Shown here: piece by piece, positions 1 through 64,000 of the stretch | Layout of the letters: the number at the start of each line of letters is the position of its first letter | Position numbering within the stretch: the first letter of the stretch is position 1 | Source of the DNA: a virus | Taxonomy: Duplodnaviria > Caudoviricetes | IMG/VR virus record: IMGVR_UViG_2645728093_000001 | Coordinates: 1-64,000 of that record | DNA: 64,000 nucleotides | Direction: 5' to 3' (one strand) | Translations under genes and position numbers: made by a program | The notes under the pieces: model-generated | What the model was told of the DNA's origin: nothing | What the model saw: only the letters and a program-made list of their open reading frames with translations | Database searches by the model: none

Positions 1-49
1 CATCCCGACCTTGAATCACGACTCACGTTCCAAGAAAAGTGGGTACTAG
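1..49 (-). mobile_element. Probable end of an insertion sequence inserted at CTAG in the ATPase gene; continues beyond the window edge
   Basis: The ATPase frame ends 7 codons after a CTAG at 46-49. The sequence beyond is AT-richer (TAGTACCCACTTTTCTTGGAACGTGAGTCGTGATTCAAGGTCGGGATG on minus) and ends in an ATG at 3-1. Family not determinable. Confidence 0.5.
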
Positions 50-355
50 GATCGTTGATGCCAGCGTCACGGCATTGTTCGTCGTCGCAGCGCAATCACC
101 ATTCTCGCCGCCGGCGATGAGGTAGTCGAACTTCTCGCGCAGGGTATAGAACTCGTCCTCGGTGTCGATGACGATGTGCTGGACGCGACCATGGGTCGCC
201 TCGAGGAGTTTTCGGATGGCTCCGGACTTGCCGGCACCGCTATTCGCCTGGACGCAGAGATGCGATCCGATCAGTTTGTCGATGTCGAGGAGTGTGGCGC
301 AGCCGTCGGCATCCTGCCCAATCTCGACCATCTCGCTCAACCGCGTCTGCTTCAT
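23..355 (-). pseudogene. Truncated HerA/DUF853-like P-loop ATPase (N-terminal 110 aa only)
   Basis: Walker A (QANSGAGKS) and IVIDTEDEF motif. Start overlaps the previous stop (ATGA). Far shorter than usual for the family. Confidence 0.65.
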
Positions 356-927
356 GCCGGCACCCCCTTGAATTCGATGAGCTTGGTATCGCCGGCGAGG
401 CGCGCCGGATGTTTCGGGCTGCCGCCGGCGTTCAAGCCGAGGCAGTAGAGCCTGTGACCGTCGGCGCGCAGCGCGCTCTCTACGTCGACCGCGTGGTGCA
501 CGAGATCGCGATGCAGGTTGCCCCATGCGCAGACGATGCGCTGTGCTTCCTTGGCGGTGTTCCGGATGAGGGGCAGGTTGCCCTTGCTGCAGGGGACGAC
601 GCCTTCCTTCAGCAGATCCTCGGGATAGGTCGCGCGGTAATCGCAGCAGTTCATCAGGACCATGCCGTCGAAGTCCCATCCCATCGAGAAGTCGATGATG
701 CGATTGACGGTCGGGTCGTCGACATTGGCGTCCGCAATCGACGGGTTCATGCAGATCCAGAGCACGAAGTTGTTCGGCAGCTTGGTGTGCGGGTTGAACA
801 GGTTGATCCACTTCCGAGACAGGAACAGCCGGTATTCTCCGTTCGGGCCGGCGAACATGGCGTCGCCGGTGACGCCGTCGGCCAGGCGGAGGTGGGTCTT
901 GCCGCCGGGGTTGTGGGGCGCGTTCAT
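352..927 (-). CDS. DUF1643 family protein
   Basis: YRLFLSRKW...WICMNPSIADANVDDPT...CAWG...PKHP motifs. Confidence 0.8.
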   Translation of the reverse strand: MNAPHNPGGKTHLRLADGVTGDAMFAGPNGEYRLFLSRKWINLFNPHTKLPNNFVLWICMNPSIADANVDDPTVNRIIDFSMGWDFDGMVLMNCCDYRATYPEDLLKEGVVPCSKGNLPLIRNTAKEAQRIVCAWGNLHRDLVHHAVDVESALRADGHRLYCLGLNAGGSPKHPARLAGDTKLIEFKGVPA

Positions 928-1844
928 GTCGGGGCCTCGCTGAGATCAAACACCGGGCCCGGCATCGCCAGGAGCATCGCCTTCCGGGATGCTGCCTCGC
1001 GGACAAGCAAGTCGTACTCGTCGCTGCCCGGGATGATCCGTTCCGCGGCGAAGGCCTCGGCCTCGCCGAACCACCAGTTCTCGAGATCCTTGACCGTTGC
1101 CGCGGCACGGACGCCGTCGACCCACTTCTTGATGCGGGCGTCACGCTTGGCGGCGGCGCGCCGCTCGAGCTCGCGCCTGACGTTCCATTTCCAATCTTCG
1201 CTGAAGTCCCTGTCCAGCATCCAAGTCAGGAAGCCATCGTCAGCGGCCGACAGCGGCTTGCCGTCGAACTTGCCAAAATCGAACCTGGAGAAGATCGCCG
1301 GCTCGCTGCTCCAGCGTAACAGGGTCTCGACGGTCTGATACTCCAGCAGTTTGAGCAGGACCAACCCGCAGACGTAGGAGTCGGGCGCCGCGCGGTGTGG
1401 TGGAGACGCGCGCTCAGGATCGGCGGGCAGTTTCAAGGCGTAGCGAAGGGCCTGCAGCTTATGGCTCTCAAGCTCGGGCCACTGGCGAAGGCTGCACTTC
1501 CAGGTACAGATCCAATCGGCCCGGATGAGGGGATCGAGATATTGCCGCTCGTAGTGAGCCGCATGCGCGGCGAAGATGATCTTGCCGTCGTCGCCGGGCA
1601 CCTCGACCAGCATTCGCCAACGGTCAGCCCATGGCGGAGCATCCTTCACGTCCTCATCCGTGATGTGGTGGATGCCAGACGACTCCGGCGGGATCGGCCG
1701 CGCCGGCCGGACGAACGACTGTTTACTGACCGAGGACAGTCCCCAGATTTCGCTGATATTTCGGAGATCGGTGAAGCCGATCTCGATGACCTCGTCGGAG
1801 GCGTCAAGTCCGGTCGTCTCGAGATCGCAGGGGCGAATGATCAT
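924..1844 (-). CDS. DEDDh 3'-5' exonuclease (exodeoxyribonuclease X-like)
   Basis: DLETTG, IHHIT, AH-A-YE and HRAAPD motifs, plus C-terminal FGKFDGKPL. Confidence 0.8.
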   Translation of the reverse strand: MIIRPCDLETTGLDASDEVIEIGFTDLRNISEIWGLSSVSKQSFVRPARPIPPESSGIHHITDEDVKDAPPWADRWRMLVEVPGDDGKIIFAAHAAHYERQYLDPLIRADWICTWKCSLRQWPELESHKLQALRYALKLPADPERASPPHRAAPDSYVCGLVLLKLLEYQTVETLLRWSSEPAIFSRFDFGKFDGKPLSAADDGFLTWMLDRDFSEDWKWNVRRELERRAAAKRDARIKKWVDGVRAAATVKDLENWWFGEAEAFAAERIIPGSDEYDLLVREAASRKAMLLAMPGPVFDLSEAPT

Positions 1845-2284
1845 GGTCGGTAATACCCTTCTTGGCAGCCGCAGGTGTCGTGGACGAGCGCGCGGCCGCA
1901 GCTATCGCAAACCTCTCGCGACGGCTCGTCGAGCCTCACGAGATCTTTGGTGTAGGCCGTGACGAACTCGGTCTCGACCTCATCGGCGAACATGATCTTC
2001 GCATCCAAGATCATCAGAACCTTGTCGCGCTTCTTCGTCGACTGACCGACCACGGTGGCCGGAACGTCCTTGCGCGGCGGGGAAATTTCGGAGCCGAAAA
2101 AATCTCGCCAATCCCAGACGCCGACCTGCACCCGCGTCCCAGGCGGGAAGTGCTTCGTGAACGGAAGCTTGCACTTCAGGCGCACAGATGAGACCGGCTG
2201 CTTCTTCAGCGCCGTCAGGACGCCGGCTTTGATCTCGCAGCCGACGCGTTCGGAGCATCCAAGGCAGGGACGGAAGGACGTCAT
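1841..2284 (-). CDS. Hypothetical phage protein (Cys-rich ends)
   Basis: Translationally coupled ORF in the operon. Confidence 0.6.
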   Translation of the reverse strand: MTSFRPCLGCSERVGCEIKAGVLTALKKQPVSSVRLKCKLPFTKHFPPGTRVQVGVWDWRDFFGSEISPPRKDVPATVVGQSTKKRDKVLMILDAKIMFADEVETEFVTAYTKDLVRLDEPSREVCDSCGRALVHDTCGCQEGYYRP

Positions 2285-2679
2285 GACCGCGCCGGCTCCT
2301 GCATGAGCTCTTCCATGATGTAGACCATGGCGGCCAAGACGCTCCGAAACTTCAGCGTCTCGCGCGGGTGAGGTCGGTGCGGATCCCAGCGCTCGTCGAA
2401 GACGATGACCTTGCCTAGCTCGCCGCGGATTCGGAAAGCGCGCTCGCGGTCGCGGTCAGTCGCGCTCGTTGACCCCTCGGGATGAGCCGCCTGCCATGCC
2501 GAGGCCTTGCCGGGGCACATCTGCGCAAAGACGTCCCAGTGACCGTGATTGCGGTTGCCGACCGAGAAGCCGAGCGGAAAGAACGGCTGTGCGGCATCAA
2601 AGAAGTGCTTCTCGGCAGTCGCTTCGCGGGCACGCATCTCGGCAAAGTTGAATTTCTCGTCCAGAGTGAAATCGCTCAT
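2281..2679 (-). CDS. Hypothetical phage protein
   Basis: Starts MSDFTLDEKF; ATGA overlaps on both sides. Confidence 0.6.
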   Translation of the reverse strand: MSDFTLDEKFNFAEMRAREATAEKHFFDAAQPFFPLGFSVGNRNHGHWDVFAQMCPGKASAWQAAHPEGSTSATDRDRERAFRIRGELGKVIVFDERWDPHRPHPRETLKFRSVLAAMVYIMEELMQEPARS

Positions 2680-3440
2680 GCTGCGCTCCATTGTCCGCGG
2701 CTGACCCTGACGCCGGCGCCTTCCTGGAGCACCTGCCGGATCTTGGCCTGGTAGTTGGGGTTGCCGGCCGTCTTGGGATGGCCGGCGAAGGCCCGGTAGA
2801 TATCGGCGAGCGCGACGGGGCCGCGCTGGCGCCGCAGCCAAGCGGCGATCGCCTCGCGCCAGGTCGGCGTCAGAGCGAGGGCCACGACGCTCCGCGGCAG
2901 CCGAAGCGGCACGAACTGGCCGCGCTCCGGGCCGATGCCGGCAAGGATCTCTGCGGCCCGGTCGCCATAGGCGCACAGAACCGAGGGCGCGCCGGAGTTC
3001 GCCGGCTTGCCGTCGTCGCGCTGAACCGGAGTCCCGTCGGGCTTGAGGAAGTCGAGACGGCCGCGCCAGAACAGCAGGGCCGTGGCGCGGTCCCAGACGC
3101 GGCGGAAGAAGGTCGCCGTCTCAGTGCGGGCAAATATCAACGCGATGCCGCGGCCATGCTCGGCCATCCTGGCCATGAACCGGCTCAGCAGCGCCCGGGA
3201 ATAGGGCGGGTTGCACCAGACCTCCCCGAACCATGGCAGCAGCAGCCCGTTCTCCTGGGCGGTGTAGTGCTGGCGAGCCGTCCGCCATGGCTGGCTGATC
3301 GCCGCGCATGGATCGAGATCGAAGGCCTGCCAGCCTCCCAGGAGTTCGAGCAGCCAAGGCGGCGTCAGCCAGACGTCGGTCCGGCTGCGGCGCGGCGTCT
3401 GGTGGCCGCCGATGCGGGCGAAGAGCGGGGCCGTGTTCAC
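2676..3440 (-). CDS. Phage DNA N6-adenine methyltransferase (Dam-phage type)
   Basis: WLTPP, FDLDPCA, VWCNPPY and ARTET motifs; GTG start coupled to the upstream stop. Confidence 0.85.
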   Translation of the reverse strand: MNTAPLFARIGGHQTPRRSRTDVWLTPPWLLELLGGWQAFDLDPCAAISQPWRTARQHYTAQENGLLLPWFGEVWCNPPYSRALLSRFMARMAEHGRGIALIFARTETATFFRRVWDRATALLFWRGRLDFLKPDGTPVQRDDGKPANSGAPSVLCAYGDRAAEILAGIGPERGQFVPLRLPRSVVALALTPTWREAIAAWLRRQRGPVALADIYRAFAGHPKTAGNPNYQAKIRQVLQEGAGVRVSRGQWSAA

Positions 3441-3634
3441 GTGGTTTGCCTCGCCTGCTTTGCCCGTTTCTTCGCCCGTTTCACGATTTCCTTCCTCTTG
3501 TCCTTGAATTTCTTGTTCCACTCCGTCTGGGCTCCGGATATCCGGCGCGCCGCCGCATCCGATAGGCTGATGAAGTCAGACTCCGCCGGCGTGAGATGCG
3601 CGCGCCAATCGACTTTGAGGTCGGTCTGGTTCAT
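3437..3634 (-). CDS. Small basic hypothetical protein
   Basis: Coupled ORF starting MNQTDLKVDW. Confidence 0.55.
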   Translation of the reverse strand: MNQTDLKVDWRAHLTPAESDFISLSDAAARRISGAQTEWNKKFKDKRKEIVKRAKKRAKQARQTT

Positions 3635-3740
3635 GGCGCCATCCTCAACTGCCAAACGGCACCGTCGACCACGTAGACGATGCGATCGCCCCAACGAGCC
3701 AGCTTCATTGCCGTGCTGACGCCGGTGTCGCGGACTTTGT

Positions 3741-4178
3741 TCACGTTGCCGTTGGTCGGCACGAATAATCGAAGTCGTAGTCGTCGTCGTCCGGGGGATC
3801 GTCGAGAGTGTCCTCGTGCTCCGCCATCTCGGCGGCGAGTTCTTCGTTCTCGCGTTTCACGCAGGCGCCACAGACACGATAGATCCGGCCCGACATGCCT
3901 TCTTCGAAGTCGCGGCGGTCGCGCAGATCGTCGGCGGGGTTCTTGCACCACTCGCAGGTGCCCTTGCGATGCTCGGCGGCCTCGGGCGAGTTTTTCCACG
4001 CGATGTGTTGATCCAGGCATTCCTGGCACATGTCGTTCATCTCGCTGCCCATGGAGTCCGTTTCTCCCTGGATGCGGGCGATAGCAGGCCGATCGCCGTG
4101 CTGATCGCACATCTGGCCCTTCGGGACAGAGTGTCTGGCACCAGGCAGGGTCGAGATCGGGCCGGTAACGTCAGCCAT
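3741..4178 (-). CDS. Cys-rich hypothetical phage protein
   Basis: Starts MADVTGPIST; several CxxC/CxxH motifs; GGAGG ribosome site. Confidence 0.65.
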   Translation of the reverse strand: MADVTGPISTLPGARHSVPKGQMCDQHGDRPAIARIQGETDSMGSEMNDMCQECLDQHIAWKNSPEAAEHRKGTCEWCKNPADDLRDRRDFEEGMSGRIYRVCGACVKRENEELAAEMAEHEDTLDDPPDDDDYDFDYSCRPTAT

Positions 4179-4509
4179 TGGCGCCTCCACGGATGGCCGC
4201 GATGGTGTCCTTCGCCGCGCCGGCAACAGCGCGTGCGAGGCGATCGGTTTCAGCCTTGCCGACGAGATTGAGGACATCGACCAGCGCGTCGTGGGCCTCT
4301 TTCGCCAACTCCGTGACCACCGACGCTTGCCGGCCGGCCCTCAGGATCTCGGAGAGATAGCCGTTGGAGTCGTTCGCCCGGAGCAATCGCGCCACTTCCT
4401 CCGCGTTGCGCGAAGCGATCCGAGCGGCCGCCTCGAAATCCGTCATCTTCAAATGAGCGGCCATCACGGCGGCCAAAACCTGCTGCTCCTGCGCCTTCAA
4501 CATGCTCAT
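4171..4509 (-). CDS. Hypothetical protein
   Basis: Coupled helical ORF. Confidence 0.55.
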   Translation of the reverse strand: MSMLKAQEQQVLAAVMAAHLKMTDFEAAARIASRNAEEVARLLRANDSNGYLSEILRAGRQASVVTELAKEAHDALVDVLNLVGKAETDRLARAVAGAAKDTIAAIRGGANG

Positions 4510-4991
4510 GCTGCCTGCTCCCGCTGTTGCTTCCGAGCCTGGTGCCAGGTCTGCACCATCGGATAGGTCACGCCGCGCAGCGCCTCGGTGGCCTGCCGGC
4601 ATTGCTCCACGGTGAACATCCCGGTGTGGCAGTCCTTCCGGTCGAGGCCCATCTTCTCGGCCAAATAGTCGTAGAGCCGGCTTCGCGCCGCCTTGCGTAT
4701 CTTGCTGGCGGATCTACCGTCGTCGGGATTGGCGTAGCCGCCGGTCTTGTCGGCGGTCTTCCATATCGGGTCGAACACGTGGTCATGGAATTGCGAGCGC
4801 GCGCGCCGGGTCGCGGCGTTGGCCGGCACACCCAAGCTCTTCGTCGTGTTCGGATGGCAACCGCAGTAGGACTCGCAGCGGTCGCATTTGTAGATCGGCT
4901 TCGTTCGGAGATCCGGGCGGCGGGGATAGATCTCGGCGCCGGAGGTGAGCCGGGCCGGGACGCCGCAGCAAAGGGGAGGAGCGTCGGTCAT
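4506..4991 (-). CDS. DUF3268-like zinc-finger protein
   Basis: CCG..A.LTSGAEIYP.RPDL, C..C.SYCGCH, LG..AN...R..R...H..FDP.W, CHTGMF. Confidence 0.75.
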   Translation of the reverse strand: MTDAPPLCCGVPARLTSGAEIYPRRPDLRTKPIYKCDRCESYCGCHPNTTKSLGVPANAATRRARSQFHDHVFDPIWKTADKTGGYANPDDGRSASKIRKAARSRLYDYLAEKMGLDRKDCHTGMFTVEQCRQATEALRGVTYPMVQTWHQARKQQREQAA

Positions 4992-5767
4992 GCTGCCAGC
5001 GCCTCCGGAGCGTCGATGTTGGCGTGGACGATGCTAAATCCCAGAGCGACGACTTCGGGGTTTGCATCCCAGGACTCCGTGCCGTGGAGATGCTTCCAGA
5101 GTTCGCCGAACGCCCAGGCGCCAAGGCCGCATTCGTTTGGCTGTAGCGGGTTATGAAAGATGCGGCCGTCTGGATCGCGCTCACCGAAAGGCTCCAAACC
5201 CTCGGCAAAGCAGTCGTCGTCGCTGATGGATTGCAAGCGTTCGATCTTCGTCGAGTTAACGAGGAGCGTGATGCGAGACCCCCAGCGCGGTAGGTGCATG
5301 GAGGCGCGTCTGCGCCCAGACCAGAATGGAAAGGTATTGGGCTTGCACGACGGGTAATTCGGATCTGGCGTCCAGCCTCCAGTGGCGTTTCCCATCGATC
5401 CGCCGGCGGTGAACATGATGGTGCACTTGCGTTCCGGCAGATCCTTAGGGCTTTTGGCGTCATGGGTCTTGCCGACCCTCCATTCCTCGCGCACCCAAAG
5501 GCGATCGCCTGCTTTCACTTTCTGCCACGGCGATGGCGGCCATGCGATGCGGTGGTCCACATCGTAGCGATCGCTCACATTCCAGCCGCGGCGCTGAAGT
5601 TTCGACGCCAGAGCGTCTCCGCCATCAGGAGGGTCGTGAAAGATGACTGGGCCCTTCCACGCTAGCCTACGTGTCATCAGCTTGCGACCGGCGAGCAAGG
5701 CCAGGATCATAGGAGTAGAGAACATGATCGGAATATCGGTCACCGCGGCCACCTCGATATTTGCCAC
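4988..5767 (-). CDS. ASCH/PUA-like phage protein
   Basis: PIMFS.PMI.A.L.GRK..TRR, GDRLWVRE, SMHLPRW.SRITL, WDANP.V motifs. Confidence 0.7.
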   Translation of the reverse strand: MANIEVAAVTDIPIMFSTPMILALLAGRKLMTRRLAWKGPVIFHDPPDGGDALASKLQRRGWNVSDRYDVDHRIAWPPSPWQKVKAGDRLWVREEWRVGKTHDAKSPKDLPERKCTIMFTAGGSMGNATGGWTPDPNYPSCKPNTFPFWSGRRRASMHLPRWGSRITLLVNSTKIERLQSISDDDCFAEGLEPFGERDPDGRIFHNPLQPNECGLGAWAFGELWKHLHGTESWDANPEVVALGFSIVHANIDAPEALAA

Positions 5768-5855
5768 GGCGCCGGCGGCTGGTTGCCGCTGGTCCGCGCG
5801 GCCTGGAACGCGGCCTCGTAGACCAAGAAGGTGATGATGAGGGCGGCCAGGAATC

Positions 5856-6215
5856 TCATTGGCGAGACTCCGTCGGCGGCTCGTCTTCGATCTTGTCTAG
5901 CTTCGGCCCTTCGACTGCCTGCTTCTCTATGAAGGCCTTCAGCACTGCGATCATGTCAGGTCGCGCAGCCGTCGAGATGTAATTGAAGCGCGGCAGCCGG
6001 TCGCTGCCGTCCGAGGGCAACCGCTCGGCAACGAAAAGCGTCACGTCGAAATTGGAACCGAGACGCTCCCTAAGCACCTCCACCGCGGCTTGCATCGTGC
6101 CGGCCAGCGTGGCTTGAATCGGCCCGTGGCGCTCGGGGAAGATCTCGCCAGGCTTCGCATCCCTGGCCGACTTCCGTTCTGCGCTCTTCTGCGCTCTGCG
6201 TTCGCGGCGGCTCAT
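5856..6215 (-). CDS. Hypothetical protein
   Basis: Coupled ORF starting MSRRERRAQK. Confidence 0.6.
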   Translation of the reverse strand: MSRRERRAQKSAERKSARDAKPGEIFPERHGPIQATLAGTMQAAVEVLRERLGSNFDVTLFVAERLPSDGSDRLPRFNYISTAARPDMIAVLKAFIEKQAVEGPKLDKIEDEPPTESRQ

Positions 6216-6859
6216 GTACTCGCTCCAAACACCGCCTCGCAGACGGCGCGGCACTTCCCGATGTCGAACCGGTCATTGGTCCGGACTCCGCTCTCCATGT
6301 CGATCCAGTAGCGGCCGGTCGTCTGCTCGAGCACCGACATGACGCCGTGGATGTTCTCGGGCGAGATGCCGCCGGCATAGCCGACGAGCCTGTCGCCGCC
6401 GGGGTGCGCCGGCCAGGCCGTCGGGGTCTCGCCGCGGCCGCCGGAGCGATCGAAGAGCCAGTCGACCGAGGTGTCGGCCGGGAATTGGTTGGCGCGGGTC
6501 TGCGCAATGCCGCGCGCCTTTCCCCAACCGTTGCGGAAGTGAATTATGCGGTCCGGCTTCGGCTCAGCATGGTTGACCTGGATGCGCCTGAAATAGAAGA
6601 AATCGACCGGCGGCTTTTCGAGATCGCGTCCCTCCATGATCGCGTCGCTATAAGCGCCGCAAAGATGCGCGGAGAGCCGCAGGTTGCTCCACATGAAGCG
6701 GGACAGCGCGTCTCCGTCGGGATAGCGCGGATCGCTGCCTTGGCGCTTCGGGCTGAACAGAATCCCCCATTCGATCGGGTACTTCAGCGACAGCGCGTGG
6801 ATGTCGTAGAGCTCGGTCCAGTTGTCGATCCCGGTGAAAGTTATGAACTCGGGCTTCAT
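6212..6859 (-). CDS. TrpF/phosphoribosylanthranilate isomerase-like TIM-barrel phage protein
   Basis: LFDRSGGRG, GYAGGISPEN and IDMESGVR resemble TrpF C-terminal phosphate-binding motifs. Confidence 0.65.
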   Translation of the reverse strand: MKPEFITFTGIDNWTELYDIHALSLKYPIEWGILFSPKRQGSDPRYPDGDALSRFMWSNLRLSAHLCGAYSDAIMEGRDLEKPPVDFFYFRRIQVNHAEPKPDRIIHFRNGWGKARGIAQTRANQFPADTSVDWLFDRSGGRGETPTAWPAHPGGDRLVGYAGGISPENIHGVMSVLEQTTGRYWIDMESGVRTNDRFDIGKCRAVCEAVFGAST

Positions 6860-7689
6860 GCGAGCGTTCCCCTATGCTGCGGTATGCGCAGCGGGTTGTG
6901 ATAGCCAGGCGGGAGAAATTGCTGGAGGTCGAGCTTGACGTAGTGCTGCTTGCGCAGCGCGCGGCAGGTCGCCGTCACCCGCTCAACGTAGTCACGCCAG
7001 TCGATCGCATCGGAGACCTTTTTGACGTAGTTGGCCTTGCCGATCTTGTAGAGATCGACGAACTCGTGGGTCTCCTTGACGATGTCGATCGAGGCTTGCG
7101 CATCGAGTGTCGGCTCGAGGGACACCCAGGTGAAGATGCCAGCCTCGTAGAACCGGCGCAGTGTCTCGATCCGCTCCCATGGCATCGCGGCATCAGGCTC
7201 CCACATTCGGGAGAAGGCGCCGTCCAGGCCCGTCAGCGAGGCGGCATATGCATCTCGGCTTGGCCGGTAGAGCCCCATGAACGGCAGCGCGCGGGCGCCA
7301 CCCTTGGACAGCGTGCAGAACGCCATGCCTCCGTTCTTGAGCGTGATGATCGTCTCCTCGGTGTGTCCGAGGTCGCCAGGATGGAAAGGATCGCTTGAGA
7401 ACGTGATAAAGACTTGGTCGGCCGGGTGGCCGTCGCAGACGCCGGCGCGTCGGTACCGGCCAATGTCGGTGCGCAGCCTAGGCAGGAAGTCCGCGCGCGG
7501 TACCGCGCCATCATTGAAGAGATTGCGGTCGATGTGGGTGGCGTTCGGGACGTAGCAGTATTTGCAGCCGTGACCGCAGCCCCGGTAGGGGTTGGTCGCC
7601 AGCGGCGCGTACTCGCCGGCGTTGCCCTTCGGCCGATAGATGACGTCGGCGCCAGGCACGATCGGTTGGTCTGGGAAATATCCGCTCAC
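6856..7689 (-). CDS. Radical SAM protein (SPL-like family)
   Basis: NPYRGCGHGCKYCY (CxxxCxxC), SDPF, and WEP.A....RIETL...WVSLEP. Confidence 0.85.
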   Translation of the reverse strand: MSGYFPDQPIVPGADVIYRPKGNAGEYAPLATNPYRGCGHGCKYCYVPNATHIDRNLFNDGAVPRADFLPRLRTDIGRYRRAGVCDGHPADQVFITFSSDPFHPGDLGHTEETIITLKNGGMAFCTLSKGGARALPFMGLYRPSRDAYAASLTGLDGAFSRMWEPDAAMPWERIETLRRFYEAGIFTWVSLEPTLDAQASIDIVKETHEFVDLYKIGKANYVKKVSDAIDWRDYVERVTATCRALRKQHYVKLDLQQFLPPGYHNPLRIPQHRGTLA

Positions 7690-7691
7690 GC

Positions 7692-7877
7692 CTATGCTCC
7701 GTGCTTCGGGCAGCCGTGGGTGTAGTCCCGGCCGCCGCTCACCGGCTTTGCAGTCCAACCGGCCTTCTTGCGGCGATCGGTGAAGTCATCGAAAGACTCG
7801 CCCTGATTGCTCTCAATCGTGTCGTCGCAGGTGTCGCATTCGATGAATGCAAGACCGCGCCTCCATTTCAGTGCCAT
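7692..7877 (-). CDS. Small Zn-ribbon-like protein
   Basis: IECDTC...GW...HGCPKH. Confidence 0.55.
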   Translation of the reverse strand: MALKWRRGLAFIECDTCDDTIESNQGESFDDFTDRRKKAGWTAKPVSGGRDYTHGCPKHGA

Positions 7878-8542
7878 GGGCGAACCTCGCAGCTCGCGCC
7901 GTCGTATATCTCGGCCAGGAGGTCGAGCAGCGCCGGGCGCAGCTTCTTGAAGGCGTGGTGAGCCGTGGTGTGATCGCGGCCACCAAACGCTCGGCCGACC
8001 TGTCCCAGGCTTGCGTCGGTCAGGGTGCGCGCCATGCACATTGCAAACTGGCGGCCCTGCTGGAGCGCCTTCTGGCGGCCGGCCGATATCAGCACGTTGG
8101 AGTCGATCTTGAAGGCGATCGCCGCGGCATGGCGGATCATGGTCAGCCGAGGACCGCCCGGGTTCGCTTTCACCGCGGCGAGGTAGGCGATGACGGTCCG
8201 TCGGCGGGCGTATTGGAGCGCGTCATCTGCGAGAGCGCGGCCTTTGAACTCGACACAGCCATGACGTCGCGGGACGATGTCGCGCACGGTATGGCTGTCG
8301 ACCGTCAGCAAGTGTGTCGGGCGCACCTGCAGCGCGGCCGATGTGCGCGGCGAGACCGTGGGCGCCAATCGGTCGATCACATCAAGCGGCACCCACGCCT
8401 CTGCAAGGATGAGCTCCCGCCTGGCCGGCGGCAGCGCCGGCACCGTCTCCGGCGCGCCCAGACGGGCTCGAACCGCCCGGTAGTGCGTCGACAACTCCTG
8501 TGCGAACGATCGCTCGCGAACCGGTACAAGCGCTGTGCTCAT
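7868..8542 (-). CDS. Protein with DnaA C-terminal (domain IV) HTH
   Basis: RQFAMCMARTLTDASLGQVGRAFGGRDHTTAHHA matches the DnaA-C signature. Confidence 0.8.
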   Translation of the reverse strand: MSTALVPVRERSFAQELSTHYRAVRARLGAPETVPALPPARRELILAEAWVPLDVIDRLAPTVSPRTSAALQVRPTHLLTVDSHTVRDIVPRRHGCVEFKGRALADDALQYARRRTVIAYLAAVKANPGGPRLTMIRHAAAIAFKIDSNVLISAGRQKALQQGRQFAMCMARTLTDASLGQVGRAFGGRDHTTAHHAFKKLRPALLDLLAEIYDGASCEVRPWH

Positions 8543-9021
8543 GCCTGCCTCCGTGATTCAAATTTGCGGCCGGAAGGAAACGACGACCGGCTGCGGATCT
8601 TCTGCTTCGGTTTGGTCGGCTTCGGCCGAGGGCGGCCGGTCGCCTTCGCCTCCATGACGGCCTGGTGCTCGTCGTGGCTGCGGCGGATGTTGCGGGTGCG
8701 GGAGCGCTCTCCGGTGTCGGATCCCCGCGTCGTGATGCGCGTCGTCCCGCCAGGACCGTTCGTCAGCTTGTCGTGTTGCTCCACGGTAATGGCCTGGATG
8801 TGGGTCGGGTCGTTCGCCGCCGGGACGGTGTCCCATTTCGCAGTATCGAACTTGCGCGCCTCGAGCGGAGGCCGGTGGTCGAAATGGGTGTTATCAACCG
8901 TGCCGAGACGCTCTTTGTCGATCTTGCTACGGCCATGCTGATTGATCAGCACCTGTAGCTTGACCTTGCAGGGGATCGGCGGCCGCTTCCAATCCGGGGG
9001 GGCGCGATCGAGGATGGCCAT
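8539..9021 (-). CDS. HNH-like phage protein
   Basis: HFDHRPPL...NDP..I.AI...HDKLT. Confidence 0.55.
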   Translation of the reverse strand: MAILDRAPPDWKRPPIPCKVKLQVLINQHGRSKIDKERLGTVDNTHFDHRPPLEARKFDTAKWDTVPAANDPTHIQAITVEQHDKLTNGPGGTTRITTRGSDTGERSRTRNIRRSHDEHQAVMEAKATGRPRPKPTKPKQKIRSRSSFPSGRKFESRRQA

Positions 9022-10481
9022 CAGCCGATGATCTCCCCGACACGCTTGAGGCAGGCCGCCATATCGATTTCGCCGGCCACGCGTTGTGTGTGGATGGAGA
9101 GGATCTTGCCTGCGACCTCGTTGCCGGCGGCATCGAAGTCACCGTTGCGCGTGATCCACGCCGTGCTTTGCTTGCCGAGCTTGGCCGGGCCCCCGTTCTC
9201 GATCGTGGCGAGCGCCTTGCTGTAAGATTGCAAGCGCTCCGGGCTCGCGGGGTGGCGGGTAGGGGCGGTCGTTGTCCCGCCACGGGAGTCGACCGCCCCC
9301 TCAGCCTGCCGGTCGGCTGGCTGGCCGCTGCCGTCACGGGTGGTCGCTCCGGACAGCAGATCAGGTTGGGGCGAGCCCTCGGGGTGGGAGGTGCTCGCCC
9401 CGGCATCGGCGGGGGCTGGAGGAGCCGATGCCTGTCGGGTTGTTTCGTTGGCCGGCGCTGCCCCGGCCTGGCTGTCCTGCTGCACAGCTGCAGATCGATT
9501 CTCGGTCGACGAGGTGCCATCCGCACGCGGATCTCCCTTGTCGGTATTGCCGTTTACTTCATTCGATTGACCTCCGGTGCTGATGGAATCGTTGGCGCCG
9601 GCGCCGCCATTCTTCACGAGGGGATTGCGGTCGGGATCAGCCTCTGTAGGCTTCTCCTTCGCAAACATCTCCTCAACGGTGGCTTCGCCATTCTTGATTG
9701 AAGCAAACATACCGCGAAGGGTAGCGATATGGTCGACTTTGATATCGCCTTCGCCGTCGACGTCGAGTACGTCGAAGATCTGTTCAGCGGTAACGCCGAA
9801 TGCGGCGAACGCCGCGATCGCCTTCTCGCGGTTTTGTGCGAGCGTCGCTGTGGTGCCGGCGACGATAGCGCGTGCTTCCTGATAGGCCTTGCGATAGACG
9901 CCACGTGGAATGCCGGCAAGAATCGCGTTACGTTTTGCAATCGCGGCTGCGGCATTGCCGGTCACCGTGATCATGTCGTTGGAAAAGACGCGTCCGGTCG
10001 AGGTCAAGATGTTGCGACGGATCGTAGCTTCCGACGCCATGTTGGTTTCAAGGTCATGGAAGACGCCCAGCGCCTCAACCCATCCTTCCTTGCGATTGAC
10101 GGTGATGACGCGCGCCTTGATGCGATTGTTGCCCCAACACTGTGCCGCGATCTCGGCGAGCCGGATGCTCGGGCCTTCTATCGGCTTATTCTCGGTTTCC
10201 GCTTCGGCTTCGTTCTGTGGACCGCCTCTGCGCTGCTGCTTCTTTCTGCGCACCAAGGCGTAAAGGCACTCCGCCGCGGTTTCTTCATCCAACGTGGCCA
10301 GCGTAACGATGCTGTCGATCGCTTTGTGGATGCTCCGCGGGAACGCTTTGGCCGTCGCGATCTGGCTATCGATCTCGGCTTTGAGGATGGTCGGCAGCGT
10401 TGTGTCGACAAGATTTGCCGGCACCATCTCGCGCTTGTCGAGTTGCTCGGCTTCCGACGGTGGGATGACTTGCTGGTTCAT
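9021..10481 (-). CDS. Putative phage recombination / single-strand annealing protein
   Basis: AEIDSQIATAKAFPRS and IEGPSIRLAE..A..WGN motifs; low-complexity tail; adjacent to the RecE-like nuclease. Confidence 0.55.
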   Translation of the reverse strand: MNQQVIPPSEAEQLDKREMVPANLVDTTLPTILKAEIDSQIATAKAFPRSIHKAIDSIVTLATLDEETAAECLYALVRRKKQQRRGGPQNEAEAETENKPIEGPSIRLAEIAAQCWGNNRIKARVITVNRKEGWVEALGVFHDLETNMASEATIRRNILTSTGRVFSNDMITVTGNAAAAIAKRNAILAGIPRGVYRKAYQEARAIVAGTTATLAQNREKAIAAFAAFGVTAEQIFDVLDVDGEGDIKVDHIATLRGMFASIKNGEATVEEMFAKEKPTEADPDRNPLVKNGGAGANDSISTGGQSNEVNGNTDKGDPRADGTSSTENRSAAVQQDSQAGAAPANETTRQASAPPAPADAGASTSHPEGSPQPDLLSGATTRDGSGQPADRQAEGAVDSRGGTTTAPTRHPASPERLQSYSKALATIENGGPAKLGKQSTAWITRNGDFDAAGNEVAGKILSIHTQRVAGEIDMAACLKRVGEIIG

Positions 10482-10495
10482 TTGCGGTCCTCAGT

Positions 10496-11605
10496 TCAAA
10501 GGAAGGCGTAAGGGCTGAAGTCGGTATCGCCCCAGAGCTGGGCCGGGACTTCGCGCACCCATTCGGCATCGGGCCCGAAGGTCTCCATGAACTGGCGGTA
10601 CTCGCCGATGGCGCGCTCGACATCGACGACTGCCTGGCGAAAGATCATGCTGGTGAGATCAAACTCGCCGACGACGGATTGCGGGGCGCCGTTGGCCTTG
10701 ATCATGACCCAGACCCATTTCATCGCGTCGTCGGAGCCTGGCTGCTTCTCCGCTAGTGCCAGTGCCTTGAAGACCTCCTCGAGGAATTCAGGCCGATAGG
10801 TGCAATTGAAGACCTTGCCCTCGGCAAAAAGCCTCGCTGCGGCGCGCAGCGCCTTGATGTAGGCGCCTGCCTGAAGGTCGTACCGCATGCGGCTGACCGC
10901 CTTCTTAGCGGCCTCGATCAGATTCTCGCGGTAGAAAGGCCGGAACGATTTCAAGTCGACGACGGCGTGGGAAAGCAAATGGTCGATGCGCGCCTTCAGG
11001 CGGACGCCGTTCTCGGTATAGAAGATGCTGACTTCGCTGGCGCCGGCAACAAACGTGCCGTCCTTCATTACCGGGGCGATCTTTTTCGACCGCTGCATCC
11101 AGCGGACCGCCTTCTCAATTTGGTTGAGCGCGGTCCGCGGCAGAATTTCTTTACCAACATTGTCGGCCGCAAACTTCGCCACGATCTCGTCCCAGATCAC
11201 GGCTTCCTTGTCGACCGCGCGAATGTTGGCGATCGCCTCTTCCTTCTTAGTGCCGGGCTTGATGCCGATCGTTTTGCAATGGCGCTGCAAGTCGGACATC
11301 GTGACCAAGGCCCCCTTGTAGTCGGCCACTTCGGGCGCGATCGCGAACCGCTCCGCGAGCGAGAGCCGCCCTTCTAAGGCGCGGCAATGGATTGCATGGC
11401 CCCATTTGAGCGCCATGCTTTCCTTCTCTTCGCCCGGGTTGAGCTGGTCGTCCTGGTACTCGACAGGATCGAGCACGAGTTCCTTCAGCGAGCTCGACCC
11501 CAGCGCTTTATCGGCGTGGTAGGCCACCTCGGAGAGGCCAAAATAGATGCCATCCTCATGACGGACGGTGTCGTTGCTGCGCGGGGCTGAGACGAGGGCA
11601 TTCAT
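10496..11605 (-). CDS. PD-(D/E)XK exonuclease VIII/RecE-like (DUF3799)
   Basis: YHAD.ALGSS.LK, G.AIH, SEVSIF...KARID...DLKS, Y.LQA.AY. Confidence 0.8.
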   Translation of the reverse strand: MNALVSAPRSNDTVRHEDGIYFGLSEVAYHADKALGSSSLKELVLDPVEYQDDQLNPGEEKESMALKWGHAIHCRALEGRLSLAERFAIAPEVADYKGALVTMSDLQRHCKTIGIKPGTKKEEAIANIRAVDKEAVIWDEIVAKFAADNVGKEILPRTALNQIEKAVRWMQRSKKIAPVMKDGTFVAGASEVSIFYTENGVRLKARIDHLLSHAVVDLKSFRPFYRENLIEAAKKAVSRMRYDLQAGAYIKALRAAARLFAEGKVFNCTYRPEFLEEVFKALALAEKQPGSDDAMKWVWVMIKANGAPQSVVGEFDLTSMIFRQAVVDVERAIGEYRQFMETFGPDAEWVREVPAQLWGDTDFSPYAFL

Positions 11606-11676
11606 TTCGGCGTTCCAGATTGAAGGGGGAATTGGCGTGCGAGCGCTAAACCCGCACGGCGGTGTCGGTCGAACGA

Positions 11677-12126
11677 TCAGGAGGTCGGCGGAGTCGCGTC
11701 GGGTGCAGTGATCGTCGGGGCGTCGATCGACGGCAGGGTGGCGTCCGGCTGGGCATCGACAACCGGCGTGACGGGGCCCGGAGCCGGAACGGTGGTCGCA
11801 CCCGGGACCGCGGCGGTCAGAGCGGCGGCATCCGATGCCATCTTGCCGGTGATGGCCTGAATGTTCGCGATCGCGGTTGCGATGGTCGGATTGCCGCTGG
11901 AGTTGTCGGCGATGATCTGGAGAGCGGGCTGGATCGCGGCGTCGAGCGCAGCAAAGCCAATGGTCAGCGCCTGGACGGCACTGTCGAGATCTTGGGCCTG
12001 GGACATCAGTTCCTCTTCGTTACCAAGGGCTCGCTTCATCATGTTGCGCAACTCCAGCGCCCAGGGAGGAGCCCGATCCCAGGGTGTTGAAGGTCGTGGT
12101 CGGAAGGCGGCGAAGAAATCGAACAT
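11677..12126 (-). CDS. Hypothetical Ala/Pro-rich protein
   Basis: ORF with phage-like codon use. Confidence 0.55.
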   Translation of the reverse strand: MFDFFAAFRPRPSTPWDRAPPWALELRNMMKRALGNEEELMSQAQDLDSAVQALTIGFAALDAAIQPALQIIADNSSGNPTIATAIANIQAITGKMASDAAALTAAVPGATTVPAPGPVTPVVDAQPDATLPSIDAPTITAPDATPPTS

Positions 12127-12144
12127 GCCGGTTCACTCCGCTGC

Positions 12145-13485
12145 TTACGCGACTGGCTTCGCGACGCGACCGTCTTCGATGACAACCGCGGTCGGTCGAT
12201 CTGACTGGACCGTTTCGGCGATGATCATCAGGTTCTGTTGTTCCGCGAGGTCGACGAGCGCCTTCCAGGAATCCTTGTCGAGGAGCGCGGCATTCTTCGT
12301 CGTGATGAAGCGGAGCCGCGGCTGTAGCGCGACCGCGATCGCGATGGCGAGATTGAGCTTCTGCGCCTGGCTGGCTTGGGCGAGGGGGTGCCCGTCGAGC
12401 AGGATGGCGCCGTCGCCGAACGAGATGCCAGCAACCGGCATCTTGGCCTCGGCAACCGCCTTCTCCTTGGCCGCAGTGCGGTCTGCCATCACCTTGGTCA
12501 ACTCGTCGGCCCGCTTCTCCAGGGTCGCGGCTTCGGAGTCCAGACGGGTCCGGTCCGCACGGGCGCGCTCCGCGACATCGAAGCGAGCATTGGCATCGCG
12601 GGCGGCATTGATGCGGGCCGTAAGATCAGCGGTGTCGACCGGGACCGGGCAGTCGCCGGCTTCGGCGATCTCGAGCCTAAGATCCGCGGCCTCCGCATCC
12701 GTCTGATCAGCGAGCACTTCGAGAGTAGCAATCTCTTTCCGGAGCTCTTCGATCCGCTTTCGGTTAGCCTCCGCCGCGGCGTCGGCAGCCTCAGCGCGCA
12801 CCTTCTTGGCGGCGAGGCCCGAGCGAAAACGCTCCGCGGCGGCGTTCGCCTCGCCGGCGGCGGCGAGCTCGGCAACAAGCTTGCCCTCGTCTTGGCGCTC
12901 GGTCGGCGCGTCGGGATCGATCCGAATCCCGTCGGCTTGCACCCGCTTGGCCTTGGCGTCGCGGTTGACGTCGGTCCGGGTCTTGAAATCGTCGTCGTTA
13001 GCCTTGGCGATTTTGTCGAAGTCGACGCCGGCGACGAATTGCTTGAGCAGGTCGAACTGCTCTTGCGGTTTCATCGCGATGAAGTCGAGTGGGTCACAGC
13101 TCAGGGCACCGATGAAGCCGTTGAGGATCTTCTGCGGGTTCGTGAACCGCTTCCCGTCGGCTCCCTCGATCGTCAGGCTGGTGGCGAAGCCCTTTTCGTT
13201 GTCGGCCCGCACGATTTTACGGGCAACGCGATACTGCGTGCCGGCATCATCGCCGAGGTCGAGCACGATGCGGCCGACCTCGGCGCCGTCGTGGATCGGA
13301 TCGGTTGGGATCAGCCTCTCGCCGCCGAGAGCCATCCAGATGGCTTCGATGACTGAGCTCTTCCCCTGACGATTCCGCCCAGTGAGTTCGACCACCTTGC
13401 CGTCGGGGCGGACGCGGACGGCGACCACTCGAAGGATGTTCTCGACGTCGAGGCTGAGGATGCGGAGCGGCTGGTCGTCGGTCAT
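12145..13485 (-). CDS. SMC/Rad50-like coiled-coil ATPase
   Basis: Walker A GRNRQGKSS, long coiled coil, degenerate signature ASQAQ and LLD loop. Confidence 0.8.
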   Translation of the reverse strand: MTDDQPLRILSLDVENILRVVAVRVRPDGKVVELTGRNRQGKSSVIEAIWMALGGERLIPTDPIHDGAEVGRIVLDLGDDAGTQYRVARKIVRADNEKGFATSLTIEGADGKRFTNPQKILNGFIGALSCDPLDFIAMKPQEQFDLLKQFVAGVDFDKIAKANDDDFKTRTDVNRDAKAKRVQADGIRIDPDAPTERQDEGKLVAELAAAGEANAAAERFRSGLAAKKVRAEAADAAAEANRKRIEELRKEIATLEVLADQTDAEAADLRLEIAEAGDCPVPVDTADLTARINAARDANARFDVAERARADRTRLDSEAATLEKRADELTKVMADRTAAKEKAVAEAKMPVAGISFGDGAILLDGHPLAQASQAQKLNLAIAIAVALQPRLRFITTKNAALLDKDSWKALVDLAEQQNLMIIAETVQSDRPTAVVIEDGRVAKPVA

Positions 13486-13494
13486 TTTGCGGTC

Positions 13495-14091
13495 CTACTG
13501 CGCGGCTTGGCGGATGAAGTCGTTTGACGGCGGCATCGTGCGATGCGCGATTGGCGGCGGATCCTGCGGAAGGTCTGTGCCGTCGGGCTTGTCGGCATCG
13601 AGTTCGCGGACTTGGCGCGGCGCCGCCGGCGCGACCGGGCGGATTGCCTCCAGTTCCCGCGCGAGGCCGGCCAGGCGCTCGCTCGTCGAACCTGGCTCCG
13701 CCGCGAGTTTCAGAGCCGCCGGCTGCGCCGCGGAGGCGCGTTCGCGCACAGTGCCGTCGCCGCGCACCGTGGCGTCGACGCGCTGGCGGACTGCAGCCAT
13801 GCCGTTCTCGGCATCCTGGGCGCGGTCGGCGATCAGTTGGATCTGCGCCTCGAGAAAGGCATTCCGATCCAGGAGAAGCTTGTTGTCCGCGAGCGCGGAA
13901 TTGAGATCACCCTGAAGGTCGTCACGACGCATATTCGAGGTGTCGAGCAGGGACGTCGTGGTGGCGAGCTCGTTCTCGGCCGCGCGCAACGCCTCAACGT
14001 CCGCGGCCCATGCGGTCGCAAATTCCGTCATGGCGCCGGCGAGCCGGGTCAGCGTCTCGGGACTCATTACGGGCCGGTGCTGGTCAGCCAT
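13495..14091 (-). CDS. Coiled-coil hypothetical protein
   Basis: ORF in the operon with heptad pattern. Confidence 0.6.
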   Translation of the reverse strand: MADQHRPVMSPETLTRLAGAMTEFATAWAADVEALRAAENELATTTSLLDTSNMRRDDLQGDLNSALADNKLLLDRNAFLEAQIQLIADRAQDAENGMAAVRQRVDATVRGDGTVRERASAAQPAALKLAAEPGSTSERLAGLARELEAIRPVAPAAPRQVRELDADKPDGTDLPQDPPPIAHRTMPPSNDFIRQAAQ

Positions 14092-14187
14092 CGAGCGAAC
14101 CTCAAAGGTGCTGGGCCGTGGCCGTGACCACGGTGAAGATGAAGGCGACCGTCACGAAGAAGGTCGCGGTTTCGCGGAGGAGGGACG

Positions 14188-14349
14188 TCATGTCGGCTGG
14201 CGCTCCCGGAACATGAAGGCGGCGCCGACAAGCGCACCCCACACCAAGCCGAGGACGAGCCCCATGCCGAAGCCTTCAAGGCTGTCGCCGCGCAGAAGCA
14301 GCCCCGCGATCACGGCAGTTTGGACAACGATGATCGCGGTGCGCTTCAT
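14188..14349 (-). CDS. Small membrane protein
   Basis: MKRTAIIVVQTAVIAGLLL...GLVLGLVWGALVGAAFMF; two hydrophobic segments. Confidence 0.45.
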   Translation of the reverse strand: MKRTAIIVVQTAVIAGLLLRGDSLEGFGMGLVLGLVWGALVGAAFMFRERQPT

Positions 14350-14542
14350 GGCGGGCTACTTGCGCTTGGTCTTGGTGTGGCGAGCGATGACCTTCTTCGC
14401 CTCGGCCAGACCGATGTGAAGGATCGCGTCCTCGACACATCCAACGAAGTGCCGCTGCAATGCGGACGGCGCGACCGTCTGTGCGGCCGGTGGTTTCCTA
14501 CGCACGCTCATGTTTCACCTCCTCGGTTGTGACCAGGCCCGC

Positions 14543-14773
14543 TCAGCGCGAAACCCAGTCGTTGTTGATGCCGGCAAGCTTTGCGTCGAGCGCGGACTCG
14601 CGCGCGAGGTCGTCGTCGTTCTCGCGGCGCATATCGCAGGATGCGGGATCCGCCAGGATCGCTTCGACGATGCGGAGATAGGCCTCGCGCTCCGCCGCCG
14701 GCGCAGCCTCGATCTCGGTGCGCGATGCGAACATCAGGCTGACGCCAAGCGGGCGCACGTATGGTTCGGACAT
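14543..14773 (-). CDS. Hypothetical protein
   Basis: MSEPYVRPLG preceded by AAGGA. Confidence 0.5.
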   Translation of the reverse strand: MSEPYVRPLGVSLMFASRTEIEAAPAAEREAYLRIVEAILADPASCDMRRENDDDLARESALDAKLAGINNDWVSR

Positions 14774-14779
14774 GCGAGA

Positions 14780-15285
14780 TCCTTGGAAGGGGAGGCGGCA
14801 GGAGCCGGGAGCCGCAGCCACCCCGCTGGTCCCCGCTGTCCAGGCGCGGCGGCCGAAGCCCCGCGTGCAGACCGAGGAGCTCGCTGCCTGTCCGCGGCGA
14901 GCGCGCGCCGGCCGCAGCATCTGCACCGCAAGGCGGGCAGTATTCGAAATCCGGGCGACCGACCGGTCCTTTCTTGCACCACCAACGGCGGCCTGAGCAC
15001 GTGTCTCAGATCGCGGTCGGCCCGCTCGTGTCACAGGTGGGTGTTGAACGCTGCCGTTCGGCTGCGAACCACTTTCCTCTCTGGCAGGGACGTCACGAGT
15101 GCGCGCGGGATTGCTCCCACTGCCGGTCGCCACGCGAGGGGTTGCACCTCGCGCAATCGAGTGGGGTCGGGTGACGGCGGGGCACATAGCGGCTTCAGCC
15201 GCCCTTCCCGACGGAGCAGGCGTCGCGATGCGACCGCCCCGTGTCTTTGACCCGGGCTCATGGATGCCAAGGCCATCACCCGAAC
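14780..15285 (-). ncRNA. Candidate structured non-coding RNA block downstream of the tRNA
   Basis: About 500 nt without a credible ORF. Nested helices include TCGGGTGATGGC/GCCGTCACCCGA, CGCGAGG-TGCAACC-CCTCGCG, GGGA-GCAA-TCCC and GTGCAGA/TCTGCAC. Confidence 0.4.
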
Positions 15286-15291
15286 TGAAAT

Positions 15292-15368
<77 letters not shown>

Positions 15369-15387
15369 TCGAAATTGGTCTTAGAAG

Positions 15388-15657
15388 TCAGCGCTTCGGC
15401 GGTTCCTTGTCGAACCCCGGCGTCTTCGTGTTGTCGAGCACGATCTGCTCCGTGCCGACGCGCTCCAGCCGCTGCACGTCGAACCAGTGCGATTCCGGAA
15501 GCTTGCCGTCGGCATTCATCTGCGGCACCACCAGGACCTGGTTGCAGCCGCTGATGTACTGGACGTAGCCCGTTGCCACACCGACGTACCCGGTAAGACG
15601 ATCCTTCTGAGTGGTGCCGAGAATTCCGGGACCATCCTGCATAGTCTTGCTCCTCAT
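15388..15657 (-). CDS. Conserved hypothetical phage protein
   Basis: D..TG..GV.TG..QYISGCNQ.LV.P...WFD.QRL. Confidence 0.65.
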   Translation of the reverse strand: MRSKTMQDGPGILGTTQKDRLTGYVGVATGYVQYISGCNQVLVVPQMNADGKLPESHWFDVQRLERVGTEQIVLDNTKTPGFDKEPPKR

Positions 15658-15672
15658 GTTGAGCGACGCCGA

Positions 15673-15960
15673 TCATGACGTCACCAATTCTGGACGCGGC
15701 TGTGCCTTGGCGGCCGGCCGCAAAGCAATGACGACAGCTGGCTCCGCATTGAACACGCGGGCGCGATCTGCCGCGCAGACCTGGAGCTCGCCGAAGCTCT
15801 TGATGGTGTCCTCGAGCAGGTCCCTGGCGTCGGACGGACCGTTACCAGCCCTGGCTGCCATCGCTTGCAACCGCTCGATGTTCATTTTGACGGTCTTCTC
15901 GAGCCAGGCGGCGCGGAAGCTGAGATCGTCGATGATCTTCTGGGTGTCGAGCGCGATCAT
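15673..15960 (-). CDS. Hypothetical protein
   Basis: Coupled ORF. Confidence 0.55.
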   Translation of the reverse strand: MIALDTQKIIDDLSFRAAWLEKTVKMNIERLQAMAARAGNGPSDARDLLEDTIKSFGELQVCAADRARVFNAEPAVVIALRPAAKAQPRPELVTS

Positions 15961-16232
15961 GCTGCCACAGCCTCGCCGACAACCGCGGTGGCCGGTTGAA
16001 CCTCTTCGATCTCAAACGTGACGCCCTCGGTCTTGTGGAGGTGCGATGTCGAGATCGCCATCGCCTTTCGCGCGTTGATCTCGCCGGTCCTTGAGAAGCC
16101 CGACATCGACCACGCTTTGCCGCTCGCCAGCCGGCCGCGCGCGAGCCAACCGTGCGTGCGTGCCGCATTGCATCGGCTCGGTGACGTAATGGTCTCGCCG
16201 TTGCTGAAGGTCGCGACGTAACGCGTCAACAT
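15957..16232 (-). CDS. Hypothetical protein
   Basis: MLTRYVATFS preceded by GGAGG. Confidence 0.55.
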   Translation of the reverse strand: MLTRYVATFSNGETITSPSRCNAARTHGWLARGRLASGKAWSMSGFSRTGEINARKAMAISTSHLHKTEGVTFEIEEVQPATAVVGEAVAA

Positions 16233-16459
16233 TCGGCGTCCTCCAAAACGGGACGGCCGAGGGCCTTCATCGCCTGCTGGGCGGCATGGCGGAAGCCATG
16301 GCAGAGGAGCGTGCGCCCGGCGTCGTCTAGGGCGTTCTCGAGCTCCCCGCACCGCTCGCGAAGGTATTCTTTCTCGCTCCCATTGATCAGGGAGCAAACG
16401 ACGTAGCCGATGCTGCCGGCGATAATCGCACAGGAGGGGTAGAGGATAGCCTCGATCAT
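16226..16459 (-). CDS. Small membrane-anchored protein
   Basis: N-terminal hydrophobic helix; coupled ORF. Confidence 0.5.
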   Translation of the reverse strand: MIEAILYPSCAIIAGSIGYVVCSLINGSEKEYLRERCGELENALDDAGRTLLCHGFRHAAQQAMKALGRPVLEDAEC

Positions 16460-16713
16460 GCCGACACCCGGTCGGTCGAGATCTTGAGGGCGGCGATCGC
16501 GGCGGCGTCGGAGTTGAGGGCCCAGACTTGGTCCTTCGTCCGCCAGGCCTTGAAGCCGGCGGCGCGGATCTCGGCAACGACCCGCAGGGTGATCTCGTCG
16601 ACAAACCCATCGATCCAGATGATGCGGTCGCCACCGGCCCGGTACTGATCGGACGAATACTTCACGCCGGCTGAGTTCCGGCGGTTCGTCGCGATGGTCG
16701 GGGTGGTGGTCAT
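16456..16713 (-). CDS. First gene of the leftward early operon, hypothetical
   Basis: GGGAGA ribosome site just downstream of the PL-like promoter. Confidence 0.6.
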   Translation of the reverse strand: MTTTPTIATNRRNSAGVKYSSDQYRAGGDRIIWIDGFVDEITLRVVAEIRAAGFKAWRTKDQVWALNSDAAAIAALKISTDRVSA

Positions 16714-16741
16714 TGTCGTCAGATCTCCCGTGGCAGAAAAA

Positions 16742-16809
16742 TCGATACATGGTGTAGCGATTACTGTCAACACACCTTGTAGCGATTTTTTAGACGGGGT
16801 ATGTAGCGA
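16742..16809 (-). promoter_or_regulatory. OL/PL: three repressor operators overlapping a leftward promoter
   Basis: TCGATAC-N5-GTAGCGA (16742), TCAACAC-N5-GTAGCGA (16767) and a half site (16791); TTGACA on minus at 16765-16770. Confidence 0.8.
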
Positions 16810-16865
16810 CATAACGTGGCGCTGCCGGATCGGGCGCCGGACGCTTTCTCAGGGAATCATCGCCG

Positions 16866-17735
16866 TTGGCAGGTCGCGGCTACATCAAGCTCTACCGCTC
16901 GCTCTTCAGGCACGAGTTCTTCCGGCCTGCGGCTTTCTCGGAGCGAGAAGCGTTTACCTGGATGATCGCGGAGGCGGCGTGGAAACCGCGCCAGCGCCGG
17001 TTCGGCCAATTCTTCGTTGATCTCGAGCGCGGGGAGCTCGCGGCTTCCCTTCGTTTTCTGGCCGAAACTTGGGACTGGAGCGTAGGAGCGGTGAGGGGTT
17101 ACTTGGGTCGGTGCGAGAAAGAGGGAATGATCAGCACACGGTCCGACAAGGGGGTGACCGTAATAACCATCTGTAATTATGATATTTATCAGGGAGACGA
17201 CCAGCCGGACGACACAGTCGACGACAACGTCTCAGCACAGTCCCAGCACAGTCCCAGCACAGCGTCAGCACACGACCAGCACAAAACAGAAGAAATAAAA
17301 CATTCAAGAAAGGAAGAAGGGGAAGAGGGAAAGGGAGCGCTCGGCCAAGCGGCCGAGCCTCCCACCCAAGGCTCCCTCGTCCCGAAGGGGCCGACGGCGG
17401 TAAGACGGCAACGACAGCCGCGGATCCCGATCCCGCCCGATTGGTCTGCAGTTGGAGAGGACTGGCAATACGCGCTCGAGCGTGGCTTTACGGCGCAGAC
17501 GATCCCGATCGAGGAGCAGAAATTCAGGCTGCACTTCCTCAAAACCGGTGAGAAGCGACCCGGCTGGAGCCACTCCTGGAAAACCTGGATTTTGAAGGCG
17601 CTCGAGATCAGGGCCGAAAGGGCTGCCCGCAATGGCTCGACGGGTCCGGCGCCGCGGCCTAGCCGCGCGGACTCGGCGGTTGAAGGTCTATTTTCCGATC
17701 TAACGCAGGAGGATTTCGGTGGGCGATCTCGTTGA
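16866..17735 (+). CDS. Phage replication initiator (lambda O-like)
   Basis: GYIKLYRS, LERGEL..S.R.LA..W.WS, GVTVITICNYD.YQ; internal iterons; C-terminal IPPDW...KF..HF...W...W..W domain. Confidence 0.8.
   Translation: MAGRGYIKLYRSLFRHEFFRPAAFSEREAFTWMIAEAAWKPRQRRFGQFFVDLERGELAASLRFLAETWDWSVGAVRGYLGRCEKEGMISTRSDKGVTVITICNYDIYQGDDQPDDTVDDNVSAQSQHSPSTASAHDQHKTEEIKHSRKEEGEEGKGALGQAAEPPTQGSLVPKGPTAVRRQRQPRIPIPPDWSAVGEDWQYALERGFTAQTIPIEEQKFRLHFLKTGEKRPGWSHSWKTWILKALEIRAERAARNGSTGPAPRPSRADSAVEGLFSDLTQEDFGGRSR
17233..17283 (+). repeat. Five CAGCACA iterons at exact 11-bp period (probable replication origin)
   Basis: Copies at 17233, 17244, 17255, 17266 and 17277, followed by an A/purine-rich tract. 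Confidence 0.75.
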
Positions 17736-18231
17736 GACCGGGGGCGGAGCGCCCGCGCTGCCGCCAAATTTTGAGAAGTTGGACAAGGTCTGGGGACGGA
17801 TCGACGAGGCGAGGACCGCGTCTGCCACGGCTTTCTCGCCCTCGGCGCAATTACTTTCCGATCTCGATGCCGTCATCGACCTGGTGGGGCGCCACGCCGG
17901 GGATATTCAAGCCGCCGCGGCTCCAATTTCCAAGGGCGATTTAGCCATCCATCTGGGTTTGCTCTTCAAATCCTTTCCGAACGCTGGTGTTCAGGATGCG
18001 AGGATCTTTGGCAAAATGATGCGGGACGATGTCCTGTCGCTACAGCCAACGGTCGGCGCGATCGATCTCGGCTGCCGGCGTTGGCGGCGAAAGTCCAAGT
18101 TTTTGCCCGCAATCGCCGAGATGATGGAAGAGGTTCGGTCCGCGCAATCTCAAATCGAGGGTGCCGTTGATTTCGTGCGGCGACTGCCGGCTCTGCGCGC
18201 CGATATGGCGAGAAAACTCAGTTCGCTCTGA
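17719..18231 (+). CDS. Replication-associated protein (possible helicase loader/inhibitor-like)
   Basis: Overlaps the initiator stop; contains RRWRRKSKFLPAIAEM motif. Confidence 0.5.
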   Translation: MGDLVETGGGAPALPPNFEKLDKVWGRIDEARTASATAFSPSAQLLSDLDAVIDLVGRHAGDIQAAAAPISKGDLAIHLGLLFKSFPNAGVQDARIFGKMMRDDVLSLQPTVGAIDLGCRRWRRKSKFLPAIAEMMEEVRSAQSQIEGAVDFVRRLPALRADMARKLSSL

Positions 18232-18432
18232 TTGGTAACGGCAGCGCACCGAAGGTGCCGTAGTTCGGCAGCAGCGTGCACATCCATCCGCCGGCGTCGA
18301 GCTGCAGGCAGGATGCCAGGATCTGGAGCGTCGGGTTTGGATCCGGGACGCGGATGTAGAACAGCTTGCGATCGCCGCGGCGAGGGCGGGGGTCGACCAA
18401 AACGCCAGGAAGACCAGCGCCGTGAGCCTCAT
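18218..18432 (-). pseudogene. Small exported protein downstream of cI, apparently frameshifted
   Basis: Signal peptide MRLTALVFLAFWSTPALAA and plausible mature part GDRKLFYIRV... lie in different frames, joining near 18375. Confidence 0.35.
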
Positions 18433-19169
18433 TCGACCGGTCTCGTCAGAAGTTTTGGCTGATGCTTCCGGCCGGCCTTTCGCCGCTCCGCGCGCTTAAC
18501 CTGGTGCGCCGGGAAGCGGCAGAAGATTTCACCGATCCACTCGAGCCGAACGTCCTCTATCGGATTGGAACCGTCCGAGCTGTGAAGATCGACCGTACGG
18601 CGGCTGCGACCTCGCATGATCTTCTTCAGAAGTCGGCGCCCATCGCTGGTCCGGACGACCGCGTCCTCACCGTAGAACGTGTCGAGGGGGCGGGTTGGCT
18701 CGGCGTAGACGACGACGATCTCGCCGGGTGCGAAGGCCGGCCGCATGGATTCGCCTCTCACCTCGAACGCCAGCATCTCGGCGGGCGGAGCGAAGGGAAT
18801 TTCGATCTGAAAGAGCCCATCCGGAGGGACCTGCTCGTAGTCGGGGTCGATAACGGCGCCCGCGCCGACGTAACCGACGCCCCGGATCGAGTGGACCTCC
18901 TCGAAGGTTGCCTCGATCGCATCATCGCCATCGCCGTAGTGAATCTCCCGAGCCGTCACCTTGACGCCAAGTGATCGGAAGCGACTGACGTACCTCTGGG
19001 CATCGTCGTAGCCGATCGTGCGTGTTCCAGCCTCGTGAGCTCGATAGGTGCTCTCCGGCCAGCCGAACTCAATCGCCGCGGCGCGCGCCGAGCGAAAGCC
19101 GGCCTCAAGCCTGGCGGCAGCCAGACGCCGGCCCTGTTCCTTGGCGGCGCGATCGTTTTTCTGTGCCAT
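18429..19169 (-). CDS. CI-like repressor (HTH + S24 peptidase)
   Basis: N-terminal HTH (RLAAARLEAGF...WPESTYRAHEAGTR); VRGESM serine and LLKK lysine. Confidence 0.9.
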   Translation of the reverse strand: MAQKNDRAAKEQGRRLAAARLEAGFRSARAAAIEFGWPESTYRAHEAGTRTIGYDDAQRYVSRFRSLGVKVTAREIHYGDGDDAIEATFEEVHSIRGVGYVGAGAVIDPDYEQVPPDGLFQIEIPFAPPAEMLAFEVRGESMRPAFAPGEIVVVYAEPTRPLDTFYGEDAVVRTSDGRRLLKKIMRGRSRRTVDLHSSDGSNPIEDVRLEWIGEIFCRFPAHQVKRAERRKAGRKHQPKLLTRPVE

Positions 19170-19235
19170 AGCACACAGTGTAGCGACAGGAACGCTACAT
19201 GCCGTGTTGACTATCATCGCTACCTCATGTAGCGA
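19168..19235. promoter_or_regulatory. OR: three operators between cI and cro
   Basis: Perfect TCGCTAC-N5-GTAGCGA at 19217, ACGCTAC-N5-GTGTTGA at 19192, partial site at 19168; TTGACT at 19207. Confidence 0.85.
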
Positions 19236-19245
19236 TTTGGGCATC

Positions 19246-19524
19246 ATGACCGATGCTCCGCAGACTGAACCCCTCGTCCCGCAAAGCCACTCGGACGTCA
19301 TCGACGCCTTCGGCGGCCCCGTGAAGTTCGGGACCGCGGTCGGCATCAAGGACAGCCATGCCCGCACGATGAAGGCCCGGGACTCGATCCCGAGTGTCCG
19401 CTGGACGGATGTTGTCGCGGCGGCGGAGCGCGAGGGCATCGCGCTCATCACGCTGCAACTCTTGGCCGACCTGGATGCCGCGAAGCTGAAGACGAAGGCT
19501 GCCGAGAGCGAGGGTGCGTCCTAA
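19246..19524 (+). CDS. Cro-like protein
   Basis: Divergent from cI; DVIDAFGGP...MKARDSIP..RW. Confidence 0.8.
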   Translation: MTDAPQTEPLVPQSHSDVIDAFGGPVKFGTAVGIKDSHARTMKARDSIPSVRWTDVVAAAEREGIALITLQLLADLDAAKLKTKAAESEGAS

Positions 19525-19811
19525 TGGCCTGTGCGACGCTTCATCTCGGTGAGCGTATCCGGCGATGGATGCCAGGGGGCAGCATTCGCTGTAATTCCGC
19601 GCAGAGCGAACTGAAGCGTGTCGGGCACCTTGTCGATCGGCATGACGAGCTTCGAGACGACGAGATGTTCCGAACCCACGCCGCCGAGCGAGTCCTGGGC
19701 AGCGTAGAACCAAAACCGCACACAAGATCCGAGAATCTCTACCTTCCCGATCCCAGTTGCAAAAATGTCGGCGTGCGCGGTCAGTTCCACAAGTTGAATC
19801 TCGTCGCCCAT
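19521..19811 (-). CDS. Hypothetical accessory protein
   Basis: Starts MGDEIQLVEL; preceded by an AT-richer leader; opposite to the operon. Confidence 0.55.
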   Translation of the reverse strand: MGDEIQLVELTAHADIFATGIGKVEILGSCVRFWFYAAQDSLGGVGSEHLVVSKLVMPIDKVPDTLQFALRGITANAAPWHPSPDTLTEMKRRTGH

Positions 19812-19977
19812 TGTACTTCCCCAAGTGTTTTTGTTCTGTGGGTGCACAAGAGTACAGATACACGCAGACGTGGACCCCTATTTTCGTTGGTAGGTATTTG
19901 CACTTACGGACATTTCCCAAGACGACTCGCTGTTCGTCTTTACGGAAAATTCTCATCTCGACTTGAGCGGGTGACAT

Positions 19978-20328
19978 CTACGTGTGCAACCGAGGTGTTG
20001 CGCGTAGTGCGGATGCCTTCGCAGACAGCCGGCCGGCCTGGTCGAGCAACTCGGGCGCACGGATCGCCCAATGCGTATCGGTCCTGCCGCTCGCATGCAT
20101 CAGCAACTTTTCGGAAAGGCGGTCGAGCATGACCGCCGCGCATCCTCTCGGCACCAATCCGCTGTCGATCAGCATCTGCACGATCGCGTCGAAGGACTCC
20201 TCCGCGATCAGCATGCGCGTTCCCGCCAGGGCGGCGCGCGCCCAGTCGTCGTCTTTTGTCGTCGTCGTCGTCGGCGCCGTCGTGGCGTCGGCAAAATTTT
20301 TCAGTGCAGCGTAGGGAGGTTTCAGCAT
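19978..20328 (-). CDS. Hypothetical protein
   Basis: Plausible helical ORF; start uncertain. Confidence 0.4.
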   Translation of the reverse strand: MLKPPYAALKNFADATTAPTTTTTKDDDWARAALAGTRMLIAEESFDAIVQMLIDSGLVPRGCAAVMLDRLSEKLLMHASGRTDTHWAIRAPELLDQAGRLSAKASALRATPRLHT

Positions 20329-20746
20329 GGGAACATTGTCACTCGACCTTTTGCAGCGTGCAAACAGAAGCGCTGAACAGTCGTTCGGTACACCGCGAAC
20401 GAACGTGCGATGCGCGAAAATGACGTCTGAAATCATGCGGTTGGCATACAAGCTGATCGCCGGGACGCGCAAAAACCTCGCCGAGCAGGCGAAGGTTTCT
20501 ATTCGGACGATCGACAATTGGAAAAGCGGGGACCGCACCGTTCGTCTCGAGGAACTGTTTCATCTTCTCGATGGCCCCGAGGGTGTCGCGTTCTTCCAGG
20601 CGTTCTGGGACCAAGTCCCAGAGTCGACCCGCGAGCGCTGGATCAAAGGCGAAATACTTCGCCGGCGCCTGGCCGAACGCGCGCTCGAGCGCGACCGCGA
20701 GGATCGCGAGATTGAACAACTTCGCATGGAATTGAGTGGGCGCTGA
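20327..20746 (+). CDS. HTH regulator (CII position)
   Basis: KNLAEQAKVSIRTIDNWKSG HTH; start could be 20420. Confidence 0.65.
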   Translation: MGTLSLDLLQRANRSAEQSFGTPRTNVRCAKMTSEIMRLAYKLIAGTRKNLAEQAKVSIRTIDNWKSGDRTVRLEELFHLLDGPEGVAFFQAFWDQVPESTRERWIKGEILRRRLAERALERDREDREIEQLRMELSGR

Positions 20747-20797
20747 CGGCGTGCGTGCCGCGCGTCACGCGGCGACTTCTGCATCACAGGCTTCGAC

Positions 20798-20995
20798 GTG
20801 TTCAATCTTCTAGCCGATTTTGCCAATGGTCTTGGGTATCTCTGCGCCGATTGGGCTGACTATCAGTCGGCGGCTTCCAAGCGCTGGGTTCGTCGCGGCC
20901 AGTATTGCCGCGACGTCGAGCTGTGGTTCCGGCTGCGCTGCTCGAAGCCGTTCGCCGAGATCCGCGCGGAAAGGTCATCGCGATGCCAGCCCTGA
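20798..20995 (+). CDS. Hypothetical protein
   Basis: Short ORF overlapping the gcrA start. Confidence 0.4.
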   Translation: MFNLLADFANGLGYLCADWADYQSAASKRWVRRGQYCRDVELWFRLRCSKPFAEIRAERSSRCQP

Positions 20996-21588
20996 CCTGG
21001 TCCGACGATCGCGTCGAGCAGTTGAAGAAGTTGTGGGAGGCGGGACTATCGGCCAGCCAGATGGCGGCCGAGATCGGCAACGTCACCCGCAACGCCGTGA
21101 TCGGAAAGATCCATCGCCTTGGGCTCAGTGGCCGCACGAAGGGACACGAGACGAAGCCAAGGAAATCACGGACGCCGCGCCCGTCGTCGCCGGCGCCTTC
21201 CCGCCGCGTCCTTGCGCTCCGCCAGGCTATCGACGCAGCTTCCGATGACACGCATGCCGCCAACCTCGAGGCTGCCGCCGAGTTCGATCCGGCGGCCATC
21301 TCGGTTTCCGATGCAGAGATCCCAGCCGAGGTGCGGGTGAAGTCGATCCTCGACCTCGGGGATGGGGACTGCCGCTTTCCAATCGGAGAGGTCGGCACCG
21401 AGGCGTTCTACTTCTGCGGCCGCGGCGGCAGGAAGCTTGATGGCCTGCCGTACTGCGCCCGGCATGCCCGTATCGCTTACACGAGCCCCGCGGAGCGTCG
21501 CGCCAGCATCTCGGACGCCGAGCTCGAGCGCCGCGCCGCCCTCGGCCGTCGCATGGCCGCGCGTGGTCGAAGCGGGAGGGCGGCATGA
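20983..21588 (+). CDS. gcrA: GcrA-family cell-cycle regulator homologue
   Basis: WSDDRVEQLKKLWEAGLSASQMAAEIGNVTRNAVIGKIHRLGLSGR and CRFPIG...FCG...PYCARHARIAY. Confidence 0.9.
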   Translation: MPALTWSDDRVEQLKKLWEAGLSASQMAAEIGNVTRNAVIGKIHRLGLSGRTKGHETKPRKSRTPRPSSPAPSRRVLALRQAIDAASDDTHAANLEAAAEFDPAAISVSDAEIPAEVRVKSILDLGDGDCRFPIGEVGTEAFYFCGRGGRKLDGLPYCARHARIAYTSPAERRASISDAELERRAALGRRMAARGRSGRAA

Positions 21589-21815
21589 GCCAGGTCATGC
21601 TCGATTATGCCCGCAAGGAGATCATCTGCTCGCTCGCGATCGTCGAGGCTGCCGGCGGCAAGGACGTCGCGAACCTGATGGTCGAGGCGCACCTCCAGGC
21701 GCTGTCAACCTATCTCCGCGGCTCGATCGGCTCGGAGGCTGCGTTCGAGGTCTTCTCGCGCTACGCGGACGAGATCATCAGGCCGACGGTTGATGCCAGG
21801 GCGGTGCGGTCGTGA
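21585..21815 (+). CDS. Hypothetical protein
   Basis: Coupled ORF. Confidence 0.55.
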   Translation: MSQVMLDYARKEIICSLAIVEAAGGKDVANLMVEAHLQALSTYLRGSIGSEAAFEVFSRYADEIIRPTVDARAVRS

Positions 21816-22156
21816 CGCACGGTCTCACACCCAAACAGGCGGAGGTGTTTGGCTTCATCCGAACCCGGATCATGGAGACCGGGGTTTCACCGACCTATGC
21901 CGAGATCATGTCCGCGACAGGGTTGATGGCGAAAAGCCACGTCAACCGCATCGTGGTTGGGCTTGAGCAGCGCGGCGCAATTGTTCGCCTCGCAAGGAAG
22001 ACGCGATCGATAGGGCTCGTCGACGGCATCACGGTTAATCCCCATCCCGAGGTGCGCCGCGCGATCGACACTTATGCGGCTGAGCACAACATCAGTGTCG
22101 AGACCGCGTGCCATGAGGCGCTGCGCGCCTATTTCGTGGAGGCGGCGGCGCAATGA
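21812..22156 (+). CDS. LexA N-terminal-like DNA-binding protein
   Basis: LTPKQAEVFGFI...GVSPTYAEI...LEQRGAI; no peptidase domain. Confidence 0.8.
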   Translation: MTHGLTPKQAEVFGFIRTRIMETGVSPTYAEIMSATGLMAKSHVNRIVVGLEQRGAIVRLARKTRSIGLVDGITVNPHPEVRRAIDTYAAEHNISVETACHEALRAYFVEAAAQ

Positions 22157-22770
22157 GCGGCTGGTTCTTCGATCCTCTGCTTCCGTTCTGCGCTGACGTC
22201 GTCGACCCCCCGACGGAGTTCAAGTTGCGGTCTGAGAACGGCAACAAGAAATCCGCGTCGGCGCAATATGACATCATGTCGTGGGATGACCTTGCCAAGC
22301 TACCGGTGGGGCATCTCGTTCGAGGCAACGGCATCATCACGCTCTGGGCCTGCCCGCCAACCCTCGACCAATCAATGTGGTTGTTGAAGCAGTGGGGAGC
22401 GCGTTTCAAGACCGAGTTGGTGTGGCCGAAGGGGCGCATGGGTACCGGGTACCGCTCGCGCGCGATGCACGAGTCGGTTTTGCTCGGCGTATTCGGCGAC
22501 GAACATCAGATCCACGACGCACTGTATGGCGTGATCAAGGGCAAGGCGCGCGGGCATAGCCAGAAGCCGCGTGAGTGGTACGCGCACCTCCGCAAGAAAA
22601 CGCCGGGCCTCGACCGGTTGTGCCTGTTCTCGCGCGAGAGCCACGAGGGCTTCACGCATTGGGGCAACGAGGTCGGCACCGTCGCAGTCGGCGCGAGCGT
22701 GCCTCCACGCCGAAAGAAGGAGAAGCCGACCGCGGCGGCCCCGCTCTTCGATGAAGGAGCGGCGGCGTAA
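22153..22770 (+). CDS. MT-A70 family adenine methyltransferase
   Basis: DPP, Y..MS...LAKLPV, LW, WG..FKT..VW.K, MGTGY..R...E, HSQKP, LFSRE...WGNE. Confidence 0.8.
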   Translation: MSGWFFDPLLPFCADVVDPPTEFKLRSENGNKKSASAQYDIMSWDDLAKLPVGHLVRGNGIITLWACPPTLDQSMWLLKQWGARFKTELVWPKGRMGTGYRSRAMHESVLLGVFGDEHQIHDALYGVIKGKARGHSQKPREWYAHLRKKTPGLDRLCLFSRESHEGFTHWGNEVGTVAVGASVPPRRKKEKPTAAAPLFDEGAAA

Positions 22771-22819
22771 TCGACACCAATTCCCCCTCAGCAAGTGACT
22801 ATCAGAACCGGAGAAGGAC

Positions 22820-23386
22820 ATGACGACAGCCCAGCAGAACGAGCCGACCCAACAAGCCCTCGATGCCTTCAATCTCGCCCGCATCCGTGCGGCACAGAAG
22901 GAAGCCGAATCCGTCAACGAGACCAACAACAGCGCGAAGAACAAGCTCCGCGGTGTTTTCGCGATCACGCAGGGGCAGGGCCTGCACAACGATGCCGCTC
23001 GCGAGGCGCTGAAGCTGGTCGAGGGTGGCGAGGCCGACATCGACGCCTTTTGCGAGAAGGTCCGCAAGATTGGTGTGTATGTCGGATTCCTCGGCAAGAC
23101 CCTGACGCCGCGGCAGTACGAGCTCTTCGGCATGCCGGCGGCAGGTCCGGCGCCTGAGGACGAGCGCGCCGAGAACGAAGGCCGCGCCGCAGGCTTCCGG
23201 ATGGACGACGAGGCTGGCTCGAAGGAGCAGGACAATCCGTACGAGGTCGGCTCGCAGAAAGGCCAGGCCTGGATCAAGGGATTCCGGAAGGGGCGTCCGG
23301 AGCGCAACACGCTGCTGTCGATGCAGAAGACTGAGCCGGTGCCCGGTGCCACTGCAGGCGACGCGAGGAGCGGCGAGGCGTCATGA
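22820..23386 (+). CDS. Hypothetical protein (GapR-like N-terminus; NPY...AW..GF C-terminal motif)
   Basis: Good ribosome site; motif resemblance is weak. Confidence 0.55.
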   Translation: MTTAQQNEPTQQALDAFNLARIRAAQKEAESVNETNNSAKNKLRGVFAITQGQGLHNDAAREALKLVEGGEADIDAFCEKVRKIGVYVGFLGKTLTPRQYELFGMPAAGPAPEDERAENEGRAAGFRMDDEAGSKEQDNPYEVGSQKGQAWIKGFRKGRPERNTLLSMQKTEPVPGATAGDARSGEAS

Positions 23387-24030
23387 TCCTGGCGGGCCTC
23401 GATACCGGCACGACGTCGGGACTCGGATTGATCCGAGGTGATCGGCTGATCCATGCCGAGTCCCGCCATTTTGACGGCGAGGACCCCGAGGCCTTCTTCA
23501 AGTATTCGCGCTGGCTCGATGAGGTCTTCCAGCGGTTTGACATCGCCGAGCTCGCCTTCGAGTCGCCGTTGCGCACCAACTCAACAGTGAAAACCGAAGA
23601 GATCGTCGATGACGAGCTCGTCAAGACCGAGCGGCCGATCGGCAACATGCGCACCTTCTTGCGCCTGTATGGCATCCGCGGTTGCACGCTCCTCGCGCTC
23701 CAGCGACACAAGGTCCGTCGTGCAGAGGCGGGCAGCGATTTCAACTTCCGCGAGGTCAACGTTCGAACCTGGCGCTCGCGGGTCTTTGGAAAGATCAGCC
23801 CGCCGGACACGGCCATCAATCGCTCGGCTTGGTGGAAGGAACAGGCGCTCGGCCGCTGCAAGATCCTGCAGTGGCCCGTCACGCAGAAGGACGCGGCCGA
23901 GGGCGCGATGATCGCGGAGTGGCTTCGCATCGCCGTGAAGGAAGAGCGCCTCGGAATTAAGGAGCGGAACGGAGAGCCGGATCTCTTCGAACCGCGGCAA
24001 ACCGAAACACGAAAGGAGACTCCGTTTTGA
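23383..24030 (+). CDS. RuvC-like Holliday junction resolvase
   Basis: ILAGLDTGTTSG, LAFE.P, V..RTWR and DAAEG motifs. Confidence 0.65.
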   Translation: MILAGLDTGTTSGLGLIRGDRLIHAESRHFDGEDPEAFFKYSRWLDEVFQRFDIAELAFESPLRTNSTVKTEEIVDDELVKTERPIGNMRTFLRLYGIRGCTLLALQRHKVRRAEAGSDFNFREVNVRTWRSRVFGKISPPDTAINRSAWWKEQALGRCKILQWPVTQKDAAEGAMIAEWLRIAVKEERLGIKERNGEPDLFEPRQTETRKETPF

Positions 24031-25154
24031 GCCAAGCATTCAAGGCAATCGTAGAGCAGGCGTCCCTCGTCAAGGCTCTTGCCCGCATCAAGAGTGTTGT
24101 CGAAAAGCGCAACACGATCCCGATCCTCAGCAACGTCCTGATCGAGGTCGAGCAGGACAAGCTCCGCATGAAGGCGACGGACCTCGATCTCGAGGTGATC
24201 GACGTCGTGCCGGCTCAGGTTGCCGCGAAAGGCACCGCGACGGTCCCGGCTAGTCTCCTGAACGACATTGTCCGTAAGATGCCGACGGGATCGCAGATCA
24301 CGCTGGAGCAGAATGACGCCGCCAATACCGTGGCTGTGAAGTCTGGCCGGTTCCGCTCCACGCTCCAGACGCTGCCGCCTCAGGACTTCCCCGATCTCAG
24401 CGCTGGAGACCTGACCCACAGCTTCGCGCTTACGGGCGCGAATCTTCACCGGCTGATCCAGCGTGTCGAGTTCGCGATCTCGACCGAGGAGACGCGGTAC
24501 TATCTCAACGGCATCTATCTTCACACCCGCAAGGACGGTAACCGCCACACGCTCCGCGGTGTCGCGACCGACGGTCACCGCTTGGCCCGCCTGGATGTCG
24601 ATTTGCCGGAGGGTGCCACCGGCATGCCTGGCATCATCATCCCGCGGAAGACCGTCACGGAAGTCAAAAACCTGTTCAACGTCGGGGACCAGGAAGTCCA
24701 GATCGAACTCAGCCAGAATAAGATCCGGTTCATTGCCGGCGACCTTGTCCTGACGTCGAAGCTTATCGATGGGCAGTTCCCCGACTATGACCGCGTGATC
24801 CCGCAGAACAATGATCGCGTTCTGAAGGTGCCGCGGTCCGAGTTCTCGGCCGCAGCGGATCGTGTCGCGACCATTTCGAGCGAGCGCGGCCGGGCCGTGA
24901 AGGTCTCGCTGACCGGCGGAAAGATCACGTTGACGGTCAGCAACCCCGATGCCGGCAGCGCGGTAGACGAACTCGATGCGGAGTATTCCGCCGACAGCAT
25001 GGAAATCGGCTTCAATAGCCGGTACCTGCACGAGATCGTCACCCAGGTGCAGGGCGATAGCCTCGAGGTGAACCTCGCCGACCCTGGCTCGCCGACGCTG
25101 TTCAAGGGCAGCGACACGGATGCGCTCTACGTCCTCATGCCGATGAGGGTGTAG
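24027..25154 (+). CDS. dnaN: DNA polymerase III beta sliding clamp
   Basis: VEKRNTIPILSNVL, ATDLDL, STEETRYYLNGIY, VATDGHRLA, SKLIDGQFPDY, YVLMPMRV. Confidence 0.97.
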   Translation: MSQAFKAIVEQASLVKALARIKSVVEKRNTIPILSNVLIEVEQDKLRMKATDLDLEVIDVVPAQVAAKGTATVPASLLNDIVRKMPTGSQITLEQNDAANTVAVKSGRFRSTLQTLPPQDFPDLSAGDLTHSFALTGANLHRLIQRVEFAISTEETRYYLNGIYLHTRKDGNRHTLRGVATDGHRLARLDVDLPEGATGMPGIIIPRKTVTEVKNLFNVGDQEVQIELSQNKIRFIAGDLVLTSKLIDGQFPDYDRVIPQNNDRVLKVPRSEFSAAADRVATISSERGRAVKVSLTGGKITLTVSNPDAGSAVDELDAEYSADSMEIGFNSRYLHEIVTQVQGDSLEVNLADPGSPTLFKGSDTDALYVLMPMRV

Positions 25155-25159
25155 ACGAG

Positions 25160-25384
25160 ATGGCTGTTGATCATGATGCGCGCGCGCTGGAGCGGGAGCT
25201 TCAGCGCATCTTCGAAAGCCACGGTGTCCCGACCACGGAGATCGAGGGCGTCCATCACGTCGGGCTGTGCTCGACACGCCAGGTCGGTGACAAGGGTGGG
25301 CGCTACGTCCCGAGCATGCCGTCGAAGTCGGCCGCTGTCGCTCTGCCGACGCTGGCCAAGGACATTCTGGAGGCGCTTCGTTGA
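25160..25384 (+). CDS. Hypothetical protein
   Basis: Short coupled ORF. Confidence 0.45.
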   Translation: MAVDHDARALERELQRIFESHGVPTTEIEGVHHVGLCSTRQVGDKGGRYVPSMPSKSAAVALPTLAKDILEALR

Positions 25385-27315
25385 GAAAGCGCAAGATCCT
25401 TGTTGCCGATCTTCTATGCGGGGCGGGCGGAAGCTCGACGGGTTGCGAGCGCGCATTGCGTGAGCTCGGCCTCGAGATGGAGTTGGTTTGCGTAAACCAT
25501 TGGCAGACCGCGATCGACACCCACAAACTCAACCATCCGGCGGCGCGCCATGTGGTCCAGGACATCGCCTCGGTCCGCCCGCATATCCTGGTGCCTGAGG
25601 GCTATCTCGATCTGCTGATGGCGTCGCCGAGCTGCACGCATCACAGCGTTGCGCGTGGCGGCAAGCCTACATCGGATCAGCAGCGCTCCGATCCCTGGCA
25701 TATCATCACCTGGCTGACCGAGCTCCGCGTCAAGCGCCTCATCGTCGAGAACGTCTGGGAGTTCACATCCTGGGGGCCGGTCGATGCCCGCACCGGCAAG
25801 CCGATCAAGTCGCGCAAAGGCGAGTATTTTCGGGCTTGGATCAACACGATCCGGGCACTCGGTTTCGAGCCAGAGTGGCGCAAACTTAACGCCGCCGATT
25901 ACGGTGACGCCACGACGCGCCAGCGATTCATCCTGATGGCCAGGAATGATGGGCGCTCGGTCTCTTGGCCGATGCCAACGCACATCAAGGCCAGCCCCGA
26001 CAAGCTTCTTTTCCTCGGCATGAAGCCGTGGCGGCCGGCCCGCGACATCATCGACTGGGATCTCAAGGGACGATCTATCTTCGGTCGCAAGAAGCCGCTG
26101 GCACCAAAGACGCTCGCCCGCATCTATGCAGGTGCCGTCAAGTTCGGCTGGCCTGATCCATTCCTTGTCATCCTGCGCAACCACATGGACGGCAAGAGTG
26201 TGGATGGCCCGCTGCCGACTATCGCCGCCAACGGGACACATATCGGGATCGCCCAGCCGACCATCAACGGCGAGATCGTCCCCAGTTTCGAGGAATGGTT
26301 CGCGGACACTAAGACGCTCGGGGGATCTCGCGAGGAATATGATCGGCTCTATCCGGTGCCGTTCGTCATGGCGCCAGGCAGCAGCGGTGCACCGCGTGCA
26401 ACCCATGATCCGTTGCCCACCATCACGACCGGCGGCGCGGGAGTGGAGGAGCGGCCGGGCTGTGCGAGGCCCATGCTGGTCGAGCCTTTCATCCTTAACC
26501 GGCACGGTGACAACGGTGGCAACCGCGCCCATGGCATCGACGCGCCGGCGCCGACGGCCAATTGTGATGGTGGCGGCTATCTCGTTGAGCCGTTCATCCT
26601 CTCCAGGCACGCCGAGGGCGCGCCGCGCTCGGTCGACGAGCCGACGCCAACTCAGGTAGCGAAACAGAGCCACATCCTGATCTCGCCCTATTACGGTTCT
26701 GGATCCGGCGAGACCTGCCAATCGGCCGAGGAGCCGCTCCCGACTGTGACCTCCAAGGGCAGGTTTGGCATGGTGGTGCCGGTCACCCACACCCATGGCG
26801 GCAACGCCGCGCGCGATGTCGCCGACCCACTTCCAACGCTGACAACCGCGAAGGGTGGCGAGTTCGCGATGGTCATGCCGGTAACCCATGCCGATCGGTC
26901 GGACCGAGTCCGCGACCCTGCCGAGGATCCGCTGCCCACCGTCACCGGCGCCAACCGCGGCGAGCTCGCGTTCATCGCGGCGCAATTTGGTGAGCGGGAA
27001 GGGCAGGCCCCGCGTGTCCATGACGTCGAGCAGCCCACCCCGGCGATCTGCGCAACGGGCCACATCAACCTGGTCGAGGCGACGCCGCAGTTCGACATCC
27101 TGTTCCGGATGCTGGAGCCGCACGAGCTCGCCGCGGCGATGGGCTTCAACAGCGAGGAAGCTGATTACGAATTCGCCGGCACCAAGACCGAGAAGATCAA
27201 GCAGATTGGAAACGCGGTATCGGTTGCGAAGATGAGAGCCTGCGTGTCCGCCATCATGGGGGACGCTGCCGCCATTGAACAGACGAAGCCAAGCCAGCGA
27301 CGGGCCGTCGCGTAA
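25381..27315 (+). CDS. DNA cytosine-C5 methyltransferase with repeated variable region
   Basis: DLLCGAGG, ASPSC, ENV, RQRF, RML.P.EL..AMGF and KQIGNAV motifs. Confidence 0.92.
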   Translation: MRKRKILVADLLCGAGGSSTGCERALRELGLEMELVCVNHWQTAIDTHKLNHPAARHVVQDIASVRPHILVPEGYLDLLMASPSCTHHSVARGGKPTSDQQRSDPWHIITWLTELRVKRLIVENVWEFTSWGPVDARTGKPIKSRKGEYFRAWINTIRALGFEPEWRKLNAADYGDATTRQRFILMARNDGRSVSWPMPTHIKASPDKLLFLGMKPWRPARDIIDWDLKGRSIFGRKKPLAPKTLARIYAGAVKFGWPDPFLVILRNHMDGKSVDGPLPTIAANGTHIGIAQPTINGEIVPSFEEWFADTKTLGGSREEYDRLYPVPFVMAPGSSGAPRATHDPLPTITTGGAGVEERPGCARPMLVEPFILNRHGDNGGNRAHGIDAPAPTANCDGGGYLVEPFILSRHAEGAPRSVDEPTPTQVAKQSHILISPYYGSGSGETCQSAEEPLPTVTSKGRFGMVVPVTHTHGGNAARDVADPLPTLTTAKGGEFAMVMPVTHADRSDRVRDPAEDPLPTVTGANRGELAFIAAQFGEREGQAPRVHDVEQPTPAICATGHINLVEATPQFDILFRMLEPHELAAAMGFNSEEADYEFAGTKTEKIKQIGNAVSVAKMRACVSAIMGDAAAIEQTKPSQRRAVA

Positions 27316-27387
27316 TAGGCCAGGGAAAAGCACTTCAGGCGAGAGAACCTCGCCTGAAAAAATTTTGGGCGGACAACGAATTTCAAG

Positions 27388-28167
27388 ATGAAGAAGCCGA
27401 AGCCATTCGCCACAGAAGCTGACCTTTGCAAGCGGTTCATCGCTGCGCTGCCGGAGGGATGGACGCCTTATGCCGAGCACGCGGGGTGGGACATTTTACT
27501 TGTGCGCAATGCAGACGGCTTCCAGATCGGTATTGAGGCCAAGCTGCGGTTGAACAGCCACGTCATTACCCAGTCGCTCGAGGACTACGGCATCTGGTGT
27601 GCTGATCGAGCGGGCCCGGATTGCCGCGCTGTCCTGGTACCTTGGGGCGAGTTCGGCTTCGAGACGATCTGCAAGTATATCGGCATCACAATCATCCATG
27701 TGAAGCCTGCGTCCGACGACCGGCCGCGTTGGGCGCCGGCCTTCGATCCGTACTTGCCAGGCGAGAACCACGGCCGTGCCGAAGATTGGCCAGAGTGGGC
27801 ACCGGCGCAACGCCATGTTCTCCCGGACTACGTGCCGGATGTAGTTGCGGGTTCTCCTTCACCGGTCCAATTGACGGAATGGAAGATTGCCGCGATCAAG
27901 ATCGCTGTCATTTTGGAGAAGCGAGGCTTCCTAATTCGCGCCGACTTTAAACACGTCGGCATCGACCACCGCCGCTGGCTGCCGTCCGCCACTGGATGGT
28001 TGTCGTTGGACGCCGGACGCTACATTCAAGGGCCGCACTTTCCCCGATTCAAAAAGCAGCACCCTCGTGTCTATGACGAGATCGCCGCCGATTACGAGAG
28101 TTGGAAGCCAATCGACCCGATCGGTCCGTTACCTCTACCTGAGCCGAAACAGGAGTCCCTCCTGTGA
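27388..28167 (+). CDS. Putative PD-(D/E)XK nuclease-like phage protein
   Basis: E..GWDILLV....QIGIEAKL motif. Confidence 0.55.
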   Translation: MKKPKPFATEADLCKRFIAALPEGWTPYAEHAGWDILLVRNADGFQIGIEAKLRLNSHVITQSLEDYGIWCADRAGPDCRAVLVPWGEFGFETICKYIGITIIHVKPASDDRPRWAPAFDPYLPGENHGRAEDWPEWAPAQRHVLPDYVPDVVAGSPSPVQLTEWKIAAIKIAVILEKRGFLIRADFKHVGIDHRRWLPSATGWLSLDAGRYIQGPHFPRFKKQHPRVYDEIAADYESWKPIDPIGPLPLPEPKQESLL

Positions 28168-28463
28168 TGGAAACAACGAAATGCTGCGTGCCGTACTGCG
28201 GGCGTTCGACCAAGGAACGGTACAGCGAATGGATCTGCTCGGTGCATTGGCCGATGATCCCGAAGAGGACCCGTCAGCGGCGGTCGCAGGCCAAGAGGCT
28301 CTTGAAGCGCGCGCGGCAGCGGCTTGAGCGGCAGTACCAGCGACAGGGCTGTCAATTCACGTCGGCGCAGTGGGGGCGTGTCGAGGCGGCGCAGCGCCTC
28401 GTGGTCGCGTTGTGGGAGCGTTGCAAGCGCGAAGCGATTGAAGCCGCGGGAGGTCTGCGGTGA
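28167..28463 (+). CDS. Hypothetical Zn-binding protein
   Basis: CCVPYC...WICSVHW. Confidence 0.6.
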   Translation: METTKCCVPYCGRSTKERYSEWICSVHWPMIPKRTRQRRSQAKRLLKRARQRLERQYQRQGCQFTSAQWGRVEAAQRLVVALWERCKREAIEAAGGLR

Positions 28464-29554
28464 TCCGTGACGACGCCGACGAGATCAAGGCAAGGCTGAA
28501 CGAGCGGCTCGAGCAGGTGCTCGACAAGTTTTGGTCGGGTTGGAAGAAGCGCGGCAAGATTGCGTATTGCGCACCGGTCAACAACTCGGACCTCGGCTCG
28601 TTTCAGGTGTACCTCGGCAGGGTCAATGCCAAATATGATCGCGGCGTCTGGGTGCGCAGTTCCGCTAGCATCGGCGGGGACGAGCTCAACTTGTATGCCT
28701 ACGGCTTCACCGGGAGCCATCGGGCAACAGCGGAGGTCTTTCGCTCCGCGCGCGAGTTTGTCGGGCTCGACAACTCCCGGCCGGAAACTCCGGAAGAGGC
28801 GCGCCGCCGCGAGGATCTGGCGGCTGACCGGGCGGCAAAGCGCGAGGCGGACGAGCGCCGGGCGATCGAGCACGAGGCCGAGCGTCAGCGGAATGCCGTG
28901 GTGCTTTGGGGGGAGGTCACGCCGATCGCCGGCACGCATGCCGAAGCATACCTGCTCGATCGCGGAATCCCGGTCCCGCCTGGCGGCTGGGACGTCTGCC
29001 TCGGCTTCCATCCGCGGGTGATCTACGACCTCGACGAGAGATTGTCGTTCCCGACGCTGGTCTGCCGCGTCGATGATCAGTTCGGCGACATTACCGCGGT
29101 CTGGAAGATCCACCTCGACCCCAATAAGGCCAGCAAGGCTCCGGTGGAGAAAGCGAAGATCGGCGCCGGCGTCGCGGCCGGTGCGGCCGTCCAAATCGGC
29201 GGTATTGCTGCGCACATCGGTCTGGCCGAAGGGCTGGAGACCAGCCTCGCAGCCCGCGCGCTGATCAAATACCGCTATCCGGTCTGGGCCGCGCTCAGCA
29301 CCAGCGGCGTGAGCGGCTTCGAGCCGCCGCTCGGGGTCGAGCACATCACCAGCTTCCCCGACGGGGACCGGCCCTGGCGCAAGCACGAGGGCGACCTGGT
29401 GCTCGCCGAGCCGCCGGGGCGTGCCGCGGTGCGCAAGCTGCATGAACGCATGGCGGCGATCGGCATCGGCCACGACAGCCAGCCGGAGCCGGCAATCCGC
29501 AGGGACTATCTCGATATCTGGAATGCGCGGAAGCGCTTGGAGGAGCGCGCTTGA
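28460..29554 (+). CDS. Toprim-domain primase
   Basis: AEAYL..RGI, L.FHP, AEGLET.L, VWAALS, FPDGD. Confidence 0.85.
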   Translation: MIRDDADEIKARLNERLEQVLDKFWSGWKKRGKIAYCAPVNNSDLGSFQVYLGRVNAKYDRGVWVRSSASIGGDELNLYAYGFTGSHRATAEVFRSAREFVGLDNSRPETPEEARRREDLAADRAAKREADERRAIEHEAERQRNAVVLWGEVTPIAGTHAEAYLLDRGIPVPPGGWDVCLGFHPRVIYDLDERLSFPTLVCRVDDQFGDITAVWKIHLDPNKASKAPVEKAKIGAGVAAGAAVQIGGIAAHIGLAEGLETSLAARALIKYRYPVWAALSTSGVSGFEPPLGVEHITSFPDGDRPWRKHEGDLVLAEPPGRAAVRKLHERMAAIGIGHDSQPEPAIRRDYLDIWNARKRLEERA

Positions 29555-30975
29555 CGACGCAGGAGACCACACCGCGCGCGCTGCGCAACATCCGCGCCGA
29601 AGAGGCCATTATCGGCAAGATCATTGGGTCGGCCGATGCCTATTGGCAGGTGTCGGACTATCTGTCCGCCGAGCACTTCGTGGTGCCGCACCATCGCGCC
29701 ATCTTCGCCGCGGTCGCGGAATGCTGCGAGACCGCCGGCGGCCCGGCGCTCAGTCTGCTGGAGTCGAAGCTGCCTCAGGAATTCGAGGGCGTCGGCTCGG
29801 TCGAGGCGGTGCTCCAGATCCTGATCGAGAAGGCCACGGACGTCAGCAGCGCGCTGGACTTCGTCGACGACGTGGTCCTGGCATGGCGTGAGCGGGCAGG
29901 CGTCGAGCTCGGCCGTCGAGCCTCGGAGCAGGGGAAGGGCTATGAGGAGCGCCGCGCCGCCGTCGAGGATCTCTTCCGCCGCGTCGACGACCAGGACCGT
30001 GCCAAGCATCCCGTGAAGGTGGGCGAGGCCGCCAAGGCCGCGATGCATCGCGCCGCCGAAGCCTACGAGCATCAGGGCAAGAAGTCGGTCGGTGTTGTCA
30101 CCAAGATACCCGAGATCGACAAGGTGCTCGGACCGCAAATCGGCGGCACCGCGATCATTCTCGCCGCGCAGTCTGGTCACGGCAAGTCGGCGCTACTGTC
30201 CCAGATCCTGCGGGCCAACGCCGGTCCGTCTCTGGATCCGTCGAGCATATACCCCTCACTGCTGATCAGCCTGGAAATGTCCAAGGAACAGATCGGCCTC
30301 CGGGACATCGCCGCGATGACCGGCATCTCAGTCCGGAAGCAGATCACCGGCGATCTGAGCCAAAAGGAATTCCTCGAGATCCGACGCGCGCAGGCCACCC
30401 TCGAGGCGATGCCGATTTTCATCCAGGACCGATCGCCCATGACGACCACGCAGATCGTGAGAGAGGTGCGCATCGCCGTGCGGAGGTATGGCGTCAAGCA
30501 GATTGGCATTGACCACACGAAACTCGTCGAGCCGGAGAAGGAGCATTGGAACGAGATCCGGACTATCGGATACTTCACGTCCGCGATGAAGGCGCTGGCC
30601 AAAACAGAGGATATCGTGGTTTGGCAACTTGCCCAGCTGACGCGCGATGGCCAGAAGACTGGAAACTGGCGTTTCAAGAAAGGCGATATCTACGGCGGAG
30701 GTCTCATCGTCGAGAATGCCGACGTGGTGCTCGGTCTGGCTATCCCACGGGTTCATCTCAGCGAAAACAAGCCGGAACCGCCGTCCGACGATAAGCCGCA
30801 GAACCGCCCGATCTGGGACGGTTGGCTTAGGAGCATGGAAATTTGGAAGGGCAAGGCGGAGTTCGCCGCGCTGAAGGTGCGCAGCGGCGTCGGTGAGACC
30901 TGGAAGGAGATCGGCTTCGACGGGCCAAGCATGACGTTCGGCGACGCTGCTGAGCGCGACGAGATTCCGTTCTAA
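29551..30975 (+). CDS. dnaB: DnaB-like replicative helicase
   Basis: AEEAIIG, LAAQSGHGKSAL, SLEMS, IDH, LAQLTR, ADVVL. Confidence 0.85.
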   Translation: MTTQETTPRALRNIRAEEAIIGKIIGSADAYWQVSDYLSAEHFVVPHHRAIFAAVAECCETAGGPALSLLESKLPQEFEGVGSVEAVLQILIEKATDVSSALDFVDDVVLAWRERAGVELGRRASEQGKGYEERRAAVEDLFRRVDDQDRAKHPVKVGEAAKAAMHRAAEAYEHQGKKSVGVVTKIPEIDKVLGPQIGGTAIILAAQSGHGKSALLSQILRANAGPSLDPSSIYPSLLISLEMSKEQIGLRDIAAMTGISVRKQITGDLSQKEFLEIRRAQATLEAMPIFIQDRSPMTTTQIVREVRIAVRRYGVKQIGIDHTKLVEPEKEHWNEIRTIGYFTSAMKALAKTEDIVVWQLAQLTRDGQKTGNWRFKKGDIYGGGLIVENADVVLGLAIPRVHLSENKPEPPSDDKPQNRPIWDGWLRSMEIWKGKAEFAALKVRSGVGETWKEIGFDGPSMTFGDAAERDEIPF

Positions 30976-30976
30976 G

Positions 30977-31204
30977 GTGAAGGAAAAGGCGATGCTAAAG
31001 GAAGCCCATCTGGCCTTCGTTCTCACCGTATCGGGGCAACCCGGCGATGTCATCGCCTGCAAGCTGGTTGATGACGGCAAAACGGTTTCGATCGTCACGG
31101 CGATACTTGCGCCCGGAGTCACCGAGCAAACGCTTTATTTGTCGCCGCCACCAGGGCGAGATCCGTGGCGGATGGAGCTTTCGTGCGAGACGACCCGGGC
31201 TTGA
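30977..31204 (+). CDS. Hypothetical protein
   Basis: Short ORF after the helicase. Confidence 0.45.
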   Translation: MKEKAMLKEAHLAFVLTVSGQPGDVIACKLVDDGKTVSIVTAILAPGVTEQTLYLSPPPGRDPWRMELSCETTRA

Positions 31205-31325
31205 GCCGCAGTTTTGAAGCCCAATTAGCCGGTGACGACCGAACGATTTTGCTCTTGCAATCGTAGGCAAATCACCTCCTGAAGTCATAAGCGTGATTCG
31301 TCCTTTCCTGCTTCCCGAGGGGTGC

Positions 31326-32216
31326 ATGTTGGCTCGAGTCACGGACGTCGCACCGGTTTACGTCGACAAGGAGCGCGATCGCCGCGCGCGCGGCTTTGCC
31401 CGTGAGCTCCGCCGGGCGAGGGTGAAGGACGAGTACAGAGGCCGCTCGGTGGCGTCGCAACTCGCCTATGAAGCCGAGCGCGAGCACAAGCGCCAGATCC
31501 AGGAATGCATCGTCGACTGGATGATGGACTACAAGACCCCTCGCGCCGAGCGCGTTGCGGAGTGGTTGAAGCGTGAAAAGCTCTACCTCCAGGGGTTCCA
31601 GAAAGCTACGGCAAAGGCCGGCGACCCGCTCAATCTCCTCGGCAAGCCACTGACGAAGAAGCAACTGAAGGAGATCGCGGAGGAGGAGAGGCTCGCCAGC
31701 GGGAAGCGCAAGCACGTCATCCCGGATCCCGACCACCCGATGCAGAACGTCCTGGTCGACACAGCGGCGAGCGCTCACATCAACCTTGTCGACCGGAAGA
31801 AGCTGAACGATCCAGAGGAGAAGATGCGACGTTCCGCGGCGGATCGCTTCAGGCGGGATTTTGACCTTTGCAGCTTCCATGGCTCGAAGGGCTTCGCGCT
31901 TGGCGACAAAGTCGATGGCGGCGGTGGCGGCAGCGCCTCGCATACGATCGCGCTCGAGGCTCAGTCCAGGCTGAACGAGATCAAACGCAGGATCGGCGAG
32001 CGCCAGTTCGACATTCTGCGCGCCCGGATCGGTTGCGATGCTTCGGCCGAGGACATGCACAAGCATGGCGGCCCCGACCATCGGTCGAGCAACATCGAGC
32101 TCAGGGTCGCGCTGAATGCTTTGGTCCAGGTCTACGACCACGTCACGATCGAGGATCGGACTTGGAATGCGGCGCGGCGGATCTTGGAGGCTGCCGGCAT
32201 GGGGATGAAGCGCTGA
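31326..32216 (+). CDS. Putative late transcription regulator (DUF6456-like C-terminus)
   Basis: AADRFRRDF...VDGG...LRVALNAL; position before the late region. Confidence 0.5.
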   Translation: MLARVTDVAPVYVDKERDRRARGFARELRRARVKDEYRGRSVASQLAYEAEREHKRQIQECIVDWMMDYKTPRAERVAEWLKREKLYLQGFQKATAKAGDPLNLLGKPLTKKQLKEIAEEERLASGKRKHVIPDPDHPMQNVLVDTAASAHINLVDRKKLNDPEEKMRRSAADRFRRDFDLCSFHGSKGFALGDKVDGGGGGSASHTIALEAQSRLNEIKRRIGERQFDILRARIGCDASAEDMHKHGGPDHRSSNIELRVALNALVQVYDHVTIEDRTWNAARRILEAAGMGMKR

Positions 32217-32401
32217 TGTCCCTCGGTCGATTTGCTCCCAATACTCGAGAGACCGCACCCGAGACGAAGGCCCGTGTCTGGCGCGAATACGGCTTGCTCG
32301 TTGTCGACGTCGACAAGGACCAACTGTCCTGGGATCAGCGAGAGATGCTGCGAGTCATCGGTCGGAAGATGTTCGGGCCGCGTAGAGAGGAAAAGCGATG
32401 A
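32216..32401 (+). CDS. Hypothetical protein
   Basis: Coupled ORF starting MSLGRFAP. Confidence 0.5.
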   Translation: MSLGRFAPNTRETAPETKARVWREYGLLVVDVDKDQLSWDQREMLRVIGRKMFGPRREEKR

Positions 32402-32967
32402 GCAGCAATCTGGTCTGTTCGTCGTGTCGCGGCCCAAATGACAGATCAAGTCACCGGTATTGTCATGGATGCGCGGCGGCCTACATGCGCCGGCGTAGGC
32501 GCGGTGAATTGCCCGTGCGCGCTACGGTGTGCACGGTTGCTGGTTGCGGGGAAAAGCAAAAGGCGCGAGGTTTTTGCAGCAAGCACTATTTGCGTTTTAA
32601 GCGCCGCGGATCGACTGACGAGCGCACTAGGACCATAGCGTCGAAGCGGTATCGGTTGGTGGTTATACGTGGTCATCCGCTAGCACATGCCCGGACCGGC
32701 AGAGTATACGTTCATCGCGCCGCAATGTTCGATCAGATCGGCCTCGGGCCAGTACCCTGCTTCTGGTGCGGAAGACCACTCCGATGGTCGACAGAGCACC
32801 CGCAGCCCGATGATGCGCTGTTGGTCGATCACTTCGATCATGATCGTCACAACAACGATCCAACTAACCTTCGGCCTTCGTGCAATTCCTGCAACTGCGC
32901 TCGAAGCTATTGGCGCGCCAAGCCGTCTCTCGTTCCGGTGTATCAAGTGGCAGGTGTCGGCACATGA
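32398..32967 (+). CDS. HNH endonuclease (free-standing type)
   Basis: C.V.GC...ARGFC.KHY, YVHR, VDHFDHDRHNN...NL..SC.SCN. Confidence 0.8.
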   Translation: MSSNLVCSSCRGPNDRSSHRYCHGCAAAYMRRRRRGELPVRATVCTVAGCGEKQKARGFCSKHYLRFKRRGSTDERTRTIASKRYRLVVIRGHPLAHARTGRVYVHRAAMFDQIGLGPVPCFWCGRPLRWSTEHPQPDDALLVDHFDHDRHNNDPTNLRPSCNSCNCARSYWRAKPSLVPVYQVAGVGT

Positions 32968-33242
32968 CAACCTCTCAATCGCCGCTCCGCGTCCTCAAGG
33001 CCCAGGCCAACAACATGGCCAGGATAATGAAGGCCATCGAGCGCGGCGAGAAGGTGACCGAAGATGTCGGCGGCAAGCTTGCGGCGTCGCTGGCCGTCGG
33101 CGTCGCCAAAGTGGCGATCGCGATGGACGACAAGGTGATCATCCTCGACATCGCATGGTCAACGGTAAAGACCTCAAGCGAGGTCGCGCTCGCCGAGTAT
33201 GTCCTCGGACTCATGCGCGGCTCGCGCGAGACGAAGCACTAA
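32964..33242 (+). CDS. Hypothetical protein
   Basis: Coupled ORF starting MTTSQSPL. Confidence 0.55.
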   Translation: MTTSQSPLRVLKAQANNMARIMKAIERGEKVTEDVGGKLAASLAVGVAKVAIAMDDKVIILDIAWSTVKTSSEVALAEYVLGLMRGSRETKH

Positions 33243-33244
33243 CG

Positions 33245-33589
33245 ATGGCTCGAAATCGCATCCCGACACTGGGCTCCCGTATCGCGACGCTGGATACCCG
33301 CAAGGCCAAGCCGCTGCCGAAGAAGGCCGACCCGCACTATCAGACCGCCGAGCACGAGGAGTGGGCAGAGTTTGTTAAGCGGCGCGCCGGCTATCGCTGC
33401 GAGCACGTCGACGACGGCAAGCGGTGCTGGCGCAGTGCCGAAAAGGGGTACCGGATGTACGCCGACCACATCAAGGACATCAAAGACCGGCCAGATCTCG
33501 CGCTCGATCGCGACAATGGCCGCTGCGCCTGCAGCTCGCACAACGTCCGTGCAGGCATCCAGGCGCGAGCAAACCGCATGAAATCGTAG
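33245..33589 (+). CDS. Packaging-associated HNH nuclease (HK97 gp74-like)
   Basis: HY...EH..W...V..RAGYRC, ADHI..IKDRPDLALD..NG...C.SH. Confidence 0.8.
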   Translation: MARNRIPTLGSRIATLDTRKAKPLPKKADPHYQTAEHEEWAEFVKRRAGYRCEHVDDGKRCWRSAEKGYRMYADHIKDIKDRPDLALDRDNGRCACSSHNVRAGIQARANRMKS

Positions 33590-33595
33590 GGGAGG

Positions 33596-33838
33596 GTGAG
33601 CATGAAGCTGAACGCGCGCGAACTCGAGCTTCAGGCGCTAAGAGTGCGCAGGTACGAGGCGGCGCAGGCCCTCAAGCGCGAGCTCGACGCCAAGGATGCC
33701 GCGGCGGTCGCGCAGGACGCGGCAGCCAAGCCCCCGGCGTCGGCGGCGAAGCCGGCCAAAAAGGCGGCTGCGAAAAGTAGGCGCAGCCGGGCCTCGAGCA
33801 AAATCGGCCGTAGCCGGGGATCTCGCAAGAAGTCGTAG
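33596..33838 (+). CDS. Small basic hypothetical protein
   Basis: GGAGG ribosome site; 3' end runs into the first island repeats. Confidence 0.45.
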   Translation: MSMKLNARELELQALRVRRYEAAQALKRELDAKDAAAVAQDAAAKPPASAAKPAKKAAAKSRRSRASSKIGRSRGSRKKS

Positions 33839-33846
33839 CCGGGGGA

Positions 33847-34056
33847 CTAACGGAGTCGCAGTTCGCGCTCGATCGCCGGTTGACGGTTCATGAGTTCCTG
33901 GACGCAGGGAGGGACGGGATCCTTCCGGCCCAGCGCGGCGCCGGTCGCCACCGCATCTGAGGCGCGGCGCGCAAGCTGCAGCCAACCGAATAGTGCAGCG
34001 GTCGGCATTGCCCGGATTTGGTCGAGATTAGGTGGCGTTGTCGTTGCAGTGAGCAT
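33847..34056 (-). CDS. Hypothetical protein, last gene of the island
   Basis: Stop codon abuts repeat B. Confidence 0.5.
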   Translation of the reverse strand: MLTATTTPPNLDQIRAMPTAALFGWLQLARRASDAVATGAALGRKDPVPPCVQELMNRQPAIERELRLR

Positions 34057-34104
34057 GCGCCGCTGGTGGCAGCAGGACTAGTCCGACAATCAGAGCCAGG
34101 CGCC

Positions 34105-34446
34105 TCATGCCTCTTCCTCGTCGATGTCGGCCGGCATCTGCCGAAGCTTCTGATATGGGAAGGCTCCGAGCTCGGGATGTAGCCGGTCCTCCTCGATCAT
34201 CGCCGCGGCAGCCATTCGCGCCGTTCCCTTCGCCTCCGGGAGCGTCATCAACGTCAGCGCGATCGGCACCCAGGTCGGAATGTCCTGAAGCTTCCCGTCC
34301 GCTCCGCTCCGGCCCCATCGGTTCACGGTGACAAGATTCTGGCACCATATCCTGGCGAAGGCTTTCCGTGTCAGGCCCTGCCGCTCAAGCTCGCGATCGA
34401 AATCCTCGCAGGCGATCTTCTTGTGTCTGAAGCGTGGCGGGGCCAT
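34105..34446 (-). CDS. HTH protein (Aca-like small regulator)
   Basis: EDFDRELERQGLTRKAFARIWCQNLVTVNRWG...IPTWV..AL; strong ribosome site preceded by hairpin A. Confidence 0.7.
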   Translation of the reverse strand: MAPPRFRHKKIACEDFDRELERQGLTRKAFARIWCQNLVTVNRWGRSGADGKLQDIPTWVPIALTLMTLPEAKGTARMAAAAMIEEDRLHPELGAFPYQKLRQMPADIDEEEA

Positions 34447-34568
34447 CACGGTCCTCCTTTTCGGTTGGGCACAGTCGCCCGAAATCGGCCGTAGCCGAGG
34501 GTATGGCGGATAGGTGGAGCGGAGTCGAGTCCGCGCCGGGCCGGCAAAATCGGCCGTAGCCGAGGGGG

Positions 34569-34934
34569 TCAAAGCCCCTTGAGCGGTGACACGAAGGACT
34601 TACCGTCCATCGCGATGGTCGAGATCTCGCCGGGCCCTTCGATCATGCGCAGCCATTCCCCCTCGGATCCGGTGAAGCCTGGCCCGGCCTCGACGTGGTG
34701 CGCGGCCAGCCACTTCGCGAGATCGCGCGCCGAGGCGCAGGGCGGGGAAAGCGGCGTGCCGGCGGTCGTCGTCTCGTAAAGCTGCCAGTGCGTGCAGGCC
34801 TCCGCCGGCCAGGCGGGCATCCGCTGATCGGTTGCCCGCGCCAGCGCGTCGTCCGCCTTGCGCAAGGGGATGTAACGCCGGCCGTTCTTGGGGTGCTGCC
34901 AGTCTGCCGGCACTCGCCTAACCTGCCTGCCCAT
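34569..34934 (-). CDS. Conserved hypothetical phage protein
   Basis: MGRQVRRVPADWQHP...WQLYETTTAGTPLSP...LAKWL. Confidence 0.7.
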   Translation of the reverse strand: MGRQVRRVPADWQHPKNGRRYIPLRKADDALARATDQRMPAWPAEACTHWQLYETTTAGTPLSPPCASARDLAKWLAAHHVEAGPGFTGSEGEWLRMIEGPGEISTIAMDGKSFVSPLKGL

Positions 34935-35212
34935 CAGAATAACGCCCCCTGGGCGGGTGGCGGCTCTGCAGCGGCAGCCAGGCGGCCGAGATGCTCGACC
35001 GTCTCGGCGATGATCCGCTCGCGGTCGTCGTCGACCAGCAGCCAACCATCATCACTGCCGGCGGGATCGTAAACCACGAAGTTGCCGCCCCATTTCGCAT
35101 GCACGCCTTCGGCAACCCGGCGGACGAATGGCGGGACGTCTGTAACCGCTTTGAAGTCGGCCCAAGACGCGATTTTGTAGCCGGCCGTGGCGATGATCTC
35201 CTCGGCGGTCAT
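34934..35212 (-). CDS. Hypothetical protein
   Basis: Coupled ORF. Confidence 0.65.
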   Translation of the reverse strand: MTAEEIIATAGYKIASWADFKAVTDVPPFVRRVAEGVHAKWGGNFVVYDPAGSDDGWLLVDDDRERIIAETVEHLGRLAAAAEPPPAQGALF

Positions 35213-35397
35213 GATCCGCCTCCCTCTGCGCGTTCGAGATTGGCCTGAAGGTCCCAGGCCTCATAGATAGCCCGTCGTGCCTCCGTGAGTTTCGCTCGCA
35301 CCTCCGGCAACAGCCGCTTGTCTTCGGCATCGACGACGCGCGCGACGGCGTCCAAAAGTCTATTGTAGACGTCCCAGTGGAATGGATGCTTCCGCAT
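35209..35397 (-). CDS. Hypothetical protein
   Basis: GAGGAG ribosome site; starts MRKHPFHW. Confidence 0.6.
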   Translation of the reverse strand: MRKHPFHWDVYNRLLDAVARVVDAEDKRLLPEVRAKLTEARRAIYEAWDLQANLERAEGGGS

Positions 35398-35460
35398 GCG
35401 GGATACTCCTCTCAAAAATCAGTCGTAGGGAAGGGGTGACGAAGTAGGCGCAGCCGGGGC

Positions 35461-35838
35461 TCAAATAAACCTGCCGCAATCGATGCACCGGCCGCGTCCG
35501 TCGTCGCGGTGCCGGCACGGCTTGAACGCTTCCGCCTCTGTGTCCGACCAAGCCCGCTCGGTTTCCGTGGCGATGTCCCAGCGCCCGCAGAACGAGGCGA
35601 GGTAAGCGCGCTGCTCTTCCGTCAGTTTTTCGTCGTGCAAGTGCTCGTCGGCGCTCCCCAGGTTGAGGCCTTGCTCCTGATTCCAGCGTGCATATTCCCG
35701 GATGAGCAGATTAATCGGGCCGTCGTCATTGCCTGGCAATTGCTCCGGTGCCGGCTTGGCATTGGCGCCGCCGAGCGCTTCGATGATGCCGGCGCGCGCG
35801 CCTTCGATTGGTCCGGAAAGCTTCTTGTTGTCGGTCAT
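35461..35838 (-). CDS. Hypothetical protein (C-terminal Cys motif)
   Basis: AAGGAGGA ribosome site; flanked by B repeats. Confidence 0.65.
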   Translation of the reverse strand: MTDNKKLSGPIEGARAGIIEALGGANAKPAPEQLPGNDDGPINLLIREYARWNQEQGLNLGSADEHLHDEKLTEEQRAYLASFCGRWDIATETERAWSDTEAEAFKPCRHRDDGRGRCIDCGRFI

Positions 35839-35897
35839 GGTCGGAATCCTCCTTTTGCAAAATTGGCCGTAGGCGAGGGGAAGGCGCAGCCGGGGGA

Positions 35898-37844
35898 TTA
35901 TCCCGGCGGCCCCTCGATCACGAGCAAGGCGGTATTCACGGAGGTCCCAGCATGCTTAAACGATCCCGCCGGGAGGTCGCGCCACTCCGAGGCAATCGGC
36001 ATCAGCTTGTCCCGCTGGCGCGGACCGTTGGCGCAGATCGCGACGAGCCGGCCGCCAGGTTTCAAAAATTTGCGGGCGTGCTCGATATGCTGGATGTCCG
36101 CGCCGCGCTCGAACGGCGGGTTCATGATGATGCGGTCGAACTTATCGACCGCGCCGGCCATGTCCATGAAATCAGCATTGATGATGGTCACGCCCTGCTG
36201 TGATCGGCCGAGAGTTTGCGCAACCTGGTGATTGATCTCAATCGCCACGATGTCGAGCGACCCGGCGCCATGGACGCGCGCGGCCTCGATGAGCGCACCC
36301 GTTCCCGCGCTTGGCTCCAAGATGCGATGGCCAGGCCTGATGTCGGCCAACTCTGCAACCTCGGCCGCGAGTTCGGGCGAAGTCGGGAAGAGTTGCGGCG
36401 CAACCACGACTTGCACGCCGCCGCCTTTCAGCATGGCCCGCATTGCCTCAAAATCAGCCGTAGGCGAGGCCGCCGGCAAATCGGCCGTAGCCGGGAGGGA
36501 GTCGAGCGCATCGACCAAGACGGGGCGCGGTGCAGGCGCAACCGGGGCCAGGGTAGCAGCTGGCTCGGCCGTTTCCTGCGGCTCGCCCATGATCTCCGAA
36601 ACCAGCGAAAGCGCGGCATCGAGATCGGCGTCCGGCGTCGCGACGTTCTCGCGGACGAATTCCGCCGGGCTTTGCGGTTGGCCGTGATCCTTGCTGTCAG
36701 TCAGATAGACCGCGACCAAAGAATGCTTGACCATAGCTGTGCGGAAGCGGTGCGACTTGTCCGCGCTCCACCGCGCGCCCTTATAGTCTTTGTTGATGCG
36801 CGCATATTCAGCCTTGGTCATATCGACTTGCGGATAGGTGGTGGTCCGGCCGCGGTCGTACATATTCGTTGTCGTGATTTCTCCGCCAGGGGCGCGATAA
36901 TTCAACAACGGCGGGAGTTCGCGACGCGGTTTCGGTGCCAGCAAGCCGGACGCGCCGGCCTCATCCAACATTGCGCGTTCATAGGCCAAGCGGTTTTCAA
37001 AATGCTCAATCCAGCGATCTTGATGAGGAATCGCGCGCTCATAACCCGGGATGGCGATGGCGGCGGCTTGCGCGGCGGTTATGACGTTACCGTCAATCGC
37101 TGACCAAAGCCCCATGGGGCCTTCATACTGCGAAGCGGGCGGGTCGCGCGGATAGTCGGCGAGCGGGAATGACATTGACCAATAGCCGCCCGCATTTGCA
37201 ACGGTTAGCCCGACCGCGCGCTGCTTCTCAGCATCATTGATGCCGGCCACGATTTGCCATGCCTTGATTTGCTTTTCGGCATTAGCCTTGCTGCGCTCGA
37301 CCTTGCGCTTTTCCGCCTCAATGGTCTTGATGCGACGCGCGCGCACTTCGGGGAGTTCTTTGTATTTCGCATGTGCCAGAGCGCCGGCGGCGCGCCCGGT
37401 CCAATATTGCGACGTCCGCCACATCTGCACGGCTTTGCGCATGCCGGCGTCAATCTTCTCCTTGTCGCGGCGTGCATGCTTCTCCGAATGGTGCCCGACG
37501 AGGATCGGCCGACCAAACGGGATATTGTCCGCGATCTCGGCAACGGCTTTGCGCGCGCGTTCCGCGTCGGCCATGCGCTTTTCGCTGTAGTCCTCAAAGC
37601 GCTCGGCGCGCTGCTCGGCGCGATCGACCAGGCTTGTATCCTCGTCACCGATCTCGCCGCAGAGCTCAATCAGCAAATCCTCGGCGGCCGGCGACCAGGA
37701 CGGCTTGACGAAGAGTTCCTGTTTCGGTGCCCATTTGAAGCCGAGCGCCTCGACGCGTGCATAGGTCTCGGCGTCCAAGCGCTGCGAGGCGTACAGGCGC
37801 AGCTTGTTGTCATCGGGCGAGTAAGTGGCGGAATAGGTGGTCAT
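35898..37844 (-). CDS. DUF3560 domain protein fused to an adenine methyltransferase domain
   Basis: ATYSPDDNKLRLY, IPFGRPILVGHHSEKHARRD; C-terminal FPTS, ILEPSAGTG, MNPPF. Confidence 0.88.
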   Translation of the reverse strand: MTTYSATYSPDDNKLRLYASQRLDAETYARVEALGFKWAPKQELFVKPSWSPAAEDLLIELCGEIGDEDTSLVDRAEQRAERFEDYSEKRMADAERARKAVAEIADNIPFGRPILVGHHSEKHARRDKEKIDAGMRKAVQMWRTSQYWTGRAAGALAHAKYKELPEVRARRIKTIEAEKRKVERSKANAEKQIKAWQIVAGINDAEKQRAVGLTVANAGGYWSMSFPLADYPRDPPASQYEGPMGLWSAIDGNVITAAQAAAIAIPGYERAIPHQDRWIEHFENRLAYERAMLDEAGASGLLAPKPRRELPPLLNYRAPGGEITTTNMYDRGRTTTYPQVDMTKAEYARINKDYKGARWSADKSHRFRTAMVKHSLVAVYLTDSKDHGQPQSPAEFVRENVATPDADLDAALSLVSEIMGEPQETAEPAATLAPVAPAPRPVLVDALDSLPATADLPAASPTADFEAMRAMLKGGGVQVVVAPQLFPTSPELAAEVAELADIRPGHRILEPSAGTGALIEAARVHGAGSLDIVAIEINHQVAQTLGRSQQGVTIINADFMDMAGAVDKFDRIIMNPPFERGADIQHIEHARKFLKPGGRLVAICANGPRQRDKLMPIASEWRDLPAGSFKHAGTSVNTALLVIEGPPG

Positions 37845-37948
37845 GCTCGAAAGCTCCTTTCAGATTGCGCACAATCGCGCGGGGATGCGGTTCATAGGGG
37901 GCCCGCTGAATCTCGTCAACGGGAAAATCAGTCGTAGCCGAGGGGAAA

Positions 37949-38131
37949 TCAATCGTAGCCGGGAGGGCGCAACTCCGGGTGCACTCGGTAGAGCATCGCA
38001 TAGGCGGCATCGCGCGACCGGTGCGCGGAAGTACCGAGCTTGGTGATACTGAGCCAGTCGCCGGCCCATCGCCCGGGGACTTCACTGGCGAGACAGACGC
38101 GCGGTTTGTTGGCCTTGCTTTTCTTTGCCAT
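37949..38131 (-). CDS. Small hypothetical protein
   Basis: Starts MAKKSKANK; 3' end overlaps repeat B. Confidence 0.45.
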   Translation of the reverse strand: MAKKSKANKPRVCLASEVPGRWAGDWLSITKLGTSAHRSRDAAYAMLYRVHPELRPPGYD

Positions 38132-38250
38132 GTGATCAGGCCTGGATTTCGTGGCTTTCGATGATGCAGGCACCATCGAAGGATTCTTCCCAAAGGGCGG
38201 AGATAGCCTCAGCGCCCAACGTGTCGAGATTGTCGGGCATCGGCTTAGCC

Positions 38251-38964
38251 TTATAGCCAGTCCGCAGCCTCGCGCGCGGCGGCGAGCGCTTTGGCTTCCG
38301 TCGCAAAGGCCTCCGTGCCAATCCCCATGTTGTCGCCGTCGGTTGTCAGCGTCCAAACCGTCACGCCGGAAGGCGCAACCGAGGGGGCCGCGGCGCCAGG
38401 CGGGAGCAAAGCGGCATACGCCTTGATCGCGCTCGCGACGGCATCCGCGGCGCGCGCCAATGCCTCGTTTTGCGTGCCGTCGTCGGTCGTCATTTCCGCC
38501 CGCATGGCGTCGCGGTGCGTCTCGGCGATGGATTCCCATGAAGGCGCAGCCGGGGGAGTGTGCGCCTTGAGACGATCCGCGAGCGCTTCCCAGCGCGGAA
38601 TCCATGCGCCGTCTGCAGCCGCGCGCGCGTGGCGGAGGCTGGATTCTACCGCCATCAACAAATGCTGACGTTCCGGCTCGGTGAGCGGCGAAGCGGCATC
38701 GGGCGCCGGCATGGGCCGCAGTGCCTCGCCTTCAAGGCTGATAGAGTCCTCCGGCCATTCCGTGCCGTCATGAGCGACGAAAAGCGATTTCCCGCGCGCG
38801 TCCGTCGTTGTGTGCTGGCCGTCCCAGCACACTTTGGTTTCGTCCATGTGGTTGAATTCGAGCGACCCGTCAGGATTTCGGCCTGTGATCTCGCACCAGG
38901 CGTTGCCGGGGATGAGATCGGCGGTTGCAACGATCTCGCTGCCGGTCGGTGAAAATGCTTTCAT
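38251..38964 (-). CDS. Hypothetical protein
   Basis: Hairpin A and ribosome site precede MKAFSPTG. Confidence 0.7.
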   Translation of the reverse strand: MKAFSPTGSEIVATADLIPGNAWCEITGRNPDGSLEFNHMDETKVCWDGQHTTTDARGKSLFVAHDGTEWPEDSISLEGEALRPMPAPDAASPLTEPERQHLLMAVESSLRHARAAADGAWIPRWEALADRLKAHTPPAAPSWESIAETHRDAMRAEMTTDDGTQNEALARAADAVASAIKAYAALLPPGAAAPSVAPSGVTVWTLTTDGDNMGIGTEAFATEAKALAAAREAADWL

Positions 38965-39066
38965 GATGTTTCGTCCTTTCGCTTTGCGCACTATCGCGCG
39001 TCGGGAAATCAGCTGCAGCCGGGGCTGCGGGTCATCAACGGGAAATCGGCCGTAGCCGAGGGGCGG

Positions 39067-39345
39067 CTAGAGATTCACCTCGTGAAAGCCGGACGCGCCA
39101 GGAAGCTTTTTGAAACCAGGCGGGGAGCGATCGCGGCGGCCGATCCGCATTGACACAACGGCCGGCTTTCCGGTTGCCGCGACGTCGGCGCGGTAAGTCT
39201 CGAATTCGCGCGCGGCGTCCGCGGCGCGCTGTATTTCGACGGTGCGGCCGGGGAACGGCAGCGCGTCGCCGGACAAGCAAAGATGAACCGAAACGAAAGC
39301 GCCGTTACGCTCGGCCGGATAGCTGCTCAGGATCAATTTAGCCAT
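39067..39345 (-). CDS. Hypothetical protein
   Basis: Hairpin A and ribosome site upstream; stop abuts repeat B. Confidence 0.7.
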   Translation of the reverse strand: MAKLILSSYPAERNGAFVSVHLCLSGDALPFPGRTVEIQRAADAAREFETYRADVAATGKPAVVSMRIGRRDRSPPGFKKLPGASGFHEVNL

Positions 39346-39429
39346 TGGGTTAGCTCCTTTCATGGTGCGCACGATTGCGCGTGAAATCGGCCGTAGCCGA
39401 GGGGTTGAGGAAATCAGACGTAGCCGGGA

Positions 39430-39843
39430 CTAGGCCGCCGCGGCGCGCTCCGCCGGCAACTCTTTGGTTTGCGCGACGTCGAAAACCGGGACCATGACGA
39501 AACGGACGGTTGGCGCCTCGGCCGCCTCCGCCGCGCCGGCTTCATTGCTCGGCGCCGAGGCCTCGGCCTTCCGCGCGCCAGTCGGCGCAAAGATGTAAAG
39601 CGCGCTTTGACCTTCCTGGACAACGCGACCGGCCGCAATCCATTGCTGGAAGCCGCCGACCATGGTTGCGGTCTGGCATTGCAGCGCGGCCAAAAGTTGA
39701 TTGTTGCCGGACAACGCGCTGCCGTCGATTGTCAGGATCGGGACGCGCGCCAGCCATTGCGCCTTTTGTTCATCCGTCATGTTGGCAATCTGTTGCGCCA
39801 ACTGGCGCGCCTTTTCTTTGTTCGGGTTCTCTTTCTTCCGCAT
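39430..39843 (-). CDS. ArdC N-terminal-like ssDNA-binding protein (anti-restriction associated)
   Basis: S.NNQLL...Q...AT.VGGFQQWIAAGRVVQEGQSALYIFAP...F..VPVFDVAQT. Confidence 0.75.
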   Translation of the reverse strand: MRKKENPNKEKARQLAQQIANMTDEQKAQWLARVPILTIDGSALSGNNQLLAALQCQTATMVGGFQQWIAAGRVVQEGQSALYIFAPTGARKAEASAPSNEAGAAEAAEAPTVRFVMVPVFDVAQTKELPAERAAAA

Positions 39844-39898
39844 GTCGTTTGCTCCTTTCGATTTGCGCACAATCGCGCGATGGAAACGGCCGCGCCGA

Positions 39899-40096
39899 TT
39901 ACTTCCAGGCCTTTGCGATGCGAAGTCCGCCGCCGTCGATAACGTCGCGGGGTTCAAGGCTGGCCAATCCCTCGGCCTCGAATTCGCGCGCCGCGGTTTC
40001 AAACCTATGGCCAGGGTAAAGCAAGACTCCGCCCGGCGCGGCTTGCTTCAATGCGCCAAACAACGCGTTACGTTCTTTAATCGAGGCCTTCCGCAT
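39899..40096 (-). CDS. Small hypothetical protein
   Basis: AAGGA ribosome site following repeat B. Confidence 0.55.
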   Translation of the reverse strand: MRKASIKERNALFGALKQAAPGGVLLYPGHRFETAAREFEAEGLASLEPRDVIDGGGLRIAKAWK

Positions 40097-40158
40097 TTCT
40101 TATCCTTCCGAAATTGGCCGTAGCCGAGGGGGACGCAAAATCAGCCGTAGCCGAGGGG

Positions 40159-41220
40159 TTAGGCCGAGGCGCCAAATCGAGGCGCAACCGGGAGGCGCGC
40201 GATCGGCGCGCCGAGCGATGTTGACGCGAGAAAGCGCGCGGCCAGGCGAGGCGCCGCGGAACGCGCGGCCGGCGCGACGTCCGCCGCGGCCGGTTGCTCG
40301 GCCCGCGCCTCGGCCGCCGTTACCAGCCGGAGGCGCGGCGCCTCGGCCTCGGCCGCCGCAATCCGCGCGCGGCGCCTTTCGAGATAGGCCGCGACCCGCG
40401 CGGCCTTTGCCTCGGCCTTTGCGGCCGCCTCGGCTTGCCGGCGCGCCTCGGCCTCGGCTTTATCGATGGCACGGCGCCGCGCGCCAATCTCAAAATTGCA
40501 CATGCCGGAAAGCCGGAGGCGGCAATCCTCAACCGTTGCCGCCAGCTCGGCCGCGGGGGTTTCATCTGCGCCGGATTGCTCGGCCTCGGCCATCGCGATT
40601 CGGTAATGAACCCGCCAGAATTCGGCGCGCGTTACGGCACCGTCCGGCGCCTTCTCAGGTATTGCCTCGGCCTCGGCCGCAAGCGCGGTTGCGTCGAATG
40701 TGCCGCGGCGCGCCTCGGCCGTCCGTTCGCTGCAATCGGTAGCGTCGAATTCGGCGCCGTTGTCGCACGCGATGGAAGCGATTGCAGGGATTGTGACGAT
40801 ATCGGAATCAGCGGAAAAGGCGCCGGCCGTCCGAGCAATGCGCGCGCGGTAATAAGCGAAAGCAATCCGGAGGCCTCGGCCAATGTTTAGCGGCTTGCCA
40901 GGCAATGAAACGGCCGGCGCGCGGACAACGGCGCCGCATGCGAACGTGACAGTAAGCACGGGCGATTTACCAAGCCGCCGGCCGTTCGCGGATTGCGGAA
41001 TGGCATAATCGGCCCATGGTGCGAAACGGCTTTCCGGCGCCTCGGCCGAGGCTTTGGGCGCGGCTTTGGTGGCAGGGATAGCCAATCGCAGCAAATCCGC
41101 AACGGCGCGCCAGTTAGCCGCGCCAGGATCCTGACAAGCATTGTCATAGGCGAGAATGGCCAGGCCTTTACGTTCGGAGGCTTTCGCCGCGCGCGCGGCC
41201 GTCAAATCAATCTGATGCAT
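40159..41220 (-). CDS. Ala-rich hypothetical protein (353 aa)
   Basis: Hairpin A and ribosome site precede MHQIDL; stop abuts repeat B. Confidence 0.7.
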   Translation of the reverse strand: MHQIDLTAARAAKASERKGLAILAYDNACQDPGAANWRAVADLLRLAIPATKAAPKASAEAPESRFAPWADYAIPQSANGRRLGKSPVLTVTFACGAVVRAPAVSLPGKPLNIGRGLRIAFAYYRARIARTAGAFSADSDIVTIPAIASIACDNGAEFDATDCSERTAEARRGTFDATALAAEAEAIPEKAPDGAVTRAEFWRVHYRIAMAEAEQSGADETPAAELAATVEDCRLRLSGMCNFEIGARRRAIDKAEAEARRQAEAAAKAEAKAARVAAYLERRRARIAAAEAEAPRLRLVTAAEARAEQPAAADVAPAARSAAPRLAARFLASTSLGAPIARLPVAPRFGASA

Positions 41221-41287
41221 GGGAAACGTTCCTTTCGAGTTGCGCACAATCGCGCCGGTTGGATTGCTCGGCCGAGGCCGAGGCGGA

Positions 41288-41587
41288 TTAGCTCTGTAGT
41301 TTGGCCAGGCGCCGCGCGTCGATTGCGGCGCGAATCTCTTTCTTGAACCGGCCGGCATATTGGCCATGAAACGTGCGGGACGTTGCTACCGCGCGATCTA
41401 GCGCAAGCTTTGCGGTCCGGTAGCGCGGCGCGAATTTGATAGCATCGGGGGTCAATCCCATTGCACCGCGCGCGGGAATTCCGAGCTCGGCCGCCAATGT
41501 GTCCCGGATTGCGTCATGGCATGCCGTTGCGTCGCGCAAGGCTTGCTCTAGTGTGGCCGAGGCGGCTTGATACTCTGCAAACGTCAT
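41288..41587 (-). CDS. Hypothetical protein
   Basis: GAGGGG ribosome site; G.MGLTPDAIK motif. Confidence 0.65.
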   Translation of the reverse strand: MTFAEYQAASATLEQALRDATACHDAIRDTLAAELGIPARGAMGLTPDAIKFAPRYRTAKLALDRAVATSRTFHGQYAGRFKKEIRAAIDARRLAKLQS

Positions 41588-41601
41588 TGCCTGGTTTCCC
41601 C

Positions 41602-41940
41602 TCAATAGCCGGCCGCCTCGGCCGCATAATCCCGCTGGCCAGTTTCGCCCGGTTGCCAATCGGGAAACCGCGCGCCGTTTTCCGTATCGTCATAACCGGC
41701 CGCCAATCGGTCCGCGGGACAATGGCAGCTGCCATGCTGGGTTAGCCGGCCGTCACAATCGGCGCCGTCTTTGCACCAATCGTTGACAACGGTCCGCCCG
41801 TCGAATGAAAACGCATTGCTTTCGCGGTGCCATCCTTCGTCCGTGCGGCCGCCGTGCGAATGGTGCAAGGTCTGGCCGGACCGAATCTTGATCTTGACCA
41901 ATCCAGACTTGTGATAATGCCAGAAGCGCGCGGTTTGCAT
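41602..41940 (-). CDS. Hypothetical protein
   Basis: GAAAGGA ribosome site; TDEGW...DCDG...QRDYAAEAAGY. Confidence 0.7.
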   Translation of the reverse strand: MQTARFWHYHKSGLVKIKIRSGQTLHHSHGGRTDEGWHRESNAFSFDGRTVVNDWCKDGADCDGRLTQHGSCHCPADRLAAGYDDTENGARFPDWQPGETGQRDYAAEAAGY

Positions 41941-41954
41941 GCGGCGGTATCCTT

Positions 41955-42296
41955 TCAAGGTAATGCGTTGAAATTGGTCCGATAGGTCGCGGCTTCCAAG
42001 ACGCAACGTCGCGCGGCTTCCAGATTGATAACGCGCCCCATGGGATAGCGTTGCGCGGTCCGCCTATATTCCGCCGCCCATGCCAAAGCGTCCACCGCCA
42101 ACGCGCGCCTAGGCCGCTCAGAAAGGCGAGATGTACGGAGGTAGTAGCGCGGCATGCGGCCGGGCGGACGTTCTGCCGTAATGATAAAGCGGACTCCGCC
42201 CGCAACGAAGTCGCGGCCGATTCCGTACTGTTGAACGGCCGCGCGGGTTTCCGCTCGCAAGCCTTGCATCAGTTTCCGATAAGCCGCGCGATTCAT
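41955..42296 (-). CDS. Hypothetical protein
   Basis: ATGA-coupled to the upstream gene. Confidence 0.6.
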   Translation of the reverse strand: MNRAAYRKLMQGLRAETRAAVQQYGIGRDFVAGGVRFIITAERPPGRMPRYYLRTSRLSERPRRALAVDALAWAAEYRRTAQRYPMGRVINLEAARRCVLEAATYRTNFNALP

Positions 42297-42691
42297 GCCG
42301 CTTGCTCCATTTCGCAAACCGGAGTCCAACCCGTGGCCACGTCATAAGAGGCCGCGCGCGCGATCATGGGCGGCCGGCGCAATTCATCGTCCGCCGCAAT
42401 TATGCCGTAGCGTTCCGGCGCCGCGTCAAGTTTGGCCATTTGCGCCATGTGCTCGGCCGCGCGCCAGGCATTGAAGGCCGCGACGATATCAGCCGGCAAT
42501 GGATCAATGCTGCGCACAAGCATTCCGATTCCCGTCCGCATGGCGCGGCGGACGTCGTCACCGTTCGCAATCGACAGCTCATAATCCGAGACGCTGTGAC
42601 GGATTGAGGCCTCAAAGGTTTCGGTCGCGGTTGTGACGCGATAGTAAACCGTTCCCATGAATGAGCATTGCCATTTGAAACGTGGAGTCAT
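42293..42691 (-). CDS. Hypothetical protein
   Basis: Hairpin A and ribosome site upstream. Confidence 0.7.
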   Translation of the reverse strand: MTPRFKWQCSFMGTVYYRVTTATETFEASIRHSVSDYELSIANGDDVRRAMRTGIGMLVRSIDPLPADIVAAFNAWRAAEHMAQMAKLDAAPERYGIIAADDELRRPPMIARAASYDVATGWTPVCEMEQAA

Positions 42692-42728
42692 GGTCTAGCC
42701 TTTCGAGTTGCGCACAATCGCGCGGGTT

Positions 42729-42971
42729 CTATTCGGAAAAATACGGTTTGCGGTCCCCAGCCTTGCGCGCCTCGGCCTTCGTTCTATTGTCAAGCCTTCC
42801 TTCGCACGCGCAAAGATGCATTAGGCAAGCGCCGAGTTCCGACGCGGCGTCACCGTAGTTAAGCCCGCGCTTTATTTGCTTTCCATACTGGACCGTGAAT
42901 TGGTCGAATCCGGTTTGGATCAATCGAACGGGGAAGCCGGAGGAAAGCTCTTCAAAGCAAACATTTCGCAT
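42729..42971 (-). CDS. Hypothetical protein
   Basis: GGAGG ribosome site; FTVQYGKQ...L.Y..AA.ELG.C.MH motif. Confidence 0.7.
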   Translation of the reverse strand: MRNVCFEELSSGFPVRLIQTGFDQFTVQYGKQIKRGLNYGDAASELGACLMHLCACEGRLDNRTKAEARKAGDRKPYFSE

Positions 42972-42974
42972 GCT

Positions 42975-43172
42975 TTAGCCTCCCGTTGCTTCGTCAAAGC
43001 GCGCGGCTTCAAAATCGCGGCTAGCTTGCTCGGCCTCGGCGCCGGTCAACATGGCGCGGGAGGTAGGATAGTAGAAAACGCGCGTTCCCTTTGGGATGAA
43101 AACCCCTTTCCTATCACTGCCGGGATATTTGGTAATGATCCATCGCGGATCGCCGCCGACATGCTTTCGCAT
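42975..43172 (-). CDS. Hypothetical protein
   Basis: Hairpin A and ribosome site upstream; DPRWI.TKYPG motif. Confidence 0.7.
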   Translation of the reverse strand: MRKHVGGDPRWIITKYPGSDRKGVFIPKGTRVFYYPTSRAMLTGAEAEQASRDFEAARFDEATGG

Positions 43173-43263
43173 TAGGTTTCCTTTCGAGTTGCGCACAATC
43201 GCGCGTTTGGTCCGCCGTGGCGTTCCGTTGTACGGCGCAACGCGGCGCCCCACCGTCGGAACG

Positions 43264-43368
43264 TCAAAGGCAAGAATTCAGAAATGCACGCTTGCCGCTA
43301 CGTGCGACCAATCGGCGAGTCCGCTTATCGTTCGGCTTGCGGTCAGTCTCATGACGGGCATAACGCAT
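43264..43368 (-). CDS. 34-aa basic peptide
   Basis: Hairpin A and ribosome site upstream. Confidence 0.55.
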   Translation of the reverse strand: MRYARHETDRKPNDKRTRRLVARSGKRAFLNSCL

Positions 43369-43461
43369 AGTCGTTTCCTTTCGTGGTTGCGCACAATTGC
43401 GCGGTTTCGGCGGTTTGCCGGCTAAGCCGAGGCGCTGCGGCCTCGGCTTAAACTGCAAACC

Positions 43462-43698
43462 TTAGCTGATACGCTCGCAAGCGCCGTTTTTGGGATTCCA
43501 GCTAATCAACATATCGCCAACCCGGACCGAATAGCCGCGCGACATACGAACGGCGCGCGGTGCGGTCCGGCCGGTTTGCTGCAGCCAACGGCCGCAATCC
43601 CAAGCAATGCCCGATGCACTCGAATGATAGAAAGGATTCCGCGCCTCGGCCGGCGCCTCGAAACCCTGTTTTACCTCGGCCGTCAAATCGGTTGCCAT
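43462..43698 (-). CDS. Hypothetical protein
   Basis: GAGG ribosome site; starts MATDLTAEV. Confidence 0.6.
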   Translation of the reverse strand: MATDLTAEVKQGFEAPAEARNPFYHSSASGIAWDCGRWLQQTGRTAPRAVRMSRGYSVRVGDMLISWNPKNGACERIS

Positions 43699-43708
43699 GG
43701 TCGCGGCC

Positions 43709-43894
43709 TCAAATCGCGATTGCAACGGCAAGGCGCGCGGTGCGGATAGCGTCAATGCGGCGCGCCGGAATGGTGCGATCCGCCGCGGCGATCCGTTCGG
43801 CCAGGCTGATAAGACGGTGCGCGAGGCCGAGGCGGCCGAGCTCGATTGCGTTTGCAGCGTCTAGCAAAAGGCCTTTAACGGTATTGTTTCGCAT
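43709..43894 (-). CDS. Hypothetical protein
   Basis: Hairpin A and ribosome site upstream. Confidence 0.65.
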   Translation of the reverse strand: MRNNTVKGLLLDAANAIELGRLGLAHRLISLAERIAAADRTIPARRIDAIRTARLAVAIAI

Positions 43895-43938
43895 GGTCGT
43901 TTTCCTTCTGAGTTGCGCACAATCGCGCGGGTTGAAAC

Positions 43939-44097
43939 TTAGTAGCGGTTGCGGCGCCGATAGCTCGGCCGGCGCCTCCGGACCGGCGCGCCATATTCGA
44001 CGGCCGCAAGCGCGAGCCAACCGACAACGGCCAGGCCGAAAAGAAACGTTGCCGGCAACATCGGGTTGGCGATGCAAAAGGCGATAAAGGCTTGCAC
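43939..44097 (-). CDS. Small membrane peptide with basic tail
   Basis: GTG start with AAGGG ribosome site; one transmembrane segment. Confidence 0.5.
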   Translation of the reverse strand: MQAFIAFCIANPMLPATFLFGLAVVGWLALAAVEYGAPVRRRRPSYRRRNRY

Positions 44098-44107
44098 GGT
44101 GCGCCCC

Positions 44108-44332
44108 TTAAGCAATCGGCCGCGATTGATCGGCAGAGACTTCGCACAAAACAACGCGATAGAAGGCGCGGGAATTGCGCGGGCGATCTCCGCCGCGAAC
44201 GGCGGAGAAGGCAAGGCGCCGATACATTGCCTCGAAAGCATCAGCCGACGATTTGAGGAAAAGGCGCGCGGTCCAATCGCAACCGGTCAAGGTGCAGCGA
44301 AAGCGGATGTCAAAGGCTTGGCGGCGGGACAT
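44108..44332 (-). CDS. Hypothetical protein, first hairpin-led gene of the island
   Basis: Hairpin A and ribosome site upstream. Confidence 0.6.
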   Translation of the reverse strand: MSRRQAFDIRFRCTLTGCDWTARLFLKSSADAFEAMYRRLAFSAVRGGDRPRNSRAFYRVVLCEVSADQSRPIA

Positions 44333-44379
44333 GTTCGGGCCTTTTCGGTTGCGCACAATCGCGCGTTTCGTGTCCCGCA

Positions 44380-44482
44380 CATGCCTATATCAGCGGCCGG
44401 CCGTCAAGAGGGAAAATGCAATTCAGTGAAAAGAATTTGCGAAAAGCCGGCAACGGCGCCGTTTATGTCACTATCTAGTGAC
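44380..44482 (-). promoter_or_regulatory. Putative island promoter and palindromic operator
   Basis: CTTGACG on minus (44402-44408) with an AT-rich upstream tract, but the -10 match is weak; perfect inverted repeat GTCACTA-TC-TAGTGAC at 44467-44482. Confidence 0.45.
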
Positions 44483-44516
44483 GGCCGAGGCCTCTAGTAG
44501 TTCGGCCGCGGCTGGA

Positions 44517-44828
44517 TCATTCGCGCATTGCCTTATGCACTCGGCCGAGGCGCCGGACGTCCGCCCATGCATCCGCCGCGCCGATACCGGCAAGCACGGC
44601 GCGACATTTAAGGCCTAGCTCGGCCGTCCCGCCGTTCTGCCGTGCAGCTGTGACGGTATTCGGCGAGATGAATAGAACGGCCGCGGCCTCCCCATTGGAA
44701 AGGTCTAACTCGGCTTGCCATGCCTGGAATTCGGCCGCCGTGATTCGCAGTGCGGTGGCGGCCGAGGCATAGGCGCGGGACCGCGCCAGGGTTTTGCCGG
44801 TTGCGTGCTTTCGAGGCTTAGACGTCAT
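44517..44828 (-). CDS. HTH protein (Aca-like small regulator)
   Basis: ITAAEFQAWQAELDLSNGEAAAVLFISPNTV...LKCRAVLAG. Confidence 0.7.
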   Translation of the reverse strand: MTSKPRKHATGKTLARSRAYASAATALRITAAEFQAWQAELDLSNGEAAAVLFISPNTVTAARQNGGTAELGLKCRAVLAGIGAADAWADVRRLGRVHKAMRE

Positions 44829-45057
44829 TGCTTTTCACTCCGCCGTGACTCTTCCCAGGTATCTCAGCCGGCAACTATCACAAATCAGGGAATGGCCGAG
44901 GCCTCGGCTTGCAATCGTCCCCGGGTTTTGCGCGGAACCCGATTTGACAACCGACTCCGCAACTGATTCAGAATAGGCACGGTGATGGATTGTCACTGAA
45001 GCAAGCCCGCCAGGCACAAGCCGCGGCGGGCTTTGTGTTTGGCGGAGGCGCCAGCCC

Positions 45058-45324
45058 ATGGCAGAGCACGACAAGCCCGCCATTCTAACCCGCTATTGGC
45101 AGCCAACAGGCCGAACGCGTATGCGCACCGGATGGTTTGGCTTGCTCGTTATCGAGGTGCTGCAGGAACGCGTTGCCATGGTGGGAAAGCGTTGCGAACA
45201 TCAGGCACGCTGGCGCCGTGCATCGCGTGGCCAGGTCGTAACGTTCGGGCAGGGTAGCACGGTGCGCCCCCATGTCCTCGATACCGTCAACCCGCACCGT
45301 TACGACTTCGTCCGCCGTGGGTGA
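45058..45324 (+). CDS. Hypothetical protein
   Basis: GGAGG ribosome site; TGRTRMRTGWFGLLVIEV motif. Confidence 0.55.
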   Translation: MAEHDKPAILTRYWQPTGRTRMRTGWFGLLVIEVLQERVAMVGKRCEHQARWRRASRGQVVTFGQGSTVRPHVLDTVNPHRYDFVRRG

Positions 45325-45719
45325 TATCGTCGGCTTTAGGCCGGCAGCTGGCCGGCCACATGATCGGCCGGCCTTAGAGCGCGGCGCCGTCGGTAGCGTT
45401 GTGGCACTGCCCGTTATCAGGATTGAGCGGGACGCAACGGCCGACGCATGGGACGGCTTGCCAAGTGACAGCGCCCCGCACCATGCGGCGCTATGGCCAG
45501 AGCAGAGCTAGGCGCCGAGGCCTCGGCGCTTGCCTGCCACGTCAACCCGTCACTACCAGACAACGCTAGCCGTAGAGGCGAGGGATTGCCGCGCGGCGCG
45601 GCGCGCCGGCTTGCCAGGTACCACCATAGCCGCCTCGGCCAGGCCTTAGCATCGCATCAATCGGGCGAAACGAGGCAAAACAGCCCCAAACCCGGCCGTT
45701 TCGCCAGCAAAAGCCGCCC

Positions 45720-45840
45720 ACCACCCCGGGGGGGGTGAATTCCCGGGCAAACCGCGGGGGGCCGACCGCCAGGGGTCTCATTTGGAGATTTTTTTGGGGC
45801 GGCCGAAATTTTGGGCTCTGGCGTCATTTTTGACGATTTC
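45720..45840 (+). other. Probable cos/packaging initiation region
   Basis: G-run...GACCGCC...CTCA...AGATTTTTT pattern resembles non-coding cos regions before HK97-type terminases; lies just upstream of terS. Confidence 0.55.
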
Positions 45841-45858
45841 GAGAAAAACGGGAAATCC

Positions 45859-46167
45859 ATGCGCAGCACCGGTCAGACGAAAGCGATGGTCGAAAAGCTG
45901 CCTGAGACCGGCTCGGTCGTCGTGGTGCATACCGACCCGCTGCGATCGCATGTCCGCGACATGATCCTGACCCTGCGCGGATCCGAGGTGCTTGGACGCA
46001 CTCGGATCGAGGTGATCAAGAACCGCGAGGCTGCGGATCGGTTGGTCGGCCTGCGCGTGCCCGTGTTCGTTGACCACGCCTTCGCCGACCATGTCAGCCG
46101 TGAGACCGCATCTGCGGTTCGGGCTTTGGCCGACGGGACGAACTCGATGTTCCGGAAGGCCGGCTAA
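45859..46167 (+). CDS. Hypothetical protein
   Basis: Starts MRSTGQTKAM; immediately before terS. Confidence 0.55.
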   Translation: MRSTGQTKAMVEKLPETGSVVVVHTDPLRSHVRDMILTLRGSEVLGRTRIEVIKNREAADRLVGLRVPVFVDHAFADHVSRETASAVRALADGTNSMFRKAG

Positions 46168-46178
46168 GGAATTCCAGG

Positions 46179-46691
46179 ATGGTTGAGCGTAAGGCCCGCG
46201 GCAAAGCTGCGAAGGCGAAGTCGCGCGGCAAGGCGGCCAAAAAGGGAAAGCGCAAAAGCGCCGGCCGGCCCGAGATCAAGGTCACCGCGTCTGATCGGGA
46301 AAAGGTCGAGATCCTGATCGGCGGCGGAATGGCGGTCGAGGAAATTGCGGCCGCAATGGATATGGCCGTGAACTCGCTGAAGAAGCACTTCGGCGCCGAG
46401 CTCAAGCGGGGGCGCTCAAGGAAGCAGGCCGCGATGCTCGAGGCGATGTTCAAGGCCGGCGTCGGCGGCAACGTTTCGGCGCAGAAGGCCTACATGCAGC
46501 ACAGCCTGCTGGCGGCCGCCGACGACAAAGTCCAGGGAGCGGCCGAGCCGGCTCCGGCACCGCGCGCGCCGCGAGCCTACCAGGGCAAGAAGGACGCCGC
46601 CCAGGAAGAAGCCATGACGGCCGGCGCCGGAACGGAGTGGGGCAGCGACCTCGATCCGTTGGCGCCGCAGCCCGGCGTGAAGCCGAACTAG
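46179..46691 (+). CDS. Terminase small subunit
   Basis: GRP, HTH, L.KHF..EL..GR, GNVSAQK, GKK...W..DL; directly upstream of terL. Confidence 0.8.
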   Translation: MVERKARGKAAKAKSRGKAAKKGKRKSAGRPEIKVTASDREKVEILIGGGMAVEEIAAAMDMAVNSLKKHFGAELKRGRSRKQAAMLEAMFKAGVGGNVSAQKAYMQHSLLAAADDKVQGAAEPAPAPRAPRAYQGKKDAAQEEAMTAGAGTEWGSDLDPLAPQPGVKPN

Positions 46692-46694
46692 CCC

Positions 46695-48407
46695 ATGGGG
46701 TTGGTCGTCCGCGATTGGCGGACCGCGCTTCCCGACTGGGAGAGCCGGATACTCGAGCGGAAGTCGCTTATTCCGCCGAACCTGAGGCTATTCGACGCCG
46801 AGGCCGAGAAGGCACTCCGGATCTTCAAGCGGCTGAAGGTCCCCGACATCGAGCCGCACGCGAACGGCGAATATTGGACGCACGGAGAGGCGTGCGACGA
46901 GTGGGTGTTCGACCTGGTTCGGGTCGTCTTCGGTTCATACGACGCCTCGATCAGGCGGCGCATGATCCAGGAGTATTTCCTCCTGGTGCCGAAGAAGAAC
47001 GGCAAGTCCTCCGTGGCGGCCGCGATCATGGTCACCGCGGCGATCATGAACCGGCGGCCGGAAGCCGAATTGCTGCTGATCGCGCCGACGAAGAAGATTG
47101 CCGACATCGCCTTCAAGCAGGCGCACGGCATCATCAAGCTGGACACCGAGCTCAAGAAGCTCTTCCACCCGCAGGTGCACCAGCGGACCCTGACACACCG
47201 CCGCACCGGTGCGGTGATCATGATCAAGGCGGCCGACAAGGACGTCATTACCGGGTCGAAGGCGACCTTCATTCTGGTCGACGAGACGCACGAATTTGCC
47301 GCAAAAGCGAAGGCGGCAGACATCTTCACGGAAATCCGCGGTTCGCTGGCGTCACGGCCCGACGGGTTCATGATCCAGATCACGACCCAGTCCAAGGATC
47401 CGCCCGTCGGCGTGTTCAAGGACGAGTTGCAGACCGCGCGCGATGTTCGCGACGGCAAGGTAGTGCTGCCGCTGCTGCCGATCCTGTACGAGCTCCCGTA
47501 CAAGATCCAGGACAGCGAGGAATGGCAGGACGAGAAGTTCTGGCCGATGATCAACCCGAACTACGGGCGATCGGTCGACCCGGTGTTCCTGACCACACAA
47601 TTGATCAAGGCGAAGCGTACCGGCGCTGCGGCGCTGGCTCTTCTCGCCTCGCAGCACTTCAACATCGAGGTCGGCCTGCGGCTTCGCTCCGATCGCTGGG
47701 CTGGCGCCGACTTCTGGGAGAAGACCCCGGAGAAGGTTTCCTCATTCGAGGAATTGCTCCGGCGGTCTGAAGTGGTTGTCGTCGGCATCGACGGCGGCGG
47801 GCTCGACGACTTGCTCGGTCTCGCCGTTCTCGGCCGTGAGCGAAAGACGGGCAGGTGGCTGCTGTGGTGTCGGGCCTGGGCGCACAAGATCGTCCTGGTC
47901 CGGCGCATGGAGATCGCGAACGCGCTCCTGGATTTCGTCAAGGAAGGCACGCTGACCATCGTCGAGAAGCCGGGCGAGGATGTGGTCGCCGTGGCCGACA
48001 TCGTCATGACGATCGAGGAAGCCGGTAAGCTCGCGGAAGGCCCCGCGATCGCGGTCGACGCCGCCGGCATCGGCTCCATCGTCGATGAGCTCACCAGCGA
48101 GGAGCGAGGCTTCGAAAAGGACCGCATCGTCGGTATCGCCCAGGGTTGGAAGCTCAACGGTGCCATCAAGGACACTGAACGCAAGGTCGCCGGCGGTGAA
48201 CTGATCCACGACGGCTCGAAGCTGATGGCCTGGTGCATCGGGAACGCGAAGGCAGAGCAGCGGGGCAACGCCGTGGTGATCAACAAGCAGGCGAGCGGGA
48301 CCGGCAAGATCGATCCGCTGATGGCCCTGTTCGATGCGGTCTCGCTGATGTCGATGAATCCGGAAGCCGCCGGCTCTGCCTACGAAGAAGAAGACGTTCT
48401 GGTGTGA
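46695..48407 (+). CDS. Terminase large subunit
   Basis: VPKKNGKS Walker A, LVDETH Walker B, ITTQ, GIDGGGLDDL, KIDPLMA. Confidence 0.95.
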   Translation: MGLVVRDWRTALPDWESRILERKSLIPPNLRLFDAEAEKALRIFKRLKVPDIEPHANGEYWTHGEACDEWVFDLVRVVFGSYDASIRRRMIQEYFLLVPKKNGKSSVAAAIMVTAAIMNRRPEAELLLIAPTKKIADIAFKQAHGIIKLDTELKKLFHPQVHQRTLTHRRTGAVIMIKAADKDVITGSKATFILVDETHEFAAKAKAADIFTEIRGSLASRPDGFMIQITTQSKDPPVGVFKDELQTARDVRDGKVVLPLLPILYELPYKIQDSEEWQDEKFWPMINPNYGRSVDPVFLTTQLIKAKRTGAAALALLASQHFNIEVGLRLRSDRWAGADFWEKTPEKVSSFEELLRRSEVVVVGIDGGGLDDLLGLAVLGRERKTGRWLLWCRAWAHKIVLVRRMEIANALLDFVKEGTLTIVEKPGEDVVAVADIVMTIEEAGKLAEGPAIAVDAAGIGSIVDELTSEERGFEKDRIVGIAQGWKLNGAIKDTERKVAGGELIHDGSKLMAWCIGNAKAEQRGNAVVINKQASGTGKIDPLMALFDAVSLMSMNPEAAGSAYEEEDVLV

Positions 48408-48466
48408 TGCTGGCTGCCTCGGGCGCCGCGCGCCGGTAACCCGCAACTCATCAGGACAGATCGCCC

Positions 48467-50089
48467 ATGGGTTGGAGAGACACGCTCGCGGGCGCATTCG
48501 CTCCGCGATCACAACTCGATCGCTGGGCGGCCGACGTCACCGACGCGATTGAGCGCGATGATGACGACTTTTGGTACTCCGAGCTCGGCCGGAAATCGAA
48601 GGCCGGCATCCGCGTCACCGCTGATATCGCCCTGCGCGCCTCCGCGGTTTATTCGTGCGTCAAGGTGCTCGCCGAAACGATGGCATCGCTCCCGATGTCA
48701 GTCTATCGGGTGCAGCCCAACGGAGACCGCGAGGAGTTCAACTCGCACCCGATCGGCGAACTGATCCGGTATCAACCGAACGGCATCCAGACCGCGGTCG
48801 AGTTCTGGGAAACGACCATTTTGCATGCCGCACTGCGCGGCGTCGGTTTCGCCGAGATCAAGCCTGGCGCGCGCGGTGCCGTCGACCAGTTGGTCTCACT
48901 GCACACCGACCGGGTGACGACCGAGGTCATCCGCGACGGCACGCTACGGTTCAAGATCACGGATCCGTTCACCGGCGCCACGCGGACGCTGTTGCAGGAG
49001 GAGATGTTCCGGATCCCGGGACTGTCCAGCGACGGCGTCAACGGTTTGCGTGCGGTCGATATCGCCGCCGACGCAATCGGTCTCGGCATCGCCGCCGACA
49101 ATTATGCTTCGAGGATCTTCTCGAACAATCTCAACATGGGCGGCTTCCTGTCGTCCCAGAAGAAGATGTCGCCGGAGGCACAGCGCCGGCTGATCACGAA
49201 ACTGGTCGAGATGTTTGCCGGCGGCAACAACGTCGGCCGACCGATGATCCTGCAGGACGGGATCAAATACGAAAAGGCTTCGATGCTGGCCTCCGAGGCC
49301 CAGCTGCTCGAAGCCCGGAAGTGGCAACTGCTTGAGGTCGCGCGGTTCTGGCGCATCCCGCCGCACATGCTCGGCATCGACGACACCACGAACCGGTCAA
49401 CGGTCGAGGAGCAGTCGCTCAACTTTGTCCGCTACACCATCCGGCCCTGGGCCCGCCGCATCGTCCAGGCGATCCGGCGCGATCTCATCCTCGCCAAGGG
49501 CGTCTACGAAGTCGCGTACGATTTCGACGATCTCGAGAAGGGCAATCTGCAGGCTCGTGCCGATTACATCTCGAAGGCGCTCGGCGCCGGCGGCACACCG
49601 GCCTGGCTGACGCAGAACGAAGCCCGGCAGTGGGAAGGCTGGAATCGGCGATCGGAGCCATGGGCCGACGTTCTGCCCCAGGGCACGAACCCCGGCGGCG
49701 GCGCAGCAGGTGCTAAGCAGCCAGCCGCACTACCGGCCGAGACACCCGCGATCGAGGACAATTCGCCCGACGCCCGCGCGCGGCGTCTCGCCGACAAGGA
49801 AAATAAGGCCTTCGGCAAGGCGCTCGTCCGCCATGCCGGCGATGCGGACGGCATGCGGGATTGGATCAAGGCCTTCTACGGCGGGCACGTCAGCAGCGTC
49901 ATGAAGATGCTCGACATCCGTCGGGATGGAGCCCGCGCCTACTGCGAATTCCAGAAGCGCGAAGCGCTCGGAGCAAACGATTGGCACGCTCTCCTCGAGA
50001 CGCGTGAAGAGAAACTCGCGGCAACGATCGCCGCCGTTCTGAAACAGCACGAGGTCGAACATGGGAACGATGCGCCGATTCAAGCGTGA
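48467..50089 (+). CDS. HK97-family portal protein
   Basis: AVYSCVKVLAETMASLP, PN..QT..EFW, AQLLEARK...EVARFWRIPPHMLG, NEAR. Confidence 0.95.
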   Translation: MGWRDTLAGAFAPRSQLDRWAADVTDAIERDDDDFWYSELGRKSKAGIRVTADIALRASAVYSCVKVLAETMASLPMSVYRVQPNGDREEFNSHPIGELIRYQPNGIQTAVEFWETTILHAALRGVGFAEIKPGARGAVDQLVSLHTDRVTTEVIRDGTLRFKITDPFTGATRTLLQEEMFRIPGLSSDGVNGLRAVDIAADAIGLGIAADNYASRIFSNNLNMGGFLSSQKKMSPEAQRRLITKLVEMFAGGNNVGRPMILQDGIKYEKASMLASEAQLLEARKWQLLEVARFWRIPPHMLGIDDTTNRSTVEEQSLNFVRYTIRPWARRIVQAIRRDLILAKGVYEVAYDFDDLEKGNLQARADYISKALGAGGTPAWLTQNEARQWEGWNRRSEPWADVLPQGTNPGGGAAGAKQPAALPAETPAIEDNSPDARARRLADKENKAFGKALVRHAGDADGMRDWIKAFYGGHVSSVMKMLDIRRDGARAYCEFQKREALGANDWHALLETREEKLAATIAAVLKQHEVEHGNDAPIQA

Positions 50090-51494
50090 GATCCGCTCAG
50101 TCAACGGCCGGGTGCTTGCGTTTGACATGCGAAACGGTATTGGCGCCGCCATGACGCCGCTGCTGGAGCGGATTGTCCGCGGCAGCGTCGATGATGCCGA
50201 GCTGCGTGAGATGTTCCTGGACCGCACCGAGTCCGCGCGCAGCTTCTGTGTCGAGGACGAGGGGACCGACATCGAGGCGGCCCGGCAGCGCGCCGAGAAG
50301 ATGGCTGCGCCGGTGATCGTGCCGGGCACCAAGACCGGTCGCTTTACCGCGCTGGTGTCGTGTCACGGCATCGCGATGTACGACGTCGAGTACCAGCCCT
50401 ATGCCTTTTCGACCCTGCGCCTCTCGCAGGTCATCGGCCGCCTGGCGGCGGATCCAAGCATCGAGACGATCTTCATCGATTGCGACAGTCCGGGCGGCTA
50501 CGTCACCGGCACGCAGGAGGCTGCCGATGCGGTCTTCGCGGCCCGCAAGAAAAAGCAGGTCGTTGCGCTGATCAATCCGCTGGCGGCATCCGCGATGTAT
50601 TGGATTGCGAGCCAGGCCGAAACGATCATCGGCGTCCCGTCGGCTGACGTCGGCTCGATCGGCGTCTTCATGTGCCACTACGACTGTTCCGCGATGCTGG
50701 CCGACATGGGGATCAAGCCGACGTACATCTACGCCGGCGAGTACAAGACCGAGGGCAATTCGTCGGAGCCGCTGAGCGCCGAGGGCAAGGCTTTCTTCCA
50801 ATCGCAGGTCGACGGCACGTATTCTGACTTCGTGAATGCCGTGGCGCGCGGCCGCGGCGTCACCGCACAGGTCGTCATGGACAAGTTCGGCAAGGGCCGC
50901 GTCTACGACGCCCAGATGGCGAAGAAACTGGGCATGATCGACGACATCTCCACCATCCAGGGCGCGCTGGCGAGCTGGGGGATCCCCGACATGTCACAGG
51001 AGGCCAATCGTCGGCGCGCCTCCGGCGACCAGACTGCGGAGCTGGAGCAGGCCGAGCCTGCGGCGGAAGAGGCCGCGTACGATCCCAAGGCGCCGCTCAA
51101 GGTCGACATGGACGTGCTGCTCACAGAAGGATGTGAAAGCCTGGTCTTCCGCCAGGTCAGTGCGCCCGGCGTCATCACTACCTATGCCGACGGCCCCTGG
51201 CCAGCGAAGGTGCGGATCGATCCCGAGGTCATCAAGGGCGGGGCCGACCGATGCCTCCTCGAGGCCAACGGCACCATCACGATCGCTGTCGCCAATGGTG
51301 CCGCGGTCTACACCAAGATCCACGAGACGGCGTCTGGTGTGTGGATCTGCAAGCTGGAGGAAAACAGTTCCTTCACGCCGCCGCCTGGCGCTGAGCCGGA
51401 AGCCACGACGGAGCCCGAGGCGCCGGCGGAAACGCCGGACAACAAGGCTGAAGCCGAGCGCGTTCGCGTCCGTCTCGCGATCCTCGCGGCCTGA
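50061..51494 (+). CDS. S49 family head maturation protease with C-terminal extension
   Basis: DSPGG, AASAMYWIAS, VGSIGV, AGEYK; start uncertain. Confidence 0.9.
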   Translation: MGTMRRFKREIRSVNGRVLAFDMRNGIGAAMTPLLERIVRGSVDDAELREMFLDRTESARSFCVEDEGTDIEAARQRAEKMAAPVIVPGTKTGRFTALVSCHGIAMYDVEYQPYAFSTLRLSQVIGRLAADPSIETIFIDCDSPGGYVTGTQEAADAVFAARKKKQVVALINPLAASAMYWIASQAETIIGVPSADVGSIGVFMCHYDCSAMLADMGIKPTYIYAGEYKTEGNSSEPLSAEGKAFFQSQVDGTYSDFVNAVARGRGVTAQVVMDKFGKGRVYDAQMAKKLGMIDDISTIQGALASWGIPDMSQEANRRRASGDQTAELEQAEPAAEEAAYDPKAPLKVDMDVLLTEGCESLVFRQVSAPGVITTYADGPWPAKVRIDPEVIKGGADRCLLEANGTITIAVANGAAVYTKIHETASGVWICKLEENSSFTPPPGAEPEATTEPEAPAETPDNKAEAERVRVRLAILAA

Positions 51495-51532
51495 TCGCCA
51501 AGCCCCATCACTCGCAGAAAACGGCGGTCATC

Positions 51533-52558
51533 ATGAACGCACCCATCCGGCATGCCGATCTCGAGGCGCTGGTTACCGCGCTGATCGCGTACGGCAACGG
51601 TCATCGCAACATCGAAGGGCTCGTACCGCAGGCGACTGCGACCGGCATCGGCGAGGGGCAAGCCTCGATCGGCGGCTTCCTCGTGCCGGAAACCGTAGCA
51701 TCCGAGATCTGGATGCGGATCTATGCGACTGGCCGTATCATTAGGCACTGCGCGCCGCAGCCGATCACCCGCAGGGCCGGTGTGAAGGTTCCGGCAATCA
51801 GCGAGACCAGCCGAGTCGACGGATCGCGGTTTGGTGGCGTCCGGAGTTGGTGGGTCGATGAAGGCCAAGCCCCGACGGCTTCGAAGCCGAAGTTCGATCA
51901 GGTCGGGCTTCTGTTGAAGAAGCTTCTGACCATCATCTATGCGACGGATGAGCTCACCGAGGATGTACCGGCGCTGAGCGCGTTCCTGGAGCGCGTTATG
52001 TCGCTCGAGATGCAGTTCACGATCGAGGACAAGATCATCAACGGTACCGGCGCCGGTGTGCCGCTGGGCGTTCTCAATTCAAGGGCGCTGATCGTTGTCC
52101 CGGCAGAGGGTGCCCAAGCCTCGCAATCCGTGTTGTATGCGAACCTCGCCAAGATGGTCGGCCGTCTGTGGCCCGCATCCTTTGCGACCGCCGTGTGGGT
52201 GATGAACAGCGACGTGTTCAATCTTCTGCTCCAGATGACCGATGCGGCTGGCGCTCCCGTTGTGGTCGCGGACGCCGCCGGCGTCATGCGACTTCTGACG
52301 ATCCCGGTTGAGGTTTGCGAATACAACCCGACCATCGGCAACATCGGCGACATCATGCTGTGCGATTTCGGCCAGTATCTGCTGTCGCAAGCCTCCGACC
52401 CGATCGAGCGCAGCATCCACGTCCAGTACGTGACCGACGAGACAGCATTCAAGCTGCGCTACCGCGTCGACGGCAGCCCGGCCTGGATGACCCCGGTCAC
52501 CCCAAGAAACGCGACGCTGACGCAGTCGCCCTTCATCGCGCTCGGCGCGCGCCCCTGA
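51533..52558 (+). CDS. Major capsid protein paralogue 1 (HK97 fold, no long N-terminal scaffold)
   Basis: GGFLVPE, WVDEG, ATDEL, INGTGAGVPLGVLN, ETAF...RVDG.P, SPFIAL. Confidence 0.88.
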   Translation: MNAPIRHADLEALVTALIAYGNGHRNIEGLVPQATATGIGEGQASIGGFLVPETVASEIWMRIYATGRIIRHCAPQPITRRAGVKVPAISETSRVDGSRFGGVRSWWVDEGQAPTASKPKFDQVGLLLKKLLTIIYATDELTEDVPALSAFLERVMSLEMQFTIEDKIINGTGAGVPLGVLNSRALIVVPAEGAQASQSVLYANLAKMVGRLWPASFATAVWVMNSDVFNLLLQMTDAAGAPVVVADAAGVMRLLTIPVEVCEYNPTIGNIGDIMLCDFGQYLLSQASDPIERSIHVQYVTDETAFKLRYRVDGSPAWMTPVTPRNATLTQSPFIALGARP

Positions 52559-52663
52559 TCTGACATCCGAATTCGCGGAGTAGGGGCGCTGTAGCGACCC
52601 CGATCTTCGCGTGCAAACGCGGGCTCTGTCGAGACCGCAACTTCCGACGAGTCCATCCCAACC

Positions 52664-52692
52664 AAGGCGCCCCGAACACGGGCGCCTTTTTT
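52664..52692 (+). terminator. Intrinsic terminator-like hairpin just before the capsid 2 ribosome site
   Basis: AAGGCGCCC-7nt-GGGCGCCTT followed by a T run. Confidence 0.65.
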
Positions 52693-52706
52693 ATTGGAGA
52701 CGCGAA

Positions 52707-54089
52707 ATGCGTATCAAAGTTCTTCGCCAGAAGAAGGCAGACCTCCTCGTCGAGGCCGGCGCTCTGGCAGCGAAGCTCGATGCCAACACCATCACGCCGG
52801 ATGAGATGTCGCGGCTGAACCGCATCACCTCGACGACCCCGGCCACCGCCACCTCCGCCGAGATCCCGAGCGAACTCGCGACGGTCAACGCCGAGATCGC
52901 CCGCGAGGAGTTGCTCATGGAAGAGCGTCGCGGCATGGAGTCGGCGAGCCATCTCAGCGCCGATACCCCGGCCGAGCGCGCCGCGCGCGTCCCGGCCGAG
53001 CCGAAGCAGCAGCCCGAGAAGTTCGGCTCCTTCGGCGAGCAGATGATGGCGATCGCGCGCGCCGGCATCCCCAACTCCACGCCCGATCGCCGCCTCGTCA
53101 TGGTGCAGTCGGCAGGCCCGACCGGCGTCAACGAGAGCGTGGGCTCGGAGGGCGGTTTCCTGGTGCAGAGCGATTTCCAGGATCAGTTGCTGGATGACCT
53201 CTACGCCGGCGGCGACATCCTGTCGCTGATCAACCCGGGCAAGATCGGCCTCTCGGCCAACTCGAACGGCATCCGCCTCAACGGTGTCGACGAGACCAGC
53301 CGCGCCAACGGCTCCCGCGCCGGCGGCATCCAGGCGTTCTGGACCGGTGAGGCCCAGCAGAAGACCGCCACCCAGCCGAAGTTCCGTCAGATCTCGATGG
53401 AGCTCGATAAGCTGACCGGCCTCTGCTACGCGACCGACGAGTCCCTCCAGGATGCGGCGGTCCTCGAGCCTTGGCTCAAGGAGGCGTTCAACACCGAGTT
53501 CACGTTCAAACTCGAAGACGCCATCGTGAACGGCACCGGTGTCGGTATGCCGCTCGGCATCCTGAACAGCGGCGCGCTGGTCACGGTCTCGAAGGAGGCC
53601 AACCAGGCGGCCAACACGCTGCTGTCGATGAACATCCTCAAGATGTGGTCGCGCCTGCCGATGCGCAGCCGCAAGAACGCTGTGTGGTTGATCAACCCGG
53701 ACGTCGAGCCGATGTTCGGCCAGCTCAGCATGCCGGTGTTCAACGTCGACAACTCGCAGATCGTCGGCGGTCTCCCGGCCTATGTGAGCTACACGCCGCC
53801 GACCGACAGCGCTTACGCCAAACTGCAGGGGCGTCCGGTCATCCCGACCGAGTACAACAACACCCTCAGCGGTCTCGGCGACATCATCCTGTTCGACCCG
53901 ACCGCGTATCTCGCGATCGACAAGGGGCAGATGCAGCAGGCGTCCTCGATCCACGTCCGCTTCATCTACGACGAGACCTGCTTCCGCTTCGTCTACCGCT
54001 TCAACGGTCAGCCGAAGTGGCGCACGGCGCGCACCCCGTACAAGGGGTCGAACTCGCAGTCGCCGTTCGTCACCCTCCAGGCCCGCTGA
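52707..54089 (+). CDS. Major capsid protein paralogue 2 (with N-terminal coiled-coil scaffold)
   Basis: EGGFLVQ, WTGE, ATDE.L.D, VNGTGVGMPLGILN, ETCFRF..R..GQP, SPFVTL; strongly biased codons. Confidence 0.93.
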   Translation: MRIKVLRQKKADLLVEAGALAAKLDANTITPDEMSRLNRITSTTPATATSAEIPSELATVNAEIAREELLMEERRGMESASHLSADTPAERAARVPAEPKQQPEKFGSFGEQMMAIARAGIPNSTPDRRLVMVQSAGPTGVNESVGSEGGFLVQSDFQDQLLDDLYAGGDILSLINPGKIGLSANSNGIRLNGVDETSRANGSRAGGIQAFWTGEAQQKTATQPKFRQISMELDKLTGLCYATDESLQDAAVLEPWLKEAFNTEFTFKLEDAIVNGTGVGMPLGILNSGALVTVSKEANQAANTLLSMNILKMWSRLPMRSRKNAVWLINPDVEPMFGQLSMPVFNVDNSQIVGGLPAYVSYTPPTDSAYAKLQGRPVIPTEYNNTLSGLGDIILFDPTAYLAIDKGQMQQASSIHVRFIYDETCFRFVYRFNGQPKWRTARTPYKGSNSQSPFVTLQAR

Positions 54090-54172
54090 TCGCGGCGGAA
54101 GGTCACTGATAGTCGGGGTCGCCGCGATCGGCGGCGGCCCTTCACCCCATCCCGAAATCTGGAGCCAAAAAC

Positions 54173-54667
54173 ATGGCGAAATTCACCTTCCCGGAGCAGT
54201 TTCAGATCGTCGAGGCGCTTGCCCCGGCGGCGGACGCTGCCGGTCGCGCGCAGGCCAACGCTGTCAGCCTCAAGAACTATTCGAAGGCCTGGCTCGTGGT
54301 CCACATCACTCAGGGCAACGCTGCCACCATCTTGCTGTCGATCCTTCAGGCGCAGACCGTCGCGAAGGCGGGTGGCAAGGCGATCACCAACCCCGTCCGC
54401 ATCTGGACGAACCTGGACACGTCGCTTGGCGACACCAAGACGCGCCAGGCCGATGCGGTCAACTTCACCACCGATGCGGCGGTCAAGAACAAGATGGTGA
54501 TCTTCGAGGTCGATCCGGCCTACCTCGATATCAACGCGGCGATCCCGTTCGACTGCGTCTATATGTCGACGGGCGCCTCCAACGCGGCCAACATCACCCA
54601 GGCGTATTGGATCCTCAGCGGGCCGCGCTTCGCTTCCGCAACGCCGCCGTCGGCGCTCACCGACTAA
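54173..54667 (+). CDS. Putative capsid decoration/cement protein
   Basis: Follows the capsid gene; beta-rich. Confidence 0.55.
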   Translation: MAKFTFPEQFQIVEALAPAADAAGRAQANAVSLKNYSKAWLVVHITQGNAATILLSILQAQTVAKAGGKAITNPVRIWTNLDTSLGDTKTRQADAVNFTTDAAVKNKMVIFEVDPAYLDINAAIPFDCVYMSTGASNAANITQAYWILSGPRFASATPPSALTD

Positions 54668-54744
54668 GCGCGCAACGAACGAGTCGGGACCGCGTTATCG
54701 CGGTCTCGGCTGTTCGAGGGTGTAGCAGAACGGAGAAGTGAACC

Positions 54745-55416
54745 ATGTACGTGCTTCAACTCGCCGGCCGTCAGGACGGCCAGATTGTGGAAATGGATGC
54801 GGTCACAGCCAAGGCTGCGATCGCGCAGGAGACGGCCAGGGTGCCGACGGACGAAGAGATCCAAGAGGCAGGTTTCTTGGCAAAGAACCGCGACGTTGAA
54901 GTGCCGCCGCGGCAGGTGCTGATTGGCTACCGCGTCGAGCCCAGCCTCGAAGGTCCCGGCTGGGATCTGTTCGATGCCGGCGGCGTCAAGCTGAACAAGG
55001 ACGAGCCGTTCCACAACAAGCAGGAAGCGATGGACGCCGCCGAGAATTTTGGCCGGCGTGCCCGCGGACTGCCTGAAAAGGCGGACGTCTGGTCCAATCA
55101 GGGTGGCCAGGGCGACGGACAGGGGGGCGGCGAGCAGCAGCCCTACGACAAGATGAACGTCGAGCAGCTGCGCGCCGAATCCGACCGCCGCGGTCTCGAC
55201 AGCAGCAAGGCCACCAAGAAGGCCGACTGGATCGCGCTTCTGAAGCATGACGACGAGGTCAAGGCGGCGATCGCGGCCGGCAATTACGATGCCCTGACGG
55301 TCGACGAGCTCAAGGCCTTGGCCGATGCGCGCAAGGTCGACATCTCCGGCAAGTCTGCGAAAGCCGATCTCGTCGCCGCTCTCAAGGCGGCCGATGGACC
55401 GGTTGTCTCCGGCTAA
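54745..55416 (+). CDS. Protein with two HeH/Rho-N-like helical repeats
   Basis: YDKMNVEQLRAE...KKADWIALL and YDALTVDELKALA...KADLVAAL. Confidence 0.7.
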   Translation: MYVLQLAGRQDGQIVEMDAVTAKAAIAQETARVPTDEEIQEAGFLAKNRDVEVPPRQVLIGYRVEPSLEGPGWDLFDAGGVKLNKDEPFHNKQEAMDAAENFGRRARGLPEKADVWSNQGGQGDGQGGGEQQPYDKMNVEQLRAESDRRGLDSSKATKKADWIALLKHDDEVKAAIAAGNYDALTVDELKALADARKVDISGKSAKADLVAALKAADGPVVSG

Positions 55417-55480
55417 GCCGGCTCAGAACTCGCGAAGATCCCGGGGGCCGCGTGCCCCCGGACTGCTTTGAGAGGGCCGC

Positions 55481-56158
55481 ATGTTCACCGTAATCACGCC
55501 GGCGGCCAACAAGGACATCACGACCCTCGCCAATCTGAAGGCGGATCTCGGCATCTCCGACGCCGACCATTCCGAGGACCCGTATCTCCAGCGGGCGATC
55601 AAGCAGATGACGTCGCGGATCTGCTCCTACATGAACGTGCCGTACGCCCAGGACGGGACGCGGACGATCGGCTTCGAGACGCTCGAGCAGAAGTTTGCCC
55701 GGAGCCCTTGGATGCGGTCGCAGGGATGCGAGCTTGTCCTGGCGCGGAAGCCGGTGGCTGAAATCGCCTCGGTGATGGTTGGAGATACCGCCATCGCCGA
55801 TACCGGCTATGAACTCGATGGACCGGCCGGCATGCTCCGCCGCGTCTGGGACGGCAATTTGACCTCGCTATCATTCCAGCCGACGGATCGGACCGTCATC
55901 CGGTTCGATGCCGGCTGGAAGCTTCCTGGGGACGCCAACCCGACGCTGCCGGAAGACATCGAGGCTTGCGTGATCTCGCTGATCAAGGCCACGCGCGCGG
56001 CGCGCACCCGCGACCCATTGGTCAAATCGCAGTGGGTGACCGATATCGAGCGCCTCGACTTCTGGGTCGGCGCAGTTTCCGGCGGCGGTGGTGATACCAG
56101 TGGGTTGCCGCCGGAATTGACCGGGCTGCTCGATCCCTACTGTTACGAGCCGATGTGA
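55481..56158 (+). CDS. Head-tail connector/adaptor
   Basis: TLANLKADLGI, AGW.LP, LP.DIE.ACV; position. Confidence 0.75.
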   Translation: MFTVITPAANKDITTLANLKADLGISDADHSEDPYLQRAIKQMTSRICSYMNVPYAQDGTRTIGFETLEQKFARSPWMRSQGCELVLARKPVAEIASVMVGDTAIADTGYELDGPAGMLRRVWDGNLTSLSFQPTDRTVIRFDAGWKLPGDANPTLPEDIEACVISLIKATRAARTRDPLVKSQWVTDIERLDFWVGAVSGGGGDTSGLPPELTGLLDPYCYEPM

Positions 56159-56511
56159 TGGACCAGGCCGCCGCAGATCGCGCCCGCGAGGCTATCAACC
56201 GGCGTGGCCAGGTGATCAGCATCCGTCGGATGACGAAGACCACGCCTCAGACTGTGGCGAGCCGCGCTGACCTTAAGGCGACGGTCAGGAACTACACGCC
56301 GGACGAGTTGGTCAAAGGCATCACGGCCGGGATGCGTCTGATCACGGTCTCGAAACTTGAGTTGGCGGCGAAGGGCTTCCCGATCCCGCCGGTCAAGGGT
56401 GATCGAATTTATCTCGGTGACGCGTTCGTCACTCCGACCACGATCGACACCGTGGATCCTGATCATCGCGAGTACCAGGGCTGCTACGAGCTCCGGACGA
56501 CCGGCAGCTGA
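56158..56511 (+). CDS. Head closure/stopper protein
   Basis: Position, size and P.KGD motif. Confidence 0.65.
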   Translation: MDQAAADRAREAINRRGQVISIRRMTKTTPQTVASRADLKATVRNYTPDELVKGITAGMRLITVSKLELAAKGFPIPPVKGDRIYLGDAFVTPTTIDTVDPDHREYQGCYELRTTGS

Positions 56512-57165
56512 ATGCCGCGGATATCGACCTTCGCCAAGGATCTGCAATTGGCCACGGCCGGCATCGCGCCGGAGAACATCGGCAAGGAGTTGGCCGCCTT
56601 CGCTCGATCCGAGCTCGCCAACGCGATCCAAGAAGGCGAGGGGTCGGAACGGTACGAGAGGTACGTCAACGGTCGCCTCGGCGCACAGGAAGAGACCGTC
56701 GTGCCGCCGGGCCCGATCCTGTACGTCTTCCATTGGTGGCGCGAGATCGTAGAATTCGCGCTCCAGACCGCGGTGGAGCGATCGCCCGAGAAGTCCGGCG
56801 ATTACAAGAAATCGTGGTTCATCATGACGCCCGGCGGCGTCGTGAAAAGCTTCGACGATATCCCGATCAACTCGACGGTGGTCCTGACCAACAATCGCCC
56901 GTATGCCCGTAAGATCGACGTCGGCCACATGCGGATGACGGTGCCGCCGGGCATCGTCGAGGACGTCCGCAAGGCGGTGATGGCGCGCTTCGGCAACTTC
57001 GTCATCGCGAAACGCACCATGATCCCGTTGCCGGGCGGCTATGTCCTGAAGGGGCGCTTCCGCCGCGGCTACCGGCCATTCGCGCGGACAAAGCTGCGGT
57101 CCGACACCATGGCCGGAGCTCAGATGACATATCCGGCTCTGGTGTTGTCGATGAAGGTGCTCTGA
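56512..57165 (+). CDS. Tail completion/neck protein (HK97 gp10-like)
   Basis: SP.KSG.YKKSW and NNRPYARKI motifs. Confidence 0.65.
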   Translation: MPRISTFAKDLQLATAGIAPENIGKELAAFARSELANAIQEGEGSERYERYVNGRLGAQEETVVPPGPILYVFHWWREIVEFALQTAVERSPEKSGDYKKSWFIMTPGGVVKSFDDIPINSTVVLTNNRPYARKIDVGHMRMTVPPGIVEDVRKAVMARFGNFVIAKRTMIPLPGGYVLKGRFRRGYRPFARTKLRSDTMAGAQMTYPALVLSMKVL

Positions 57166-57638
57166 TGGCGTTCCCCGACGATCCGGTGTTCGCCGCCGTC
57201 CAGGCCTATCTCGGCTACACGGACCTGATCAGCGGGGCTTGGGTGCCGGGCGCATGGGATCCGGCCGACGGCACGCTGGTCTACGAGAACGAAAGTGATG
57301 GACCGCCGGCGGGTGATGTCTCGACCTGGGTTCTCGTCATGCTCAACAGCGAGCTTTACGGCCAAGAGTCGATCGGCGCCGGCGACCAAGGCTCGAACCG
57401 GTGGGATGAAGGCGGGACGCTCTGGCTTCATGTCTTCACGCCGCGCGGTACCGGCTCGAAAGAGGCACGCCGGCTCGCGAAGGGTCTTGCCAATCTCTTC
57501 CGCGGCAACAACACGCTGATGAGCGGACTCCTCGAGTTCATGGACGCCGATCTCGGCGCCGGCGACCCGGGGAAGGAAAATGCCAACTACTACCTGATGT
57601 CCGTCAGCATCGAATGGCGCGTCATCGACGCGCACTAG
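57165..57638 (+). CDS. Tail terminator (DUF4128-like)
   Basis: G.LWLHVFTP.GTG...A..LA..LA.LFR. Confidence 0.7.
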   Translation: MAFPDDPVFAAVQAYLGYTDLISGAWVPGAWDPADGTLVYENESDGPPAGDVSTWVLVMLNSELYGQESIGAGDQGSNRWDEGGTLWLHVFTPRGTGSKEARRLAKGLANLFRGNNTLMSGLLEFMDADLGAGDPGKENANYYLMSVSIEWRVIDAH

Positions 57639-57648
57639 GAGCCCGCCA

Positions 57649-57870
57649 ATGAAATACGACGTTCTGAAGCCTTTCAACTCGACCAACCGCCGCTTCAAGC
57701 CGGACGTCGAGGGAGCCAACACCGTCGAGGAGACCGACGACGTGTCGCCGCACACCATCGAGACGCTCGAGCGGGGCGAATTCATCAAGGCGCAAACTTC
57801 GAAGCCTCCGGTCGCGCCTCCCGAGAACAAGATGGTCGCGGCGCCGGCGGTTGCGGGCTCCGAGAAGTAG
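57649..57870 (+). CDS. Small virion-region hypothetical protein
   Basis: AGGAG ribosome site; Y.VLKPF...RRF motif. Confidence 0.65.
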   Translation: MKYDVLKPFNSTNRRFKPDVEGANTVEETDDVSPHTIETLERGEFIKAQTSKPPVAPPENKMVAAPAVAGSEK

Positions 57871-57897
57871 CCAGCCTCACAATTTCTGATCTCACGC

Positions 57898-57920
57898 AAG
57901 GCGCCTTCGGGCGCCTTTTT
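57898..57920 (+). terminator. Intrinsic terminator-like hairpin just before the tail tube ribosome site
   Basis: AAGGCGCC-TTCG-GGCGCCTT followed by TTT. Confidence 0.65.
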
Positions 57921-57937
57921 CTTTGGGAGAGCGATCG

Positions 57938-59419
57938 ATGACGTCGGCCAATAGAACCCAGGTTGTCTGCGTGAGGGAGTCGACGCTGGGCGTGACGCCC
58001 AACACCCCGCGCATGCGCAAGATGCGCATTACCGGCGAGTCGTTGAGCTTCGCGCCGACGTACGTGGATTCGGAAGAGCTCCGCGATGACCGCATGCTCG
58101 GTGATCCGATCAAGACCAACCAGGTCTCGCAGGGCGGCATCAACTTCGAGCTCTCTTACCCCGATGATCTCTCGCCGATGTCCGAGATCATCATGTCGGC
58201 ATTCGAGAATGCCTGGGTGAACACGCCGCAGTTTTTCAACGACGGCACCGCGGACAGCATCATCACCGATGCCGGCACCGTGGCGAGCACGTATGCGGTG
58301 AACGCCGGCGGTACCGCGGTGAAGGTCGGCCATCTCGTCCAGGCCAAGGGCTTTGGCCAGGCCGCCAACAACCAGATCTTCAGGGCGAGCGCATCGACGG
58401 CAACGACGGTTGTCGGTGCCACCGGCTTGGTCGCCGAGATGGCGCCTCCCGGCACGGCATCGCTTAAGGTCGTCGGTTTTGCTGGTGCGTCCGGTGACCT
58501 CACGGCGCTGGCCGACGGTCTGGGCTCGACCGCTCTCGACTTCACGACGCTTGGATTGGCAGTCGGGCAGGCAGTGAAGGTCGGCGGCAGTGCGGCTGGC
58601 ACTCAGTTCGCTTTCCTGATCTCGGCCGGCACCAAGGCGCGCGCGGCCGCGTACGCCCGCGTCACCGGCATCGCGGCCAACAAGCTGACGCTGGATAACC
58701 TCCCGTCGGGTTGGACGACTGACGCCGGTACCGGCAAGACGATTTGGGTGTTCTTCGGCGACCAGATCAAGAACGGCGTAACGAAAAACTCCCTCTCGAT
58801 CGAGAAGGGGTTCCTGGCGCAGCCGGTGCCCTCCTACATCACCAACCTCGGCATGTGCGCGAACACCTTCAGCGTCGATATGACGAGCGGCGACAAGATC
58901 AAGGGCTCGGTCGCCTTTACCGGCATGGGTGGCGGCATCAGCACCACGACGCTGGATGCCGCGCCTGACGCCGTTACGACCGGCGTCGTGATGGCGGCGA
59001 ATGCGAACGTCGGTCGCCTCGGCGTGAACCAGGTCCAGCTTGGCGCGCCGAATTGGGCGAAGGGGTTCACGCTCCAGATCAACAACAACCTTCGGTCCCG
59101 CGACGCCGTCGACTCCGATGCGCCGGTTGATATCGCGGACGGCGAGTGCACCGTTACGGGTAAGCTGACGACGTACTTCGGCAGCAAGGACGAGGTCGAG
59201 GCCTTCTACAACGGCACGCCGCGGCAGATCAATTCTCGCGTCACGAAGAACGGCCAGACCCTGTTCTTCCAGATCCCGCGGGCGATCTACCGCGGCGGCG
59301 GCAACCCGCAAGCCACGGCGAAGAACACCGACGTGATGGCGGATTTCGACTGGCAGGCGGCCCAGGACGTGGCGACAAACGCCCACATCATCCTCGACCG
59401 TCTCCCCTACGTCGAGTGA
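57938..59419 (+). CDS. Phage tail tube (major tail) protein
   Basis: E.T.GVTP, R.TGESL, SEELR.DR, GGINFEL, VTGKLT.YF. Confidence 0.85.
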   Translation: MTSANRTQVVCVRESTLGVTPNTPRMRKMRITGESLSFAPTYVDSEELRDDRMLGDPIKTNQVSQGGINFELSYPDDLSPMSEIIMSAFENAWVNTPQFFNDGTADSIITDAGTVASTYAVNAGGTAVKVGHLVQAKGFGQAANNQIFRASASTATTVVGATGLVAEMAPPGTASLKVVGFAGASGDLTALADGLGSTALDFTTLGLAVGQAVKVGGSAAGTQFAFLISAGTKARAAAYARVTGIAANKLTLDNLPSGWTTDAGTGKTIWVFFGDQIKNGVTKNSLSIEKGFLAQPVPSYITNLGMCANTFSVDMTSGDKIKGSVAFTGMGGGISTTTLDAAPDAVTTGVVMAANANVGRLGVNQVQLGAPNWAKGFTLQINNNLRSRDAVDSDAPVDIADGECTVTGKLTTYFGSKDEVEAFYNGTPRQINSRVTKNGQTLFFQIPRAIYRGGGNPQATAKNTDVMADFDWQAAQDVATNAHIILDRLPYVE

Positions 59420-59453
59420 TGCGATCTCAACGAGACTTGCCTTTCGGAGGTAG

Positions 59454-59876
59454 ATGATGGCGCTGAATATCCCGCAATATCTGCGAACGGCGCTTGGCTT
59501 TGCTCCGTCGAGCAAGACCGAGGGGGCAATTCCTGTCGAGGACATCGGCCTCTATGCTGGCGCAAAAATCGTCTCCATAGCCGGCACGGCGGTGACGCTC
59601 GACAATGATGCGCACCACGCGAGGATATTGGACTTTACGGCCGGATCTGCGGTTACGGTTTCAGTCCCTAACTCGCTACGACCCGACTTTTTCTGTGGCA
59701 TCAGCCAAGGCGGAGCCGGGCAGGTGACTGTTGCGGTGGCCGCGGGGGCCGCAGGAGTCGGCGTCACACTCAACGAACCTAGCAACCAACTGAAGACGTC
59801 GGCCCAGTTCGTGATGCTTTCGCTCATCGCGTTCTCGCGCAACACATTCCGTCTCTTTGGTAGCACGGCCGCCTGA
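59454..59876 (+). CDS. Small beta-rich protein (fibre/accessory-like)
   Basis: AVTVSVP.SL...F.C.I.Q.GAGQVTV motif. Confidence 0.6.
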   Translation: MMALNIPQYLRTALGFAPSSKTEGAIPVEDIGLYAGAKIVSIAGTAVTLDNDAHHARILDFTAGSAVTVSVPNSLRPDFFCGISQGGAGQVTVAVAAGAAGVGVTLNEPSNQLKTSAQFVMLSLIAFSRNTFRLFGSTAA

Positions 59877-59877
59877 A

Positions 59878-62580
59878 ATGCAGATCGGCGTTCCATCTCT
59901 TCTTCAGCCAGGCGCTTCCCTTGGGGGAGGGGTGCCAGCCAAGATCGCGCTGCTGCGGGCGAATGGGCTCGCGGCAAAGCCTCTTGTCGCGATGGTGTCG
60001 CCTCCGACCATCACGATGAACGCGACGGCGAACGCCAATAGCTCGGTTGTCCCCGGCAACTACGACTCGAAGTACACCGCGACCGATCCGCTGTTCACCT
60101 ATGTCGGTGGCGTGGTCGCCACGCAGGCGTCCTCCGGCCCTCCGGGAGCGTTCTGGGCAAAGGGCGCGGGCTCTAACTACGGCACGGGCAACGGCTATCA
60201 AGGCACAAGCTCGGTCTATTTTCAGACATCGGATGCGGACGTTGATATCTCGTTCGTGGCGCAGCTCGGTACTCAATGCGCCTACCGCATCTCGATTGAC
60301 GTTCTCGACGGCAACGGCTTCAAGGCAACTGCCTTGCAGCCGCGCACCGACATCCAGGCGCTGGCCGATTTCAGCGGCCATCGCGTCAAGATCGCCAACG
60401 GATCGGTGGCGCCGCGCCGGTACCGCATCGAGTTCGAGAACTTCCTGTTTTTTGCCGGCGTCGACGTCGCTGGCACCATCACGAAGTACGATCCGGGCGG
60501 GCCCAAGATCCTCGTGATTGGCGACAGTCATGTGGCAGGAACGGGCGCGACGTCGAACCTGCTCGGCATGGCGCACAGGCTCAAGGAAGCGCTGGGCGTG
60601 CACAACGTTCTGGCGCAGGGGCAGGGCGGCACGGGCTATCTGACGACGAACATCGCCGGGACCGAGACGATGCGGGCGCGCATCCCGAACGAGATCACGC
60701 CGCGCAATCCCGACCTGATCATCGGTCTACCAGGGTACAACGATCAATCCCCGACGCCAGCAGCGCTGCAAGCTGAGGTAACGGCGTTTCTCAACGCTTT
60801 AGCCACGGCGCTCCCGGGGGTGCCTTACATTCAAGTAGGGCCGCCCCGCCGCGGCGTCTCGGGGGCCTTCACTCCGACGCAAGCCCGAGCCGACGCGATC
60901 AAGGCCGCCGTTCAAGCCGATAGCCGGTACGGTCGCTTGGTTTTCTTCGTCGATAGTTGGGCCGCCGACTGGGAACATGGCACGGGCCGCGTCGGCGCCA
61001 CGACTGGCGACGGCAATGCCGACACCTGGGTCGGTACCGACAACGTGCATCGAACCGACACCGGCCATAACGGCTGGCAAATGCAGATGGGGCCTGCAAT
61101 CCGCTCGGCGCTGGGCATACCGGAGGCGCCCGCGATCTCGATCCCGGCGACCAACCTTAAGGCGGTCTACTCCACCACTCGCCTTTCGACGTGGACGGGA
61201 AGTTGCATCCGGGTGCAGCGCGCGTCCGATAGCGCACAGATGGATATCGGCTTCGCCGGGAATATCGTTGACAAGGCGACGGCGGATAGCTTTGCGGCTG
61301 GGTCCGCCTTGACCATCGCCAAGGTCTACGACCAGTCAGGCAATGGTCTGGATCTTGTCCAGGCGACCGACGCCAACCGTCCAATCTTCTCTCCGCTGAA
61401 TGAGTGGGCGGGTATCCGGCCGATCACCTTCGACACGTGGCCGCAGAGCGCGGTCGCGAAGTGGCTCGATACGCCGGTGTTGGCCGGCCTCAACCGGCAG
61501 GCCATCAGCGTCTACATGATGATGGTTGACCACTGCCCCAACCAGCAGAACCTCATCTGGGAGGGTTTTTCCGACACGGGATTCGCCACCTCGAATTCGT
61601 TCCTGCTCGGCTCTGGTGGCGGTCTAGGTGCGAATTTCGGGAGTCTGATCTTCAACACGTATTTCCCGCGCAGCCATTTGCAGACGATCACGACCGTGTG
61701 CGGTGGATCCAACGTCCGTGCGCGGTTCGACGGTGTCGAGCGGACGTTCGCGACGGGCGCGATCTCGTCCTCTGCGATCCAAGGGATGCGCTTCGGCAAG
61801 AGCTCGCTCAACAACCAGTACAATTCGCAGAACGACGTGTTCTGCATTGCTATCTATGCGCAAGCTGACGCCGCGGCGGCGAACCTGGTCGTCGAGAACG
61901 CGCTCAATGCTTCGTTCAATCCGGATCGCGCCGGCAACACCACCTGGACTTACCGACTTGTCGAGGACGGCAATTCTCTGATGAGCGGCGTCGGCGCAGC
62001 TTCGCTGCAGAGTGCGGGCTGGCAGGGCGGCTTTGGCCGTGGCCCGCAAGGCGACGTCCGCGCATGGGAATACTACAACATGGGGCTGGCCGGCCAGACT
62101 CTCGCGACAGCCTATACCAACCGCGCGCGTGTGCTCGGCCTGTTCGACGCGACCAAGTCCAAGAACGTCATCCACATCATCGATCCGACCAACGATATCG
62201 GTGTCATCACCTACACCAGCACGGCCGATGCCCAGACTGGCAACGCGATCTCTGCGCAGAACCTCTACAACAACTATTTCCTGCCATACGTGCAGGCTGC
62301 GCAGGCGGCAGGATTCACCAAGATCGTCACCTCGACAGTTCTCTCGCGGACCAACTTTGGCGTTGGGACTGGAAATTTCAGGGGTGATTGCCGCAACTAT
62401 TATAACTCTCTGCTGATCGCGGGTGCAGCGGCAAATGGCTACGTCGTTGCCGACGTCGGGGCCATCTCGCAGCTCCAGAACACCGCCGATCTGACCTATT
62501 TCCTCTCTGACGGCATTCATCTAACCACAGCGGGGTATGCGCTGGTCGAGGCGGTTCGCAAGCCGCTGGAAATCGCTTAG
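59878..62580 (+). CDS. Tandem SGNH/GDSL hydrolase with central ConA/arabinofuranosidase-B-like domain
   Basis: VIGDSH...G.GGTGY...GYND...DNVH; YS.TRL..W.G..IRV.RASD....DIGF; DGNSL...TND...DGIH. Confidence 0.8.
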   Translation: MQIGVPSLLQPGASLGGGVPAKIALLRANGLAAKPLVAMVSPPTITMNATANANSSVVPGNYDSKYTATDPLFTYVGGVVATQASSGPPGAFWAKGAGSNYGTGNGYQGTSSVYFQTSDADVDISFVAQLGTQCAYRISIDVLDGNGFKATALQPRTDIQALADFSGHRVKIANGSVAPRRYRIEFENFLFFAGVDVAGTITKYDPGGPKILVIGDSHVAGTGATSNLLGMAHRLKEALGVHNVLAQGQGGTGYLTTNIAGTETMRARIPNEITPRNPDLIIGLPGYNDQSPTPAALQAEVTAFLNALATALPGVPYIQVGPPRRGVSGAFTPTQARADAIKAAVQADSRYGRLVFFVDSWAADWEHGTGRVGATTGDGNADTWVGTDNVHRTDTGHNGWQMQMGPAIRSALGIPEAPAISIPATNLKAVYSTTRLSTWTGSCIRVQRASDSAQMDIGFAGNIVDKATADSFAAGSALTIAKVYDQSGNGLDLVQATDANRPIFSPLNEWAGIRPITFDTWPQSAVAKWLDTPVLAGLNRQAISVYMMMVDHCPNQQNLIWEGFSDTGFATSNSFLLGSGGGLGANFGSLIFNTYFPRSHLQTITTVCGGSNVRARFDGVERTFATGAISSSAIQGMRFGKSSLNNQYNSQNDVFCIAIYAQADAAAANLVVENALNASFNPDRAGNTTWTYRLVEDGNSLMSGVGAASLQSAGWQGGFGRGPQGDVRAWEYYNMGLAGQTLATAYTNRARVLGLFDATKSKNVIHIIDPTNDIGVITYTSTADAQTGNAISAQNLYNNYFLPYVQAAQAAGFTKIVTSTVLSRTNFGVGTGNFRGDCRNYYNSLLIAGAAANGYVVADVGAISQLQNTADLTYFLSDGIHLTTAGYALVEAVRKPLEIA

Positions 62581-62753
62581 TACAATCGGTCCGCCTTTCT
62601 CGCGGAGCCTCATCTCGTCACTGCAACGTGCAACATCTACCCGCGATCTGGACCGGTTGGTGCCGGTAGAGGATTGGTGTCCTCAAGATCGCCGGCTTCA
62701 TCGCCTGGCACCCTGGCCGGGCTTCCCTTGACCCTCAAGGTGACACCAAGCCC

Positions 62754-63185
62754 ATGGAAACCTCCCCGGAAACTGCCTCTACCAAGAAAATCGTTCGTCT
62801 CGAGTCCCTCAAAGCCGACCTGCAAAAGGAGCGGGAAGGCGACTGGATCAAGGCGGTCGATCTCGATCCCAACATCCGCTGGTTCGTCCGGTCGACGAAT
62901 TTCCCCGACTTCCGAACTTCCCGCGACGCGGCGATGAAGAAGCTTGGGGAGAAATACGGATCCGATCCCATCCCCGACGACGTCAACGCCGAGGTCATGG
63001 GCAAGCTCGCCGTCGAGCATCTGCTTCTCGGCTGGGAAGGCCTCGACGCCGAATACACCCCGGAAGCTGCGGCCGAGATCCTGACCGACGAGGCCTATCG
63101 GAAGGTCAGGTACTCGATCTACATCGCGGCCAGCCGTGTCGGCACCTCCGAGGTCCAGTACGTCGGCAACACCGCAAAAAACTGA
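62754..63185 (+). CDS. Tail assembly chaperone (G-like)
   Basis: LKAD...EREGDW, HLLLGWEGLD..Y..E.A; ends in a slippery sequence. Confidence 0.75.
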   Translation: METSPETASTKKIVRLESLKADLQKEREGDWIKAVDLDPNIRWFVRSTNFPDFRTSRDAAMKKLGEKYGSDPIPDDVNAEVMGKLAVEHLLLGWEGLDAEYTPEAAAEILTDEAYRKVRYSIYIAASRVGTSEVQYVGNTAKN

Positions 63186-63604
63186 GGGCCGCCCTTCGCT
63201 ATGAGCTCGAGCAGAAGGGTAAGGACGAATGGCTCGCAGAGCTCGCTGAGGAAGATCCCGACGCCGCGGAGTTCTCCGGGGCGGCGGGTCGACCACAAGA
63301 TGCCTTCGTGCCGCCAGGTGCGGAAATCTGCTGGCGGGCCTGGCACGCGCTGAGGTTCGATCGGCAGTACGGCGCCATGGGCGGCGAGTCGCCCATCATG
63401 TTCCTTTCGATCGATGCATATGCGCGACGGTACCGCATCCGCGGCGCCGCCTTCGAGACGTTCCACGCCTTGGTCGGTGCCTTGGACGAGGAATACCTCG
63501 AGCATGTCCAGCGTAAGTCGGACGACGCCCGACAGGCCGATGAAGAGCGCCGGCGGGTAGCCGCCCGCGGTCCCGCACCAAATCCCAATGAGGCCACATA
63601 CTGA
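63176..63604 (+). CDS. Tail chaperone T-segment read through a -1 frameshift
   Basis: A AAA AAC at 63176-63182; the -1 frame is open (KLRAALRYELE...WRAWHALRFDRQYGAMGG) to 63604. Confidence 0.75.
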   Translation, partial: KKLRAALRYELEQKGKDEWLAELAEEDPDAAEFSGAAGRPQDAFVPPGAEICWRAWHALRFDRQYGAMGGESPIMFLSIDAYARRYRIRGAAFETFHALVGALDEEYLEHVQRKSDDARQADEERRRVAARGPAPNPNEATY

Positions 63605-64000
63605 TGCCTGGCGTCGCTCTCTCATCGCTGAGGGTTACCTCTGATTTTGACGCCACGGCTTACACCCGTGGCGCTCAACAGAAGGTCGACGCCGACGCTC
63701 GCATGATCGCCAGCGACAAGGCGCTCAATGCGGCACTGGCGCAGTCCGACGCCGCGCTGGCGAAGATCCCCGGCGGCATGGCGTCGGTCAGCAAGTCGCT
63801 GCTCGATGGCTACGGAGCCGGCCAGCAGTTCGAGGCCTTGATCCGCCGCATCAACAACGCGGCCGATCGCGGTATGGGGCTGGACCGGGTCAACCTGCTT
63901 CTGGATGCGGCCTACCGGAAGTTTGGGCTGACGGCGGATGCGGCAAATCTCGCCGCAACCGGCTACGTCTCGATCACGGCCGCGGTGAAGGAACTCAACG
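63604..64000 (+). CDS. Tape measure protein, N-terminus (runs off the window)
   Basis: MPGVALSSLRVTSDFDATAYTRGA..., Ala-rich; follows the chaperones. Confidence 0.75.
   Translation, partial: MPGVALSSLRVTSDFDATAYTRGAQQKVDADARMIASDKALNAALAQSDAALAKIPGGMASVSKSLLDGYGAGQQFEALIRRINNAADRGMGLDRVNLLLDAAYRKFGLTADAANLAATGYVSITAAVKELN

Follow-up and report, generated by a model that had tools for sequence, protein, structure and literature searches.

Shuffling of phage gene cassettes has a precedent in the PeSLs of T4-type phages (PMC2839356, PMC4122927). Control of RNA by helix-turn-helix (HTH) proteins also has one: Aca2 and Aca1 bind 5'-UTR hairpins beside the ribosome site, and Aca2 binds both DNA and RNA (PMC13551039). 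The locus described here is an 11-kb block (33.8 to 44.8 kb, minus strand) of a 64,000-nt window, the whole stretch of DNA that was analysed, which belongs to an 80,032-bp virus record. It resembles the PeSL cassettes in having regulatory repeats as shuffling joints. An earlier note on this DNA had called it a candidate for an undescribed system; no prior description was present in the literature searched, although the principle itself is that known from PeSL.

Inspection of the island revealed 25 or 26 plausible small ORFs, from 44828 down to 33847, in agreement with the roughly 25 mostly small, co-oriented minus-strand genes first proposed, and all elements described at that time were found in place (Table 1). 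Plus-strand ORFs inside the island were rejected as antisense shadows; they overlap, for example, the Pfam-supported 648-aa gene. About 20 island ORFs gave no match in Pfam, PHROG or NCBIfam, and these family searches identified no known anti-CRISPR or Ocr/ArdA-type protein in the island. The two dedicated repeat families that had been noticed, motif A and motif B, are strand-specific and confined to the island within the full record, and roughly half the island genes have motif B directly 5' of their ribosome site.

Table 1. Features of the island and its flanks by window position (A, motif A; B, motif B)
Feature	Position	Strand	Remarks
HNH endonuclease gene	33245-33589	+	signature seen by eye in translation; last recognisable gene of rightward replication-side operon; converges on island
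Three A-like copies, convergent junction, island 3' end	33774-33846	-	
Last island ORF, 69 aa, family not found	33847-34056	-	
F4, Xre/Aca-like HTH protein, 113 aa	34105-34446	-	fold prediction and structural neighbours
Variant B before F4, stem GGGCG...UGCCC	34465-34481	-	A copy directly precedes at 34482-34500
F21, 121 aa (34569-34934); F10, 92 aa (34934-35212); 62-aa ORF (35209-35397)	34569-35397	-	stop/start codons overlap or abut
125-aa ORF, phrog_9962 (function unknown)	35461-35838	-	A copies at either side
DUF3560 + N6-type methyltransferase, 648 aa	35898-37844	-	Pfam, PHROGs, plasmid homologues
Internal sigma-70-like promoter (predicted) and B	37865-37919	-	TTGACG 37919-37914, 17-nt spacer, TATGAA 37896-37891; B 37881-37865
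A pair	37925-37966	-	
237-aa ORF, unique to the window's island, B 5' at 38984-39000	38251-38964	-	
A pair	39002-39061	-	
F18, 92 aa, B 5' at 39365-39381, A pair 39384-39429	39067-39345	-	
ArdC N-terminal-domain-only protein, 137 aa, B 5' at 39863-39879	39430-39843	-	Pfam, PHROGs
65-aa ORF (39899-40096) with tandem A pair 5' (40111-40156)	39899-40156	-	
F8, 353 aa, in 5/6 islands, family not found, B 5' at 41240-41256	40159-41220	-	
Four-ORF module F15, F16, F17, F2 behind one B (42708-42724)	41288-42691	-	two gene junctions overlap
F7 (65 aa) and unique 80-aa ORF behind B (43189-43205)	42729-43172	-	module placed differently in relatives
F12, 34-aa arginine-rich peptide gene; B with perfectly palindromic stem (43387-43403)	43264-43368	-	
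Variable proximal cassettes: F14 + F25 behind B (43913-43929), F29 behind B (44349-44365)	43462-44332	-	
Uncertain ORF among proximal cassettes	~43939-44097	-	
Main island promoter (predicted), TTGACG 44407-44402	44349-44407	-	first B at about predicted transcript 5' end
F6, 103-aa Xre-like HTH protein, 5' of main promoter	44517-44828	-	
Divergent control region, F6 versus rightward genes leading to terS	44829-45057	.	conserved hairpin and promoter-like blocks (six-relative alignment)
terS candidate	46179-46691	+	position and composition only; no Pfam match
TerL	46695-48407	+	Pfam TerL_ATPase and TerL_nuclease
Portal	48467-50089	+	

The ArdC-like protein matched Pfam ArdcN (E 1e-5, with 26.2 bits where the cut-off is 22.6) and, among PHROGs, phrog_7245 'anti-restriction protein' (1.4e-4); it holds the N-terminal ssDNA-binding domain without the metalloprotease half of ArdC. 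The 648-aa protein carries DUF3560 (Pfam, 2e-35) and a class-I methyltransferase domain, and an NPPF motif was seen by eye. At least 5000 plasmids matched the DUF3560 domain, and 4083 of the best 5000 are predicted to be conjugative. Plasmid pDCB1 has a full-length DUF3560-methyltransferase homologue alongside SSB, DUF932, KleA, RadC and a C5 methyltransferase, and a DUF932 gene is present in the island of one relative. Judged by these families (ArdC-N, DUF3560-methyltransferase and, in the relative, DUF932), the recognisable cargo is of the conjugative-plasmid leading-region type, that is, of establishment and anti-restriction gene sets, as the earlier note had held.

Motif B (TTGCGCACAATCGCGCG on the plus strand) gave 12 matches with up to three mismatches, against 1.15 expected, and 12 was reached in none of 100 shuffles. 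Eleven lie on the gene strand, from 34465 to 44365, and the remaining one, on the opposite strand at 41390, is probably due to chance. With up to two mismatches, the full record contained nine forward and no reverse matches, and the control none. A structure-plus-context scan of the 64-kb window for any 5-bp stem with an ANNG loop, followed by AA or AC, a Shine-Dalgarno (SD) sequence and a start codon, returned exactly the same 11 minus-strand sites and no plus-strand site. The motif has the form of a 5-bp hairpin of near-invariant sequence, GCGC(G/A)-A-N-N-G-UGCGC-AA, and precedes 11 genes in the window and 62 in six related Bradyrhizobium proviruses. Six islands were compared in detail, those of the window and of proviruses L059, L060, L061, L062 and L063; each of the latter five has 6 to 11 clustered matches, on one strand only, and G007-G010 carry the same grammar. 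In a search of 185,579 species, each represented by one genome, multi-copy B with SD was found in Bradyrhizobium only, and 80 TerL-clade loci totalling 597 kb were virtually free of both motifs.

The SD core lies 4-7 nt after B at all 62 sites (exactly 5 nt at 42), the start codon 15-21 nt after it, and 59 sites are followed by an ORF of 30 or more codons; all B copies share the orientation of their gene. This fixed spacing and the repeat statistics support the view that a shared cis code organises the island, in keeping with the shared regulatory code postulated earlier. All 290 stem cells were paired in the 58 distinct rows from the 62 sites; 42 rows close with G-U and 16 with A-U, and G-U occurred at pair 1 in one row. 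None of the 58 distinct rows has C in place of the U at stem position 10, so pairing by itself leaves the conservation of B unexplained. Conservation at A6 and G9 in the loop, and at the 3' AA, is complete or almost complete, while the bases next to them drift. One stem pair is altered on both sides, at the F4 site; the variant is kept in the window, L059, L061, L062 and L063 and was seen in G008, and the L060 site is more diverged. The two-sided change traces back to one event, inherited at this orthologous site. Folding of the intergenic regions showed no gain in stability over shuffled sequence, with z between -1.13 and +0.95 in all ten regions.

A TTGAC(A/G) hexamer was found 37-42 nt upstream of 11 of the 62 B sites, namely the first B of each island (40-42 nt 5' of it in six of six) and the B before the DUF3560 gene in five of the six, where B starts at about the predicted transcript start. 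With just two sigma-70-like promoters per island lying before a B copy, the best reading of B is that of an element at the level of the mRNA. The same sites could be viewed as a DNA operator, a 14-bp near-palindrome GCGCRA-NN-GTGCGC at which an F6 or F4 dimer represses the promoters and acts as a roadblock in the operon, the RNA hairpin being incidental. Its arms are invariant around two variable central bases, the half-site centres being spaced by 10 bp; at both promoters B coincides with the predicted start of the transcript, F4 has a symmetric variant site of its own, and Xre/Aca-type folds are DNA binders. However, a promoter-like hexamer at the appropriate distance is missing from 51 of the 62 copies, and a transcriptional operator needs neither the fixed distance to the SD nor the gene orientation seen at all 62. 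Moreover, the G or A of the left arm opposite an invariant T forms G-U or A-U in RNA but is an asymmetry in DNA. We consider the operator reading unlikely. An almost fixed stem with two variable central loop bases also fits a palindromic operator for an HTH dimer, and the two readings are compatible, as Aca2 binds both DNA and RNA (PMC13551039).

HTH genes had been placed near each end of the island, and both are borne out. F4, present in all six islands, has a predicted Xre-type HTH fold (AF2, pLDDT 87), with Aca2 (Z 7.9) and Aca1 (Z 7.3) as its best structural neighbours at middling Z; all but one of the organism-named members among its 50 homologues come from Bradyrhizobium. The sequence match of F6 is weak (Pfam Xre-like-HTH E 0.0095, below the cut-off; PDB XRE regulators E 0.09-0.1), and its HTH pattern is visible and conserved in 11 aligned relatives. 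It is the sole HTH gene that co-occurs with B in every island examined, including that of the metagenomic relative G010 (104,614 bp, linear, CheckV 100%).

Motif A (AAATCGGCCGTAGCCGAGG on the plus strand) gave 11 matches against 0.03 expected, on a single strand, from 33801 to 40156. It is a paired 19-nt direct repeat that takes up the gap between a stop codon and the B or ribosome site that follows, and two in-frame copies lie in the inter-domain linker of the DUF3560-methyltransferase gene (36451-36496). A covarying hairpin was rejected, because A variants fail to keep it, and A was not convincing as a canonical terminator; canonical terminators were not enriched (16 found, 16.3 expected). 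At a guess, A may serve as a weak attenuator or else as a processing site with GAUUU at its end. The recurrence of A copies downstream would suit a nut/boxB-like antitermination signal in B, a 5-bp hairpin like boxB, that is read by F12 and lets RNA polymerase pass the A elements. F12 is the best conserved island protein (76-100% identity across islands), and its arginine-rich composition may resemble the arginine-rich motifs of lambdoid N proteins. Its 34 aa, however, fall far short of the length of known N proteins. B copies were present in the first 12 kb of G010, where F12 was not found; B goes with ribosome sites rather than promoter-proximal positions, and A makes a doubtful terminator. 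Antitermination is very improbable.

Comparison of the relatives located the changes in gene content at the repeats. L062 and L063 differ by a 2.58-kb indel with junctions at one A copy and one B copy, L059 and L062 by a 2.2-kb indel flanked by two A pairs, each of which corresponds to the same single pair in L062, and L061 and L063 by a 1.1-kb indel between two B copies, F15-F17 being absent from L063. Alignment ends fell within 40 nt of a motif in 38% of 418 cases, compared with 14% for random positions. Of 22 ORFs called in the window, five are unique and three occur in all six islands. The gene swaps between conserved repeats that the earlier note had suggested looking for in related prophages are thus evident, and the sequence comparison shows B and A as the joints where relatives gain, lose and move gene cassettes, a role that both can serve because they recur in a single orientation. 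Mobility might even account for the repeats without any trans-acting partner, if B were a portable, self-contained cassette for the ribosome site, made up of an SD and an insulating hairpin, and A served as a spacer, the sequence identity of both being kept only by repeated recombination and gene conversion among copies while hitch-hiking on the cassettes. Indel junctions exactly at repeats, lineage-specific motifs, a small hairpin of unremarkable energy and the PeSL precedent (PMC2839356 and PMC4122927) agree with such a scheme. Homogenisation alone, however, would not single out A6, G9 and the 3' AA while their neighbours drift, the F4-specific variant has escaped it at one orthologous site in several relatives, and conservation of the array extends to two HTH genes. 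We regard this scheme as quite improbable.

The genome position of the island was examined through its flanks. The HNH gene is 64-75% identical in four of five relatives (L060-L063) and was not found in L059 within the 20 kb examined. Its supposed normal adjacency to terS is no rule in this lineage, and in G010 it directly follows TerL. The G010 contig begins 489 nt ahead of the first HTH gene, its other end lies some 45 nt short of a terS-like ORF, and 31 of 48 TerL-clade contig ends within 4 kb upstream fall less than 800 nt from TerL. Contig ends support, but do not prove, that the island probably lies at the virion DNA end distal to terS and reads inward; by analogy with lambda, this end would enter the cell first. 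The claim of a genome-end island transcribed inward is hence upheld indirectly, although assembly breaks at a variable hotspot could mimic the same picture from one contig and contig-end statistics.

From sequence we infer one-way transcription from two predicted sigma-70-like promoters, just after F6 and before the DUF3560-methyltransferase gene. The record had no match to sigma-70 region 2, and a search for T7-type RNA polymerase, whose control also matched nowhere, gave none. Soil metatranscriptome contigs match 33965-34488, 34638-35220 and 35822-36447 with at most four differences; coverage is limited to the distal part (33965-36447) plus 45261-45575. These contigs, which carry no strand or level information, could reflect prophage-state expression or DNA carried into the library. 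They would suit a moron or maintenance cluster expressed from the prophage (for example for host and prophage DNA methylation or lysogen fitness) rather than an early, first-injected counter-defence module, as would the island's own predicted promoters and HTH genes, separate from those of the late and replication operons, and two more methyltransferases elsewhere in the window. The cargo families, however, are those of plasmid establishment regions, and its probable place at the genome end and its inward orientation are consistent with early use. A moron cluster is fairly unlikely; the two roles are not mutually exclusive.

The explanation we favour, with a probability of roughly 0.55 as a whole, is that the island is a hypervariable accessory-gene region of a large temperate cos-type Bradyrhizobium phage lineage with records of about 80-130 kb. 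Its genes or small gene groups would be joined by portable linkers carrying B, which would act on mRNA and could provide a 5'-proximal hairpin stabilising or insulating each translation start. By analogy with Aca2 and Aca1, B would most likely also act as a common operator for one of the island's own Xre/Aca-like HTH proteins, F6 being the first candidate and F4 the second. Cassettes would be gained, lost and moved at co-oriented A/B joints in a PeSL-like manner. Function, timing and entry order of the island are all inferred: if the end position is true, the island, read inward, would be available early after entry.

Two short repeats organise the island. Motif B, a 5-bp hairpin with a trailing AA that stands before a Shine-Dalgarno (SD) sequence, was matched 12 times in the window when up to 3 mismatches were allowed (1.15 expected), and motif A, a paired 19-nt direct repeat, 11 times (0.03 expected). 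Across the whole record, both motifs stayed within the island and on one strand. In the orientation of the genes, B has the form (C)GCGC(G/A)-A-N-N-G-UGCGC-AA, with GAAAGG(A) and then the start codon after it. Scanning the window for any 5-bp stem with an ANNG loop, followed by AA or AC, an SD and a start codon, recovered 11 B sites on the minus strand and none on the plus strand. The positions of the features discussed here are collected in the table.

Coordinates of features in the window (gene calls come from a crude ORF picker; start codons and short ORFs are uncertain)
Feature	Position	Strand	Remark
MT-A70 methyltransferase gene	22153-22770	+	
DNA polymerase III beta-clamp gene	24027-25154	+	
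C5 methyltransferase gene	25381-27315	+	
HNH-type gene pair	32398-32967 and 33245-33589	+	tandem, before the island; recognised by eye
Island ORFs	44828 down to 33847	−	25-26 counted
Soil metatranscriptome matches	33965-34488, 34638-35220, 35822-36447, 45261-45575		strand-blind
F4, distal Xre/Aca-like HTH gene	34105-34446	−	
B-delimited modules with stop/start overlaps	34934-35212, 41602-42691		overlaps at, e.g., 42293-42296 and 35209-35212
DUF3560-methyltransferase gene	35898-37844	−	N6-type methyltransferase domain
sR4 match (Rfam)	36285-36345	+	
In-frame A pair	36451-36496	−	
Promoter-like TTGACG-N17-TATGAA	37919-37891		
237-aa ORF	38251-38964	−	window island only
A-like copies (family D11)	38369-38386, 38540-38557		degenerate
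F12, peptide gene	43264-43368	−	34 aa
F6, promoter-proximal Xre-like HTH gene	44517-44828	−	
Divergent control region	44829-45111		
Bp2_287 match (Rfam)	45000-45111		
Small ORFs of the F6-terS spacer	45058-46167	+	four ORFs; last at 45811-46167

The exact 16-mer of B occurred in 42 stretches of IMG/VR, where the multi-copy ones lay in provirus-class records of about 100-130 kb. Five of these records carried 6-11 clustered matches each on one strand; one B-bearing record (G001) had an additional, distant match on the opposite strand. We retrieved 20 kb around each of the five provirus arrays (L059-L063, from related Bradyrhizobium proviruses) and compared them with the window. The six islands gave 64 regular-expression hits, of which 62 were true sites; the two excluded rows (L060 at 9963 and L062 at 11798, in oriented coordinates) had neither hairpin nor SD. 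Stem cells of the alignment were paired in 290 of 290 cases. Among the distinct rows, 42 had G-U and 16 had A-U at pair 5, and one had G-U at pair 1. At pair 2, 54 had C-G and 4 had G-C; this change is a single event, inherited at the orthologous site that precedes the F4 gene. The SD core started 4-7 nt past B at all 62 sites and exactly 5 nt past it at 42, and the start codon followed 15-21 nt after B, opening an ORF of 30 or more codons at 59 of the 62. Near-invariant or fully invariant were the stem sequence, the first and fourth loop bases and the AA on the 3' side, while the two central loop bases drifted; this near-invariance speaks for sequence-specific recognition by a factor.

A scan for the B+SD pattern in one genome per species (185,579 species) returned 17 stretches. 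All multi-copy stretches were in Bradyrhizobium (B. embrapense SEMIA 6208, sp. C9, sp. Leo170 and sp. Ai1a-2); B. elkanii WSM2783 and Rhodopseudomonas palustris BisB18 had a single copy each, and the remaining singletons fell in unrelated taxa. In the 80 loci of the wider TerL clade (597 kb), allowing 3 mismatches gave only 7 matches to B and 2 to A; the B-like ones that were inspected, in four of these loci, had no SD context. Single B matches in unrelated viral or genome contigs and in TerL-clade loci, which lacked the SD context or the island genes, were taken as chance. The host lineage is Bradyrhizobium, and both motifs are, as judged from these scans, lineage-specific. An earlier note on this DNA had proposed a shared regulatory code for the island. 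As a cis code it is borne out by the confinement of A and B to the island and to one strand, and by the fixed place of B before SDs.

We then considered whether B is a promoter, an RNA element or a DNA operator. A TTGAC[AG] hexamer lay within 60 nt upstream of 14 of the 62 copies, compared with 5.5% of background windows. At 37-42 nt, the right distance for a −35-like element, it was found at only 11 copies, namely the first B in 6 of 6 islands and the B before DUF3560 in 5 of 6. These promoter-linked copies have spacers of 16-17 nt, as in the TTGACG-N17-TATGAA example with its −10-like hexamer, and a predicted transcript start 0-5 nt before B. The other 51 copies are preceded by stop codons, other hairpins or A, and their upstream sequence is not conserved. 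A consensus promoter scan found none, and on these counts a general role of B as a promoter was rejected. A search of the record for sigma-70 region 2 gave no match; a search for a T7-type RNA polymerase likewise found nothing, as it did in the control genomes, and is uninformative.

Since 51 of the 62 copies stand without a promoter-like hexamer and no sigma-70 region 2 was matched, B is best read as an mRNA element, which would form the 5' end of two primary transcripts and otherwise lie directly upstream of internal ribosome sites. The B hairpin is small, and the folds of ten intergenic regions were of unremarkable stability (z from −1.13 to +0.95). Rfam returned no known RNA family for the island at the gathering score or at E≤1, apart from Bp2_287 (below threshold; E 0.002 and 29.4 bits, where the gathering score is 70) and sR4, which were read as chance. 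The sequence would also fit a DNA operator, as B is a near-palindrome with half-site centres 10 bp apart and its near-invariant arms match such a palindrome equally. The constant distance between B and SD and the strict co-orientation with the genes, however, speak against a DNA operator, and for these reasons we favour the RNA level. By analogy with the targets of Aca2 and Aca1, B could act as both an RNA and a DNA element.

HTH regulators that might read B are encoded in or beside the array by F4 and F6, both recognised at the fold level only. The model of F4 (pLDDT 87) has an Xre fold. Foldseek gave only weak matches of Xre type (HigA2, Aca1, Aca2, MqsA and Aca10; E 0.25-2.2), and structural comparison gave middling Z scores for Aca2 (7.9; rmsd 1.7 Å over 55 residues), Aca1 (7.3) and Aca10 (6.8). 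All 50 homologues of F4 are hypothetical proteins, and all but one of the organism-named ones are from Bradyrhizobium. F6 also had weak Xre matches, with an HTH-like pattern conserved in 11 aligned sequences; a word-based search with it found a single homologue only. F6 was present in every island whose promoter-proximal part was examined, including that of the distant metagenomic relative G010, in whose first 12 kb F4 and F12 had no match. Because F6 co-occurs with B everywhere and the other two are unmatched in that stretch of G010, F6 is the first candidate for the reader of B. The arginine-rich peptide F12 is the best conserved island protein, with 76-100% identity in relatives whose F6 is only 37-61% identical, and in each of the six islands compared the B copy of its gene is closed by a perfectly paired A-U.

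Motif A was more variable. A degenerate pattern found 76 copies in the six islands, which form two subtypes, TCCCGGCTACGATCGATTT and CCCCTCGGCTACGGCCGATTT, with a tendency to pair, and many of which start 1-15 nt past a stop codon. A copy was followed by a second A 25-29 nt on in 23 cases, by B in 10, directly by an SD and start in 19, and by neither in 24. The small UACG-loop hairpin of the consensus was not kept in the variants, and terminator-like sites were not enriched (16 found against 16.3 expected). With unremarkable folds as well, the idea of A as an intrinsic terminator or covarying hairpin was unsupported, and because of the lost hairpin and the lack of terminator enrichment we call A a sequence motif only. 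The motif ends in GAUUU; an RNase E-type site or a weak attenuator are our guesses for its role. Degenerate A-like copies also lie inside a 237-aa ORF, which may be composite or mis-called.

The order of protein families (F-numbers) varied among the six islands. The F7 module stands before F15-F17 in the window and after them in three relatives; L063 is without F15-F17, L062 without the F18-F28 block, and 13 of the 21 ORFs of L060 are its own. Three indels were clean, each joint lying within 0-5 nt of a copy of B or A. In the first, 2.58 kb present in L063 and missing from L062 are joined at an A copy and a B copy. In the second, 2.2 kb of L059 lie between two A pairs that both align to the single pair of L062, and in the third, the 1.1-kb F15-F17 module of L061 lies between two B copies that both align to one B of L063. 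Alignment ends in general (n=418) fell within 40 nt of a motif in 38% of cases, against 14% for random positions. Joints from the DNA runs with sides shorter than 30 letters were left out as unreliable, and contig breaks at repeats in DNA runs X2-X4 were discounted, as any repeat would be expected to cause them. The variability of cassettes expected earlier was thus seen when relatives were compared for gene swaps: gene content differs, and indel joints coincide with B or A. Inside B-delimited modules, the stop and start codons of several genes overlap by 1-4 nt, which suggests translational coupling, with B or A as the borders between modules.

We also inspected the cargo. A 137-aa protein matched the ArdcN profile (E 1e-5; 26.2 bits, cut-off 22.6), its residues 11-114 covering positions 7-118 of 123, and PHROGs placed it in phrog_7245, 'anti-restriction protein'. 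The C-terminal metalloprotease domain of ArdC is absent from this protein, which has no second domain; four relatives encode a protein of equal length, and G010 one of 134 aa. For the DUF3560-methyltransferase protein, the nearest PHROGs were domains of very large phage proteins. Its DUF3560 domain matched at least 5000 plasmids with identity up to 71%, and 4083 of the best 5000 were predicted to be conjugative. On one of the plasmids, pDCB1 (MOBF, MPF_F), a 659-aa homologue is co-oriented with genes for a C5 methyltransferase, a PLD-family protein, SSB, DUF932, KleA and RadC. DUF932 was recognised in L060 as well. The plasmid-type cargo proposed earlier holds for the recognisable genes, namely ArdcN, the DUF3560-methyltransferase and, in L060, DUF932; approximately 20 ORFs had no family match. 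The remaining island ORFs tested and nine cargo proteins of relatives gave no informative family in Pfam, PHROGs or NCBIfam, none of which named an anti-CRISPR gene, and an Atlas search with F8 gave no usable match. Since the rest have no informative family, an anti-defence function is a reasonable guess for a few island genes only.

The linker of the DUF3560-methyltransferase gene contains an in-frame A pair. Homology with relatives restarts exactly at these A copies, and the protein has 648 aa here and 766-787 aa elsewhere. Conserved coding sequence runs through the second A copy. The pDCB1 homologue shares the two-domain order, with no A in its DNA, and in G010 the two halves do not share a reading frame. 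That the 648-aa gene arose by read-through across an A-bearing spacer was withdrawn in view of the pDCB1 architecture and the conserved coding under the second A.

The window makes up the first 64 kb of an IMG/VR record of linear class, with 80,032 bp and a CheckV completeness of 89%. Its island had no megablast match among GenBank phages, and its TerL shares 48-60% identity with phage homologues, for instance those of Labrenzia vB_LagS-V1 and Burkholderia Bcep176. The plus-strand genes 5' of the island encode an MT-A70 methyltransferase, the DNA polymerase III beta clamp, a C5 methyltransferase, a Toprim primase and a DnaB helicase; those past it encode a terS candidate, TerL and the portal. 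The clamp has all three domains and belongs to the replication module, with primase and helicase downstream. Together with the island domain, the phage has three DNA methyltransferase genes, a heavy investment in self-methylation. The HNH homologue of G010 sits directly after TerL, unlike the tandem pair before the window island.

Where the genome ends was estimated from contig ends. G010 is a metagenomic record of 104,614 bp (linear class, CheckV completeness 100%), which starts 489 nt before the F6 gene, continues with B copies, ArdC-N and DUF3560, and at its other end has TerL on the inward strand and a terS-like ORF that starts about 45 nt from the end. Both ends of G010 thus lie in the F6-terS spacer. 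In 48 of the 80 TerL-clade loci (L084-L163), the contig ends somewhere in the 4 kb upstream of TerL. In 31 of these 48 the end lies within 800 nt, against 9.6 expected (p ~2e-11), and in 20 at 300-540 nt; one of the clustered-end loci, G012, is a 65-kb record of complete class. In HK97-type systems, an HNH protein assists cos cleavage and cos lies just upstream of terS (PMC9410871). A cos at this position fits the present ends, and would put the island at the opposite, last-packaged end, read inward. In phage lambda, the last-packaged end is the first to be ejected. The earlier claim of a cos-end, first-entering island stands as regards the end position only: the ends of G010 and of the TerL clade upstream of terS make a place at the last-packaged end, reading inward, probable, but an assembly that breaks at a variable hotspot could explain both. 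The pile-up at 300-540 nt could predict cos positions for the clade from metagenomes.

The F6-terS spacer is 1.35 kb long here and about 530-600 nt in relatives; of its small ORFs, only the last has a strong coding signal (GC3 0.78). The divergent control region contains a conserved GC hairpin and blocks, among them a TTGACA on the strand that faces terS and a TGTGATAG box directed towards F6. Soil metatranscriptome contigs matched three stretches of the island and one of the spacer. They came from RNA run X20, which contained 10% of the sampled words, and cover only parts of the stretch, so that uncovered parts are uninformative; as weak evidence, they could reflect prophage-state expression or carried-over library DNA.

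Several known systems resemble the island. Two papers describe PeSLs, short conserved repeats between small orphan genes in the hyperplastic regions of T4-type phages, as a strong sigma-70-like early promoter joined to a terminating stem-loop, with mini-circles that arise when neighbouring repeats exchange (Arbiol et al. 2010, PMC2839356; Comeau et al. 2014, PMC4122927). As in those regions, the island has regulatory repeats among small, mostly orphan genes of variable content, and the joints of insertions, deletions and replacements coincide with the repeats. It differs in that the phage is temperate and cos-type with an alphaproteobacterial host, and in that B is a hairpin fixed by the ribosome site and A a paired direct repeat. 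The promoter-plus-terminator composition was not found, with hexamers at 11/62 sites, the A hairpin lost and terminators at 16 against 16.3.

Aca2 and Aca1, the HTH regulators of anti-CRISPR operons, bind promoter DNA as well as 5'-UTR hairpins by the ribosome site and repress translation (PMC13551039). The island shares with them a small Xre-type HTH gene alongside cargo, with Aca2 and Aca1 as the nearest solved folds of the F4 model, and a conserved leader hairpin by the ribosome-binding site. However, B precedes 11 cistrons of one island, whereas the Aca hairpin is described once or twice per leader; no anti-CRISPR gene was recognised, and the likeness of F4 is at the fold level only (Z below 8). 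In its evolution the island behaves like PeSL cassettes, and it is probably regulated like Aca-controlled leaders.

Conjugative plasmids carry anti-defence islands in their leading regions, where methyltransferases are prominent; the main text reporting this does not name ArdC, DUF932 or DUF3560 (Samuel et al. 2024, PMC11541004). Those regions and the island both have co-oriented genes at the probable entering end, with orphan methyltransferases and ssDNA-related and DUF proteins. Phage DNA, however, enters double-stranded and plasmid DNA as a transferred single strand; Frpo-type single-strand promoters are therefore not expected in the island. Phage T7 has an RNase III-punctuated early operon with the anti-restriction gene 0.3 first. 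The island would be similar as an inward-read, putatively early polycistron at the probable first-entering end, with a conserved element, probably of RNA, between cistrons and candidate anti-restriction cargo. The entry of T7, in contrast, is stepwise and driven by transcription, and its elements are long RNase III hairpins.

Taken as a whole, we give roughly one chance in five to a phage 'leading region' at the first-ejected end, in which exchangeable cassettes of plasmid-type genes for establishment and counter-defence would form one post-transcriptional 5'-UTR-hairpin regulon, read by F6 or F4, with the compensated hairpin variant belonging to F4. A literature search found no description of such an island system for these phages. 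If this reading is true, one element would give burst-then-shut-off expression to any newly captured gene. The island would show that the shuffling of cassettes at repeats, known from the lytic T4-type phages, also occurs in a temperate cos phage whose host is a nitrogen-fixing symbiont, the shuffling repeat here being a translation-level element and not a promoter. The 62 natural B copies and the one compensated variant offer a compact test of a multi-cistron RNA operator for an Xre/Aca HTH protein, and the B+SD cassette could be a portable expression element for Bradyrhizobium. To our knowledge, phage-host conflict in Bradyrhizobium has been little studied, and the approximately 20 orphan genes that lie within a recognisable code are candidates for counter-defence or establishment roles in this host.

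Follow-up and report, generated by a model that had tools for sequence, protein, structure and literature searches.

Paired intergenic repeats in an accessory operon of Bradyrhizobium prophages: a candidate mRNA linker cassette

Two short repeats, here termed motifs A and B, were found between the genes of a leftward accessory operon in a temperate, Bradyrhizobium-type phage. The operon spans about 44.4 to 33.8 kb of the window (the whole 64,000-nt stretch that was analyzed) and carries anti-restriction-type genes. The linker order of stop codon, motif A (often doubled), optional promoter, motif B, Shine-Dalgarno (SD) sequence, and start codon was shared by 15 or more related loci, and such linkers characterize a family of Bradyrhizobium prophages. 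We tentatively favor the interpretation, plausible if some way from secure, that A and B may together form a portable intercistronic mRNA cassette, which would act in processing, stability, and translation start and double as a recombination boundary.

Motif A is a 21-nt repeat, the sense of which lies on the minus strand (CCCCTCGGCTACGGCCGATTT). Using a weight matrix trained solely on 65 copies from other loci, with the window copies excluded, 16 copies scored above 8 bits at nine places between 33801 and 40158. These were the nine places named in the original prediction, and all 16 copies were on the minus strand, in agreement with the single orientation claimed there. Seven of the places had two scored copies, and those at 35416 and 35860 each had one scored copy and a decayed partner (GGCGCAGCCGGGG). 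The place at 33.8 kb had a third copy, which is decayed. All eight stop codons reported to abut the repeats (33847, 34569, 35461, 35898, 37949, 39067, 39430, and 40159) proved to be minus-strand ORF ends; by reading of the sequence, the first repeat begins 0 to 3 nt past the stop or overlaps it. Beyond this region, the whole 80,032-bp contig contained one matrix match, at 69768 with 8.0 bits, and shuffled contigs gave 1 to 3 matches each with the same matrix. The pattern as written returned 10 matches with up to 3 mismatches, in a single orientation (0.00 expected from 100 shuffles), and 13 matches in the contig with up to 5 mismatches, all within 33801 to 40158. Spacers of 6, 8, and 4 nt accounted for 22 of the 24 distinct A pairs, representing a preferred spacing. 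In 78 copies chosen by likeness, GAUU at positions 17 to 20 showed conservation of 96% or more, and the final U was kept in 90% (70 copies).

In four Bradyrhizobium genomes of 8 to 9.5 Mb, motif A was confined to one prophage cluster, save for 3 single matches with three mismatches among 18 matches. Because of this confinement, and with A running one way in these genomes, its identity as a common host REP element present in both orientations, which the original prediction had named as grounds for refutation, was rejected. A and B were overwhelmingly co-oriented within each of 15 related loci; the exceptions were an A with five mismatches and a palindromic B with three, both on the opposite strand of one prophage (L001/L136). 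Orthologous A copies retained position-specific variants across loci in which the flanking genes are only 67 to 86% identical.

The linkers follow a simple grammar. After the stop codon and 0 to 15 nt, A is present singly or as a direct pair with 0 to 8 nt between the copies. One of three continuations comes next: an SD after 1 to 9 nt; B after 0 to 6 nt, with an SD behind it; or a spacer, roughly 45 nt long, that contains a sigma-70-like promoter and leads to B and SD. Among 58 distinct A clusters from 8 loci, 25 had an SD at +1 to +9, 9 had B at 0 to 6, and another 9 had B at 40 to 60. The 15 clusters with neither SD nor B by pattern included 2 with a B variant that the pattern missed, 4 in-gene clusters, and 4 operon-terminal ones. 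For 38 distinct first A copies, an ORF of 40 codons or more had its stop within 15 nt. The SD was slightly more accessible than in shuffles (mean unpaired, 0.45 versus 0.38), with the native value equal or higher in 31 of 44 cases. Neither motif B nor the fixed distance from the last A to the SD had been noticed in the original prediction.

Table 1. Features of the accessory operon in the window, in order of position.
Feature	Position	Strand	Details and basis
A cluster at operon end, past stop of ORF 34056-33847	33774..33846	minus	A 33826-33846 (10.6 bits), A 33801-33821 (28.2 bits); decayed A 33774-33794 appears to be 5' arm of a longer hairpin, then T-run (terminator-like on sequence reading); pattern, matrix
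Linker before conserved 113-aa gene (34446-34105)	34465..34567	minus	A 34547-34567, 44-nt spacer, A 34482-34502, B variant
Motif B variant CGGGCGACTGTGCCCAA	34465-34481	minus	Compensatory stem change
Linker after stop 35461	35416..35457	minus	Decayed A 35437-35457, A 35416-35436 (22 bits); SD GAGGA 4 nt past A
Linker after stop 35898	35860..35897	minus	Decayed A 35881-35897, A 35860-35880; SD AAGGAG 5 nt past A
DUF3560 + N6-type methyltransferase (NPPF) gene, 648 aa	35898..37844	minus	Domain search, homology
In-gene A pair	36451..36498	minus	In frame, at DUF3560/methyltransferase domain junction
Motif B	37865-37881	minus	
Sigma-70-like promoter	37891..37919	minus	TTGACG (37919-37914)-N17-TATGAA (37896-37891); sequence reading, promoter scan
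Abutting A pair	37925..37966	minus	Stop TGA (37951-37949) inside 5' copy
Motif B	38984-39000	minus	
Linker after stop 39067	39006..39063	minus	Consensus A 39043-39063, 16-nt spacer, weaker A 39006-39026 (18 bits), then B 38984-39000
Motif B	39365-39381	minus	
Linker after stop 39430	39384..39431	minus	5' A 39411-39431 overlaps TAG stop; consensus A 39384-39404; B 39365-39381 2 nt past consensus A
ArdC N-terminal-domain-like (anti-restriction) gene	39430..39843	minus	Domain search
Motif B	39863-39879	minus	
First A pair of operon	40111..40158	minus	Right after TAA of 353-aa gene; SD 3 nt past second copy
Motif B	41240-41256	minus	
Motif B	42708-42724	minus	
Motif B	43189-43205	minus	
B-only linker with upstream stem-loop	43206..43265	minus	Stem covaries among five loci
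Motif B	43387-43403	minus	
Motif B	43913-43929	minus	
Motif B	44349-44365	minus	
Probable operon promoter	44379..44407	minus	TTGACG (44407-44402)-N17-GCATGT (44384-44379); inferred, consensus likeness

The consensus A copy folds as UCGGC-UACG-GCCGA (-9.0 kcal/mol; z, -3.3). The caution that variants break this stem was well placed, as broken stems turned out to be the rule rather than the exception: paired cells made up 69.3% of the stems in 82 distinct copies, compared with 69.9% after shuffling, leaving about a third of the cells broken without compensation. The 5' members of A pairs barely fold (mean, -1.8 kcal/mol); together with the absence of covariation in the A stem, this limits a structural role of A to a subset of copies. 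Motif A is read as sequence, not structure, which suggests that a sequence-specific factor, either host or phage encoded, probably recognizes it. Whole linkers had no extra stability over shuffles (z, -0.27, +1.0, and +0.66).

Motif B (sense, CGCGCGATTGTGCGCAA) is represented by 11 minus-strand copies at 34465 to 44365 and forms the 5-bp hairpin GCGCR-AUNG-UGCGC. Its stem was intact in all 51 distinct copies (255 of 255 stem cells paired), and four of them carried a CG-to-GC double change. The closing pair was G-U in 31 copies, A-U in 19, and G-C in 1. The G-U pairs work solely on the sense strand, and the structure of B was counted in favor of an RNA-level reading. Each B copy is located a few bases upstream of an SD, at 2 to 6 nt for the ten copies from 37865 to 44365. 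Where promoters were seen, B lies 5 to 13 nt past the -10 element, which places it at the 5' end of primary transcripts. In the stem-loop of the B-only linker, 5 of the 15 predicted pairs were changed on both sides among the five loci; therefore, structure is under selection in these linkers.

The internal promoter, which a stricter scan missed, separates the A pair from B and is 9 nt upstream of the latter. Promoter-like sequence follows one of the nine A places in the window, and similar internal promoters were present in four other loci. The probable operon promoter is 13 nt upstream of the first B, a layout shared with L133 and L135; its counterpart in L134 and L136 reads TTGACA/G-N16-TATGGT. 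A scan of the 80-kb contig detected no motif A at the operon's two promoters or near the CI-like S24 gene (18429-19451).

One A pair is located inside a gene. Downstream of the pair, GAGG is at +1 and an ATG in the same frame at +16, and this arrangement was kept in all four loci where both copies were scored (W, L134, L136, and L003). Only the 5' copy was scored in L133, L135, L008, and L011; there, GAGG is at +28 and the start codon at +43, the geometry being the same. Among the five long loci compared, three had both copies and two only the scored 5' copy. The pair was absent from both plasmid homologues examined, which have a gene junction at the exact point that it occupies in the phage gene. 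The methyltransferase homologue resides in a conjugative-plasmid region with ssb, DUF932, kleA, and radC, which we take to be a leading-region set.

Comparison of five loci revealed that the genes between A clusters differ while the flanking clusters and anchor genes stay, and that the same gene families recur in different neighborhoods. Breakpoints of homology between related phages, a check suggested in the original prediction, were enriched at the motifs: 95 of 253 BLAST segment ends in the operon were within 20 nt of A or B, against 10% expected by area, although the ends depend on one another and any gene boundary may act as a confounder. Where families 25 and 26, 19 and 26, and 25 and 5 meet in different loci, the stop codon of one gene overlaps the start codon of the next, with no A between them. 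Motif A is not required at every mosaic junction, and the suggested role as cassette-exchange sites holds only in so far as breakpoints are enriched at the motifs, as an effect.

We hypothesize that the linker would act in cis on the polycistronic mRNA of the operon. The linker has a single AU-rich stretch, the GAUUU with which A terminates on its 3' side; it could be cleaved by an RNase E-type enzyme, offer the ribosome a U-rich standby site, or do both. The B hairpin, which is always paired, and those A copies that are able to form a hairpin would then come to lie close to or at the termini of the RNAs produced, where they may stabilize these RNAs and prevent upstream sequence from pairing with the SD, thereby providing a context-independent start for each swapped-in gene. 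Being repeated in one orientation, the linkers would also make preferred crossover points, which may partially explain the shuffling of genes among related phages. Among the functions originally listed, the evidence leans toward antitermination or processing, considering the position of A between stop and SD, its GAUUU end, hairpin B, and the covarying neighboring stem-loops.

It should be noted that several observations count against the mRNA reading. Both motifs are confined to one operon, which a general translation device need not be, and strict sequence conservation with direct-repeat pairs equally fits the site of a DNA-binding protein. No SD lies downstream of the A clusters that follow the operon's final gene, and whole linkers are no stabler than their shuffles. 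RNA runs holding the region consisted only of soil metatranscriptome contigs with small shares, in which ends at repeats are expected from assembly.

An alternative that we regard as unlikely is that A copies are DNA sites for a phage or host protein, the tandem binding of which would block or tune transcription of the operon, e.g., keep it silent in the lysogen, in the manner of a stoperator-like roadblock. Conservation of A in sequence rather than structure, the preferred spacing of its direct repeats, and its strict orientation relative to transcription would all suit such sites. Two small genes that bracket the operon (44828-44517 and 34446-34105) are helix-turn-helix-like by eye, and one gave a weak Xre-like match (E, 0.0095; below the Pfam cutoff). 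However, the 113-aa candidate (34446-34105) had no Pfam match and its structure model was too poor to be of use (mean pLDDT, 55), and neither the 1- to 9-nt distance to the SD nor the SD and ATG retained after the in-gene pair has a role in a roadblock. In Cluster A mycobacteriophages, stoperators have the same sequence as the operator at the early lytic promoter, serve as binding sites of the immunity repressor, and occur genome-wide; like A, they are asymmetric, present in many copies, and located in short intergenic gaps near stops, oriented with transcription (PMC9283540; PMC3203893). In contrast, A was found at no promoter, not near the CI-like gene, and nowhere in the 80 kb outside 6.4 kb of one operon, which argues against the original suggestion of stoperator-like repressor sites in the strict sense. 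Quite unlikely, in our view, is a role of A chiefly as a recombination device that marks exchangeable cassettes, by homologous recombination or a site-specific enzyme, with regulation being secondary. The variable genes between constant A clusters, the excess of BLAST ends near the motifs (with the same reservations), and the A pair that the phage methyltransferase has and its plasmid homologues lack would be expected from it, but several mosaic junctions have no A and orthologous copies have not been homogenized. Moreover, the repeats are direct, with no inverted core sites like those of integron attC on direct reading, and no recombinase was identified in the operon, where most proteins had no Pfam or PHROG match.

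Weak intrinsic terminators or attenuators, grading expression along the operon with internal promoters to restart it, are improbable. The consensus copy does fold well and is followed by UUU(U), one A pair in the window has an internal promoter behind it, as is similarly the case in four other loci, and on sequence reading a longer hairpin with a T-run closes the operon-terminal cluster. Nevertheless, only 1 of the 16 window copies passed even a lenient terminator rule, so that A as a canonical terminator was rejected; terminator-like sites were not enriched (15 found versus 15.5 in shuffles), stems are broken without compensation, and most A clusters directly precede an SD with no promoter between. 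Least credible is a small selfish REP- or MITE-like repeat spread in the prophage lineage without phage function, which we consider highly improbable. Motif A is indeed short, intergenic, and multicopy, one pair looks like an in-frame insertion when compared with the plasmid homologues, and decayed copies exist. Restriction to one operon and one orientation, with few and poor matches elsewhere in four host genomes, a fixed register to both stop and SD, and variants kept by position in diverged loci all count against this, and no RAYT- or IS200-type gene was found among the proteins scanned, a subset of the contig's genes.

By analogy, the A/B linker is related in kind to known phage intergenic repeats, namely, SAS/ESAS, PeSL, and stoperators. 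The start-associated sequences (SAS) of Cluster K mycobacteriophages are short asymmetric repeats that number 11 to 19 or more in each genome, nearly always in the same orientation. They immediately precede the starts of genes from unrelated families and do not occur in the genome of the host; about half are accompanied by a second upstream element (extended SAS or ESAS, inverted repeats), and a role in translation initiation is suspected (PMC3203893). Motif A shares all of these traits of form and placement, including a second element. However, in the same account SAS has a different sequence (GGGATAGGAGCCC), overlaps the ribosome-binding site, and occurs genome-wide, whereas A lies upstream of the SD in one operon, abuts the preceding stop, and is often doubled as a direct rather than an inverted repeat (PMC3203893). 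The hosts also differ, Actinobacteria for SAS and Alphaproteobacteria for A. PeSL (promoter-early stem-loop) of T4-like phages combines a terminator stem-loop with an early promoter (PMC4122927; PMC2839356), and homologous recombination between PeSL repeats has been proposed as an exchange route. Both PeSL and the A/B linker are small, conserved, composite regulatory motifs between small, variable, uncharacterized genes in plastic regions and occur where insertions, deletions, and replacements that distinguish related phages end (PMC4122927; PMC2839356). Unlike PeSL, A is seldom followed by promoter-like sequence and is no terminator by scan, the structure-conserved part is B beside the SD, and the phage is temperate and not T4-like.

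In the early genes of phage T7, cutting at RNase III sites, which are long imperfect double-stranded hairpins, yields separately stabilized mRNAs with hairpin ends. These sites resemble the linker as one-way intercistronic RNA signals in an early operon with an anti-restriction gene, but the A stem is no longer than 5 bp and does not covary, and cleavage of the linker, if it occurs, would be by an RNase E-type activity at GAUUU. The IncN plasmid pKM101 has, in its leading region, CUP (conserved upstream) repeats that extend over hundreds of bases and contain a regulated promoter, whereas A and B measure 17 to 21 nt and most copies have no promoter. Similarly to the linker, CUP repeats are one-way units placed before each of several anti-restriction or accessory genes, and their gene set is related to that of the window, with its ArdC-N-like and DUF3560-methyltransferase genes.

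A two-part intercistronic linker, in which a stop codon, motif A (often doubled), an optional promoter, motif B, a Shine-Dalgarno (SD) sequence, and a start codon follow each other, was found in the leftward operon of the phage. It is real, conserved, and of unusually clear grammar. Motif A, on the sense (minus) strand, reads CCCCTCGGCTACGGCCGATTT. The repeat as first written had 10 matches at three mismatches or fewer, against 0.00 expected, and 13 matches at five mismatches or fewer in the whole contig. A weight matrix built solely from 65 copies of other loci detected 16 copies above 8 bits, and all 16 lie on the sense strand within one 6.4-kb stretch. Elsewhere in the 80-kb contig there was a single 8.0-bit match, at 69768; shuffled contigs gave one to three matches. 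The original prediction described nine co-oriented pairs of the repeat abutting stop codons. Its nine places and eight stop codons were confirmed on the sequence, and at seven of the places two copies were scored. In the other two the second member is decayed, and the place at 33.8 kb holds three copies.

The virus record is a single contig of 80,032 bp, the first 64 kb of which form the window, with a G+C content of 0.60 to 0.66 throughout. Judging by profile searches, its layout matches that of a temperate tailed phage with an alphaproteobacterial host. Most products of the leftward operon had no match in Pfam and PHROG profile searches. The DNA of the DUF3560-methyltransferase gene had matches in 3,357 plasmid records, 2,659 of them typed conjugative. 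In one plasmid record the homologue neighbors ssb, DUF932, kleA, and radC, which we take to be a plasmid leading-region set; the record itself gives no such name. Plasmid leading regions are characterized as anti-defense islands in two reports (PMC11541004; PMC13478746). Because of the ArdC-like gene and the plasmid context of the DUF3560-methyltransferase, the operon looks like an accessory, anti-restriction-type early region of the phage. Besides the N6-type methyltransferase of this operon, the phage has its own GcrA-like cell-cycle regulator, DnaN-like sliding clamp, and C5-cytosine methylase. The predicted structure of the 113-aa candidate regulator had a mean pLDDT of 55.4.

Positions of the features discussed, in window coordinates
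Feature	Position	Strand	Basis or remark
CI-like protein with S24 peptidase domain	18429-19451	minus	profile search
Rightward block: GcrA, DnaN-like clamp, C5-cytosine methylase, Toprim primase, DnaB-like helicase	20.9-33.8 kb		profile search
GcrA-like cell-cycle regulator	20905-21588	plus	
DnaN-like sliding clamp	24027-25154	plus	
C5-cytosine methylase	25381-27315	plus	644 aa
Candidate 80-aa ORF	33596-33838	plus	SD and high third-position G+C
Decayed terminal copy and hairpin	33755-33795	minus	GGCTGCG... pairs with downstream CGCAGCC
Motif A, 16 copies	33801-40158	minus	weight matrix, >8 bits
Leftward operon, about 25 mostly small genes	~44.4 kb down to 33.85 kb	minus	
Motif B, 11 copies	34465-44365	minus	
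DUF3560-methyltransferase fusion	37844-35898	minus	648 aa, NPPF motif
In-gene A pair, translated	36430-36501	minus	
Promoter-like TTGACG-N17-TATGAA	37919-37891		9 nt before B
ArdC N-terminal-domain-like protein	39843-39430	minus	Pfam E 1e-5; PHROG 'anti-restriction'
Palindrome GCCGAGGCCTCGGC, perfect copies	39554-39567, 44895-44908, 45514-45527		
B-only linker with stem-loop	43206-43265	minus	
Second B-only linker with stem-loop	43404-43463	minus	
Bp2_287 (Burkholderia sRNA candidate)	45000-45111	plus	sub-threshold Rfam match, 29.4 bits vs gathering 70, E 0.0023
Rightward late block: large terminase, portal, protease, major head, tail proteins	from 46.7 kb		profile search

The 21-mer had 18 matches at three mismatches or fewer in four Bradyrhizobium genomes (8.3 to 9.5 Mb). 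Fifteen of these fall within prophage clusters a few kb long, one cluster to each genome, and the remaining 3 are three-mismatch singles. Within each genome all A matches share one strand, and the reversed-pattern control gave 1 match in total. The pattern was the same in five provirus records of 105 to 132 kb. Dispersal in the manner of a host REP-like element, genome-wide and in both orientations, was looked for in the four host genomes and was not seen, since A is clustered in prophages and one-stranded there and in the provirus records. REP and BIME elements have hundreds of chromosomal copies in both orientations and a conserved imperfect palindrome; A matches neither trait, and identity with them was rejected.

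An exact scan of the viral collection returned 12 stretches, ten of them with several copies of A and/or B. The copies were almost all co-oriented, the exceptions being one weak opposite-strand match per motif in a single locus (L001). The corresponding scan of the genome collection returned at least 120 stretches, five of which hold at least three copies among the matches listed: two in B. embrapense SEMIA 6208 and one each in sp. C9, sp. Ai1a-2, and sp. Leo170, all Bradyrhizobium. Single matches in that collection mean little, because about 280 chance 18-mer matches are expected there, as estimated from pattern information and collection size. Among the matches listed, more than one copy occurred only in Bradyrhizobium prophage loci. 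A CRISPR-repeat mimic or type III antitoxin-like repeats were provisionally set aside, no motif arrays of that kind being found among the matches listed (at least 120 genome loci). Near-identical DNA was not found in the phage collection; at lower stringency only 29 of its records matched, over 2% of the query and inside the methyltransferase gene. The Bradyrhizobium phage literature searched yielded no description of the A/B repeats.

To define the grammar of the linker, eight loci were set to the sense strand and their A copies fell into 58 distinct clusters, of which 30 hold one copy and 28 hold two. On the upstream side, 38 distinct first copies have the end of an ORF (40 codons or longer) no more than 15 nt away. 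The stop most often begins 1 to 3 nt ahead of A, so that the opening bases of the 5' copy come from TAG. Of the 38 distinct A-adjacent junctions (the window, L133 to L136, L004, L008, and L011), 22 use TAG as the stop, compared with 16 among 86 long ORFs in the contig, although these counts are not independent because the junctions are partly orthologous. On the downstream side, 25 of the 58 clusters have an SD at +1 to +9 and a start codon at +14 to +21. Motif B follows 9 clusters at 0 to 6 nt and another 9 at 40 to 60 nt. Fifteen clusters have neither SD nor B; 2 of these have a B variant missed by the pattern, 4 are in-gene, and 4 come after the last gene of the operon.

The long A-to-B gap can hold a sigma-70-like promoter, as it does in the window, and similar promoter-like sequences are present in long gaps of four other loci. 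With a looser promoter pattern, a promoter was placed behind one of the nine A places in the window. In all five long loci a promoter-like TTGAC(A/G)-N16/17 precedes the operon's first B by 12 to 13 nt. A strict sigma-70-like scan of 33000-46000 gave 0 sites and thus found none of these promoters, which are putative and proposed from their likeness to the consensus. At the distal end of the operon, the decayed terminal copy forms a hairpin that is followed by GCCTTTTTGG and is a plausible intrinsic terminator. In L133, L135, and L011 the final A copy is followed by similar CCCGGCTGCGCC and T-rich tails.

The stem that A can form was not preserved better than by chance. Across 82 distinct copies, 69.3% of cells were paired compared with 69.9% after shuffling, and 2 pairs were changed on both sides compared with 2.8 expected. 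Positions C4, U10-A11-C12-G13, and G17-A18-U19-U20-U21 are near-invariant. GAUU is conserved in at least 96% of 78 copies and the final U in 90%, and the linker has no other AU-rich stretch. Since its stem pairing is no better than shuffled and these bases are near-invariant, A appears to be read as a sequence, with a hairpin-competent subset adjoining the SD. When the members of 24 distinct A pairs were compared, the 3' member exceeded the 5' member in number of stem pairs in 14, equaled it in 3, and fell short of it in 7, with mean fold energies of -4.8 and -1.8 kcal/mol for the 3' and 5' members, respectively.

Several known elements were rejected for A. Rfam gave no match at A or B, and its only two matches in 33000-46000 were sub-threshold and lay at neither motif. 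Sequestration of the next SD by the C-rich 5' end of A, to be opened by the terminating ribosome, was rejected. Little SD pairing goes to A, and the native SD was, if anything, somewhat more accessible than the shuffled. Its mean unpaired probability was 0.45 in native linkers and 0.38 in shuffled ones, the native value being at or above the shuffled in 31 of 44 and below it in 13. Whole linkers were no more stable than their shuffles. A sigma-54 promoter, IHF, CtrA, GANTC (CcrM/GcrA), and RfaH ops-like sites misfit in spacing or strand when compared by eye with the consensus sequences. Integron attC sites are imperfect inverted repeats (R''/L'' and L'/R' cores) with a long hairpin and a cognate IntI integrase; A pairs are direct repeats, and inspection of the sequence shows no attC-like inverted cores.

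The account of the region as a single repeat family was incomplete, leaving out motif B of the same operon. On the sense strand B reads CGCGCGATTGTGCGCAA, and its 11 copies share one orientation. An SD (GAAAGGA-like) follows each copy 2 to 6 nt on, and then a start codon. In the half of the operon nearer the promoter B stands alone, and in the distal 6.4 kb A is found, either accompanied by B or by itself. In 51 distinct copies across loci the B stem GCGCR/UGCGC was paired in all 255 cells. A CG-to-GC double change at one pair occurs in 4 copies and is probably one event, as all 4 precede the same conserved gene. In every locus, the B variant that precedes the conserved 113-aa gene has the stem GGGC...GCCC, a compensatory change. 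A G-U pair closes the stem in 31 copies, an A-U pair in 19, and a G-C pair in 1; as G-U pairing is possible on the sense strand only, this fits an RNA (or sense single-strand) hairpin. With a stem kept by compensatory and wobble changes, and a place 5 to 13 nt past promoter-like -10 elements, at the predicted transcript 5' end, and just before the SD, B has the features of a 5'-untranslated-region hairpin, with a putative role as stabilizer or insulator.

A further stem-loop, about 22 nt ahead of B, was noted in two promoter-proximal B-only linkers. Its stem varies between loci with complementarity kept, and a conserved A/C-rich single-stranded spacer follows. In the first of these linkers, 5 of 15 predicted pairs were changed on both sides among five loci; the second aligned poorly, with differing complementary stems visible by eye. 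The both-sided changes indicate that RNA-type structure is under selection in the linkers of this operon; A itself is not such a structure.

The ninth pair of the original prediction (36451-36498) is present but lies in frame within the methyltransferase gene, where it is translated as the linker LPATADLPAASPTADF joining the DUF3560 part and the methyltransferase domain. The reading frame is open through this junction in all five long loci. Both copies were scored in the window, L134, L136, and L003, and the 5' copy alone in L133, L135, L008, and L011. Where both were scored, GAGG stands at +1 and an in-frame ATG at +16 after the second copy; from this internal start a short stand-alone methyltransferase may be made. 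We infer that the pair is an ordinary A-A-SD-ATG linker that is read through. Plasmid homologues lack the repeats, and this point is a junction between genes in them. In one plasmid the DUF3560 and methyltransferase parts are separate genes with a 4-nt overlap. In another they are fused, and the phage proteins have about 8 extra, repeat-encoded residues at that point.

The nearest described kin of the linker are stoperators, PeSL, and SAS/ESAS. Stoperators of Cluster A mycobacteriophages are bound by the immunity repressor, which halts elongation, and are present in many genome-wide copies oriented with transcription. Orientation is alike in A, but its spread is confined to 6.4 kb. A stoperator is also the operator sequence at the early lytic promoter and the repressor gene region, whereas a whole-contig weight-matrix scan found A absent from the promoters near 44.4 kb and 37.9 kb and from the CI-like gene; the proposal of stoperator-like repressor sites failed on this defining feature. 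That A is the site of a DNA-binding roadblock is unlikely. PeSL of T4-like phages is a composite of terminator-like stem-loop and early promoter (PMC4122927). Such a composite is absent in A, where 1 of 16 copies is terminator-like and a promoter follows at 1 of 9 places; PeSL and A are alike in lying at indel or replacement boundaries between related phages. A canonical intrinsic terminator, a GC-rich stem of 5 bp or more with a U-rich tract behind it, was rejected on the same count of 1 in 16, obtained under a lenient rule, and on 15 such sites in the region compared with 15.5 after shuffling. Both figures make it very unlikely that the A copies are weak terminators. SAS of Cluster K mycobacteriophages is the 13-nt GGGATAGGAGCCC overlapping the ribosome-binding site before the start codon (PMC3203893). 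A differs from SAS/ESAS in sequence, place, and host, ending 1 to 9 nt before the SD and not containing it, so that the likeness is one of behavior only.

The boundaries between related phages also bear on a recombinational role. In the stretch bounded by the methyltransferase and the conserved 113-aa gene, which serve as anchors, gene families vary among five loci; families 5, 19, 25, 26, and 27, for example, occur in changing orders with changing neighbors. Alignment of related loci upheld in part the proposal that breakpoints fall in the repeats. BLAST segment ends in the operon were enriched at the motifs, 95 of 253 lying within 20 nt of A or B compared with 10% by area. Ends from either direction entered this count and depend on one another, and gene boundaries in themselves are a confounding factor. 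However, several junctions of shuffled families have no A and consist of overlapping stop and start codons, so A is not required for exchange. Orthologous A copies keep their own variants across loci, which argues for descent with constraint and not for homogenization. That A is primarily a recombination device would agree with the shuffling of families between A clusters and with the enriched segment ends; given the junctions without A and the variants that were not homogenized, we consider it quite unlikely. A selfish repeat, for which the variants kept at each locus are again relevant, is hardly probable.

We tentatively favor an mRNA-level linker, in which A would mark the end of a cistron and the approach to the next. 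The position, orientation, grammar, and conservation of the linker, the stem of B, and the restriction to prophages are observed; cutting, stabilization, an effect on translation, and a recognizing factor would be added by this reading. The GAUUU of A would likely be an RNase E-type cut site or a U-rich standby site. RNase E prefers AU-rich single strands even in high-GC alphaproteobacteria, its site being a single-stranded AU-rich segment with a U two bases past the cut (PMC6238624). B and the hairpin-competent A copies would then lie at the 5' end of messages, whether primary or processed, right ahead of the SD, and as a result any gene placed in the array would have an insulated start of standard form. 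T7 RNase III sites and pKM101 CUP repeats are functional analogies to such a linker. In three soil metatranscriptome runs (shares of 0.06 to 0.14), contigs end at the repeats as assemblies do, and are uninformative on transcript ends and levels.

A more far-reaching and rather doubtful version is that A and B are the cis-signals by which a dedicated system punctuates an array of swappable anti-defense genes. A phage or host factor would recognize the mRNA core of A, C-N5-UACG-N3-GAUUU, and would cut or load there; each cassette would be released as its own stabilized message with a standard hairpin and SD, and cassettes could pass from phage to phage by way of these signals. If true, a temperate phage would in effect carry the equivalent, at the RNA level, of an integron cassette array. 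Accessory and anti-defense regions of phages have the fastest gene turnover, and how genes are plugged in and instantly expressed is poorly understood. Here the plug is visible as a two-part linker of strict grammar. It is kept in several provirus records and in prophages of four or more named Bradyrhizobium genomes, and the genes that lie between linkers change. If it proves to be a processing and translation cassette, the linker would offer a compact, host-tested operon part for high-GC alphaproteobacteria including agricultural rhizobia, a marker for accessory-gene arrays in prophages, and a test case for the role of oriented phage intergenic repeats such as SAS/ESAS. If the repeats are ordinary and kept by descent only, the shuffling would still document prophage diversification.

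Three further observations were made around the operon. The palindrome GCCGAGGCCTCGGC had 13 matches at two mismatches or fewer in the window compared with 1.8 expected, and two of its three perfect copies lie in the non-coding control region separating the leftward and late operons. It was rejected as an A-related operator, being missing from the control regions of four related loci. The sub-threshold Bp2_287 match lies in the non-coding stretch separating two divergent operons. The candidate 80-aa ORF converges on the end of the leftward operon, and its basic C-terminal tail is encoded by the antisense of the three terminal A copies.
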